The notes beneath the pieces are model-generated. The model did no database searches and was not told where the DNA came from. It saw nothing but the letters and a program-made list of their open reading frames with translations. A stretch of DNA of 64,000 nt from Convolutriloba macropyga. Lineage: Eukaryota. The translations under genes and the position numbers were made by a program. Location: positions 23,932,001 through 23,996,000 of the forward strand of contig NC_134471.1 in NCBI RefSeq assembly GCF_964194025.1. The letters are read 5' to 3'. Shown piece after piece: positions 1-64,000 of this stretch. Numbering within the stretch: position 1 is the first letter of the stretch; each line of letters starts with the position of its first letter.

Positions 1-370
1 AATAAAAAGGCGATACTTTTGATATTATTTTTGAGGACAATAGATTGGATCGAGATAAACTTTAAGCAAACAATGATAATTGCTGAGGTTACGTACAAGG
101 GAGCCGAAGTTAGAAAGCCTTTCAAGATAATAATTTATTAAATCGGTTTCCGTTACTTTTACTAGAAAATATTAAAATTTCATTTCATAAATACTCGTTT
201 TATTTGTTGAGAAATTGGTAGTCTCATTTCAAAAGGCGATTTGATTGGCTGCAAAATGTATCGACTAATAACTTCTATAAATGCTCTTCTAATGCTTGCG
301 AGGGAATCTTTTAAGGTTTATTTAAAGAGCTACCGCCAACGCTGAAGCAAAGATTGAAATACATAGGAAA
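1..370 (-). repeat. Dispersed repeat; inverted, uninterrupted copy of the sequence split by the LTR insertion in DUSP12 intron 1
   Basis: Reverse complement of ~125-345 aligns to ~26825-27045 (e.g. CGCCTTTTGAAATGAGACTACCAATTTCTCAAC). Reverse complement of ~10-120 aligns to ~29950-30060 and ~36270-36390 (TTGTTTGCTTAAAGTTTATCTCGATCCAATCTATTGTCCTCAAAAATAATATC). Confidence 0.85.
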
Positions 371-570
371 NNNNNNNNNNNNNNNNNNNNNNNNNNNNNN
401 NNNNNNNNNNNNNNNNNNNNNNNNNNNNNNNNNNNNNNNNNNNNNNNNNNNNNNNNNNNNNNNNNNNNNNNNNNNNNNNNNNNNNNNNNNNNNNNNNNNN
501 NNNNNNNNNNNNNNNNNNNNNNNNNNNNNNNNNNNNNNNNNNNNNNNNNNNNNNNNNNNNNNNNNNNNNN
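371..570. other. Assembly gap (200 N)
   Basis: Run of N. Confidence 1.
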
Positions 571-2946
571 TATCGGAGGTTTTACTCTTGGCTTGAATGT
601 TGTCAATAAATAGCTTACCTCACTCTCAAAAAATACTATTTTGATTCCTTAATAGAAAGATTGTTATGGGTTTTTCGAGGAAAATTTTGAAAAAAGGTTA
701 CGGCCGATCTAAAAATTTAAAAATGATCTGAGTGCTGCTCTTGCCAGCAGCAGATAATCTGCCCTCTTTATTTGGATGTGACATTGATTAACGGCTATTA
801 TTTAGGCGCTCTCCTTTTTTAAAATTCGCTTTACCTTTTGATCACGTCTACTACTGACCTCACTCACGGTTTCAACTGAATGAATTTTAAAGTCTTTCAC
901 GCTTTGAATTACGCAATGCAATGAAAACAGTCAAAGTCAAAAGAGCAAAATCAAAAGAAACGACTCAAACCGATGAAGCCCGGTCATAGGTTACCGAAGT
1001 TGATTAGAGCGATTGCTAGCAGACATTAAGCTTAATAGTTTTCAGCTTAGAAGCTGAATTAAGTATAGTTTTAGAATCGAACTGAAACTGGGTACCGAAT
1101 TCAACACTTTGAAACTCTGTCTATTTCTACCTCTTCTTTTTTCGTTTTCTGTTTCAATCCCGATGTGCGTCAACGGCGGCTATTTTCCGGCAATCTGCCG
1201 GCTGTGTTTAAAGTTTATGGTCATCCAATTTGTTTCAGGATTTGGACGATGATTTGTTTTAATGAGATTTGCGACTTTGAACTTTGACCTGATCAGAATG
1301 CAACAACAGCCTCGATAGACTATTACGAAAACAGCAACTCATATCCTTGATTGACACCATAATCGCACAATCGTTGATCATCTCAAATCAAGAGCTCTGA
1401 CATAGATTGACCTGAAACACGGGAAAATTAAACCCAGGAGCTGGATTTTACTAAACGAAATCATCCCCCTCAATGACTTTATTTACAACTTAGAAAAAGT
1501 TGAATCGGCCAGCAGCAGTATAACGCAATAGATATCGCCTCGCAGCAATAACCTGCTATTTGGCCAGCGATGGTGTGCGATTTTGAACTTTTTGTTGATA
1601 ATCATTACAATACAGGATTATCACCACTGAATTCTAAATGGATTAACCTATACTTTTCTGGAATCTTTTCCGTATATGCCCCTAAGCTTATTGGGTGCAT
1701 TTTTTGCAACCCCAAGAGCTGTGCCACATTTTTGCTTAATGATTTACTATGTGTCATGGAACGTGCTGTGTAACTGCTGGGGGGGGGTGCATAGCTTACT
1801 GATGGGGAAGGGGGCACAAATGGAAAAGATCCCTTTTCTTTTTCTTTTCTCCCGAAGAACGATTTAGTAGGATGTTCGTCGCGACGAAATGCTTAATAAC
1901 GAAAATATTATCCTATGCACTCAAAAGTATGCAATGCTATCCAATTGTTATGGGAAGACCATGTCGTAAATTAATGCAGGACTTTTTGTCAGGTGGAAAA
2001 GAAATAACTGGAGCCAGAATTTTTTTGTTGAACTGATCTTATTTGACTTTACGTCAACTTCGAGTAGTGTTAGTGATTATTGCTAGAAATGGTATTTATG
2101 TAACATTGTTTTATTTACGTACATTGCAACTATGGACTTTGTTTTTGCAGATATTATTTATTGCTGAACATGCTTATTTTGCAACTAACATGACATAAGA
2201 AAAGAAAGTATTTTTAACATGCTTTATTTTCCCCTGAGTTAATGTGGATATTTAGTTTCTTCACAATTAAAACGTTTGCTTTCCTTGTTTCGATATTTTT
2301 CTTTTTGGATGCTGTTCGGCTTTAGTATATGAAACGTTCTGATAGAATTCAAAAATCTTCTTGGGGATTTTGGAAAATATGTATTCGAATTGTAATCATT
2401 TCCCTTAGATCATTTCCAATAGTCACTAAAAAGAACTACGCGGCACATTTTTCCATTTTGATCTCACCGTGATGGGCGACTCATGCTCGCATGTTTTTCT
2501 TTTCATTTAATGTAATACGATAGATATCCTACACGAGCAAATTTATAAATGGTACCATTGGGAAGTCTGAGAAAAGAATATATATATTTTTAAGTTGAAG
2601 ACGTTTCCACTTTCGGCCTTTTGAAGAATTGGCCGATTTTATTTTTAATATGATGAGAATTTTTGTATTTTTTGTGAAGATTTTTCAAATCCCATGAAAA
2701 ATCTAAAGCTATGAAGCTGGATAAACGAGTTCCTCAACAAAGAAGATTTTCAATTGCGATATTGAATTCTGTTATAATAGATCATAGAAAATTTTAAAAT
2801 CAGTACTGATTTTGAATAATTGTTTAATTGCTCTCAGACCGAGTTTGTAGCAATAGTTTGGGTCCTGTTGGTCTTCTGTGCGGCTTTTTGCTCTCTCAAG
2901 TTTTCGCCTTACTGATCTGACGGTGAATAAACTCAACAGCTAGAGG

Positions 2947-5900
2947 TCATTATTGTTGTTCATTGCTCTTAGAGCTTTTCTGGTCTCTAAGCATACCTTT
3001 CACGAATACTGCTGGTGAGGTTTAATTTCGTGATTGAGAGGTCAATTGTGAGATGTTTGGACCACACCCCCTCGTTTTCGTTCCCCACCCCTGCGGTGAG
3101 GCTAGTTTCATTAAACTTGAGCGCCCTACTACGAAAGCCAATCCCCTTGCCAATTTGAGAGCAATTCGACCAACAAATTTTTTTCAAATTTTTAAGCTTG
3201 ATGTAAATGATTTTGACTATTTGGTAACACGTTCAGTCTGCCTCATTGAATCTTTACTTAAATTGGTAGAAATAACGCTTTCTCATTTTTAACCGACTGC
3301 ACCTATCACATTAAGAATTTAATTAAGGGCTTTTTAAACTCTGTTGGAGTACCTCCTGTGACATTTTTTTAGGTCGGAGAGATTTTGATTCACCCAAAAA
3401 TAATTTTGCCAGATGAGGATTCTTGCCTTAAATTTGTCGATCATTGAAAATCAAGGTTTTGTGAATCAATTCAAAGCGATTATTGTAGTCGTGATTTAAA
3501 TTATATCTCCAAGGGCAGGTGAACTCAATGGGAGCAAGTTTAATATTTACAGTCAAAAGAAAAGTCTGGCAGACTAGGTTTCACTTCAGATTTTAATAGC
3601 GGTCTATAATAACGTCTTACATGTTACTAATATTTCCTCTTGCATTCCTAACTTCTCGCACTGAAGCAGGCTAAAATCAAATTGAGCCCGCTGCAACCGT
3701 TCGAGAGAAATTTGTCCGACGTTCGTGGGTTATGTTATTTAATAGACTCGATATGTTGAGCAGAGCTCTTATGGCCTTGTCTTGGGCTCTTTTTTTGTTT
3801 CTCGTCAAGATTTGTTACGGCCATATGCAATCACGCTCACTCAAAATCTGTTTTTTGTTCATTCCTTCGTGCAATTTGGTTTAATTTCGTGCGTGACCGC
3901 TTTTTTCACTCTTTATGGAGCTAGTATTTTTTTCATTCCCGTTAAGTTTTTGATCCCACTTGACTTACGCCACTCTCAAATGACTTTCCTAATTTCAATA
4001 TTACTTATTTTTTAATAGTTATGGTTGACTACGAATAAGTCACCCTATGTTAAGGTTAATGGATGTCTACTAATAGAAACAACACATAAGTTATTCGAAA
4101 TTCAAATCGAAATCTGACATCTCAGCAATTAGAAAAAAACGGAAAATTCTTTTTTGAATTTTTGATAGTTTTTCGGTCACTTACCTCATACTAAAAAATA
4201 CTGAAAAATGAGACTACAGTTCTATGAAGCCATCGCACCTATTTAATGGCAATCGGCCATCTCTTGTTGTTTAATGGCTGCAATTATCGTCATAGCCGGC
4301 TATTATAATGCTCCTATTTTTACAAAACGTATTTTGATTGTATTGTGTGTACTGTTTTCAAGATCTGTTCACACTTTGTTCGGCTTTTTCACATCAGCGA
4401 GCAGATTTCAGAGCGCTGATTTTCGTAATGCTGAAGTGGTAAAGGGAGCGGAAAATTGATTCGATTTGGTTTCGGGCGCGATTTTTTTCAAACTACCCTG
4501 AAATTGAAGTGAAAAATTGTTGTTCGAACAAATTTTCGGTTTTTGATCGGAAATTTTTGTCAGTTTCCGAATTATTTTTCTCTTGAATGCTTTTAAAAAT
4601 GGTAAATTTGTGTTCTAAGTGTGCCTTTTTACAATTGCTTGGATTTATCAACAGGCAGCTAATGCTTTTTATCTTTTTGACACAATTTGTGTTCATAAAA
4701 TGTTAGCGAAGATTTCATTTTTGCCCCGTTTTTGAATGGTTTTTGTTGTCTTATCAATTAGTATCATTGATAACTGGTCTAATTGGTTGCTAATGAGGCA
4801 TAAATGAACATAATTTAAAGTTCGAATTAACAGCTGTTATTCATGACTTGGAAACTACTTTTTCTCATTATTGTTGTTCATTGCTCTTAGAGCTTTTCTG
4901 GTCTCTAAGCATACCTTTCACGAATACTGCTGGTGAGGTTTAATTTCGTGATTGAGAGGTCAATTGTGAGATGTTTGGACCACACCCCCTCGTTTTCGTT
5001 CCCCACCCCTGCGGTGAGGCTAGTTTCATTAAACTTGAGCGCCCTACTACGAAAGCCAATCCCCTTGCCAATTTGAGAGCAATTCGACCAACAAATTTTT
5101 TTCAAATTTTTAAGCTTGATGTAAATGATTTTGACTATTTGGTAACACGTTCAGTCTGCCTCATTGAATCTTTACTTAAATTGGTAGAAATAACGCTTTC
5201 TCATTTTTAACCGACTGCACCTATCACATTAAGAATTTAATTAAGGGCTTTTTAAACTCTGTTGGAGTACCTCCTGTGACATTTTTTTAGGTCGGAGAGA
5301 TTTTGATTCACCCAAAAATAATTTTGCCAGATGAGGATTCTTGCCTTAAATTTGTCGATCATTGAAAATCAAGGTTTTGTGAATCAATTCAAAGCGATTA
5401 TTGTAGTCGTGATTTAAATTATATCTCCAAGGGCAGGTGAACTCAATGGGAGCAAGTTTAATATTTACAGTCAAAAGAAAAGTCTGGCAGACTAGGTTTC
5501 ACTTCAGATTTTAATAGCGGTCTATAATAACGTCTTACATGTTACTAATATTTCCTCTTGCATTCCTAACTTCTCGCACTGAAGCAGGCTAAAATCAAAT
5601 TGAGCCCGCTGCAACCGTTCGAGAGAAATTTGTCCGACGTTCGTGGGTTATGTTATTTAATAGACTCGATATGTTGAGCAGAGCTCTTATGGCCTTGTCT
5701 TGGGCTCTTTTTTTGTTTCTCGTCAAGATTTGTTACGGCCATATGCAATCACGCTCACTCAAAATCTGTTTTTTGTTCATTCCTTCGTGCAATTTGGTTT
5801 AATTTCGTGCGTGACCGCTTTTTTCACTCTTTATGGAGCTAGTATTTTTTTCATTCCCGTTAAGTTTTTGATCCCACTTGACTTACGCCACTCTCAAATG

Positions 5901-6785
5901 ACTTTCCTAATTTCAATATTACTTATTTTTTAATAGTTATGGTTGACTACGAATAAGTCACCCTATGTTAAGGTTAATGGATGTCTACTAATAGAAACAA
6001 CACATAAGTTATTCGAAATTCAAATCGAAATCTGACATCTCAGCAATTAGAAAAAAACGGAAAATTCTTTTTTGAATTTTTGATAGTTTTTCGGTCACTT
6101 ACCTCATACTAAAAAATACTGAAAAATGAGACTACAGTTCTATGAAGCCATCGCACCTATTTAATGGCAATCGGCCATCTCTTGTTGTTTAATGGCTGCA
6201 ATTATCGTCATAGCCGGCTATTATAATGCTCCTATTTTTACAAAACGTATTTTGATTGTATTGTGTGTACTGTTTTCAAGATCTGTTCACACTTTGTTCG
6301 GCTTTTTCACATCAGCGAGCAGATTTCAGAGCGCTGATTTTCGTAATGCTGAAGTGGTAAAGGGAGCGGAAAATTGATTCGATTTGGTTTCGGGCGCGAT
6401 TTTTTTCAAACTACCCTGAAATTGAAGTGAAAAATTGTTGTTCGAACAAATTTTCGGTTTTTGATCGGAAATTTTTGTCAGTTTCCGAATTATTTTTCTC
6501 TTGAATGCTTTTAAAAATGGTAAATTTGTGTTCTAAGTGTGCCTTTTTACAATTGCTTGGATTTATCAACAGGCAGCTAATGCTTTTTATCTTTTTGACA
6601 CAATTTGTGTTCATAAAATGTTAGCGAAGATTTCATTTTTGCCCCGTTTTTGAATGGTTTTTGTTGTCTTATCAATTAGTATCATTGATAACTGGTCTAA
6701 TTGGTTGCTAATGAGGCATAAATGAACATAATTTAAAGTTCGAATTAACAGCTGTTATTCATGACTTGGAAACTACTTTTTCTCA
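2947..6785. repeat. Tandem duplication, period 1918 bp (two apparently identical copies)
   Basis: TCATTATTGTTGTTCATTGCTC starts at 2947 and 4865. ORF track entries repeat with offset 1918 (2987/4905, 3782/5700, 4493/6411). Confidence 0.95.
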
Positions 6786-9700
6786 AAAAATTTGGTAACA
6801 CATTCAGTCTGCCTCATTGACTCTTTACTTAAATTGGTAGAATTAACGCTTTCTCATTTTTAACCGACTTCACCTATCACATTAAGAATTTAATTAAGGG
6901 CTTTTTAAACTCTGTTGGAGTACCTCCTGTGACATTTTTTTAGGTCGGAGAGATTTTGATTCACCCAAAAATAATTTTGCCAGATGAGGATTCTTGCCTT
7001 AAATTTGTCGATCATTGAAAATCAAGGTTTTGTGAATCAGTTCAGAGCGATTACTGTAGTCGTGATTTAAATTATATCTCCAAGGGCAGGTGAACTCAAT
7101 GGGAGCAAGTTTAATAATTACAGTCAAAAGAAAAGTCTGGCAGACTAGGTTTCACTTCAGATTTTAATAGTGGTCTATAATAACGTCTTACATGTTAGTA
7201 ATATTTCCTCTTGCATTCCAAACTTCTTGGATTGAAGCAGGCTAAAATCAAAATGAGCCCGCTGCAACCGTTCATGAGAAATTTGTCCGACGTTCGTGGG
7301 TTATGTTATTTAATAGACTCGATATGTTGAGCAGAGCTCTTATGGCCTTGTCTTGGGCTCTTTTTTTATTTCTCGTCAAGATTTGTTACGGCCATATGCA
7401 ATCACGCTCACTCAAAACCTGTTTTTTGTTCATTCCTTCGTGCAATTTGGTTTAATTTCGTGCGTGACCGCTTTTTTCACTCTTTATGGAGCTAGTATTT
7501 TTTTCATTCCCGTTAAGTTTTTGATCCCACTTGACTTACGTCACTCTCAAATGACTTTCCTAATTTCAATATTACTTATTTTTTAATAGTTATGGTTTAC
7601 TACGAATAAGTCACCCTATGTTAAGGTTAATGGATGTCTACTAATAGAAACAACACATAAGTTATTCGAAATTCAAATCGAAATATGACATCTCAGCAAT
7701 TAGAAAAAAACGGAAAATTCTTTTTTGAATTTTTGATAGTTTTTCGGTCACTTACCTCATACTAAAAAATACTGAAAAATGAGACTACAGTTCTATGAAG
7801 CCATCGCACCTATTTATTGGCAATCGGCCATCTCTTGTTGTTTAATGGCTGCACTTATCACTTATCGTCATAGCCGGCTATTATAATGCTCCTATTTTTA
7901 CAAAACGTATTTTGATTGTATTGTCTGTACTGTTTTCAAGATCTGTTCACACTTTGTTCGGCTTTTTTACATCAGCGTGCAGATTTCAGAGCGGTGATTT
8001 TCGTAATGCTGAAGTGGTAAAGGGAGCGGAAAATCGATTCGATTAGGTTTCAGGCGTGATTTTTTTTCAAACTACCCTGAAAGTGAAATGAAAAATTGTT
8101 GTTCGAACAAATTTTCGGTTTTTGATTGGAAATTTTTGTCAGTTTCCGAATTATTTTTCTCTTGAATGCTTTTAAAAATAGTAAATTTGTGTTCTAAGTG
8201 TGCCTTTTTACAATTGCTTGGATTTATCAACAGGCAGCTAATGCTTGTTATCTTTTTGACACAATTTGTGTTCATAAAATGTTAGCGAAGATTTCATTTT
8301 TGCCCCGTTTTTGAATGGTTTTTGTCTTTTCAATTAGTATCATTGATAACTGGTCTAATTGGTTGCTAATGAGGCATAAATGAACATAATTTAAAGTTCG
8401 AATTAACAGCTGTTATTCATGACTTGGAAACTACTTTTTCTCAAAAAATTTGGTAACACATTCAGTCTGCCTCATTGAATCTTTACTTAAATTGGTAGAA
8501 TTAACGCTTCCTCATTTTTAACCGACTGCACCTATCACATTAAGATTTTAATTAAGGGCTTTTTAAACTCTGTTGGAGTACCTCCTGTGACATTTTTTTA
8601 GGTCGGAGAGATTTTGATTCACCCAAAAATAATTTTGCCAGATGAGGATTCTTGCCTTAAATTTGTCGATCATTGAAAATCAAGGTTTTGTGAATCAGTT
8701 CAGAGCGATTACTGTAGTCGTGATTTAAATTATATCTCCAAGGGCAGGTGAACTCAATGGGAGCAAGTTTAATAATTACAGTCAAAAGAAAAGTCTGGCA
8801 GACTAGGTTTCACTTCAGATTTTAATAGTGGTCTATAATAACGTCTTACATGTTAGTAATATTTCCTCTTGCATTCCAAACTTCGTGGATTGAAGCAGGC
8901 TAAAATCAAAATGAGCCCGCTGCAACCGTTCATGAGAAATTTGTCCGACGTTCGTGGGTTATGTTATTTAATAGACTCGATATGTTGAGCAGAGCTCTTA
9001 TGGCCTTGTCTTGGGCTCTTTTTTTATTTCTCGTCAAGATTTGTTACGGCCATATGCAATCACGCTCACTCAAAATCTGTTTTTTGTTCATTCCTTCGTG
9101 CAATTTGGTTTAATTTCGTGCGTGACCGCTTTTTTCACTCTTTATGGAGCTAGTATTTTTTTCATTCCCGTTAAGTTTTTGATCCCACTTGACTTACGTC
9201 ACTCTCAAATGACTTTCCTAATTTCAATATTACTTATTTTTTAATAGTTATGGTTTACTACGAATAAGTCACCCTATGTTAAGGTTAATGGATGTCTACT
9301 AATAGAAACAACACATAAGTTATTCGAATTTCAAATCGAAATATGACATCTCAGCAATTAGAAAAAAACGGAAAATTCTTTTTTGAATTTTTGATAGTTT
9401 TTCGGTCACTTACCTCATACTAAAAAATACTGAAAAATGAGACTACAGTTCTATGAAGCCATCGCACCTTTTTATTGGCAATCGGCCATCTCTTGTTGTT
9501 TAATGGCTGCACTTATCACTTATCGTCATAGCCGGCTATTATAATGCTCCTATTTTTACAAAACGTATTTTGATTGTATTGTGTGTACTGTTTTCAAGAT
9601 CTGTTCACACTTTGTTCGGCTTTTTTACATCAGCGTGCAGATTTCAGAGCGGTGATTTTCGTAATGCTGAAGTGGTAAAGGGAGCGGAAAATCGATTCGA

Positions 9701-11768
9701 TTAGGTTTCAGGCGTGATTTTTTTCAAACTACCCTGAAAGTGAAATGAAAAATTGTTGTTCGAACAAATTTTCGGTTTTTGATTGGAAATTTTTGTCAGT
9801 TTCCGAATTATTTTTCTCTTGAATGCTTTTAAAAATAGTAAATTTGTTTTCTAAGTGTGCCTTTTTACAATTGCTTGGATTTATCAACAGGCAGCTAATG
9901 CTTGTTATCTTTTTGACACAATTTGTGTTCATAAAATGTTAGCGAAGATTTCATTTTTGCCCCGTTTTTGAATGGTTTTTGTTGTCTTATCAATTAGTAT
10001 CATTGATAACTGGTCTAATTGGTTGCTAATGAGGCATAAATGAACATAATTTAAAGTTCGAATTAACAGCTGTTATTCATGACTTGGAAACTACTTTTTC
10101 TCAAAAAATTTGGTAACACATTCAGTCTGCCTCATTGAATCTTTACTTAAATTGGTAGAATTAACGCTTTCTCATTTTTAACCGACTTCACCTATCACAT
10201 TAAGAATTTAATTAAGGGCTTTTTAAACTCTGTTGGAGCACCTCCTGTGACATTTTTTTAGGTCGGAGAGATTTTGATTCACCCAAAAATAATTTTGCCA
10301 GATGAGGATTCTTGCCTTAAATTTGTCGATCATTGAAAATCAAGGTTTTGTGAATCAGTTCAGAGCGATTACTGTAGTCGTGATTTAAATTATATCTCCA
10401 AGGGCAGGTGAACTCAATGGGAGCAAGTTTAATAATTACAGTCAAAAGAAAAGTCTGGCAGACTAGGTTTCACTTCAGATTTTAATAGTGGTCTGTAATA
10501 ACGTCTTACATGTTACTAATATTTCCTCTTGCATTCCAAACTTCTTGGATTGAAGCAGGCTAAAATCAAAATGAGCCCGCTGCAACCGTTCATGAGAAAT
10601 TTGTCCGACGTTCGTGGGTTATGTTATTTAATAGACTCGATATGTTGAGCAGAGCTCTTATGGCCTTGTCTTGGGCTCTTTTTTTATTTCTCGTCAAGAT
10701 TTGTTACGGCCATATGCAATCACGCTCACTCAAAATCTGTTTTTTGTTCATTCCTTCGTGCAATTTGGTTTAATTTCGTGCGTGACCGCGTTTTTCACTC
10801 TTTATGGAGCTTGTATTTTTTCATTCCCGTTAAGTTTTTGATCCCACTTGACTTACGTCACTCTCAAATGACTTTCCTAATTTCAATATTACTTATTTTT
10901 TAATAGTTATGGTTTACTACGAATAAGACACCCTATGTTAAGGTTAATGGATGTCTACTAATAGAAACAACACATAAGTTATTCGAAATTTAAATCGAAA
11001 TATGACATCTCAGCAATTAGAAAAAACGGAAAATTCTTTTGAATTTTTGATAGTTTTTCGGTCACTTACCTCATACTAAAAAATACTGAAAAATGAGACT
11101 ACAGTTCTATGAAGCCATCGCACCTATTTATTGGCAATCGGCCATCTCTTGTTGTTTAATGGCTGCACTTATCACTTATCGTCATAGCCGGCTATTATAA
11201 TGCTCCTATTTTTACAAAACGTATTTTGATTGTATTGTGTGTACTGTTTTCAAGATCTGTTCACACTTTGTTCGGCTTTTTTACATCAGCGAGCAGATTT
11301 CAGAGCGCTGATTTTCGTAATGCTGAAGTGGTAAAGGGAGCGGAAAATCGATTCGATTAGGTTTCAGGCGTGATTTTTTTTCAAACTACCCTGAAAGTGA
11401 AATGAAAAATTGTTGTTCGAACAAATTTTCGGTTTTTGATTGGAGATTTTTGTCAGTTTCCGAATTATTTTTCTCTTGAACGCTTTTAAAAATAGTAAAT
11501 TTGTGTTCTAAGTGTGCCTTTTTACAATTGCTTGGATTTATCAACAGGCAGCTAATGCTTGTTATCTTTTTGACACAATTTGTGTTCATAAAATGTTAGC
11601 GAAGATTTCATTTTTGCCCCGTTTTTGAATGTTTTTTGTTGTGTTATCAATTAGTATCATTGATAACTGGTCTAATTGGTTGCTAATGAGGCATAAATGA
11701 ACATAATTAAAAGTTCGAATTAACAGCTGTTATTCATGACTTGGAAAATACTTTTTCTCAAAAAATTT
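3219..11768. repeat. Tandem array of a ~1.65-1.66 kb unit (5 copies starting ~3219, 5137, 6790, 8448, 10108; partial 6th at 13842-14800)
   Basis: ATTTGGTAACAC(G/A)TTCAGTCTGCC recurs at each unit start. The MNTNCVKK ORF recurs at 4696, 6614, 8275, 9932, 11589 and 14628. Copies 3-6 share a CACTTAT duplication that copies 1-2 lack. Confidence 0.95.
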
Positions 11769-14700
11769 TGTGAATTTTTGAGTTTTGCTACTATTTGTAC
11801 TTTTTGTTGTCTTATAATTTTATCTCATTAGTGATAGGTCTCATAGAATGCGAATTGGGGTTGTGTCGGTAGACATAACAGTTACTGTTTAAAGCTAATT
11901 CTTTCTATGACTTCTGAGTTCTGCAAATTTTTACTGAGCGTTTTGTTGACTTCTGTTAGTCCATTTAATGACAGGTCTCATGCTCGCAAGTGAGGATTAA
12001 ATCTAAATATTAGTTTCAAAGCCCAGTCTACTGATTTCGTGATTTTTTGCACTATTTATTTTCATTAGCTTGATTTTGACACTTTCAGAAAATATAACTT
12101 GATTCTTTAGTCTTGAATGTCTTTAGTCTTGAATGTCTTTAGTCTTGAATATAACTTGATTCGTTAGTCGAACATTCAAGACTAAATAATCAAGTTATAT
12201 TTTCTGAGTGTCAAAATCAAAAAATAGTGTCAGAGTTATGAAAAACAGCTGTTTTTCTTTTCACTTTCATTTTGTTGCTTTTCTTAAGGTGTTATCAATG
12301 TTCTCAAAACTGAAAGTTCACCTTGGCTGTCAAGTGTGACTCACTTTTGGTTAGCTTATTAGCGCCAACTTAAAGCCAACATTTTCATTGAGATAGTGTT
12401 TGTTTTCGAAATAATCAGTTGAATTTGTGAATCTTGCCTTGCTTTGTAGTTATATTGTCGCTTGTCATTGAACCTGCTAAGAGGTGTAGCTAGGACTTCT
12501 ATGGTTTTTTGGTATGCTCTGGTTAAGGATATTGGCATGTAGTTATGTAGTTTTCTTACTTTGAGGCGGCTGACTGACTTTCAGAAATATATTTTTTGCC
12601 GAATTGATTTATGCCATGAATTGATTTATTTGGTTTTCGCCTACTTTGCTTTGTCATTAATTTCCTCAAGAATGTTGTTTTTGACTCAATATAAAAACAG
12701 GGTCAGTGTTTCCAGAATTGGAGGTTAGTATTAGTGATTCTTAAAACACTCTCTTGCAAACGGAAATCTAATTGTTTTTAGATTTTTTTTGCATTTTTGC
12801 GCTTATAGGGTCATGCGCTTTGTTGACTGTCTTTTTAAATGTTAATGTAACAGGGTTAGCTGCAGAGTCATTATTTAGTTCAATTTTTAGATTGTACTTC
12901 GTAATATTTTTACTTCGTTGAATAAGAATTTGTTTCGCTTACCTTAGTTCACAGCTTGTTGAACAATTTGCATAAAATCTTCTGACTTCTCTAGGCTAGT
13001 TTCATTCATCGCTCATTTTCTCTAATTGTTTTAAAACAGCAATTTCTCAGCGCAGCAATGTAAAGTGAAAAGAATTAGCATCGAAAATTGGAATCAAAAT
13101 GAAAACGGGATAAACCCATAAAGCCCAATTTTAGAGGCCCGCTAATTGAACTTTGTTCTTATTATTCTTAGTTAACGTTTCTATTGTTTTGGACTTGATG
13201 CTAGCCCCTTTGTCCTCTCTTTAAGAACCGGTGTATGCGTAACTACGAAATCCAATCACAATAGTTTGAACTTCAAAAAATCTTTTTGTACAATCAATTT
13301 TTTTTCTGTTCCTGCAATCCCAATCGGTGTTATGGAATCAATGGCGGCTATTTTCCGGCAATCTGCCGGGTATGTATGTAAAGGCTTAATGATGTTTAAA
13401 GCTCATCTAGAATTGGTTCTATCCGAGGCGTATTGGGGCCTTCTTTTAAGGCTCGTCTTGTCTAAGTTTTCCTTTGATTGGATTTTTCGTTGTGTCGCTT
13501 TTACAAATGGAAATTAATAACGTATAATTTATAGAACATGTTTCCAGAAATTAAATAGGTCATATATTTTTAACCGTCCCCCTGTGGTTGCTCCACACTG
13601 TTGTATAAACATTTCAAATTTTCAATTTTGTTGGAAACTTACTATTATTTGTCGAATTGTTTGTAACTGAAGGTTGATACTGTCAGCAGGTTTGTCCCTT
13701 TGCTTCAAGTTAATTTTTCTAATAAGTATACTGAGAAATTTGCTTCTGCAAAAATGAAAACACTACGTTTTGATCGTTTTATCAATGCAACCCAAAAATT
13801 TATCACCTAAGTGCTTCGCGTTAAGTTCTTATTCCTTTTTTTGGAGCTAGTATTTTTTCATTCCCGTGAAGTTTTTGATCCCACTTGACTTACGTCACTC
13901 TCAAATGACTTTCCTCAGTTTCAATATTACTTATTTTTTAATAGTTATGGTTTACTACGAATAAATCACCCTATGTTAAGGTTAATGGATGTCTACTAAT
14001 AGAAACAACACATAAGTTATTCGAAATTTAAATCGAAATATGACATCTCAGCAATTAGAAAAAAACGGAAAATTCTTTTGAATTTTTGATAGTTTTTCGG
14101 TCACTTACCTCATACTAAAAAATACTGAAAAATGAGACTACAGCTCTATGAAGCCATCGCACCTATTTATTGGCAATCGGCCATCTCTTGTTGTTTAATG
14201 GCTGCACTTATCACTTATCGTCATAGCCGGCTATTATAATGCTCCTATTTTTACAAAACCTATTTTGATTGTATTGTGTGTACGGTTTTCAAGATCTGTT
14301 CACACTTTGTTCGGCTTTTTTACATCAGCGAGCAGATTTCAGAGCGGTGATTTTTGTAATGCTGAAGTGGTAAAGGACGCGGAAAATCGATTCGATTAGG
14401 TTTCAGGCGTGATTTTTTTTCAAACTACCCTGAAAGTGAAATGAAAAATTGTTGTTCGAACAAATTTTCGGTTTTTGATTGGAAATTTTTGTCAGTTTCC
14501 GAATTATTTTTCTCTTGAATGCTTTTAAAAATAGTAAATTTGTGTTCTAAGTGTGCCTTTTTACAATTGCTTGGATTTATCAACAGGCAGCTAATGCTTG
14601 TTATCTTTTTGACACAATTTGTGTTCATAAAATGTTAGCGAAGATTTCATTTTTGCCCCGTTTTTGAATGGTTTTTGTTGTCTTATCAATTAGTATCATT

Positions 14701-16883
14701 GATAACTGGTCTAATTGGTTGCTAATGAAGCATAAATGAACATAATTAAAAGTTCGAATTAACAGCTGTTATTCATGACTTGGAAACTACTTTTTCTCAA
14801 AAAATTTTGTGAATTTTTGAGTTTTGCTACTATTTGTACTTTTTGTTGTCTTATAATTTTATCTCATAGAATGCGAATTGGGGTTGTGTCGGTAGACATA
14901 ACAGTTACTGTTTAAAGCTAATTCTTTCTATGACTTCTGAGTTCTGCAAATTTTTACTGAGCGTTTTGTTGACTTCTGTTAGTCCATTTAATGACAGGTC
15001 TCATGCTCGCAAGTGAGGATTAAATCTAAATATTAGTTTCAAAGCCCAGTCTACTGATTTCGTGATTTTTTGCACTATTTATTTTCATTAGCTTGATTTT
15101 GACACTTTCAGAAAATATAACTTGATTCTTTAGTCTTGAATGTCTTTAGTCTTGAATGTCTTTAGTCTTGAATATAACTTGATTCGTTAGTCGAACATTC
15201 AAGACTAAATAATCAAGTTATATTTTCTGAGTGTCAAAATCAAAAAATAGTGTCAGAGTTATGAAAAACAGCTGTTTTTCTTTTCACTTTCATTTTGTTG
15301 CTTTTCTTAAGGTGTTATTTTCTTAAGGTGTTATCAATTTTCTCAAAACTGAAAGTTCACCTTGGCTGTCAAGTGTGACTCACTTTTGGTTAGCTTATTA
15401 GCGCCAACTTAAAGCCAACATTTTCATTGAGATAGTGTTTGTTTTCGAAATAATCAGTTGAATTTGTGAATCTTGCCTTGCTTTGTAGTTATATTGTCGC
15501 TTGTCATTGAACCTGCTAAGAGGTGTAGCTAGGACTTCTATGGTTTTTTGGTATGCTCTGGTTAAGGATATTGGCATGTAGTTATGTAGTTTTCTTACTT
15601 TGAGGCGGCTGACTGACTTTCAGAAATATATTTTTTGCCGAATTGATTTATGCCATGAATTGATTTATTTGGTTTTCGCCTACTTTGCTTTGTCATTAAT
15701 TCCCTCAAGAATGTTGTTTTTGACTCAATATAAGGACAGGGTCAGTGTTTCCAGAATTGGAGGTTAGTATTAGTGATTCTTAAAACACTCTCTTGCAAAC
15801 GGAAATCTAATTGTTTTTAGATTTTTTTTGCATTTTTGCGCTTATAGGGTCATGCGCTTTGTTGACTGTCTTTTTAAATGTTAATGTAACAGGGTTAGCT
15901 GCAGAGTCATTATTTAGTTCAATTTTTAGATTGTACTTCGTAATATTTTTACTTCGTTGAATAAGAATTTGTTTCGCTTACCTTAGTTCACAGCTTGTTG
16001 AACAATTTGCATAAAATCTTCTGACTTCTCTAGGCTAGTTTCATTCATCGCTCATTTTCTCTAATTGTTTTAAAACAGCAATTTCTCAGCGCAGCAATGT
16101 AAAGTGAAAAGAATTAGCATCGAAAATTGGAATCAAAATGAAAACGGGATAAACCCATAAAGCCCAATTTTAGAGGCCCGCTAATTGAACTTTGTTCTTA
16201 TTATTCTTAGTTAACGTTTCTATTGTTTTGGACTTGATGCTAGCCCCTTTGTCCTCTCTTTAAGAACAGGTGTATGCGTAACTACGAAATCCAATCACAA
16301 TAGTTTGAACTTCAAAAAATCTTTTTGTACAATCAATTTTTTTTTCTGTTCCTGCAATCCCAATCGGTGTTATGGGAATCAATGGCGGCTATTTTCCGGC
16401 AATCTGCCGGGTATGTATGTAAAGGCTTAATGATGTTTAAAGCTCATCTAGAATTGGTTCTATCCGAGGCGTATTGGGGCCTTCTTTTAAGGCTCGTCTT
16501 GTCTAAGTTTTCCTTTGATTGGATTTTTCGTTGTGTCGCTTTTACAAATGGAAATTAATAACGTATAATTTATAGAACATGCTTCCAGAAATTAAATAGG
16601 TCATATATTTTTTAACCGTCCCCCTGTGGTTGCTCCACAGCTGTTGTATAAACATTTCAAATTTTCAATTTTGTTGGAAACTTACTATTATTTGTCGAAT
16701 TGTTTGTAACTGAAGTTTGATAATGTCAGCAGGTTTGTCCCTTTGCTTCAAGTTAATTTTTCTAATAAGTATACTGAGAAATTTGCTTCTGCAAAAATAA
16801 AAACACTACGTTTTGATCGTTTTATCAATGCAACCCAAAAATTTATCACCTAAGTGCTTCGCGTTAAGTTCTTATTCCTTTTT
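10805..16883. repeat. Tandem duplication, period ~3.04 kb (10805-13841 and 13842-16883)
   Basis: Both copies end in CACCTAAGTGCTTCGCGTTAAGTTCTTATTCCTTTTT. The junction at ~13842 resumes inside the 1.66-kb unit (TGGAGCTAGTATTTTTTCATTCCCG). ORF ends 13517 and 16558 are offset by 3041. Confidence 0.95.
12071..12219. repeat. ~50-bp imperfect inverted repeat enclosing a 16-bp tandem repeat (second copy at 15094-15242)
   Basis: TGATTTTGACACTTTCAGAAAATATAACTTGATTCTTTAGTCTTGAATGT pairs with ACATTCAAGACTAAATAATCAAGTTATATTTTCTGAGTGTCAAAATCA; CTTTAGTCTTGAATGT occurs about 3 times. Confidence 0.9.
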
Positions 16884-17349
16884 ACCAAAGAGTAAAAATA
16901 AAACTGACATTGCGAATGAAATATTTTTGTATCTACTGCTCCAGACGTTTGGAGCAGTCAACTTATCTATTTCGTCAAATCAGCTGTAATTTCTTCCTGG
17001 TCAGAAGTTTGGTAGATTACTTTGCAAATTTTCGGTTGAAGCTTGCTAGGATTTTTCAGAAGCATGCTTTCTCAACATGCCAAAATTTTTGTTTCTTAGA
17101 GGCATTTTTGTCGCGATATGAATCAAGTCTTCAAAAGTTAATTGTTTTTAAGACTGTATTTTTGCATTGGAACAATTTTAGTTGACGTTTTGAATAAGTT
17201 TATTATATTTGATAAATGAGCTTTATAGTGCCGAGCATAAACTGTGTGTATTTTGTGCGCAGCTGAGCTATAGTCAGTACTGAGTTGCAGTGTGCGTATA
17301 AATAATTGCCAATTTATCTTAGTTCACTGTGTAACTATTGTTGCTAGCA

Positions 17350-17422
17350 ATGACTGCAAGAAGGGGTCCCAACGAGGGTGGAGCTTCGGACGAGGAGAAC
17401 AACGAACATCGAGACCCAGATG
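17350..17422 (+). CDS. Probable exon 1 of the ACBP-domain gene (MTARRGPNEGGASDEENNEHRDPD)
   Basis: GC-rich island with ATG at 17350 and strong donor G|GTAAGG; phase 1 matches the next exon. No homology support for this segment. Confidence 0.6.
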
Positions 17423-19474
17423 GTAAGGAAGTTCATTTTTTTGTCCTTCAATACTCTCTATAATTAGGCTTTAGTTAGATTGCTGTATGCTTTCCAGTTC
17501 ATTAAGTCTAAATTATAATTAAATTATAAATATGATAATAAAATCTTGATTATAAAATAACTCTCTCATTGATAATTTCATTACTTGGCCTGGTAGTTGA
17601 CTAGATATTTTTTGTTGTCTACAGAACTGTTTTTTTTTTTTTGCTACATAACGGTGAATCATAAAAATATAGCTTTTGCTTTGAAGGTCGCAAAATTGAG
17701 ATCGCAAACACTTTTAAATAGCCGTAATCATTAAAAAAACAACAAAACTACAATGTATCATCTGATTCGTAGGTGGTCGGAAATTGTAAATGACTTAATT
17801 GTTGTTTAGGCAGTTGATCTTAGAATCGATGAGAAAGGATGAGTAATATTCTTGGGCATTGAGAAATTTTGTTCAAAATTTTACTTTTTGAATTAAAGGA
17901 AAAGTTTAAAAAGAAACGATAATTCAAAAATATGGCTAATTATGAGTGAGTTCATAATTTTCGACAATCAGCTGAGGGTCTCAGTTATATAATATGTTTC
18001 ATTTCAACGAAAAGAACAGATTAATTGTTGATAAGAGCAGTTTTGTTTTTGGAACCTATGAGTTGTTGCAATTAATGGTCGCCGTCGTTTTCAAAGCGGG
18101 CTATCACTTCGCTCCTATTTTGACAATCCGAGGGATTTGGATTGTATAGAGCGTTGTCTTTTTTAAAGATCTGTTTACACTTTTTGTGACAAAATGATGT
18201 CAACGAAAGTCAAATTAGAGTGGTGACTTTAGTCACGCTGGAGAAGTAAAAGTAGCGAGTTGGCTTGAGATTATTTTCGAACCGCTTATAACAAAATGAA
18301 CAGATTTTGTGATCTGATCAATTTTTTTCGTGCGTTAATTTTTCTTATTTCAGCATTTTTTTCTGAGTGCAATTATATAGTTACATTTGTGATTAATCAT
18401 CTTCAGTTTTAAGCTAATGTTTTTGACCTAGACACCATATTGAAGGGTTTTGGAATTTTTTTTGGTGACTTGCCTTCACTTGTTGTTATCCATTTTTCAC
18501 CTAATGGGATTCGATAAGAAATTTTTTGATTTCCGCAAATTAGTTGCATGCTTTCAAAGGACGTGTAATATCAATTGGTATCTGAAATTTTGTAATTATT
18601 TTTGTTTATTTTTACAAGACATGTATTGAGAATGATTTTTCCTCGTACACAGTTGAGCTGATCATTTTTCAGTTGCATCCCTTTCCTAATCTGCAAAATC
18701 ATTTAAAATGCTTTTTTTGCATGAAGGAGTCAATGGTACTGAAACTGTTTCTGGTCTCTAGTGTTGATTTTTTGAGCTTCTGTTGAAACACACTTTATTA
18801 TGTTTAAACAAAAATACACCTTAGAATGTTAACGCAAAAAATAAGAGAGCGCATTTGGAGGAGGAACGTTTTTTACGGGGAGTGAACCGAATGGCTCCAG
18901 AATGTTTTGTTAACTGATAATGCCATATCTGCACCAAATTTTATTTCATCATTTATTGCCTTTTGAGCTCTGTACAAAAATCCATATCACCGCAGGTATG
19001 ATACCAAATTGCAAAGCTAGTTATTTTGAGGACCCAGACTATTACCTACTAAAAATAGACAATATTGCCAGTAAGAAAACCAATCTTTCGGTACTAATAA
19101 TCGCAAAACTTGATGTTCACATTAGTGTGGATTGTAATTACATTTGATTAAATGAATAAAATTGCCCAATAGAACATTCCAAGTTTTATCAGTAATTTTT
19201 TGATTTTGTAAATTCTCAAAATTTACTAAAATTATCCGCCTCTATCTCTCACTGCTGATCAATTGACCAACAAAATTTTACGTAGTAAAATCCGCAGTGA
19301 GAGATATTTACAATTTATTAAAATAGGATGCGGTTACTCACAATTGAGGACAAATTGTCTCTTTGCAATTTGGTCAAATCGGCTCTGGAGACCAATGTAA
19401 ACTCAGTAATAGAAAATTTGGGTTTTTCAAATTTATAACGCTTCCGGAATCTTGTTTCTCTTCCATTTCACCAG

Positions 19475-19595
19475 ATGCGTTTCGTGAGCGCAATGGAAGC
19501 GCTGGAACTTTTCTGCGCGCTGGGACTGGAATACGACAGGGCTCCATTGACACACGACCGACGACAACTGCTTCAATGACCAGTCGAAGTGAAAG
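19475..19595 (+). CDS. Probable exon 2 of the ACBP-domain gene (DAFRERNGSAG...MTSRSER)
   Basis: Polypyrimidine acceptor CTTGTTTCTCTTCCATTTCACCAG|, donor AG|GTAATG, open frame, phase 1 in and phase 2 out, GC-rich. Confidence 0.6.
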
Positions 19596-20523
19596 GTAAT
19601 GGGACGTTTCTCTTGAGATGGACAAGAATTAGAATAATCCCTTAGAGTAATTAAAATTTTTTAAGTTATCTTTTTCCGAAAACGATCCTTTTAGCTTTGA
19701 GAGATCTTTGAGAGTTTTGTTACTTCTTTGCTTTTGTTTTTTGAAGAATAAGATAGCAGCTTTTATTTTTAAGTCTACTTCTATTTTTTTAATGATCTAG
19801 AGATCAAGGAGTCTTTATTTTGATTTTTTTTAATATGCTGCAGATAGTGATTTCTTGCTATGAGTTTCGGAATCGTTAAAATGAAAGACATCAATTGAAT
19901 TTTTCCTAATTTCAGTCTTCACTATTTTTGGTTTATTAATAGCGCACAGCAATAGCTGGGGATATTTTTGGCGTTTTTTACGATTCATAAAATTTGAATT
20001 GAATTTTTCGAAGGTTTGTGGTGATTGAAGGGAGTTTTACGATAATTTGAATGTTTTTCAACTAATTCTCCAGTTTTAAGGTTTCTTTGCGATTTTGGGC
20101 CCTTTGTTTTTTATTGCTTTTACTTGTAAGTGATTGTAAGCCGAATGTTCGTGGGCAGTTTATATTTCAAATGGAATACAGGTTCTTTGGTACCCATCGA
20201 TTGTTTCCATTGAATTTTGACAAAAAATTGCAAATTTTTTTTCTGGTTTTCTAGTTTTACGCTTTATTTTGGAAATGTTTTTGTGCTTATTTTGGCTTGC
20301 CAGAGTTTGTGTGAACAATGAAGTTGTCTCGATTACTTGAAATATTGCTCCTCCTTTTTATTTGTACTTCACAAATTGAAAACCTAATTTTTTAGTTTAA
20401 ATTACTTGTTAATTTTTCTTTTTTTTCAATAAAGATAGTCTTTTTCTTTTTTGATGCTCACTGAAATCGGAAACTAGTTTTTCCACAAGCTGATTTTTGA
20501 CAAAGGCGTCTTTGAGTCCTTTT

Positions 20524-21480
20524 GGGAATTCTTCCGGCAATATTTTTAAAAAGATCTGTTTACACATTTTCATGATTTATGAAGTCAAATTGGAGTAGTG
20601 ATTTTGGTCACGTCGAAACAGGCATTGGAGCGAAAAGGCGAGCGAGTGGTTTTGCGGTGTGCATTTTTTTGGTCTAATTTGGAAGTAGAGTGAGAAAATG
20701 GTGTTTGATCAAAATTTAGCCTTCTCGCTAGTGGTTTTTTGTTCACATGCGGCTTTTTGACATAGTGTTTTACTGTTTCTGCAACTTTTTTAATCTGTTT
20801 TTTTAAATGGTTTTCACAATCCATGCATAGTCAATTATAGGACTAGTTTTCTGTTAAGTGAATGAAAATTCTTAATAGGCAAGACTTGTCTTTATGGTTT
20901 TATTTCTTCAATATTTTTTGCATCCATATGACGTCACAATCAATTCAGTTCTGCATTTTATTCATTCGTTCATGCGGTTTAGTTGAATTGCCTGTGTGAC
21001 GTCATATTCGCTCTTAGTGCATTGGGTTTTTTTGAATTTGAATTGTATTGGGGCGCTGTCTTTTTTTTAAGATCTGTTCACACATTTTCATGATTTTTGA
21101 AGTCAAATTGGAGTAGTGATTTTGGTCACACCGAAACAGGAAGTGGAGCGAAAAAGCGAGTGGTTTTGCGGCGTGAATTTTTTTCGCTCCAAATTTAAAG
21201 TAGAGTTAGAAAACGGTGTTTGAACAAAAATTCGCTTTCTCGCTAGTGGTTTTTTGTTCACATGCGGCAATTTGACTTTGATTTTTACTGTTTTTTCGTT
21301 TTTTTTGGATCGGATTTTTTTCTAAAGGGTTTTTCCAATCCATTCATAGTCCGTTCTAGGTCTAGTTTTCTGTTTAGTCAATGAAAATTCTTTGAATTGT
21401 ACGTCAGGACTCGTCCTGCTATGTTGTTTTCATTCGCGTGATGAAGTTTTCTGTCACACATGACTTACCTCACTCTCAAA
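20524..21480 (-). repeat. Two adjacent copies of a ~350-450 bp dispersed repeat carrying a decayed small ORF (MDCENHLKKQ...ARRLNFDQTPF...DVTKITTP)
   Basis: Shared AAGATCTGTT(C/T)ACACATTTTCATGATTT...GAAGTCAAATTGGAGTAGTGATTTTGGTCAC at ~20551, 21069, 37808 and 39299. More diverged relatives occur at ~18167 and in the 1.66-kb unit (~4359). Confidence 0.85.
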
Positions 21481-21806
21481 AATTACTTCCTCACTCGAAA
21501 ATTGACTTTTCTTTTCTTTAATGCAAAGAGATAAGGTCAAATGAGTGTGTGTCAGCTAATAGAATCAGCAATACGTTAAAAAATTTTCTCAAAGTACAAC
21601 AGCTGGTTAAAAGTTTTTTTTTGGTCTGTTTCTTTTGCCATCTATTCGAGACTGCAGATCTACGAAGCTATTGCGGGTATTTTCTGGCAATCTACCAGCC
21701 ATATTTTATTTTGTTGCTTGGGAACATTGTAAATCAAATGGGTCTCGCTATATTTGCGCCACTTGTCTCTTTTTCAGCTATTATTTTGTAATTTTTTGAG
21801 TCAAAT

Positions 21807-21880
21807 ATTTCGTGTACCGCCTTTTAATTTCGTGTACCGCCTTTTAATTTCGTGTACCGCCTTATTTCGTGTACCGCCTT
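21807..21880. repeat. Minisatellite, 20-bp unit ATTTCGTGTACCGCCTTTTA, about 4 copies
   Basis: Direct reading of the sequence. Confidence 0.95.
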
Positions 21881-22922
21881 TGGATAGTTTCATCCCCCTA
21901 TTAGAAGCAGCAATAAATTTGACGGATTCTCTGTCAAAACGTAACATCTTGAGCTTTTAATGAAAAGGAATTTTTGTCCGTTTCTTTTACTATCTTTTTG
22001 AGACTGAAGATCTGCGAAGCTATTGCGGCTTTTTTCTGGCAATCTGCAAGCTATGTTTTGTCTATTTGACTTCTAAGGATAGAAGGTAGGGGGTTTTATC
22101 CAATTGGTAATATTTTAAGTGTTTTGCCAGTATTGGGGAATGGTTTCTGATTTGCTGGTTGATGTCATCATCAAAAAACCATTTATCATGTTCTGATAAT
22201 CTTTTTTCCTTTTTCTTCCTGTAGGCGCGTGTGGAGGAGGTTCTGAAGTTTGTCTTGAATTGTGCATTTAAACTTCAAGTTCTGGAGACATCGATACAAA
22301 ATTATTCATTAACTACTATCGGATTTTGTTTTTGCCAAATTTTGTAAAATTTTGCAATGTAAAGTTTTTATGTAAATCTTATATTCTGTTTTTCTGAACC
22401 TTTGCTATTCTGCGGCTTTTGATGATATTGAAATATCTGAATTTAGTTGCACAAAAAAACAAAAGTTGCTAGCAGTCACATATTCGCGCGCGTTTTGTAA
22501 GACAGATCTCACTTCTCATTAACAATCAAGACAATTATTATGTAATTATCTTGCTTTTGTGTTCAAAAATTGTACTTGTTAAAAATCTGTTGGCTGGTCG
22601 CATAGACTTGTGATCATTACAGATATTCTCTTTTCTCAACTTAAAATGCAAATTAAGCAGATCAGATAGTTGTTTGAAAGTTTTATGCGAAGCGCGCCTT
22701 TATTGAAGTACACTTTCAAGTTATGTACTGAGCATTTTTAGGCAAAAAAATTCTGTTTAAATTGCTCTCAAACGCAGAGTGTGTCTTCTAACCAAAATAG
22801 TAGTAAAAAAGGTTATAACATTCTTATTGCTCGCAAATTGTAAATTTCAGTATCAATAATATTAATTATAAAAATACCGAGATTGTTGAATAAACGATAA
22901 AGGTTATGTCAAACTCCGACAG

Positions 22923-23034
22923 AGGTGACCAGTATAAAGAGCACGGGTCAGCGATGAGCTCAGAGAAGAAACTCCATTACCACTTGGATCAGATGCAGGC
23001 TGCATTCCAATACACGCCCACTGATGTACAAGAG
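22923..23034 (+). CDS. ACBP-domain gene exon 3 (GDQYKEHGSAM...TDVQE); alternatively a first exon from ATG 22906
   Basis: Acceptor CCGACAG| gives phase 2, compatible with exon 2. Donor GAG|GTTGGT (phase 0) joins in frame to ACBP helix 1 (VQE|KFFKA). Confidence 0.75.
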
Positions 23035-23520
23035 GTTGGTTGTGTAGTACTCAGTAAATGGTTTTATCAAGCTTCCAGCTTTTGATTGGTTGACAAATAT
23101 AGAAAAATATTGCATGCAGTAAAATTTCAGTTGTTAATACTACCACTTATTTATCCACTTGGTTCATATAGCACTGTCAATTAGTTTAGAATTTAACATA
23201 CAAGTAATGAGAACGTTTTGCCTCGAACCACGCACTGGGAAAAACTTAGCAATATTTTGAATCAAATTGCAGAGAGTAAATCATTAGCTACCTTAAAAGT
23301 AACATAGAGAAGCCTAGCAACAGCAGCGCTCTATCCTTAGGAGATGTCATAGGATTCTCGTCTACTATTGAATAGCATCTTACCACTTAAGACAGTATTC
23401 TTATGAAAATATTTTACGAGTTGATTTGAGTGCTCGTTTAGTTATTTTGAATGTTTTACGATGGAAACGAAAGCAATTTTGAGGACGATTACTTGTTGAC
23501 ACAAAGATGTATGTTTGTAG

Positions 23521-23638
23521 AAATTCTTCAAAGCCCAGAAGAGGTCGCAGCGACTGCAGTCTACCCCAAACTTCCAGGAGAAGATGATTCTTTATTCCTT
23601 GTTCCAGCAGAGCACAGTCGGTGATCCACCTCCTATAG
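23521..23638 (+). CDS. Acyl-CoA-binding protein (ACBP/DBI family) exon 4 (KFFKAQKRSQRLQSTPNFQEKMILYSLFQQSTVGDPPPI)
   Basis: TTTGTAG| acceptor and G|GTTAGT donor; matches the ACBP pattern F..A...L...P..E...LY.LxxQxTVGD. Confidence 0.9.
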
Positions 23639-24079
23639 GTTAGTGCGCTGTTGGATCCTCATTATTCCCAAACAATTAAACGACAGTTAAGCCATTGATA
23701 AATTCAGGTCATTTCACCTGAAAACGAGAAATTTAATATCTTTTTGATCTTTGCGTTTAGTTTAGTGCGCATGTATGATCGTTTCACTATTTTTGAAAAT
23801 TGAAATATTGAATAAATTTGCGGCATTTACATGGACTAATTTGTACTGAGGTCTCAACATAGTTTAAAAGAGATATCTGGTCAATTTAACAGTTGACATT
23901 GAAAAACGTGCGTTAGCTTGGCGCGCATACTTATGTAAACACAGAGCAAGGATTGCTTCTAATCTGTTCAGATTACATTGAATTATACACATGTACACTA
24001 CATCAACACAAATTTGCATGTACTGAATCTACCTTCGGCATGCAACAATGCGAACATGCTTTGATAAAAACTTGTTTAG

Positions 24080-24279
24080 ACGACGAAGAGTTCTCGGATT
24101 TATTTGGTGCGCAGAAAAGAGAGGCGTGGCTACGATTGAGAGGGAGAGGGAAGGAGCAGACGATGAAGGGATACATCTCGTATGTTGAGGAACTGGGAAA
24201 CAAGTATGGATGGATGTTGGACGGAGAGAAGATTGGAGAGAGTCTCTTTGATGAAAGTTTACTTCAATCCGCGTTTTGA
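24080..24279 (+). CDS. ACBP-domain gene terminal exon (DDEEFSDLFGAQKREAWLRLRGRGKEQTMKGYISYVEELGNKYGW...); the 5-exon model gives 207 aa
   Basis: TTGTTTAG| phase-1 acceptor; matches the ACBP C-terminal half KxxAW..L.G..KE..M..YI..VEEL..KYG; stop TGA at 24277-24279. Confidence 0.9.
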
Positions 24280-24341
24280 AAACACCTTGGAATCTAATTA
24301 GGAACTGTGATTGGTGATGCCATTACCAAGGGAGTCTCTTT

Positions 24342-24347
24342 AATAAA
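24342..24347 (+). terminator. Candidate polyadenylation signal AATAAA of the ACBP gene
   Basis: AATAAA 63 nt after the stop codon, followed by T-rich sequence. Confidence 0.55.
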
Positions 24348-24637
24348 GTGCTTCACCTTAAGAAAAACTTCAATTTTTTGAATATTTGTAAATGTTTAGA
24401 GGAAAATTTCCCATGAATTTTTTTTAATTTCTATTTTTCTAGCGTATTAAAACTACATTTTCTGAGGTATTTATCTATTATTTTCGAGTAGCATTAACTA
24501 TAGCTCTATAACTTCCTGAGATTCTCGTTTGAAAAACATTTGAGTCGAATTATGTGACGTCTTTGGAAAATTCCTTCATAACCATTCTAGTTTAAGCATA
24601 ATTTTTTTTCAGACTTTGATCGAATGATTTCCTAATA

Positions 24638-25148
24638 ATGGCTCTGTACAAAATAATTGACAACCTCTACATATCAGACGCCACCAGTGCACAAAATGAG
24701 TACCTCCTTTCAAAATTACATACCATTAAAGCCATTCTGACAGTTATGGACTTTGATCTACCACTCAAACTTGCCTCTATTACATACAAAAGAATTGAAC
24801 TTCTAGACATGTCTACTGAGGATATTTTGTCCCATTTTGATTCAAGTTTCGACTTCATCGACTCATTTCGGAGTAAAGAAAAACCAGAATCAGTTTTGGT
24901 GCACTGTTACGCTGGTCGGAGTCGAAGTGCTACTGTATGTATTGCTTATCTAATGCGCAAGTTAGAATTATCAGTCTCAGAAGCCGCTGAATTTATTAAT
25001 GGCGCGGTTAAGTATGGCGTGCAAGCAAATCCTGGGTTCATGGAACAATTGAGTTTATATGAGAAAATGGGAACTAAAGTTGACAGAGATAGCCAATGGT
25101 TCAAACAGCATTTGTTGAAGATGTACGCTAATAATATGGATAATTTAG
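24638..25148 (+). CDS. DUSP12: Dual specificity protein phosphatase 12 (YVH1) coding exon 1, catalytic DSP domain; exact 3' donor unresolved
   Basis: IIDNLYIS start, general-acid D (LLDMSTEDI), active site VLVHCYAGRSRSATVCIAYLM, NPGFMEQLSLYEKMG. The C-terminal zinc-binding exons downstream identify the DUSP12/YVH1 subfamily. Confidence 0.93.
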
Positions 25149-27080
25149 GAATCATTTTCTCTCTTGTGAGCAACTTTTGAACGAGGGTGATTTTTAGCGT
25201 TTTTCTAAATAGCCTCGAATATGTTTGTTGCATTTAGTATGATGACGCTGGCGATCACTATTTTAATAACATACCATTTCCGTTTCAGTATGTTATCGGA
25301 TATATCACCTCGTGATAAATATTTATAATACGTTTCGTCTCTAATAAGTTTTTATTTCCGTTTATAACCAATTCTGCACATCTTAGTCCAGTTTTCAGGA
25401 TTATATTCGGTCTGTTTTGTTAGTGTTTGAGGAACGATCCGTCCTAGCGATTTCACCTCCGACGAAGAATGCCAGCTTCTGCACACGTTGATGAATCGTT
25501 GGATTTCGTTCGTATACGTTCCGAATTATAATCCCAAATTTCTGTCAGAAGATTTTAATTATGCAACGAACTTTCTTGTAGTTGTTGGGTGGTAACAGTT
25601 CTTTGCCAGTTGGTAACAGTTCTCGAGCGTAATTTTTCAACAATTAAAGATCAGGAATAACTTTTGCCAATGGCAAATACGAAATACTAAAAAGTTTTCA
25701 CAATTGTTCAAAATGCGTGCTTTTTTAAAGCAAAATCAATTTTGCGTTTTTGAAAACTTATGTGTTTTTGTTAACGTTTTTGTGTTTTTGTAAATTTTTT
25801 TGTGATTCTTTTTGCAAATTTAGACTAAGATAAAAAAGTTAATTCGCTCAAGAGTGTTCATTAGTCAGATAATTCTATTTATAATAAAAGTAATAATAAT
25901 AAATATTTTGACGCTCTGTTGTTCAGTAAAACAAACAGGTCGGATTTTTTGTCCGTACTTTGCTGAACTGATTTTTTGTAGTATTGATGACCGGATTGTG
26001 GCCCGATTTGATCGAGTTTCATACTTTTTGTAACCAAAGTTTGTATTTATGCAAAATGAAACTTGGTTAATTTAGTGTTTGATCAGTGTCTGCATATACT
26101 AACTGCTGCGCTCGTAAAGCAACTGAGTTTTCTTTTTTGCTTTGAAAGCAAATTTTTTATCGGTAAAATTTTTCGCATACTGGCTCATTTTGTGTTATTC
26201 TTTTAGTTGACCTACTATTGACTGCCATAGATTCATATCCAGTACCACGGGCTGCTGAGGCCTGGTCATAACCCACAAGCACTGCTATTTGACTTCATTT
26301 TATTGCTACTTCATTTTTCATTTGCAATGAATAAAATATCTTTTCTCGATTGCGAAACGATATGATTGAGTGAAAAATTTATCGCAACAATTTCTAATGA
26401 ATTTTCGACACCTTTCTTTGTTAGTTTTTTGTCTGTTTTTGTGTTTGATGACAATTTTCGTGACAGATTTTGTAAACGCTTTGAACAAAGATTATTTATT
26501 GTTGTCTTCCTTCGCGTGAAATTGTGTGGACGAATTTGAGATACTAATAAAATAGGATCGATATTTTATTATTTTTGGTTTTTCGAGTGGTTCAGAAAAA
26601 AGCCGGAATAAGAGATATCTGAGACTGAATTAATTTATGAATGACTCGAAAAGCATATGAACAAAGCTTTCAAAGAGCCGAGGATTTTAACAGAATAAAT
26701 ATCCATTAATTAGCAAGTTCATAAGAGTTTGTTTTTCAAGCCGTGTCCTGCCATAACCTTACGATTTTTGTCAGGGATTGAATTTGCAACCTCTGCCTAT
26801 ATCTCAATTTTCCCTATCACTCATCGTTGGCGGCAGCTCTTCATTTAAATAAACCTAAAAAGAATCCCTCGCTAGCATTAGTAGAGCATTTATGGAAAAT
26901 ATTAGTCGATAAGTTTTGGAGCCAATTATAACGCCTTTTGAAATGAGACTACCAATTTCTCAACCAATCATAAACGAGCATTTGAAACTGAAGTTTTAAT
27001 ATTTTCTAGTAAAAACTGAAAACGATTTAATAAATAGTTATCTTAAAATTAACGCGGGCCATGGCCATGCTTATGGGACT

Positions 27081-29808
27081 TGTTGGACGCATGAAATAAG
27101 CAGATACTGCGAGTAAGTTAGATAATTTAGGTCAATTTAGACAAGTTAATTAGGTGTTTGAAATAGGCGTTCCTTCTTAAAGGGTTATTGTTTCAAAGGC
27201 GCCAGAGAGGCGAGTTGAGTGATATATCTTAAACAAACAAATTGATGAACAAAAGCCTTTTTGAGCTGCCGATATATTTCGTTTACTTAGCAAAGTTCTA
27301 TTTATGCATCAGGCCAAAGTCGAAATGAGTGACTTAAGTTTAGAAGAAAACTAGAGAGCGAATATTTGAAATGAACTAGAAACTTTGAACAGAATTGGAA
27401 TTTCAGTTTGAAGTAACTAAAAGTGCGATTTCGAATTTGCAAAAGAATGGGCATTCGGAGATCTGGTACACCACTCTTTAAGTTATATTCAACATTGGAC
27501 TCTGACAGTTTGTGACGAGGTTCCCCTAGTGATTGTTCAACTATAGTATGGATGCGCGGCTAGTTACACTTTTTCGATCAGAGTTAGCACCGGAAGTGGT
27601 GTTATTCGGCGGTTTTTGATATTTTGCAGTATAAATTTGATAGTTTCTGGACGAATTAACGGTATAAAGCAGTCGTACTAATATGTACTGGTGCAGTAAT
27701 GTATTGGGTATACATGGGAATGGTTTAGAAAGTTGAGGGAGAAACTTATTGGAATTTTGAAATAAGAAAAGGCAATTTATCAGTTTTTCGAAGTACCCTG
27801 GGTACAAAATTTGTCCGACCCCTCCCGGGATGGGAAGGAGTTATTGGTTGATAACCAGTCAATGATGGGAGGAACCCCTAATGGTCCTCTATTGCGAGTA
27901 CAAATTTCAGGCCAATCAGACCACCCACCCTTCAGTTATTAACACCGTAAGTAGTGTGATTTGGGGGTTTTTAGGTGTGTTACTGTGAAATATGACTGTT
28001 TGGTGTAAGAAATAATGGGAATAATCAGTCGTAATGTCATGCACGTATGAATTAACGTTTTTGCATGATCTGGGAAGGGTTTAAGATGTAAAATGGCGAT
28101 TTTTGAGAATATTGGCAATTATCACAGGAATGTAGTTAGCACCTAATTTGAAATAGTATTTTTTCGAAAAGTTTGTTGGATTGACCTGAAATTTGGGAGA
28201 GACTAATTTGGGTACGAGAAATGCGATTTTGAGGTCGGATTTGACCCCAGACCAAACCGCACGGAACTAGCGGAAGTCGGTGCTTCGGGACGACCCGAGT
28301 GCCGAAAACCTGAAGTTGGCCTTTTTGAGCGGCCGAATGACTTTGAAATTGTATTAATATAATAACCCAGGACAGTTAGTGACAAAAAATACCCACCCTG
28401 GTCAATTTTGACGAACTCGGATTTTTCGGGTTTTGGCACCCACGACTCTTTAAAAATTTTTGAATAGCAAACGACTCGCAAGGGCTGATCCGTTGGTCAT
28501 GAAACTTGGCAGGCAAGTTGGTGGCACCCTATATTTGCTAGAAATTTTTACTTTGACGTTTTGACCACTACTTTGCGAGATATTGAGTTCTGAAATTTGG
28601 GGTCATCTGGGAGGTCGATGAAAAGTGTGCGCGGTTATTGCTCGTGTTCTATTGGGAGTTAGGCCACGAAATTTTTTGGGTAGGTGCAACTATGAGAGAA
28701 CTTTCCGTGACAATAGTTATCTTTATCAACTTGACCCCTCGTTTTGGACGGGTGACGTTTGGATGACCCCTAGAGGTCAAATTGTGGGCTTTTAGGAATA
28801 ATAGACTTTTCGGCATGTATAATTACAGGGAATTGCATGAAATGGTTTCAAGATTGGAAATAACAAATTCTCTTAGTTTTTGGGGTTGAGTTTAGTTATT
28901 TATTCAACACATGATTTTTGACAGGGATTGATTGCAGCTAGTTCATTTGATAGCAAAATTAGAGGAATAAGAACTTTACAGAGCAACCGTTAATGTTTAC
29001 TAAACAAAAACTGATTGTCATGACAAGTGCATATATGAGATAAAGCAGATTGGTCGTGTACTTGAGATAAGGAGAATGTTGAACAATGCCTGGTAGCAGT
29101 TGAATGGCAGAGCATAATTTGATATTGGTTTGTTTGCATAGCAATTAAAGCCCTCCTACAGAATGTGAAAGATTTCAAGTGTAAGTTGCAATGTTTACTT
29201 AAGAGATTAAGGTTTGTTTGCTTAAGATAAGAGCGTATTGTTTGAGTATAAATTGAAGTGGCACGCAGAGAGGGTCGAAAACGATTTGCTGAGACACAGC
29301 AGAAGTGCGACACAGAAGAGATTTTGGCACACGCGAGAAAGTAGTTGGTTTAGTGGGACTAAACTTTAAAAGATAGTGGGGAAAGCAGAGAGGATACTGT
29401 GAGTTTAGTGAGACTGAACTCTGGAAGTTTGTAATTGCAAGGCCAGTTGAGATACTGTGAGCGTTTTTGGTTTAGTTCATTTTGGAAGTGAACCACTGAT
29501 ACTATTATTAATATTCTTATTACTATTATAAATTGTCTTAAGCTTGTCTTTCCCTTGATGTGCAAGTAATTTTCTTACATTTGTTATCCATATAACTAGA
29601 ATTCATATTACGAGCCCCATTGTGAATTAACTTATATCAACGCAACCTAATTTGCAACAGCATACAAGAGTGGAAGAGGGGAAATAGCAGAGTAACAACT
29701 TAACGCTTGCTTCACCAATTCAAAACCTTTGGTTTATTTTATTTGATCGATCTTCTGGGCGACAGAGTCCCCTCACTGTTGAGCCTAGCAGAAATTCAGA
29801 AGACGACA
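27081..29808 (+). mobile_element. Solo LTR, 2728 bp, flanked by 5-bp TSD GGACT
   Basis: Starts TGTTGGACGC and ends GAAGACGACA (TG...CA). GGACT at 27076-27080 and 29809-29813. Direct repeat of 33371-36126 with scattered substitutions and indels. Confidence 0.88.
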
Positions 29809-31083
29809 GGACTTATATGAAACTATCACAACCGAACATGAGACCAATTAATCCAATTAGTATTTTTCTTGGTAATCAATTAAAAATTTAGGGTAATTAA
29901 GGGAAACTTTTTTGTTTTCGGCTGTTTTTAAATCAAGTCAGGCTTCGGCGCTTTCTAACGTCGGCTCTTAATAACGTCGGCTCTGTTGCACGTAACCTGA
30001 ACAATTATTGTTTGCTTAAAGTTTATCTCGATCCAATCTATTGTCCTCAAAAATAATATCGCTACTTCATTGTAATTGGTTCAGAATTTCGCGCTCATTT
30101 CAGTTAAGGTGATATGATTGTTTGACATTTATTGGGTGAAAAATTTATTGATTTTGTGTGCGATTTTAATCGCACAGGTATGTGTCGCCATAGTTGTGTA
30201 CGTCCGCGGAAAATGATCATGCCTTAGCGGCCCACTAAATTACCACGACCGAAGAGGTTATTCTCGCATTATCATTTGTGCCTTAATATAATTGGTTAAC
30301 GAAAAATATGCCTCCTTTCCGGCCAATATTCCATATTGTTAATTTTATTTTGATTTTATTTTAATTTAATTTAATATTCACGACTCTGAATTGGCTAACA
30401 TGCATTTCCAATTGTGTTTTGTGTTTTCAGCGAAGAATCAAGTTTATGCTTGTGAATACAGACAATTTTCGTTTAGTTTACATCTTCGATTGTATTTCGA
30501 GGTCAAAGATAAGTTTTTGTTGAGCAAATTTGATGAATGGCTTCGACCGAACCTGATTTTGATCTAAAAGAAAGTGGGCGTTTGAATGTACTATACTCGA
30601 ATACAAATTTAGTGGGTAAAATTTTATACTTCGCTTAGCCTAAATCGTTTCAATTGAACTTGGTTTCTTAGTGAGAGAAAATGATTCTTTAGTTGACTTG
30701 GACCAAAACGTTTGGGCGGCGGATCCAGTGTACAATGGCTCCTCAAAAGAAGGCCGAACATCCAACGATGACAGAACGGGAGATGTTTTTAAATGTAAAA
30801 AGTGCCGAAGGGCACTGTTCTATTCAGACAGTCTTATAACTCATCTAAATGGTAAATATATCTCCTGATATAACGTGAATGTAGGCATCATTTTTAGCGA
30901 ATATTAGCTAAGATTTATGCGTCCATTGAGCAAATTTTAAACAATAGTTTTTCGTGTTTTCTTGCCAAATACATGATCAGTTGAAACTGTTCCATTTGTC
31001 AAAGTCAAAAGACCGCTGGTGCCTATTATCACCGCAAAGGTTGTTGAACAGATAGACTTCACTATTTTCCATCCGTTTCCTCC
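29809..31083 (+). repeat. Host intron/exon segment duplicated at 36127-37410
   Basis: Near-identical, with a few SNPs and one ~9-bp indel; identity ends at CCATCCGTTTCCTCC (31083/37410). Confidence 0.92.
30672..30851 (+). CDS. DUSP12: DUSP12 exon 2, copy A (…VWAADP…FKCKKCRRALFYSDSLITHLN)
   Basis: TTTCTTAG| acceptor and G|GTAAAT donor; CxxC..R.LF....I..H start of the YVH1 zinc-binding domain; same translation as copy B. Confidence 0.8.
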
Positions 31084-33370
31084 TGGGTGGGCTTCATTTC
31101 TTTGTTACTTTTTACTGTGATTTTTTTTCCAGTTAGTTAGAGAGCGTGCGATATTTTTCTTCGGAGAAACTGCTATGAGCGCTCCAAAAGTTGACTATGT
31201 TTGATTATGTTTGGTTATCAATTGGTGAAGCGTTTTCCTTCACCAGGCTACCAAGTTTGGGAAGTTTGGCGTGAACATTATTTGAGCACTGGCTTGAAAC
31301 TGGGATGGACGGAAGAAGAGATGATGAAGTGGTTGCCTACAAAATTGTGTGGGTGGGCCTTGAATGCAGGAAGTGATTTACCAAGAGGTTATTGGCGGTC
31401 GACTCCAGGGAAGCAAGCATGGACACTGACAGAGACGTTGTATCAATTTGATATACGATTGTCTGACAATCCTTTTTTTTGAGCGAAGCTACACTTTGTT
31501 TGTGAAAGGGAAAGCGGGAAGTGGAGCGGAATTCTTTGAAACCAGTAATATTTTGGGTCAGAGAACGCGACCGCAGTGTTCCCAAAGGCAGGTGATTGAT
31601 ACAAGTAGAAGCAATGACAATTCTTTAATGGATGAATTTCGGCAACCCGGCAAAGATTCTGAAGGGTTGAGCATTGGGTCCAGCTGTGGTGTATCAAGAA
31701 AAGGAGCTTTCAGTAAAGATGTGTTTGGAGAAGTGGAAGAAACGAGAATTAGTGAGAGTGCTAGTACAATAAGAATTCCAGGTTACGGCAATGAAGTGCA
31801 ACCTGGAACTGAGGTAGAGTTTACGGAGGAAGTTTGTGGTCAAGTAAATCAGGAAACTTATAGAGCAGCGCTAAGCGAATATGAAAACAGTGGCTTCAGA
31901 AAAATTCTGACAGAAGAAAAAATCATCGAGTGGAGTGTTGAGTCTTGTGGACCAGATGAGCATCATGCTATGGAAAAAATTGTGTGCTGTCACCAGAGTC
32001 TGGGGAGCTAAGCGATGAACAGTCGGATGATTAATATTTGTTTGAAGATGTTTTGGATACAGATTTTTTGGATGTAGAGGAACTTGATAACAACGGTGCA
32101 AGAAGCGAGACAAGTTTTGCCTCGAGTTTGAACTCAGTAGCATGCGATAATGTAACTGCAATAGCGATCAATATTGGCGGTGGTGTCAAAGCTAGCAGAA
32201 ACGATATGTTGGAAGCCTGGGGCTTGATGGAGTTTAAGACAGGATGTTCGGACCAGAAGTTCTGCAATGCAACACACGGGGCTGATGAGACACAAAAGCG
32301 TACAACTGAGTGCACTGTGGAAAATTTGGAGAGTTGGACAACTTCAGGAGGAATTGATCGGCAGTTGGTATGTGAAACACAGAGCGGTTAAAACGATAAG
32401 GCAGCAAGTGACCGATGTAATTTGTCACAGTTGGGAGAGGAGCTGGAGGAATGGGTGCAATCGCAATTGAATGAAAGTCAGCTTAGTTGTAGTGTTTCGG
32501 TCGAACCAACGGATGATCATCAAAGGGAAAGTGCTGGAATTGACAGAACAGGGAAATTCGATCAGAAGTCAATGGCTACAGTGTTGTACAGTTTGGTTCA
32601 TGATGATCAACAGCCTAGGAGGGAGGACTCTAGAAGGTTTTCGATGGAAGTTGAGCAGAAAGTGGAGAGAAGGATTGCATCACGATTTCCGAAGATCGAA
32701 AAAACTGTTGCTGGAGAACCGATCGTTGAGCCGGAAAGAGAGGTGGAGCCGTTTGAAAGCATCAAGACAGCAGTCATGGCAGCATAACAGGAGAAATGGT
32801 GGCTACAGTGGAAGAAGAGTTGGTCAACCATTCAAACATCACAGGAAGAAGGTTTTCATGTACAGGTGCACGAGTGTATGAGGAGTTGGACGTTGACAGC
32901 TAAGTTATTCAAGCCCTTTCTACACAATTCTTGCCTACATTGTATAAATCTATTTTATCAAGACAAGTTAGTTGATCAAGCACTACAGCCTTAGAGAAAA
33001 TTTTCAAAAAAAGGTTTAGGGAAATGTGTAGTTTTGGTAGATCTATATTTAGATTTGTTTTTTTTTACTTTAGTGATTTTGGGGTTCCTGGGGAGGATGT
33101 TTGACAGAGGCAATACAGTTTGATCAAAAATCAATGTTGATGAGTTAGGTAGAATATGTTAAAATGTGAAAATGCGAAAGTGTTCAAATCTGATTTAATC
33201 AACCGCTTTATTCAAAGTTTAGTGCAGTTAGTTTATGTTAATCCGGAGCTAAAATTAAATGGTTCACTTCCGTAGGTCGACTATGGTTAAAGTACGTAGG
33301 AGTAAGTTAATCGGGTCACAGGATAACGGCTTGCAATTATTCGGGAGAATAATAATCTAGGAGGGAGGAG
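31084..33370 (+). mobile_element. 3' internal region of the LTR retrotransposon, with decayed ORFs (31201-31482 weakly gag/capsid-like) and a polypurine tract
   Basis: Fragmented + strand ORFs. WEVWREHY...GWTEEEMMKWLPTKLCGWA resembles a retrotransposon gag N-terminal pattern. PPT AGGAGGGAGGAG at 33359-33370 directly precedes the TG of the LTR. No RT, RNase H or integrase motifs seen. Confidence 0.7.
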
Positions 33371-36126
33371 TGTAGGACGCATGAAATAAGCAGATACTGC
33401 GAGTAAGTTAGTTTATTTGGGTCAATTTTGACAAGTTAATTAGGTGTTTGAAATAGGCGTTCTTTCTTAAAGGGTTATTGTTTCAAAAGCGCCAGAGAGG
33501 CGAGCTGAGTGATATATCATAAACAAACAAATTGATGAACAAAAGCCTTTTTGAGCTGTCGATATATTTCGTTTACTTAGCAAAGTTGTATTTGTGCGTC
33601 AGGCCAAAATCGAAATGAGTGACTTAAGTTTAGAAAAAAACTAGAGAGCGAATATTTGAAATGAACTAGAAACTTTGAACAGAATTGGAATTTCAGTTTG
33701 AAGTAACTAAAAGTGCGATTTCGAATTTGCAAAAGAATGGGCATTCGGAGACCTGGTACACCACTCTTTAAGTTATATTCAACATTGGACTCTGACAGTT
33801 TGTGACGAGGTTCCCCTAGTGATTGTTCAACTATAGTATGGATGCGCGGCCAGTTACACTTTTTCGATCAGAGTTAGCACCGGAAGTGGTGTTATTCGAC
33901 GGTTTTTGATGTTTTGCAGTATAAATTTGATAGTTTCTGGACGAATTAACGGTATAAAGCAGTCGTACTAGCATGTACTGGTGCAGTAATGTATTGGGTA
34001 ATCATGGGAAATGTTTAGAAAGTTGTGGGAGAAACTTATTGGAATTTTGAAATAAGAAAAGGCAATTTATCAGGTTTTCGAAGTACCCTGGGTACAAAAT
34101 TTGTCCGACCCCTCCCGAGATGGGAAGGAGTTATTAGTTGATAACCAGTCAATGATGGTAGGAACCCCTAATGGTCCTCTATTGCGAGTAAAAATTTCAG
34201 GCCAATCAGACCACCCACCCTTCAGTTATTAACACCGTAAGTAGTGTGATTTGGAGGTTTTTAGTTGTGTTACTGTGAAATATGACTGTTTGGAGTAAGA
34301 AATAATGGAAATAATCAGTCGTAATGTCATGCACGTATGAATTAACGTTTTTGCATGACCTGGGAAGGATTTAAGATGTAAAATGGCGATATTTGAGAAT
34401 ATTGGCAATTATCACAGGAATGTAGTTAGCACCCAATTTGAAAGTATTTTTTCGAAAAGTTTAAGTTGGATTGACCTGAAATTTGGGATAGACCAATTTG
34501 GGTACAAGGAATGCGATTTTGAGATGGGATTAGATCCCAGACCAAACCGCACTTAACTAGCGGAAGTCGGTGCTTCGGGACGACCCGAGTGCCGAAAACC
34601 GGAAATTGGCCTTTTTGAGCGGCCGAATGACTTTGAAATTGTATTAATATGATAACCCAGGACAGTTAGTGACAAAAATACCCGCCCCGGTCAATTTTGA
34701 TAAACTCGGATATTTTGGGTTTTGGCACCCACGACTCTTTAAAATTTTTCGAATTGCAAACGACTCGCAAGGGCTGATCCGTTGGTCATGAAACTTGGCA
34801 GGCAAGTTAGTGGCACCCTATATTTACTAGAAATTATTACCCAAAGACGTTTTGACCACTACTTCGCGAGATATTGAGTTCTGAAGTTTGGGGTCATCTG
34901 GGAGGTCAATGAAAAGTGTGCGCGGTTATTGCTTGTGTTCTATTGGGAGTTAGGCCACGAAATTTTGTGGGTAGGTGCAACTATGAGAGAACTTTCCGTG
35001 ACAATAGTTATCTTTATCAACTTGACCCCTCGTTTTGGACGGGTGACGTTTGGATGACCCCTAGAGGTCAAATTGTGGGCTTTTAGGATTATTAGACTTT
35101 TCGGCATGTATAATTACAGGGAATTGCATGAAATGGTTTCAAGATTGGAAATAACAATTTCTCTTAGTTTTCGGGTTGAGTTTAGTTATTTATTCAACAC
35201 ATGATTTTTGACAGGGATTGATTGCAGCTAGTTCATTTGATAGCAAAATTAGAGGAATAAGAACTTTACAGAGCAACATTTAATGGTTACTAAACAAAAA
35301 CTGATTGTCATGTCAAGTGCATATGTGAGATAAAGCGGATTGGATTTGTTTACATAAGAGTCCAAAGGTCGTGTACTTAAGATAAGGAGAATGTTGAACA
35401 ATGCTTGGTAGCAATTGAATGGCAGAGCATAATTTGATATTGGTTTGTTTGCATAGCAATTAAAGCCCTCCTACAGAATGTGAAAGATTTTAAGTGTAAG
35501 TTGCAATGTTTACTTAAGAGATTAATGTTTGTTTGCTTAAGATAAGAGCGTATTGGTTGAGTATAAATTGAAGTGGCACGCAGAGAGGGTCGAAAACGAT
35601 TTGCTGAGACACAGCAGAAGTGCGACACAGAAGAGATTTTGGCACAAGCGAGAGAAAGTAGTTGGTTTAGTGGGACTAAACTTTAAAAGATAGTGGGGAA
35701 AGCAGAGAGGATACTGAGAGTTTAGTGAGACTGAACTCTGGAAGTTTGTTACTGCAAGGCCAGTTGGGATAGTGTGAGTGTTTTTGGTTTAGTTCATTTT
35801 GGAAGTGAACCACTGATACTATTATTATTATTCTAATTACTATTATAAATTGTCTTAAGTTTGTCTTTTCCATTGATGTGCAAGTAATTTTCTTACATTT
35901 GTTATCCATATAATTAGAATTCATATTACGAGCCCCATTGTGAATTAACTTATTTCAACGCAACCTAATTTGCAACAGCATACGAGAGTGGAAGGGGGGA
36001 ATTAGCAGAGTAACAAAGTAACGCTTGCTTCACCAATTCAAAACCTTTAGTTTATTTTATTTGATCGATCTTCTGGGCGACAGAGTCCCCTCACTGTTGA
36101 GCCTAGCAGAAATTCAGAAGACGACA
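33371..36126 (+). mobile_element. 3' LTR, 2756 bp
   Basis: TGTAGGACGC...GAAGACGACA, preceded by the PPT and followed by TSD GGACT (36127-36131). Confidence 0.88.
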
Positions 36127-36998
36127 GGACTTATATGAAACTATCACAACCGAACATGAGACCAATTAATCCAATTAGTATTTTTCTTGGTAATCAATTA
36201 ACAATTTAGGGTAATTAAGGGAAACTTTTTTGTTTTCGGCTGTTTTTAAATCAAGTCAGGCTTCGGCGCTTTCTAACGTCGGCTCTTTATAACGTCGGCT
36301 CTGTTGCACGTAACCTGAACAATTATTGTTTGCTTAAAGTTTATCTCGATCCAATCTATTGTCCTCAAAAATAATATCAAAAGTATCGCTACTTCATTGT
36401 AATTGGTTCAGAATTTCGCGCTCATTTCAGTTAAGGTGATATGATTGTTTGACATTTATTGGGTGAAAAATTTATTGATTTTGTGTGCGATTTTAATCGC
36501 ACAGGTATGTGTCGCCATAGTTGTGTACGTCCGCGGAAAATGATCATGCCTTAGCGGCCCACTAAATTACCACGACCGAAGAGGTTATTCTCGCATTATC
36601 ATTTGTGCCTTAATATAATTGGTTAACGAAAAATATGCCTCCTTTCCGGCCAATATTCCATATTGTTAATTTTATTTTGATTTTATTTTAATTTAATTTA
36701 ATATTCACGACTCTGAATTGGCTAACATGCATTTCCAATTGTGTTTTGTGTTTTCAGCGAAGAATCAAGTTTATGCTTGTGAATACAGACAATTTTCGTT
36801 TAGTTTACATCTTCGATTGTATTTCGAGGTCAAAGATAAGTTTTTGTTGAGCAAATTTGATGAATGGCTTCGACCGAACCTGATTTTGATCTAAAAGAAA
36901 GTGGGCGTTTGAATGTACTATAATCGAATACAAATTTAGTGGGTAAAATTTTATACTTCGCTTAGCCTAAATCGTTTCAATTGAACTTGGTTTCTTAG

Positions 36999-37178
36999 TG
37001 AGAGAAAATGATTCTTTAGTTGACTTGGACCAAAACGTTTGGGCGGCGGATCCAGTGTACAATGGCTCCTCAAAAGAAGGCCGAACATCCAACGATGACA
37101 GAACGGGAGATGTTTTTAAATGTAAAAAGTGCCGAAGGGCACTGTTCTATTCAGACAGTCTTATAACTCATCTAAATG
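36999..37178 (+). CDS. DUSP12: DUSP12 exon 2, copy B
   Basis: Same as copy A; contiguous with the intron leading to exon 3. Confidence 0.88.
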
Positions 37179-37485
37179 GTAAATATATCTCCTGATATAA
37201 CGTGAATGTAGGCATCATTTTTAGCGAATATTAGCTAAGATTTATGCGTCCATTGAGCAAATTTTAAACAATAGTTTTTCGTGTTTTCTTGCCAAATACA
37301 TGATCAGTTGAAACTGTTCCATTTGTCAAAGTCAAAAGACCGCTGGTGCCTATTATCACCGCAAAGGTTGTTGAACAGATAGACTTCACTATTTTCCATC
37401 CGTTTCCTCCGAGTCCGTAAATCTATCTGTTTAGTATGTTAGATCCATTCTTAATTTGAATCGTTGACCAGGGAATTGTTTTCAG

Positions 37486-37674
37486 AAAGCACAGCTCCAC
37501 GCGATGGCTTCAAGAGAAAGAACGTGTCCAAAAAGCCAGTTGCTGCCAGTAGTAAAAGACAATCACATATGGCAGCCAATAACAGAAATAGTGGTGGTGA
37601 TATTGGCAACTGTTCCAGTTTATTTGTAGAGCCAGTCAAGTGGATGGAGATTCTGATTCTGGGCGTGCTATCAG
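37486..37674 (+). CDS. DUSP12: DUSP12 exon 3 (…GNCSSLFVEPVKWMEILILGVLSG)
   Basis: TTGTTTTCAG| acceptor and G|GTCAGT donor, phase 1-1; CxxxFxEPxxWM YVH1 motif. Confidence 0.92.
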
Positions 37675-37759
37675 GTCAGTCTTGTTTTGTAGCTGCGAAG
37701 CTGTAAGCTGAGCGGAGCTACATTGCTATCATCGTGTTTTTTTTACAATTCAAAGAATC

Positions 37760-39850
37760 TTTACAATTCAAAGAATTCGAATTGTATTGGGGCGCTGTCT
37801 TTTTTTTAAGATCTGTTCACACATTTTCATGATTTTTGAAGTCAAATTGGAGTAGTGATTTTGGTCACGCCGAAACAGGAAATTGAGCGAAAAAGCCAGT
37901 GGTTCTGCGACGTCTTCTTTACTCTAATTTTAAAGTAGAGTGAGAAAACGGTGTTTGGACAAAAATTCGCTTTCTCGCTAGTGGTTTTGTGTTCACATGC
38001 GGCATTTTGACACTGAGTTTCGTTTTTTACAGATTTTTTTGATCTGATTTTTTAGAAATGGTTTTCTCAATTCACTCGTAGTCGGTTCTAGGTCTAATTT
38101 TGGTTTAGTCTATGAAAAATCTTTGAATTGTACGTCAGGACTTGTCCTGCTATGTTTTTTTTTACAATTCAAAGAATTTGAATTGTATTGGGGCGCTGTC
38201 TTTTTACGACTCGAAAAGGAAAGAGGAGTATTGGAGAAGTCCTTTTTTTTAATCAATTTTATTGGAGTGATTTTTGAAGCGGGAAATGAAACGCGTGAAA
38301 GAATTTGGAGTGATTTTGGTGCTGAAAAAAAATGAAGAGCGGAGCGAAAAGAGAGTGGTTTTTGTTCATACCGCTGTTTTTCAGAGAGTGAGAAATTGAT
38401 GTGTGAAGAAAATTTCTCTAAGCGAGCGAAATTTTTTTGTTCACGTGCGGCATTTTGAAGCAGTTTTTTTTCATTTATTTTGGTTAAGAGGTTTGGTTAT
38501 GATTTTGTTTTAATTTTAGGCTGGTTTCGGTAGTGGTTTGAAGGTTTTTGGAAATTCATATGAATTTTATGATAATTCGGAGGTTTTTAATGTATTTTGC
38601 TGATTTTCGGGCTAATTATTGCGTTTTTTTGACGATTATACTGTTTTACTGGCTCAAATGGGTATTGAAGAAACCCCTTCTACTTGAGCAAATTTATGAT
38701 AACAATTGGTTACAGTTTTGTGGGTAAGAATCATTTTTTTGTTGAGAAATATGACAAAAAAATGGCGAAAATTGTAACTATTTTTCTTAACTTTTTGCAG
38801 TTTTTCGCTTTTTTACTGTTTGTACAAAGTTTTTTTTAGCCTATTATGACTTGCCTATTGTTTTGCGAGCGTCTGGATACCCTATTGACTGAAGGGAATT
38901 GTTCTTTGGGTTTATATGCTTTTGAAATTTTTTAGAAAATTAGTAACTTTTTCCAGTTTTTCCGTGAAAGTTGTTTTTAAGAGCTTTTTTTCATAATTTC
39001 GCCGAAAATATTTTTTTTAAAATTCACATAAGTGGATTTTTTAAGTACTAGTTGTTTTGATGAAGTTATTTTGGCAGAGATAGTTTTTTCGGTATCTCAA
39101 TTTATAACAAAATTTGATCAGATTTTGTATCATATTTTAAGATTTGATTTTATTGTTTTTACTTTTTTGTTTCATGGTTTTGTTTCAAGATAATCATAAA
39201 TTAATGAAAGCACGTTTTGTTTGATGAGTAGTTGGATGGCTTTAAATGGATTTTCCCTTCGAGTCGTTTCCGGAATTGTTCCGGCTATGTTTTTTTTTAA
39301 GATCTGTTCACACATTTTCATGATTTTTGAAGTCAAATTGGAGTAGTGATTTTGGTCACGCCGAAACAGGAAGTAGAGCGAAAAAGCGAGTGGCTCTGCG
39401 ACATGAAATTTTTTCGCTCTAAATTTAAAGTAGAGTGAGAAAATGGTGTTTGAATAAAAATTCGCTTTCTCGGTAGTGGTTTTTTGTTCACATGCGGCAA
39501 TTTCACTTTGATATTTACTATTTTTTCAATCAGATTTTTTTCTAATTGGTTTTCCCAATCAATTAATATTCCGTTTTAGGTCTAGTTTTGTTTTTAGTCA
39601 ATGAAAATTCTTTGATTTGTACGTCAGGACTTGTCCTGCTATGTTTTTTGTTTCGTCGTCGGACGCTCTTTTTCGTTTTACATTTGTTCACACACTAAAG
39701 CTGAACAATTCAACTTCTCTGAATGACTTTTTCCTCTCACTAACGGCATTTGCGCGCCTGACGTCATTTCTCACTCTCTCTAGCAAGTTTATAGATCATC
39801 TGCGTGATTTCATTTTGATCATACGTGACTTACCTCACTCAATAATATGA
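37760..39850 (-). repeat. Cluster of the same dispersed repeat family as 20524-21480 (copies ~37777-38200, diverged ~38260-38470, ~39270-39850)
   Basis: Shared blocks such as GAATTGTATTGGGGCGCTGTC, TTGTTCACATGCGGCA and TGTACGTCAGGACTTGTCCTGCTATG. Confidence 0.85.
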
Positions 39851-41205
39851 CTTTTCATTTTAAGTTTACTTTGAATTAAGTCAAGGCCAAAGGAACTCAT
39901 ATGTATAAAACGTCCTGAATGAAAAGGCTTCCTTTATCGGGCTTATGAAAAGGCTTCTGAAAAGGCTTAATTTATCGCTGAATGTTTTTTACATAGCTTT
40001 TTGAGCGGCGTCGATAACTTTTTCAAGTTATATTTGCATCGGTTTCTATCTTTTTTATACGGCACGCAAGTCGATTCTTTCGCAGCTATTCTGACAATCT
40101 GCCGGCTATGATTTATTGAGTATAAAAAATTATCTTTGAGCAAGTTTTCCATAGAAAAGTCTGTGTGAAAAAATGACACGCCATTAATGAGAGTAGCCTC
40201 TTGAGAAATAGCGTGTATTAACATTACCGCTAGTGGTTTCTCCTGAATCTTGTTAGTTTTAACTTTAGCTTTAATAACATTGGGTTAAACGGTTGGGATA
40301 ATAACATTTAAACATTGGGAGAAAATTTGGTGCAAGGAATTAGAGGGCTCAGAGTCCAATGATAAAGAGAGTTTGGGCTCAGAGTCCAATGATAAAAAAT
40401 GAGGATCGCAGCCGGATGCTTAACTTTAATAGGCCAAACAATGCGGTTGGTTTAAATTAAAGTTCAGCAATTAAACCAAATAGCGAACTAATCAGTTGTC
40501 GAAGAAATGGCGAATTAATTAGTTGTCGTCTCTTGATTATCTACGTTAGGTCGGATTGCGCTGCACTCTGCCTCTCTGTGGCTGAACGCCCCGGCCGGGG
40601 AGCGTGCAAGCACTAATTGAACTTCGCTGCGCTATTTTATAAACATTGCCGTATATTTGCCCACAGATTAAATACCGTGTTAAGTTGGCCAATCACAGCT
40701 CCAGAATTAATTTAATTGCTTATTTTACGTAAATTGGCAGCGAACTTGGTTTTTTGGTTGTCGGCTGAACACACTGTCGGTCAATGCAGCGTCCACCTGG
40801 GAACACTATTTTTTGCGTGGCAGCTATTCATCCTCGTGGTTTTTATGTGAGTTATTTATCTTGATTGGTTGATTTGTAGATAATCTTCGTAAACGTGTGT
40901 CTTTTTAGGCACAATTTTTACAGTGCTCTAGAACATTATTCGCGTTCAAGTGACTTTTTCACGCTTGGCTTCTTAATTTTTGCGTGATCTCACTTATTAG
41001 CCTAATTGTTGTGATAAACTTATTAAATAGCACTCACTGCTGTTTAATAAGTCATTTCAGATTACAGTTTTGGATAAACTGATAAGATACAATAATCGAA
41101 GAAAGTTTTTGGCGAATAACCCGGATAGGATTGAAAATTCGTCATTCAGACTTTTAATATACCCGGTTAGGGCGGAAACTATCATCTGAATTATACCCGG
41201 TTAGG

Positions 41206-41940
41206 TTGAAAACTATCATTCGACGGCAACGAACTACAACAGAAAGTATGGCTATGGTGGGGGATAACATCAGATCATGGGCGGAACAGTCTGCATGCTA
41301 CTTGTGTGATGACATTGTACAACGGAGTGATTCCATAAATTGTGTAACCTGCAGAAAAGCAGCACATAAATCCTGTATTGGCATTAAAGCACCTATAAAA
41401 GGAGAGATATTATGGAGTTGTGAAAATTGTGGCTTACCCTCAGTTGGTGATATAACTCAACAACTGTCAGAATTGAGCCAGAAAGTGGAAGACCTGCAGC
41501 AATTTCCGGAAAAATTAATTCAGATGCATGCAGAATTCAAACTACTAAAACCGAAGTACAGTTCATTTTTCCAGAAGCCTACTGTATCGCAATCGGTCAC
41601 AAACTCAATATCAGAAACTTCGCAAAAGCCACTGTTTATGTTAGACCCAGAGAGAAAAGGTACTTTCAACCAGGAACTTGGATTTTGGCGAAATAGACTT
41701 GGCAGCAATAACAGTGTTAAACGACCTAAACCAAATAACTGGGATATCGGTCAAGGCGACTTTATTGCTAAATCAAACAGGCCAAAAAGAATCCAAAACG
41801 TTGGCACAAGGGCAAGTTAAAATGACTTTAGTGGAGTGATACGAAAGCAAAGCAGACGGCACATCTATCTAGGGCGCTTGAATACAAACTGCACTGAGGA
41901 ATTGATGAAGAACTGGTGTGCAAAAAATGGAGCTTAGTTA
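41206..41940 (+). pseudogene. LINE ORF1 with PHD finger and coiled coil (likely start ATG 41248; interrupted by a stop at 41818-41820)
   Basis: CYLC...CVTCRKAAHKSC...WSCENC is a C4HC3 PHD pattern. It is followed by heptads (LSELSQKVEDL), and the frame continues past the stop as RRHIYLGRL (RRM-like). Confidence 0.85.
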
Positions 41941-41989
41941 CTACATCTAAAATCGAACTTACACTTCTCTCGCATATAAGTACGTCAGA

Positions 41990-44509
41990 TTTTGAAGCTG
42001 CCCTTTTCTGTTCCCAAGAAAGTTATCACACTGTGCTTGCTCGACAGGCCACCGTCAGGCAACACAAAAGTGTTTCTGGAGTTTTTATGCAATAACATTT
42101 AACCCTTATCGATTGAGAGTGACCTGTTTTTAATCGGTGATGTTAATATGCCTCAGAGCGCTGCCCTAAATGCCTTTTTCCAAGAAACTTCCCTAACACA
42201 GCTAGTGAAGAAACCAACTCATCGTGCAGGAAATATTCTGGAGCTTTTGGTAACAAATGAACCGTATTTATTTTCTGAGATCGAACAACAACGCTTAGAC
42301 TACAGTGACCACGACCTCATCAAATTCTGTTTCTTTTCCATGAAGTCGTTTCCTCAAAAAGCGTAAAGCAAACTGTTTTCAGAGCGTGGAAGAAAGCCGA
42401 TATAAATAAGCTTGCGAATGATGTAGAGTTGACCTTAGATCTGAATGGACACCTTACCTGTGTAGATACTGCTGCTGAACTCCTTGTCGATGCAATGGAT
42501 TTTGCTGCAAAAGAAACCATTCCAATCGAGAGGCGCAGCTCCAAATTGGCTCTTTGTCCTTTCTTCGACAGAGAGCTTCAAGATTTAAAGAGACAGGAGA
42601 AAACTCGAAAAAAAGTATAAGAAAAATCCAGGCAACCAAAGTAAAGAAAAGTTTTTGGCGGCAATCAGGAGATGTAAGGAGATGTTCAAACGAAAGAAAA
42701 CTGAATTTTTTGATGAGCAGGTTAATCGAAATGTCGATCTTAAAAAGAAGTACAGCAGCTTCAATATGCTTATGGGCGTTAAAACTACAGAAAAACTGCC
42801 TGTTGGTTGGGGAACAGATGCTGAATATGCACAAAATTTAATTACTTGTTTGAGGAAAAGGTAACAAAAATCAAAAGTTCTATTGAAAACGCCACCACGA
42901 CAACAGTTGACAAACTACTCTCTTTAAAACCAATACACTCAAGCCATGTTAATCCAATGAGTGTTTTCAATCCCGTGGATCTGAATGCTCTGGACAAAGC
43001 TTTTACTGAAATGTCAAATAGCTACTGTGAACTAGATTCCATGCCTACTGTGCTCTGCAAGCAGCTGTACAAATCATGGAATTTTTTCTTTTTATTCTTG
43101 ATAAACATGAGTTTTCAAAATGTCATTTTTCCTAAATTTTTTAAAAAAATGCCTCGAAGCCGAAACTTAAAAAGCAATCTTTGGACACAGAAGATCCAAA
43201 AAGCTATAGGCCCATTGCAAACTCTTCCTTCTTTTCTAAACTTGAGAGAACTGCTGCAGGTCAACTACGGAGACATCTAGATCAATATTGCCTGCTTGAC
43301 CCACAGCAATCAGCATACCGACGCTTCCATTCTACAGAAAGTTGTCTCAAGACCATAAACGACCTTTATGTAGAACTTGATCAAGGAAAATACCTTTTAG
43401 TAATTGCGCTTGAACCAAGTGGAGCTTTTGACATACTGGATTTTGCTAATTTTGGAAAAATTTTGGAAGAGCGCTTCAAAATCACAGGAAAATGTTAAAA
43501 AAGGATCATGTCTTACTTAACCGAAAGAAAACAAATTCAAATTTGGAAATCATTTTCTTCAGAGACCGAAGTTTTCTACGGAGTACCTCAGGGCTCCATT
43601 CTCGGACCGATGATTTTCTCGATGTATACAACCCCAATTGGCGATCTTATCTAACAATGCAACCTACGGTACCAAATGTACGCCGATGACAGTTTTGTAC
43701 ACCAAAATCGAAATAGTTCGAAGAGCCACTTATTGAAACGCTGAGGTTACAAGTTAAAGAATTTTTCGGAGCTTTTACAGCCTTGCTACTCAAAGTTAAT
43801 CCGGACAAAACTGAAATAATATTATTGTCTACTAAAAAGAAACGTCCAAATATCACAACGCTAAAACTGGACGATATTGTTTTGAATATCAGTAGAAATT
43901 TGGCTTCACTTGGTATTAGTTTTGATCAGGACTTGAGTTTCGAAAAGAATGTAAACAAAATCACGAGCTCTTGCTACAATGAACTCAGAAAACTCTATAG
44001 AATAAAACATTATCTTTCTTTAGAGTCATGAAAAATTGCTGTACAAAATCTAATTATCTCTAGGCTTGACTACTGCAATGCTATATTATTGGGTTTAAAC
44101 ATCAAAGAAATATCAAAATTGCAGAGGGTACAGAATGCCGCTTGCAGATTCATTTTCAACCTGCGAAAATCTGAGTCTTGTCGTGAATTCAGATACAACG
44201 TGCACTGGTTGCCTGTTGCTCAGCGAATCGACTAAAAATTTTTTTGACATTCACAAAATTGTGTACAACCCTAATGTGCCACTTTATTTGAAAAGCCTAT
44301 TGACTTTACAGTACAAATATAACCAAACTCGCTCCGAAAACAAATGGACATTGAAGTTGCCAAAAATCAAAAACTCTTACGGTTCACGAGCTTTCTCTTT
44401 TCTTGGCCCAAAGAAGTGGAATGCTCTGCCCTCACACCTACGTTGTATAGCTGATCATATATTGTCCAGGAAAGAGTTAAAAACGTTTCTTTTCTCGAGT
44501 TCTTACTGA
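41990..44509 (+). pseudogene. LINE ORF2 (AP endonuclease + reverse transcriptase), multiple frameshifts and stops, endonuclease N-terminus deleted
   Basis: LIGDVN, PTHRAGNILEL and SDH (endonuclease); YRPIAN, QSAYRRFHSTE, AFD, GVPQGSILGP (~43580) and YADD (43679-43690); C-terminal SRLDYCN, QNAACR, HWLPV, RAFS.GPK.WNALP. Confidence 0.93.
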
Positions 44510-44529
44510 ATGCGTCTTTCAGAGAGAAA

Positions 44530-45170
44530 ATGGAAAACAAAATTGTTCGGAGGTCCAGAATAAGCGAAATCAAATGTAATTTAATGAAACGACGCTGTAC
44601 AGTCGTCCAATTGAGTAAACCCTATCGCAAATTAATCCTTCCAGAGAAAAGTCAACGAGTGTTTCAAAATTGTATATTAGGATCGTCGCTGGTGTATGGC
44701 GTGTTTGTTGAAAATTGTTTGTTGTCGCAATTACTATATCTTGCCCATGAGGCTGCATCTCAACACTCTGCAGCAATCGCGTAATTGAAGATATGAAATC
44801 ATTTGGTGTAAGAAATGTAGTTGTTATGGCTGGTACAAACAACCTGTTCGATAAACGTAATAAACCACTGATGGAACCTATTGAAACATCAGATGAGATG
44901 TATTATCTTAATGAAAAACTCAAATTCTAAAAGTTTAAAGTAACGATTATGGCACTAATTAACCAAAAAGACAAATGGAAAATCATTAAGAAAGTAAATG
45001 AGTGCTACCGGGATGTTGCACGCGATCATCGGATTCCTTTCATTGAACATAAAAAGTTTCGATATCGGCATATTTCTTCAGATGGAGTGCATCCAAATCC
45101 GCAAGATATTCGGGAATTGGCGTCTGATTTTCGGTATGCTTTCAAGCAGATTGAACAGTGGCATTTTTAA
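44530..45170 (+). pseudogene. SGNH/GDSL-hydrolase (esterase) ORF with one frameshift and two in-frame stops
   Basis: Block I ILGSS (44680), block II SCP*GCI (TGA at 44748, probably from GGA), block III VVMAGTNN (44832), block V DGVHP (45081). Second stop is TAA at 44928. Confidence 0.8.
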
Positions 45171-45189
45171 AGCAAGTATGGTTTTATCA

Positions 45190-45600
45190 AATTTTAATTC
45201 AGTAGTGAGAATTGCTCGGTTAGAGCAGAAGTTTGACGTTCGATTGAATGCTCGGTTAGAGCAGATTACTTAGTTTTGAGGCTCGGATTTATCAGATTTT
45301 AATTCAGTAGTTGTGAAAAAGCTCGCTTAGAGCAGAAGTTTGTCATCCGATTGAATGCTTGGTTAGAGCCGAATACTTACAGTTTTGAGGCTCGGTTAGA
45401 GCAGAAGACATCCGGTGAAAACATTAGTTAGAGCGGAAGTTATGTTAATTGTTCTACTTTGGGATCATGTATATTCTTAGAGAAGAAAGAAGATATTCTA
45501 TTTGATCTGCTTTGGAAACATGTCTATGCTCGGATAGAGTGGAAGTTATTCTAATTGTTCTTTTTGGAAACACATTAATGCTCGGATAGAGCGGAAATCT
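45190..45600 (+). repeat. Imperfect tandem repeats built on GCTCGG(T/A)TAGAGC(A/G)GAAG
   Basis: Motif recurs about 8 times; a higher-order ~108-bp unit occurs at ~45192 and ~45298. Confidence 0.8.
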
Positions 45601-45916
45601 AGATGAGATCATGAATCCAACCTACCTCTGTGTCCAGAAGAGGTGGAGAAACAAGACCCTCTACTAATTACTCTCATTCTGAAATAAAGTTTGTTGCTAA
45701 AAATAAAAGCGATTGTACGGAATGGAGTATTAAAAAAATTTTAAAATTTCTAAGCTACACCACCTCTAAATCAAATGCCTCCCCGCCGCTCTGTTGTTCG
45801 AGAGGAATCCATCAGCCGTTAGTCGGTTTATGTTATAATTTGTTGGGTTTGCGTGGGTAGGGTTTTGTTGGAGAGGGCTACCGATGCTAGAAGACTATCA
45901 GTTTTGTTTCTTTTAG

Positions 45917-46053
45917 GTAAATTGTGTTGTCCAAAGTGTCGTAACAAGTTGGGCTCTTTCAACTGGAGTGGTGCCCAGTGCAGCTGTGGTGCGTGGGTGG
46001 CACCCGCTTTCCAACTTCACAAAAACGCCGTTGACCATGCCACGTCAACCTGA
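45917..46053 (+). CDS. DUSP12: DUSP12 terminal exon (GKLCCPKCRNKLGSFNWSGAQCSCGAWVAPAFQLHKNAVD)
   Basis: GTTTTGTTTCTTTTAG| phase-1 acceptor; diagnostic YVH1 C-terminal motif CPKC..KLGSF.W.G.QCSCG.W..PAF; stop TGA. Confidence 0.95.
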
Positions 46054-49000
46054 AAATACGTTCAACAGCTCACCGGTTGAAAAAAAGATAAATCGCGCAT
46101 TTTCTGCATCGAAATGGACTCTGAACTGACCATTTACAGCTTTTATAAGTTGAATCGTTAATCTTTGAGCCAAAATGGAAAGAACTACAAATTGAACTTG
46201 ACATTGATATGGGTGCTGTATTTGAGTTAAGAGCTTTTTGGCACGTACTCACAGTTGTTGGAAATCATACTTAGAACCTATGCAGTTTTTAGTGAGATTT
46301 GAATTATTAGTTTTGATTGAGTTCCCTAGAATGTGGAAAACGCAACTGTTTTTTGTAAATGTATTTTGCAAATGTAAAAAGGGCCTTATAGTGCGTGAAA
46401 TGGCGACAAAGAACAATTATTTTTAACTGGTAATTATACTGCTTTGTCATTATAGCCAAAAAATTAGCGCACGATAAATTAAAAAGTAAGGCCACTGGCT
46501 GCAATGTTAAGAGCTGAGGGCATCCGGAAGTATAGGACACTGATGCATGCACGTCCTGATGTTAACTGTTGGCCGCTGAACAATTAAGTTCACCGAACAA
46601 AGTTCGTTCGCAGACTTGATCAAAGTATCTTTCATGTCGGAATTCTAATCCAGATGCTGAACCAAACACCAAACCCGCAAAGAATTTAACAATACCTCAT
46701 TTACAATGCTAAATCTTGAATATACGGGACTGTTAAATGGTCTCACTAAAGTTCGACCTTCTTGAAGTTGACTTTGGTTGGCTTTGAATGATGCCACAAT
46801 TATGTAAGAGATGCGACTAGTTGATCTCCTTGTGGATAGTTGATCTCGTTCTGCTACTTCGTACCGTATACCAGACCCAGGTAATCTGTATAACTTCTGG
46901 AACTTGATTAAACTACGTCAATGCCCTCACTGGTAACAATAAGTGAAAATCAAATGTTTTTGGGTACGACGCTGGTTTAAAATTTTGTTGCAGGTTTGAG
47001 AAATCAACATTTTGAGGTATGGTTTGGAGCATTTTAAGCAACTACAGGGGTTAGTGGGAAATACTGATGTCAAAATCTATATCCCAAATTTTATGAGATG
47101 AAGAATTTAATATGCGAAGAATTAGTCCTTCATTCAGAATCAGTGAGGAAGCTGACTGTTGTTCTCCACCGTATAATAAAAACGCCTGCCTCTTAGTGCT
47201 GATACATCGCCTATTCATCACCTGGACCTAAAAAATTAATCTAATTTTGTTTACGTCTGAAAGAGATTTTTGAGCATGCTTAAGTTTATCCTCCCAGCAT
47301 ATCTCGAGACAACGGCTAATGTATTTTTGCATTATTGATAAATCAATTAGCCACTCAGCAATAGAATAAACAAAACCGTAACACCCGAGTGACTAGTTGT
47401 CAAATTCCTATAATAATGGCATTTTGCTAGCGCCGTTTTTGTTATCTAGCTTTACGACGCAGAGGGAGATCCGAAAATTTCCGCTTTAGTAAAAATCGTT
47501 CAAAAAAAATGAGCAAAATTAAGAGAGAAGCTAAGTATTTTTCTCAAACGTGGTTCTACCGTTTTTGCGAAATTGAGTTACTTTCAAGTTGGAACTTGAG
47601 TGACAAGTCCTGCAGCACATCTATCTATAATCGGCAACTGTGTGTAATTTAATGCGCACATTTGAGCATGCAAAAGTAAATTGCAGGTAAGTTAGAGCTT
47701 TTTTAATTGAGCATTTGAAAGTTGTTTAAAAAATATAGCATATAGGACTTAGATAAAATTGCTAGTCTGTTCACCAATGCAGAGAAATCGATAAGAAAAT
47801 TTATATTTGTGCTGGAAGTCGGGAATCAGCAATGAAATTTTAGCTCTGGAATCAGCAATACACCACTAGGACGGAATGGAATCACCACACACCCAAATGA
47901 CATCCAAAAGCAAAACGAAACAACGTGAAAGTATTATCCCAGAGGAAAATTCAGCACGATAAAACAAAAACTCAAAGAAACGCTTATGTACTCAATCAGG
48001 AAAAAAACTACGTGTTTTAAGTCTTATTGTCAATATTCTATTGTCTATAATTTATGAAAAAATTTTCATCGCCTTAGCCGAGGTGATTTTTTTGTTTTAT
48101 AAGATATTCAGACGGTGTCAACGTGTGAAGAACTGTTCAGGTTGAAAAAAGGGACTTTTCAGAAAAAATTAGGACACCTAGCAATAGACACTTGTCAATA
48201 GACACATGTAAATAGACGCAAAAAATATACACAGAATGGGGGCATTTCTCATAAAAACAACTGAAATTGAAAATAATTGTGCATGTGATATGTTTTGATT
48301 ACAATGATAATCCTAGATATAACCAATGAAAAAATTCCTTTTAATAGTCTATCAACTTAAATTCCCTATCAAACCTTAGCCAGTATAATTGACTTTTTTT
48401 CTGAAAAATCCTGAAAATTGAAGTCTTTGGGAGTTTTTGGTTATGTCAATCCCAATTGCCGATCTAGAATTCAACAAATAAAAAGGTCGTGGTAAATTTG
48501 AGTCCTCTATGGTATATTTCTAACCATTTAACTAGTTAATCACTTTTAGTTCCAATTAATTAATAAAGTTTTAAAGCACTTTTAAAATAAGGAGTAATTG
48601 CGGATTATAGATAAGTTCAGTTTTAAAATTAGATTACTTTAGTGCGGAACCGAGTGACGCTTAGTGCGAAAAAGCGATTCGTAAATCGAGCAAAATACAT
48701 AGCGCGCGGAAAAATGGGGTAAATAGCTTGTATTTCAATTCCACGGTCACGATTTGGACACTTCTGCGAACATGGGTTGCGCAATGCATTTCCCTTGAAT
48801 TTTGGCAGATTTTGCTCCAGTGTGTTTTTTGCAGTGGTGTTGCATTTTCAATGTTTTAATGGACAAAAAACGATAAAGATACACATATCGAGCAGATTTG
48901 CTCGTGAAAATTTGGGTATACCTCTGCGGCGTTATGTAGTTGCTTTCATTAAAAGTTAGTCTGCTCTTAGTAACTGGCGACGTCATCGTTCATCGTTTCT

Positions 49001-50277
49001 ATTGTCACAACTTGCTGCATTACTATCTACTGCACACAACTATCTGTCAAAAAGAGTTAACTTCATTGAACTCATGCTATTCGACTCGAAATCAGTGGTA
49101 TATGCAGATCGATGAGTGAAACCTCGTAAAAGTAAAAATCTTAAAAGTATACCAGAAGAAACTCTTCATAACCGAGCTTTCAATCCTTGTACCTTCGACC
49201 AATTTTTGCGTCCGAACTCTATAAAATTGAGTTACTTGTCAATGAAATTTTGATAACGTTGGAGCAAAAAAATTGCTAATTAGCGCGGCTGCATTTAGTC
49301 GCAAAAAAGCTGAATGAGATATGTTAACTCGACAAGAGAACCAATGTTTTTCTAGCAGCTTAATTGTTAAATCTCACATTCTGCAGAAAATAGAACTGAA
49401 TTGCTTAGAAATATTTTTGTCAATATCATGACAGAAGAAATTTAAGACGTTGCCATGGTCACATAAGAGTGTTGTTACAGTGACAAAAGAGCGCCGTTCG
49501 CAACAAACATATCCTATTTCAATTTAGGTTTCGCTAACATTTCTATAACTGCTCTTATGAGTGCCGTACGGCCTTTGCTAAAACGATACCACTACTACTA
49601 CTGCTACACCATTACAACATAATTGAAAATCTTGATTAGATAGCATTATACAAAAATGCATCTAGCACCTAAACCCCAAGCGAAATTACTCAAGTTGTCA
49701 AACGTGCTCATCAATTGATGCAATTAGGTAATGCCCAAATATAGTTACAATGGTGCCGCTACAAATTGAAATACGAAGCATTGCTCAAGCGACAGCTATA
49801 TCCCCACAAAACTAAGATACTTGAGTACTGAGTACCCTATGCGGAAACTTTTGTTCGCTATTGACCACAGGAATCAACTCTAGTGTCTAATAAGAGTAGT
49901 AAGTAAATACTGTCTCAAGAGAGTGGGGGGTTATCCTACGATACTTAAACATGGGATAATAGGGGGTTATCCTAGACGGAAAGGGATTAACTTTCATTCT
50001 TTACCAGATGTGATTATGTAAGACTATTTCCAAGGCGGCAAACTTGTTTTCGGTCAAACAGCCAACGTTGTTCTAAATTTTGTTCCGATAAGAGCTTCAA
50101 GTGAACAAAATATTGAAACATATTTTAGCACTCATAAACACAAAATTTACATGATTAGGAATTCAAAAGGCGCAGTTTGGGCAGTTAGGTACAAGTTTAT
50201 AGTCTGCGCGCAACTTTAAATGCTGGTTCTTCTTCATAATTGCTACTACTTTCATATGATTCATATAATCGCTACTA

Positions 50278-52989
50278 ATTTTCCTAACCACTAATCCCAA
50301 GTTAACATACAGTTTCAACAGCTTGTAATGCAGCACATAATGTTCTTTGTCGAAGAATGTCTGCAACAGTTTTGGAACTTTTGAGGGGGGTAAGTTATGA
50401 ATCTCTCGCAAATTTACTTGGTAGTCGCTGAGCTAGTCATCCTCAACAACATTTTTGATGGTGCGAGGGGGAAGTCCTGATGGTAATCGTGTAGACTTGC
50501 AGGATAATGCAAGTTGACTTCCACGAAGTAACCGACAGGGTTATCATCAGGACAGTTTAGTATCTCAGCCAGTGTAATATCAGAGTTCAGCGTAAAATCT
50601 GACTGAGGGAGTTTTTCATTTTGCATGACGCCGCCGTATAGGTTATTGGCGTCCACGCAGAAGCCAAATGTCGAGGGTTGTGAAGAGTCATAATCTGGCA
50701 AAAATTTATTATTTGCTGTAAACTTTCTCATCTCGTAGACTGAACATACTCCCTCACGTACTGCGCCTTCTATCATATCGAGGTGCTCGCGTTCTGTAAG
50801 CAATTCGACTTCTGCCTTGCATATTCTCACTGATGTTTCCTTAGCCATATTTGGCAGTGTGTAAAAGTGCATGCAGTCGAGTTTGTAGGTGGAGAAACTG
50901 AGCTCTCTGTGGAACTCACAAATGCCTGCGAGAAGAGCGCAATCGGTTTTCAGGTATGCATCGTGGTAGTCTTGTAGAGTTTGACAATTCAGAGTGTTCC
51001 ACATCGTCCTGGCATGGTTCAAGTTTTCTTGAGTTATTGTTACTGCGTTTCCTTCTAAAGTGTTACCCCATTCATTAAGCTGCGGTAGGGATTTTTCGCT
51101 GAACTTTTCTCGACCGCTAACATATGAATAGGGGTGATATCCTTTTTGCTGGAGGAGCTTCAATTCTGTTGAGGATAGGTTAGGAAAGACAGAAGCAAGT
51201 ATTCCAAAACGATCTCTTGGTAAAATGTCAACCAACTTTTCGAGAGACGAATTCATCATTTTGAATGAATCAATAAACCTCAGATTTTCATAATTTTTGA
51301 TCACTTTTCCATCATCTAGGGTTATGGTCTCCACGGCACTCCAAAGTTCATGGAAATGTACTTTTCATCAGTAGACGGAATTACACTTACAGTGGTCGTT
51401 GGCTCACAAGATTGCAGGGCTAAACAAATGTGGTGAAGATCATAATTTTGTATATTAAGACCCACCACAGGGGTAAAGTTGACGTTCTTTCGTGCTCGGT
51501 TGCATTTTTCAGGAGCCCAGCCAAGAAATTGTCCGCTGTAGTGGCAGTGATCCAGATAAATTGATGACTGTTCATCATTATTGTCAAAGGGTTCGTTACA
51601 TATCCAACATTCCCTAGCTGCACTTTTCGGATACTGGCTACGGTCACCTCTGAAGAAAGGAAAAGCTCGTTTGCGCTTGTATATATCCTTGGCTAGTGTG
51701 TGTAACATGTTTACAAATTTAGGAATGCAATCTTCAGAGCTGTCAACGTGGAAGAAGATGGGTTTTGTTGAGTTGTGATCAATTACCGCAAGTGAAAAAC
51801 CACAGGGCTCGTGTTTTTCAATAACTCTGGTGTATGCGTTGTTCCCTTGGGGCGTGCATCCTGCTACTGGAAACAAGAAGGATTCGAAGTCAAAGTAAAT
51901 GACTAATGGAACAAACCATGTAGCGGCCAAGTTTTTGATTTTATATAAATTTTTTCCCGGAGCTGGTAATCGAACAACAGCCGGCGCATTTTCACAGCAG
52001 GTCTCCATACGTTCGGTAAGCTTTGCAAGGCCTTCTTCACACAACCAGAAACAATTCCGGCTAATATGAAACGCAAAGCGGAATTTGGTATTTCGGAGTT
52101 GACAGACTACCTTGACCAAGTTGGTTATCAATACATAATGGTAACAGTCAGCTTCGTATAAAAGCAAGAGATCCATTGTGAAGTTTGAGAAAAACTTTGA
52201 CACTCTGAGTGGAAATAAGTCTCTACCATCATAACCAAAAACGTTGATTCGATTTTCATTGAGATTTTCGAACTGATTGATGTCTTCTAGCCCCATGGGC
52301 ATATCGAAGTGTCCAGTTGGTTGATGGAGGTTGGCTTGCTTGTAAGTTTCGGGTGATGTTTTGTCTGTGTTGTAGTTCCTTCCTGGTCGATCTAAGCTAA
52401 TAGTGTTGTGCATATGATATGCAGCAATATAGCAGTAAAGGAAGCAATTTGCGTCCTCATGATTACGAATATTAAGTAAACTGCGGCATTTTTGTAATTT
52501 TGATGGTAATGCAATGTAAGACGAGCCAGTTACAGGTCGGTAGCGGGCAAAGTTTACAATTGCTTTGATAAATTTCTCAAGCACCCAACCACTACCATTA
52601 GAAGCAAATGTGGTTAGCACTATCATCGTCTTCTCGACCATAGTCCAAAAGGTCTCACTGCTAAGTCCCTGACTGTAAACGGGTGTCATGAGCGAATTTG
52701 CATAAATTTCAATAAGTTCATCTTCTTGATCTTCGTTTTGACTTGGTTTTCGGAGTTGAAGATGGGCACAAAATTGAACTTTTTGCGATTCTTGTGAGAG
52801 TTTTTGTTCTATAAGCGAATCGAGTTGTGGTTTATGCAGGAGCAAAAACTGAGTAAGGTCTGTGTTGGTTTGGGTTGTTGATGGCGGCAGATGGTAGCTC
52901 TGAAGGGTACCATTAAAGGCAGTTTCTGCCGGCGCTTGAGTTGGTTGAAATTGATCGCCAAAGACAGGTAAAGAATGCAAAGAACTCAT
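50278..52989 (-). pseudogene. Protein-primed family-B DNA polymerase (Polinton/adintovirus-like), left-arm copy; frameshifted at ~51330 and ~50450 and truncated before motifs B and C
   Basis: ExoI YFDFES; endonuclease-VII-like CWIC...DHCHYSG..LG.A...CN; ExoII NIQNYD; FIDSFKMM; ExoIII YLKTD; motif A DANNLYG; YVLHY..LKLY..LGL. Homology is lost after LVVRKI. Confidence 0.92.
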
Positions 52990-52992
52990 ATG

Positions 52993-53247
52993 CTAAGCAA
53001 ATAGTCTGGTGTCGTTAAAACCCATATAGCAGGACCGACAACAGTTTGTAAATTTTTGATGACAAGTCCTCATGTGTTGTTCCAGTTCAGAAGGTTTTCT
53101 ACAAGTGAATGTACAAATACAACAGGTAAAGACTGGTAAACCTATTTCGTCGGGGTGGTAGCGATGCTCATGTCGAGATTGGTTTCCCCTGTTAGCAAAT
53201 GTTGCCGAACAATATTTGCAATTGAAAACCTTAGTTGGGAAATTCAA
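52993..53247 (-). pseudogene. Three C2H2 zinc fingers in frame with the polymerase, separated from it by TAG (left arm)
   Basis: CKYC...HEHRYH, CCIC...HMRTCH, CRSC...FA*HMSSLH; TTG start. Confidence 0.85.
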
Positions 53248-55357
53248 GATTCAAAAGTTAGCAGAGATAATGACAACTTTCGTAAACATGTAATTCAACT
53301 TCAAATGGCGAATTTCTTTCTATTCCACACGAGTCTCTTATAATAGGCGCGCAATTTAAACTTTCAAAATCTCCGAATTTGATTGGATAATATGAGCGCG
53401 CGTTTTGTCCCAGCTTTAGTCAACTAATACGAACATATCAAGTTGCGTTGAACTAAAAGTAGCGCTTTACGTTTCCCACTGAACAACACTGACATGATAA
53501 AACTTGTTTGAGATTTTCGAATATTTAGTGCAATATACAAAAAGACGTCTAAAACCATGAATAGTTCTTTTTAGTTTTTAGCTATATGTGATGCGACAAA
53601 ACATATCAATGGCAACTTTTAATTAAATTTCAGGTTTAGATAAAAAAAACTTTTATGAATTTTTAATGACATTTCAATCAAAAATGTTCATCTTTTTTCT
53701 TCATTTTGATAGCTAATAAGCTCTAATGAAGAGGGAACATTTGTGTTTCAACCTTTTAGATGTAATATTACACTTCAGTAGCCTACCTAAAAAGAAAATT
53801 TCGATCTAATTTCATCAGAATATTTGAAAAACATTCCAAAATTATCGCTTTTTTCAACACTTTGTTAAATTTTAAGTACAAGGGATGCTTGGGACGGTTA
53901 TGATGCATAGTTTTATCACTGTCACGGTGTCTGAACAGCTAATAAGTCCACTAAAAGCAAATGAAATGTTCATTTTTTTCGCTTAATGTTGCAAAAAAGA
54001 ACGATTTTTGTAGTTTTTTCACTGTAGATACCAATGGGTGCGTCTGAAGATGTTGGGCGTCATAACAAAAAATGCTCCCCGGGCACTAAAACGTAGGAAC
54101 CGACAAGAAAAAATCCCTCATCTTTATCAGGAAAAAATTTAGATTTTCTGTCAATCATGATCAATCAATGTCATCACATGACAGCCAATGACAAGCCCCC
54201 TGTTGCAAGCATTTTTCGATGACAGCTGTTATGAGATGATTTTGTCTCCAGCCCCCGAAAAATTGGTTTTCTAAAAAAACCTGGTGTATCATTATTATTT
54301 CGGGCACTTCAATTGCTAATTAATGCCAGATGTTAATGAGACGTTAATGTCCAGATGTTTTGAAAATCGGTGAAGGAGCCGTTTTTCGGCCCTGACCCTT
54401 ATGACCAAAAGTGACAAGCATGTATCAGTGATTACAAATCCGTTTGAAAAATTGGGGATCTTTTTTCATTAATTACTAATTAGACTAATTAGGTGCTAAT
54501 TAGATGTTAATTAATGGTTAATTATCTCATGAAGGATTGAGTTTAAATTGACGAGCCTTATGAGCTTTTTTGTAGTGCAGTGTCTGATAGTATCAACCAA
54601 ATAGTCAGTTTCATCCCAAATATCTGTTGGAGCCGATTTTTTTGGGGTCAAAGGTCACCGTGAAAAACGAAAAAATTTTTTTTTTCGTTTTTTTCAACTT
54701 TTTTTTATAGAAAAATGTGCTTATTTTCTTAATAATATCGATAGCCCACATTAATCGCTTGGTAATGACGTTCAGGTTTTGAGTTTTCGTTCCGTCGAAA
54801 AAAATTTAATCGGCAAAAAACCGAAAAAATCTCATTTTTTTTTTAAAAAAAAATCCTTTCTTTTTTCCTCTTTTTTGCTGAAAAAATGATGTTTTGCTAG
54901 TTTAATTAGCACCCCAAGGTATATCCAAGAGGAGCGCTGGTATTATACCAGCATACCAAGAACGATATACTAAATGAGGTTTTTGTTTGATAAGCAGTTT
55001 ATGCATTTTTTTTGAAGCTTTTGTTCAAACTTAATTTTACATTTTAATAGCTTTCTCAACAAATTTTCTCTCAACCAATCAGAAGCTTGGTTGCTTCCTG
55101 TTATATATTACCTTCTGAACATGTTTGAACATGTCCATTTTCAAAATTTTCTCTCAACTTTGTCTCACTAAACAGTACTGTTTTTGTGAACATGTTTGAA
55201 CATGTCCATTTTTGTAAAATTCTGATTCTGAAGTCTGTTTTCTATGTAAAAACATTAAAAGAAGAGTGTCAATTAGCGAGCTATTCACAAAAGATAGTAG
55301 CACAACACACCAAAGTGCAAAAGAAATATAATTCAATATTAAATAAGTTGTTAGAGG

Positions 55358-56068
55358 TCAAAAAAGTCCATTAGAGAGTCTTCCTCTCTTCGTTTTTTTT
55401 GGTGCTGCGCATACTACTGGAGTTTCCGAGCAATTGGGTGTCTTGACATCGGAGGAATTTGTTTGGGGTTGTGGTGTCTGAAAGTTTGAACCAGATAAAA
55501 AATTGACGTCAAACTGACTTGTATTTGCAAAATTGTCAGAGATCTTGTTCTTCCTCTGGAAATCCTCAGAGTGAGAGGCTTGGGGTTGGAGTAAAAGTTG
55601 GGCTTGGATCCACAGCAGGAGTTGTTGGAACACTGACTGAAACACTCGGTGGCTGACTGTCCGGTGAGGATGGTGATGATTTGACACCCCACATATCACC
55701 CAAATTTTTGTAGGCTTGATATGTACCGAGTTGATTCTCGAATAAGGGCACACAATCGCAGTCGTATCTGTACAAGATACGTCTCACTTCGTCCGGCAAA
55801 GTTTCTTCAGTCGAATGCATTTGTGGTATAGTTTTTGGTGGTGAGTATCCTCCAGAAGTAATGATACTGGATTCAGCCGGCTCCGTTTTTTCCGGTAGAG
55901 CAGCAATAGCGTTAATAAATAGCTTCGGTATCAAACAATGCTCGTAAGTGTACCACAAATCGTTTTCTTTTCTGTTGTACCAGAACGACAAAATTTTCAA
56001 ACACGGTTTGGTAAACAAGAGTTCTCTCAAAAGAGATAGCAGACTCCGAAAGAATTTTCACGGACATT
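55358..56068 (-). pseudogene. Decayed Pro/Ser/Thr-rich ORF of unknown function (mirror copy 58387-59103, +)
   Basis: Overlapping long ORFs of 154 and 131 aa can be joined by frameshifts from ATG(MSVKILSESAIS) to a basic C-terminus PKKTKRGRL. No recognisable domain. Confidence 0.5.
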
Positions 56069-56124
56069 GTTTTGAAGTTCAAGTTCGATTCAATAGTTAA
56101 CTGTTAAGTAAGAGCAAAAGAAAG

Positions 56125-56935
56125 AAATGAACACAAGTACAAAATTCTTTCCCAACATGTGTTTCGCAAGGTTTGCCTTATCTAAGACCAAACAAATGAT
56201 TGGAGCATAATCACACCTAGTTGCATAATATATTGTATATAACATGTGGTTAGCCACACTGTGGTTCCTTTACAGAGGAATTTGGGGTCACATCGGTTTT
56301 GTATTGGTTGTATGTAAATTGTGTGTGGTCTCTGGTTTATATTATCTAGCGTCACATCTGTTCTAAATCAACTTGTATGTAAAATAAATGGTCCCTACAC
56401 TATTAATGGTTAACTTTCTCCCACACAGAAGTGTGGGTTGTGCTGATAAATTTATTGCTTTATATACAAAACACATGTACTTGTTATCTTTGTTCGCAAG
56501 TAGGTTCTGGTGGTTTATAGAGGTATGGTCTTAATTAAACTATTATCTAAAAATGAACACAAGTACAAAATTTTTTCCCAACATGTGTTTCGCAAGGTTC
56601 GCTTTATCTGAGACCAAACAAAAGATTGGAGCATGCCTTTTAGTCACGCCTAGTTGCATAAAACAGCTCTTTGTTTATAGCATGTGGTTAGCCGCACGGT
56701 GGTTCCTTTACAGAGGAATTTGGGGTCACATCTGTTTTGTTTTGGTTTTATGTAAATTTTGTATGGTCTCTACACTATACTATCTAGGGTCACATCTGTT
56801 CCAAATCAACTTGTAAAATACATGGGTCCCTACACTATTAATGCTTAACTCTCTCCAACAGGGAAGTGTGGGGTTGTGTAGATAAATGTATTGCTTTATA
56901 TACAAAACACATGTACTTGTTATCTCTGTTTGCAA
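56125..56935. repeat. Two diverged ~426-bp direct repeats next to the palindrome axis (mirror ~57541-58328)
   Basis: AAATGAACACAAGTACAAAAT starts at 56125 and 56551; the second unit is cut by the axis. Confidence 0.9.
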
Positions 56936-56949
56936 CCACCAGAACCTAC
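56936..56949. other. Palindrome axis: 14-nt spacer CCACCAGAACCTAC between TTGCAA arms; assembled a second time at 57527-57540
   Basis: …TTATCTCTGTTTGCAA-CCACCAGAACCTAC-TTGCAAACAGAGATAA…. Segment 56890-57280 recurs at 57481-57871 across the gap (offset 591). Confidence 0.92.
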
Positions 56950-57280
56950 TTGCAAACAGAGATAACAAGTACATGTGTTTTGTATATAAAGCAATAAATT
57001 TATCTACACAACCCCACACTTCCCTGTTGGAGAGAGTTAAGCATTAATAGTGTAGGGACCCATGTATTTTACAAGTTGATTTAGAACAGATGTGACCCTA
57101 GATAGTATAGTATAGAGACCATACAAAATTTACATAAAACCAAAACAAAACAGATGTGACCCCAAATTCCTCTGTAAAGGAACCACCGTGCGGCTAACCA
57201 CATGCTATAAACAAAGAGCTGTTTTATGCAACTAGGCGTGACTAAAAGGCATGCTCCAATCTTTTGTTTGGTCTTAGATA

Positions 57281-57480
57281 NNNNNNNNNNNNNNNNNNNN
57301 NNNNNNNNNNNNNNNNNNNNNNNNNNNNNNNNNNNNNNNNNNNNNNNNNNNNNNNNNNNNNNNNNNNNNNNNNNNNNNNNNNNNNNNNNNNNNNNNNNNN
57401 NNNNNNNNNNNNNNNNNNNNNNNNNNNNNNNNNNNNNNNNNNNNNNNNNNNNNNNNNNNNNNNNNNNNNNNNNNNNNNNN
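57281..57480. other. Assembly gap (200 N) with overlapping flanks
   Basis: Run of N; sequence left of the gap is repeated right of it. Confidence 1.
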
Positions 57481-60400
57481 ATTGCTTTATATACAAAACA
57501 CATGTACTTGTTATCTCTGTTTGCAACCACCAGAACCTACTTGCAAACAGAGATAACAAGTACATGTGTTTTGTATATAAAGCAATAAATTTATCTACAC
57601 AACCCCACACTTCCCTGTTGGAGAGAGTTAAGCATTAATAGTGTAGGGACCCATGTATTTTACAAGTTGATTTAGAACAGATGTGACCCTAGATAGTATA
57701 GTATAGAGACCATACAAAATTTACATAAAACCAAAACAAAACAGATGTGACCCCAAATTCCTCTGTAAAGGAACCACCGTGCGGCTAACCACATGCTATA
57801 AACAAAGAGCTGTTTTATGCAACTAGGCGTGACTAAAAGGCATGCTCCAATCTTTTGTTTGGTCTTAGATAAGGCGAACCTTGCGAAACACATGTTGGGA
57901 AAGAGTTTTGTACTTGTGTTCATTTTTAGATAATAGTTTAATTAAGACCATACCTCTATAAACCACCAGAACCTACTTGTGTTTTGTATATAAAGCAATA
58001 AATTTATCAGCACAACCCACACTTCTGTGTGGGAGATAGTTAACCATTAATAGTGTAGGGACCCATTTATTTTACATACAAGTTGATTTAGAACAGATGT
58101 GACGCTAGATAATATAAAGCAGAGACCACACACAATTTACATACAACCAATACAAAACCGATGTGACCCCAAATTCCTCTGTAAAGGAACCACAGTGTGG
58201 CTAACCACATGTTATATACAATATATTATGCAACTAGGTGTGATTATGCTCCAATCTTTTGTTTGGTCTTAGATAAGGCAAACCTTGCGAAACACATGTT
58301 GGGAAAGAATTTTGTACTTGTGTTCATTTCTTTCTTTTGCTCTTACTTAACAGTTAACTATTGAATTGAACTTGAACTTCAAAACAATGTCCGTGAAAAT
58401 TCTTTCGGAGTCTGCTATCTCTTTTGAGAAAACTCTTGTTTACCAAACCGTGTTTGAAAATTTTGTCGTTCTGATACAACAGAAAAGAAAAACGATTTGT
58501 GGTACACTTACCAGCATTGTTTGATACCGAAGCTATTTATTAACGCTATTGCTGCTCTACCGGAAAAAACGGAGCCGGCTGAATCCAGTATCATTACTTC
58601 TGGAGGATACTCACCACCAAAAACTATACCACAAATGCATTCGACTGAAGAAACTTTGCCGGACGAAGTGAGACGTATCTTGTACAGATACGACTGCGAT
58701 TGTGTGCCCTTATTCGAGAATCAACTCGGTACATATCAAGCCTACAAAAAATTGGGTGATATGTGGGGTGTCAAATTATCAGCATCCTCACCGGACAGTC
58801 AGCCACCGAGTGTTTCAGTCAGTGTTCCAACAACTCCTCCTGTGGATCCAAGCCCAACTTTTACTCCAACCCCAAGCCTCTCACTCTGAGGATTTCCAGA
58901 GGAAGAACAAGATCTCTGACAATTTTGCAAATACAAGTCAGTTTGACGTCAATTTTTTATCTGGTTCAAACTTTCAGACACAACAACCCCAAACAAATTC
59001 CGCCGATGTAAAGACACCCAATTGCTCGGAAACTCCAGTAGTATGCGCAGCACAAAAAAAACGAAGAGAGGAAGACTCTCTAATGGACTTTTTTGACCTC
59101 TAACAACTTATTTAATATTGAGTTATATTTCCTTTGCACTTTGGTGTGTTGTGCTACTATCCTTTGTGAATAGCTTGCTAATTGACACTCTTCTTTTAAT
59201 GTTTTTACATAGAAAACAGACTTCAGAATCAGAATTTTACAAAAATGGACATGTTCAAACATGTTCACAAAAACAGTACTGTTTAGTGAGACAAAGTTGA
59301 GAGAAAATTTTGAAAATGGACATGTTCAAACATGTTCAGAAGGTAATATATAACAGGAAGCAACCAAGCTTCTGATTGGTTGAGAGAAAATTTGTTGAGA
59401 AAGCTATTAAAATGTAAAATTAAGTTTGAACAAAAGCTTCAAAAAAATGCATAAACTCCTTATCAAACGAAAACCCCATTTAGGAAATCGTTCTTGGTAT
59501 GCTGGTATAATACCAGCGCTCCTCTTGGATATACCTTGGGGTGTTAGTTAAACTAGCAAAACATCATTTTTTCAGCAAAAAAGATGAAAAAAAGAAAGGG
59601 TTTTTTTTTAAAAAAAATGAGATTTTTTCGGTTTTTTGCCGATTAAATTTTTTTCGACGGAACGAAAACTCAAAACCTGAACGTCATTACCAAGCGATTA
59701 ATGTGGTCTATCGATATGATTAAGAAAATAAGCACATTTTTCTAAAAAAAAAGCTGAAAAAAACGAAAAAAAAAAATTTTTTTTGTTTTTCATGGTGACC
59801 TTTGACCCCAAAAAAATCGGCTCCAACAGATATTTGGGATGAAACTGACTATTTGGTTGATACTATCAGACACTGCACTACAAAAAAGCTCATAAGGCTC
59901 GTCAATTTAAACTCAATCCTTCATGAGATAATTAACCATTAATTAACATAATTAGCACCTAATTAGTCTAATTAGTAATTAAAAAAAAGATCCCCATTTT
60001 TTTAAACAGATTTTTAATCACTGATACATGCTTGTCACTTTTGGTCATAGGGGTCAGGGCCGAAAAACGGCTCCTTCACCGATTTTCAAAACATCTGGAC
60101 ATTAACGTCTCATTAACATCTGGCATTAATTAGCAATTGAAGTACCCGAAATAATAATGATACACCAGGTTTTTTTAGAAAACCAATTTTTTGGGGGCTG
60201 GAGACAAAATCATCTCATAACAGCTGTCATCGAAAAATGCTTGCAACAGGGGGCTTGTCATTGGCTGTCATGTGATGACATTGATTGATCATGATTGACA
60301 GAAAATCTAAATTTTTTCCTGATAAAGATGAGGGATTTTTTCTTGTCGGTTCCTACGTTTTAGTGCTCGGGGAGCATTTTTTGTTGTGACGCCCAACATC

Positions 60401-61060
60401 GTCAGACGCACCCATCGGTATCTACAGTGAAAAAACTACAAAACTCGTTCTTTTTTGCAACATTAAGCGAAAAAAATGAACATTTCATTTGCTTTTAGTG
60501 GACTTATTAGCTGTTCCAACACCGTGACAGTAATAAAACTATGCATCATAACCGTCCCAAGCATCTCTCGTACTTAAAATTTAACAAAGTGTTGAAAAAA
60601 GCGATAATTTTGGAATGTTTTTCAAATATTCTAATGAAATTAGATCGAATTTTTCTTTTTAGGTAGGCTACTGAAGTGTAATATTACATCTAAAAGGTTA
60701 AAACACAAATGTTTCCTCTTCATTAGAGCTTATTAGCTATCAAAATGAAGAAAAAAGATGAACATTTTTGATTGAAATGTCATTAAAAATTCATAAAAGT
60801 TTATTTTATCTAAACCTGAAATTTAATTAAAAGTTGCCATTGATATGTTTTGTCGCATCACATATAGCTAAAAACTAAAAAGAACTATTCATGGTTTTAG
60901 ACGTCTTTTTGTATATTGCACTAAATATTCGAAAATCTCAAACAAGTTTTATCATGTCAGTGTTGTTCAGTGGGAAACGTAAAGCGTTACTTTTAGTTCA
61001 CCCCAACTTGATATGTTCGTAGTAGTTGACTAAAGCTGGGACAAAACGCGCGCTCATATT

Positions 61061-61112
61061 ATCCAATCAAATTCAAAGATTTTGAAAGTTTAAATTGCGC
61101 GCCTATTATAAG
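61061..61112 (+). promoter_or_regulatory. Candidate promoter of the ZnF-polymerase gene (CCAAT, GCGCGC, TATTATAA)
   Basis: ATCCAATCA at 61061 and GCGCGCCTATTATAAGAG ~90-105 nt upstream of the ORF; mirrored at ~53338-53390. Motif inference only. Confidence 0.4.
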
Positions 61113-61201
61113 AGACTCGTGTGGAATAGAAAGAAATTCGCCATTTGAAGTTGAATTACATGTTTACGAAAGTTGTCATTATCTCTGCTAACTTTTGAAT
61201 C

Positions 61202-61456
61202 TTGAATTTCCCAACTAAGGTTTTCAATTGCAAATATTGTTCGGCAAAATTTGCTAACAGGGGAAATCAATCTCGACATGAGCATCGCTACCACCCCGAC
61301 GAAATAGGTTTACCAGTCTTTACCTGTTGTATTTGTACATTCACTTGTAGAAAACTTTCTGAACTGGAACAACACATGAGGACTTGTCATCAAAAATTTA
61401 CAAACTGTTGTCGGTCCTGCTATATGGGTTTTAACGACACCAGACTATTTGCTTAG
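61202..61456 (+). pseudogene. Three C2H2 zinc fingers in frame with the polymerase, separated from it by TAG (right arm)
   Basis: As in the left arm; TTT GCT TAG CAT ATG AGT TCT TTG CAT. Confidence 0.85.
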
Positions 61457-61459
61457 CAT

Positions 61460-64000
61460 ATGAGTTCTTTGCATTCTTTACCTGTCTTTGGCGATCAATT
61501 TCAACCAACTCAAGCGCCGGCTGAAACTGCCTTTAATGGTACCCTTCAGAGCTACCATCTGCCGCCATCAACAACCCAAGCCAACACAGACCTTACTCAG
61601 TTTATGCTCCTGCATAAACCACAACTCGATTCGCTTATAGAACAAAAACTCTCACAAGAATCGCAAAAAGTTCAATTTTGTGCCCATCTTCAACTCCGAA
61701 AACCAAGTCAAAACGAAGATCAAGAAGATGAACTTATTGAAATTTATGCAAATTCGCTCATGACACCCGTTTACAGTCAGGGACTTAGCAGTGAGACCTT
61801 TTGGACTATGGTCGAGAAGACGATGATAGTGCTAACCACATTTGCTTCTAATGGTAGTGGTTGGGTGCTTGAGAAATTTATCAAAGCAATTGTAAACTTT
61901 GCCCGCTACCGACCTGTAACTGGCTCGTCTTACATTGCATTACCATCAAAATTACAAAAATGCCGCAGTTTACTTAATATTCGTAATCATGAGGACGCAA
62001 ATTGCTTCCTTTACTGCTATATTGCTGCATATCATATGCACAACACTATTAGCTTAGATCGACCAGGAAGGAACTACAACACAGACAAAACATCACCCGA
62101 AACTTACAAGCAAGCCAACCTCCATCAACCAACTGGACACTTCGATATGCCCATGGGGCTAGAAGACATCAATCAGTTCGAAAATCTCAATGAAAATCGA
62201 ATCAACGTTTTTGGTTATGATGGTAGAGACTTATTTCCACTCAGAGTGTCAAAGTTTTTCTCAAACTTCACAATGGATCTCTTGCTTTTATACGAAGCTG
62301 ACTGTTACCATTATGTATTGATAACCAACTTGGTCAAGGTAGTCTGTCAACTCCGAAATACCAAATTCCGCTTTGCGTTTCATATTAGCCGGAATTGTTT
62401 CTGGTTGTGTGAAGAAGGCCTTGCAAAGCTTACCGAACGTATGGAGACCTGCTGTGAAAATGCGCCGGCTGTTGTTCGATTACCAGCTCCGGGAAAAAAT
62501 TTATATAAAATCAAAAACTTGGCCGCTACATGGTTTGTTCCATTAGTCATTTACTTTGACTTCGAATCCTTCTTGTTTCCAGTAGCAGGATGCACGCCCC
62601 AAGGGAACAACGCATACACCAGAGTTATTGAAAAACACGAGCCCTGTGGTTTTTCACTTGCGGTAATTGATCACAACTCAACAAAACCCATCTTCTTCCA
62701 CGTTGACAGCTCTGAAGATTGCATTACTAAATTTGTAAACATGTTACACACACTAGCCAAGGATATATACAAGCGCAAACGAGCTTTTCCTTTCTTCAGA
62801 GGTGACCGTAGCCAGTATCCGAAAAGTGCAGCTAGGGAATGTTGGATATGTAACGAACCCTTTGACGATAATGATGAGCAGTCATCAATATATCTGGATC
62901 ACTGCCACTACAGCGGACAATTTCTCGGCTGGGCTCATGAAAAATGCAACCGAGCACGAAGAAACGTCAACTTTACCCCTGTGGTGGGTCATAATATACA
63001 AAATTATGATCTTCACCACATTTGTTTAGCCCTGCAATCTTGTGAGCCAACGACCACTGTAAGTGTAATTCCATCTACTGATGAAAAGTACATTTCCATG
63101 AACTTTGGAGTGCCCGTTGAGACCATAACCCTAGATGATGGAAAAGTGATCAAAAATTATGAAAATCTGAGGTTTATTGATTCATTCAAAATGATGATTT
63201 CGTCTCTCAAAAATTTGGTTGACATTTTACCAAGAGATCGTTTTGGAATACTTGCTTCTGTCTTTCCTAGCCTATCCTCAACAGAATTGAAGCTCCTCCA
63301 GCAAAAAGGATATTACCCCTATTCATATGTTAGCGGTCGAGAAAAGTTCAGCGAAAAATCCCTACCGCCACTTAATGAATGGCGTAACACTTTAGAAGGA
63401 AACGCAGTAACAATAACTCAAGAAAACTTGAACCATGCCAAGACGATGTGGAACACTCTGAATTGTCAAACTCTACAAGACTACCACGATACATACCTGA
63501 AAACCGATTGCGCTCTTCTCGCAGGCCTTTGTGAGTTCAACAGAGAGCTCAGTTTCTCCACCTACAAACTCGACTGCATGCACTTTTACACACTGCCAAA
63601 TATGGCTAAGGAAGCATCATTGAGAATATGCAAGGCAGAAGTCGAATTGCTTACAGAACGCGAGCACCTCGATATGATAGAAGGCGCAGTACGTGGGGGA
63701 GTATGTTCAGTCTACGAGATGAGAAAGTTTACAGCAAATAATAAATTTTTGCCAGATTATGACTCTTCACAACCCTCGACATTTGGCTTCTGCGTGGACG
63801 CCAATAACCTATACGGCGGCATCATGCAAAATGAAAAACTCCCTCAGTCAGATTTTACGCTGAACTCTGATATTACACTGGCTGAGATACTAAACTGTCC
63901 TGATGATAACCCTGTCGGTTACTTCGTGGAAGTCGACTTGCATTATCCAGCAAGTCTACACGATTACCATCAGGACTTCCCCCTCGCACCATCAAAAAGT
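61460..64000 (+). CDS. Protein-primed family-B DNA polymerase with endonuclease-VII-like insert (Polinton/adintovirus-like); open for 847 codons to the window end
   Basis: Absent from the ORF track, consistent with no stop in the window. The left-arm frameshift is absent (GGA GTG CCC GTT GAG ACC at ~63107). Motifs YFDFES, DHCHYSG..LGWAHEKCN, HNIQNYD, KGYYPY, YLKTD and DANNLYG are intact. Confidence 0.9.
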   Translation, partial: MSSLHSLPVFGDQFQPTQAPAETAFNGTLQSYHLPPSTTQANTDLTQFMLLHKPQLDSLIEQKLSQESQKVQFCAHLQLRKPSQNEDQEDELIEIYANSLMTPVYSQGLSSETFWTMVEKTMIVLTTFASNGSGWVLEKFIKAIVNFARYRPVTGSSYIALPSKLQKCRSLLNIRNHEDANCFLYCYIAAYHMHNTISLDRPGRNYNTDKTSPETYKQANLHQPTGHFDMPMGLEDINQFENLNENRINVFGYDGRDLFPLRVSKFFSNFTMDLLLLYEADCYHYVLITNLVKVVCQLRNTKFRFAFHISRNCFWLCEEGLAKLTERMETCCENAPAVVRLPAPGKNLYKIKNLAATWFVPLVIYFDFESFLFPVAGCTPQGNNAYTRVIEKHEPCGFSLAVIDHNSTKPIFFHVDSSEDCITKFVNMLHTLAKDIYKRKRAFPFFRGDRSQYPKSAARECWICNEPFDDNDEQSSIYLDHCHYSGQFLGWAHEKCNRARRNVNFTPVVGHNIQNYDLHHICLALQSCEPTTTVSVIPSTDEKYISMNFGVPVETITLDDGKVIKNYENLRFIDSFKMMISSLKNLVDILPRDRFGILASVFPSLSSTELKLLQQKGYYPYSYVSGREKFSEKSLPPLNEWRNTLEGNAVTITQENLNHAKTMWNTLNCQTLQDYHDTYLKTDCALLAGLCEFNRELSFSTYKLDCMHFYTLPNMAKEASLRICKAEVELLTEREHLDMIEGAVRGGVCSVYEMRKFTANNKFLPDYDSSQPSTFGFCVDANNLYGGIMQNEKLPQSDFTLNSDITLAEILNCPDDNPVGYFVEVDLHYPASLHDYHQDFPLAPSKS

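Follow-up and report, generated by a model that had tools for sequence, protein, structure and literature searches.

A palindromic Polinton derivative with its polymerase half doubled, and other double-ended copies, in an acoel worm genome

The cycle of animal Polintons, consisting of excision, protein-primed copying, packaging and re-integration, is inferred mostly from gene content. In pGKL1 hairpin plasmids, palindromes of Streptomyces linear plasmids and defective adenovirus genomes, fold-back at a short inverted repeat gives rise to a palindrome that carries one protein-primed end twice. Snap-back and copy-back genomes are also known from RNA viruses, according to the excerpted text of PMC13506859. 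Expansion of inverted repeats in Polintons is stated as already reported in the excerpt of PMC3573991, with reference to Jurka et al. 2007. In the literature searched (mainly open full text, together with titles and the beginnings of abstracts), no whole-element palindromic or snap-back Polinton, nor the movement of one, was found.

The window, a stretch of 64,000 nucleotides from the genome of Convolutriloba macropyga, contains nearly all of a 14.1-kb palindromic Polinton derivative, in which the polymerase half is doubled within a single insertion (Table 1). The first-pass annotation had described mirror-image arms of at least 6.5 kb, and these are real: self-comparison within the window aligned 57481-63998 to 56995-50452 with 97.7% identity over 6,550 bp, and inclusion of the neighbouring stretch extended the alignment to 57481-64556 against 56995-49895, with 97.8% over 7,108 bp. 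The left arm had been thought to start at 50278 and in fact runs on, across a deletion common to both arms, to a Polinton terminus at 49895. The 14-nt spacer at the axis is present and is the reverse complement of sequence at 56500, the suggested AA/TT fold-back microhomology corresponds to a 2-bp AA at the junction, and the two repeats of about 426 bp per arm are 86-88% alike. On a coordinate ruler provided by one natural full-length copy of 16,924 bp, the element reads from 16924 down to 8707 and then from 8691 up to 16924. Internal repeats are present, the same end occurs twice and the other half is missing; the element is therefore a snap-back derivative, that is, half a Polinton doubled.

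Table 1. Features of the palindromic element, given in positions of the window
Feature	Position	Strand	Remarks
Target-site duplication AATAAG, left copy	49889..49894	.	right copy directly after the right terminus, at bases 557-562 beyond the window
Left terminus, 96-bp Polinton TIR starting AGTAGT, then polymerase-side-specific sequence	49895..49990	+	
Left arm, inverted polymerase half	49895..56935	-	reference 16924 down to 8707
Junction of a deletion of about 1.29 kb, with filler of about 27 bp	50251..50277	.	removes pPolB 3' part and most of the next ORF
Broken pPolB, left copy	50278..53250	-	zinc fingers, exonuclease, HNH/EndoVII-like insert, motif A
P/S/T-rich ORF fragments, left arm	55358..56057	-	about 249 codons in unbroken copies; without Pfam family
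Tandem repeats, left arm	56125..56935	-	one whole and one clipped unit of about 426 bp, near parent midpoint
Axis, 14-nt spacer with 2-bp AA microhomology	56936..56949	+	at this locus only in the genome
Gap of 200 N	57281..57480	.	second display of the axis at 57527-57540
Right arm	57541..64000, and 556 bp past the window	+	ends in the second polymerase-side TIR
Repeats, right arm	57525-58329	+	
P/S/T-rich ORF fragments, right arm	58458-59103	+	
Broken pPolB, right copy	from 61199	+	
Identical-arm stretch of 1,121 bp	61604..62726	+	likely arm-to-arm gene conversion

The bases before the scaffold gap (56890-57280) are repeated after it (57481-57871; 391 bp, 100%), and the axis spacer is printed twice, at 56936 and 57527, because two contigs overlap unmerged; once the overlap is merged, the element measures 14,071 bp. 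In the assembly it spans C4:23981895-23996556. That the assembly breaks exactly at the axis, as it also does in another double-ended copy (C1, see below), and that none of the contig pieces listed from four public runs, most pieces being unlisted, bridged the axis would suit an assembly artefact, in which two haplotypes or a library chimera were placed in opposite orientation across the gap. This explanation is nevertheless very unlikely. Each contig contains the axis on its own, and the 331 bases of the left contig beyond the axis show 0 differences from the right arm but 4 from the left arm. The outer flanks, which are unrelated to one another, share the single 6-bp target-site duplication AATAAG that encloses both ends (a 6-bp match at 35% GC has a chance of about 4e-4 per site), and a paralogous segment 60 kb away, which lacks the element, contains both flanks in order with about 220 bp between them. 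The element therefore occupies one continuous host locus, and the reading as two haplotypes in opposite orientation was rejected. Moreover, four other double-ended copies are free of internal gaps, and the junction of left flank and TIR was found in contigs of three of the four public runs; these runs belong to a single study, and the sample that was assembled may be among them. One of the public runs (X1), of low coverage, showed another insertion site of the Polinton family in its contigs.

The arms also differ from each other, by 102 substitutions within the window. A frameshift near 51337 and two histidine changes are confined to the left arm, as had been described, and a deletion confined to the right arm is present at 57977 with a size of 23 bp instead of the proposed 27 bp or so. 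The earlier rejection of a simple amplification chimera stands. The two outer termini are alike, each being the polymerase-side end of a Polinton family of 16.9 kb with a 96-bp TIR, and the arms stop exactly at the TIRs. A palindrome extending into the host flank was considered and rejected, as the arm ends coincide with the TIRs.

The parent family was reconstructed from the copies that share the central repeats. The repeat region gave 47 genome matches among 40 scored candidates, and all 17 other copies examined (17/17) pass the position of the axis by at least 3.9 kb, with 91-97% identity to one another. Twelve complete loci define a 16.9-kb element with 96-bp TIRs starting AGTAGT; ten of them have a perfect 6-bp duplication, which two ordinary copies lack. 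Most mapped full copies are 16.6-17.4 kb long, with TIRs of 95-100 bp. The 426-bp repeats lie at 8657-9432 on the ruler, near the midpoint and between divergent gene blocks. These copies bear directly on the head-to-head dimer of a linear pPolB replicon that had been proposed at first, with a natural hairpin end beside tandem repeats. Mirror arms, a short spacer and repeats at the axis are what such an integrated dimer would look like, but the other copies continue through the axis position, the natural ends are the TIRs with which the mirror terminates on either side, and 59 of 61 facing end pairs in the genome are ordinary left-right pairs. Nor do other copies end at the 426-bp repeat, as 11 ordinary full-length copies end in conventional 96-bp TIRs. 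This is the outcome that the first-pass annotation had itself named as refuting its proposal. The dimer is accordingly the least credible of the explanations considered and extremely improbable, and a hairpin-ended replicon or concatemer of the poxvirus or parvovirus type was likewise rejected, there being no natural terminus at the axis in any of the 17 copies.

The coding content of the parent is that of a Polinton. Its pPolB (PF03175, E 1.4e-9) combines exonuclease and polymerase motifs in a frame of 1,212 codons, and Pfam matches were obtained for an rve integrase (PF00665, E 1.8e-8), an A32-like packaging ATPase (PF04665, E 6.6e-5) and an adenoviral-type (C5) protease (PF00770, E 3.2e-6). 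The capsid protein gave no sequence match among solved structures or phages and was identified by fold search: for an ORF of 436 residues a double jelly-roll capsid fold was predicted (pLDDT 84.5), with the Sputnik virophage capsid as best fold match (E 1.9e-17), followed by the capsids of PBCV-1 and mavirus. Of 120 capsid relatives listed, those with a species label (62-81% identity) are all assigned to the acoel worm Convolutriloba macropyga. An ORF of 297 codons between integrase and capsid is by its position a candidate minor capsid gene and had no Pfam match. Adintoviruses carry an OTU domain at the N-terminus of PolB (PMC8502044, excerpt), and Pfam listed no OTU family for the first 1,120 residues of PolB. 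Weak Pfam matches to DAXX, TLP-20, DUF6348 and VMA21 fell below the cut-off and were disregarded. The criteria applied were a length of 13-25 kb with TIRs, a target-site duplication of 5-8 bp, pPolB, retroviral-type integrase, ATPase, protease and capsid; the parent family is a Polinton by the definition given in the excerpted text of PMC10748475.

In the window copy, the zinc-finger pPolB that had been recognised from the letters is supported by Pfam, with DNA_pol_B_2 above the cut-off on the right arm and a weak Endonuclease_7 match. Integrase, ATPase, protease and capsid are absent from the window element, as had been noticed, because their genes sit in the half that was replaced. In the left pPolB the start codon is lost, an early stop and the frameshift follow, and motifs B and C are deleted. 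The lost start codon is common to both arms and occurs in one of 53 other rows, the early stop is common to both arms and occurs in none of 54, and the 1.29-kb deletion with its filler, which was partly copied from adjacent sequence, is shared by the two arms, and the 43 other rows that cover the site all lack it (2 of 45 rows in all). An autonomous Polinton has the core gene set and an intact pPolB, and the window copy holds the right half only, twice. It is non-autonomous and dead, because it is without integrase or capsid genes and both of its pPolB copies are broken.

Motifs specific to the two ends of this family (family 1) gave 102 polymerase-side matches in total, 100 of them listed, and 75 left-end matches. 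Among 61 facing pairs within 40 kb, 59 were left-right by position, two were polymerase-polymerase and none was left-left; the two polymerase-polymerase pairs are the window and a copy on another chromosome (C10:8288282-8303315). The 53 unpaired ends comprised 7 in mapped copies, 32 that were examined at 29 loci and 14 outside the survey. The ends examined added the complete copies C5:18879930-18893485 and C13:28014570-28036622 and, at C1:76852757, a half-assembled copy that passes through an axis into an N gap, with its right end and duplication unassembled. A search with the axis of the C5 copy found the whole axis at three places and thereby added C15:44577758-44594570. The five complete double-ended copies (window, C10, C5, C13 and C15) each have their own perfect 6-bp duplication, the same end at both termini and self-complementary arms. 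In family 1 there are thus six double-ended loci with four independent junctions, two of the six with a gap at the axis (window and C1) and four without an internal gap. About 18 further loci at which both ends are present turned out to be ordinary, and double-ended copies make up about 6 of 80. A search of the genome with the polymerase gave 5,824 first-look candidates.

The four junctions differ in position and in the homology used. On the ruler, the window joins 8707 to 8691 with 2 bp of homology, C10 joins 13595 to 5208 with 1-2 bp, C13 joins 7141 to 9182 with none seen, and the junction common to C5, C1 and C15 joins 8475 to 8381 at an inverted repeat of 8 bp, the closing stem of a predicted DNA hairpin. 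At three of four, a break lies in or beside the central repeat region. In parental coordinates the junctions give lengths of 0.97, 0.89, 1.00 and 1.04 of the unit length. The joint chance that four lengths all fall within 75-105% is about 0.002 under uniform breakpoints, in a post hoc test for which the length window was taken from adenovirus. The polymerase end was doubled at all four family-1 junctions, which is not significant, and unpaired polymerase ends were searched harder than left ends. In a second Polinton family (family 2), the end motifs (56 and 87 matches) yielded 49 left-right pairs and one left-left copy. This copy (C13:22422322-22434348) has a 6-bp duplication and arms of 4.2 kb at 98%, contains in its middle 2.6 kb from the polymerase region of an apparent third family, and reaches 72% of the unit length. 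A bias toward doubling of the polymerase end was therefore rejected, given the non-significant four of four and the double-left-end copy of family 2.

The junction shared by C5, C1 and C15 identifies a lineage. In a tree of the right half (positions 9433-16924, rows with more than 2,500 aligned bases), these copies, which lie on three chromosomes, form one clade with support 1.0. All five of their arms share 15 private letters in 3,814 columns, private meaning absent from the roughly 55 rows compared and not from the whole family; C5 and C1 share 54, as well as two deletions found only in them (3 arms of 52 and of 55 rows). The host flanks of the three are mutually unrelated. One axis and one clade across three chromosomes mean that palindromic copies moved as units, and thus one palindromic lineage spread to three chromosomes. 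C15 could in principle have folded independently, in a member of one and the same subfamily, at the inverted repeat of the shared axis, because its stem is short (0.011), whereas independent folding cannot explain C5 and C1. Helper-dependent propagation, with three loci, one clade and unrelated flanks, is seen in this lineage only, and its movement implies that the polymerase-side TIR region is enough in cis.

The time of doubling was approached by setting letters private to both arms against the differences between the arms: 2 against 103 in C10, 30 against 549 in C13, 51 against 393 in C15 and 31 against 99 in the window. The few shared private letters in C10 and C13 indicate that doubling took place about the time of insertion. 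In C5, C15 and C13 the shared letters are clustered in tracts (runs tests, p below 0.001), and the window contains the 1,121-base identical tract (P about 1.5e-6; runs test p = 0.054) and a second identical stretch of 437 aligned bases, which lies immediately beyond the window and covers the junction of the shared deletion. Such tracts show that arm-to-arm conversion occurs.

The window copy itself has a more ambiguous history. Its shared private changes number 31 with the full copy set and 57 with an earlier set. Those in pPolB are neutral in kind (14 missense, 2 stops and 4 silent, where the subfamilies differ from one another by 69 silent and 20 missense changes), and together with the shared 1.29-kb deletion they indicate that the copy was already dead and decaying before its arms were last homogenised. 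Nowhere do the arms reach the divergence of about 4% expected from doubling at the subfamily burst, and the tree places the separation of the arms at about 40% of the age of the copy (stem 0.013, tips 0.008 and 0.010). TIR-to-TIR differences (1 in the window; 0, 2, 2, 2, 4 and 3 in six subfamily copies) do not discriminate old from new ends. Three histories fit: the copy was doubled at insertion and then converted, a decayed copy was re-mobilised and doubled en route, or the doubling happened in place when the copy had reached about 40% of its age.

The last of these corresponds to the second option of the first-pass annotation, a fold-back duplication of an endogenous element, which is the main rival and a serious possibility that falls somewhat short of probable. 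Under repair in place, an ordinary Polinton inserted and decayed, then broke near the central repeats, and the polymerase half was copied to the broken end, either after the left TIR had primed on the right TIR, with synthesis proceeding inward, or by a fold-back at the break that returned through the TIR. The process would finish by end joining at AA with the old target-site duplication retained, and the resulting palindrome could still be moved in trans afterward, as the C5/C1/C15 lineage was. This course, which on present evidence is plausible without being the favoured one, explains most simply why neutral mutations and the deletion are shared by both arms, and it agrees with the timing of the arm split on the tree and with the uniqueness of the window junction: a 28-nt pattern with up to 2 mismatches matched only the two overlapping contig ends in the assembly, where no sister copy was found, and no donor with the deletion was found among 40 scored of 603 candidates. 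It also agrees with the filler at the deletion junction, which looks like the product of host end joining, as we assume. The same route has been proposed for the extended TIRs of Galileo in the excerpt of PMC3573991. However, repair in place needs 8.7 kb to be removed exactly to the 96-bp TIR, and it predicts neither that C10 and C13 were doubled at roughly the time they inserted nor that lengths should lie close to one genome. In addition, conversion alone can yield shared mutations, and an identical tract spans the deletion junction.

For the window copy, a snap-back error in extrachromosomal protein-primed replication, followed by insertion with the integrase of a helper, is judged somewhat probable, and the double-ended copies as a group are likely fossils of copying errors made during extrachromosomal replication. 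From the observed structure, duplications, recurrence, movement of one lineage and conversion, we infer a template switch, a hairpin intermediate and a helper. Protein-primed pPolB would initiate at the polymerase-side TIR and displace a strand. Near the midpoint, in the non-coding region rich in repeats and hairpins, the new strand would fold back or jump to the displaced strand with the aid of 1-8 bp of homology, and copying would return to the same end. The resulting hairpin, with one duplex origin, could re-initiate, which would yield a fully double-stranded palindrome with a correct end on each side; integrase supplied in trans by an intact relative might then insert it. Afterwards the arms would diverge by mutation, with patchy conversion between them. 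Two copies doubled at insertion, breaks near the central repeats and near-unit lengths are hints that support the snap-back course. Against it, the family-2 copy misfits at 72%, the length argument is post hoc and built on four junctions, no donor or sister of the window junction or deletion was found among the copies searched, and a target-site duplication would be retained under repair in place too. The symmetric cases would also be explained, independently of packaging, by forks converging at the midpoint or by a fragile midpoint. A broader proposal is put forward more tentatively still: in the course of protein-primed replication Polintons might, like true viruses, shed snap-back or copy-back defective genomes roughly one genome in length, which are replicated, possibly packaged, integrated with helper enzymes and able to found parasitic palindromic lineages.

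Double-ended copies provide, within ordinary genome data, testable marks of the cycle, namely the doubled end, the switch site, the total length and the identity of the arms at insertion. If they are defective genomes, the palindromes would document the Polinton replication cycle in fossil form, marking sites where forks stall or meet and the length that the particle can accommodate; if they were repaired in place, the finding would shrink to an extreme TIR extension. Because kilobase palindromes break assemblies and convert from arm to arm, such copies are probably under-counted elsewhere.

Compared with the known systems, the palindromes of pGKL1, Streptomyces and adenovirus are extrachromosomal and come from culture, whereas those described here are integrated. 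The parent is an ordinary Polinton: as in the Polinton/Maverick elements of PMC10748475 and PMC6431247 (both in excerpt), it has TIRs beginning AG, 6-bp duplications, pPolB, rve, an A32-like ATPase, a C5 protease and a capsid, its pPolB shares the HNH/EndoVII-like insert of the pPolB2 class described there, and its TIRs of 96 bp are just under the 100-1,500 bp quoted. The window copy departs from these elements in having the same end twice, inverted arms of 7 kb and none of the left-half genes. In Galileo, as far as the excerpt of PMC3573991 goes, sequence adjacent to the TIR was likewise copied to the other end, which lengthened the inverted repeat; its TIRs reach about 1.25 kb, whereas the arms here are 3.3-8 kb, can fill the whole element, and belong in one lineage to copies that moved. 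With AAV snapback genomes (PMC8235507) and snap-back or copy-back defective viral genomes (PMC13506859), again from excerpts, the derivatives share a duplicated end and, in the C5/C1/C15 lineage, helper dependence, and both symmetry classes of snapback genomes are represented, the symmetric one by the window and C5/C1/C15 and the asymmetric one by C10 and C13. The window derivative may thus be likened to snapback genomes by structure, which stops short of classing it as a defective interfering genome. Unlike those genomes, it and its relatives derive from a protein-primed double-stranded DNA parent and persist as germline insertions with target-site duplications and arms that have diverged by 1-5%.

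The search for pPolB across the whole genome assembly returned 5,824 first-look candidates. The Polintons comprise two or more families, each numbering about 60-100 copies, and long open frames are numerous among them. The genome's Polinton load is very large and repeatedly active.

Local tandem duplications that span one terminus together with the adjoining host flank are frequent among the Polinton copies, and internal tandem duplications are also common, further cases lying at C6:20509321 and C13:28014570. The central ~426-bp repeat varies in unit number: most copies have two units, one has five and another has three. A hairpin with a perfect 12-bp stem is conserved in 17/17 further copies of family 1, the parent family of the palindromic element (L004-L020). 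It sits upstream of the first ~426-bp unit at a distance of about 60 bp, between the repeats and the fold-back axis shared by three of the palindromic copies. Family 2 carries a strong hairpin at ~4731-4827 of its copy.

One copy of the second family (C13:22422322-22434348; L167, L168) has the left end at both termini and a 6-bp duplication, and its middle spans 2.6 kb and contains the 5' portion of a pPolB with zinc fingers. As this pPolB has no DNA-level match to either Polinton family, the copy is possibly chimeric, with parts from two Polinton families. At C1:2970001-2990000 (L174, L175), an older, diverged Polinton apparently harbours a nested family-2 Polinton.

Duplications, repeats and gaps by location (C, chromosome; L, fetched stretch)
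Feature	Location	Details
Tandem duplication in Polinton copy	C10:49176829 (L093)	
Tandem duplication in Polinton copy	C10:8284755 (L050)	
Tandem duplication in Polinton copy	C3:42023318 (L113)	
Tandem duplication in Polinton copy	C13:44188896 (L104)	
Tandem duplication in Polinton copy	C15:44597547 (L150)	
~426-bp repeat number variation	C3:41935628-41937768 (L019)	
~426-bp repeat number variation	C4:1468722-1470020 (L020)	
Array of ~1.66-kb units plus larger 3-kb duplication	window 2947-16883	units 96-98% alike
Direct duplication, 4 kb	window 27081-31083 + 33371-37410	96% identity
~360-bp dispersed repeat	window 20510-21430, 37773-38163, 39257-39652	n=4 copies, 79-89% alike
Further 200-N scaffold gap	window 371-570	second in window

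Window positions 2947-4867 and 4865-6785 are 100% identical, and this pair may be an assembly duplication. Host DNA flanking the window's Polinton has an inverted paralogue (81-90%) 60 kb away, at C4:23921157-23922542 (L082, L084). Downstream of this Polinton, in the stretch past the window end (L001:4759-8143), lie putative exons whose motif resembles that of a rhodopsin-type receptor.
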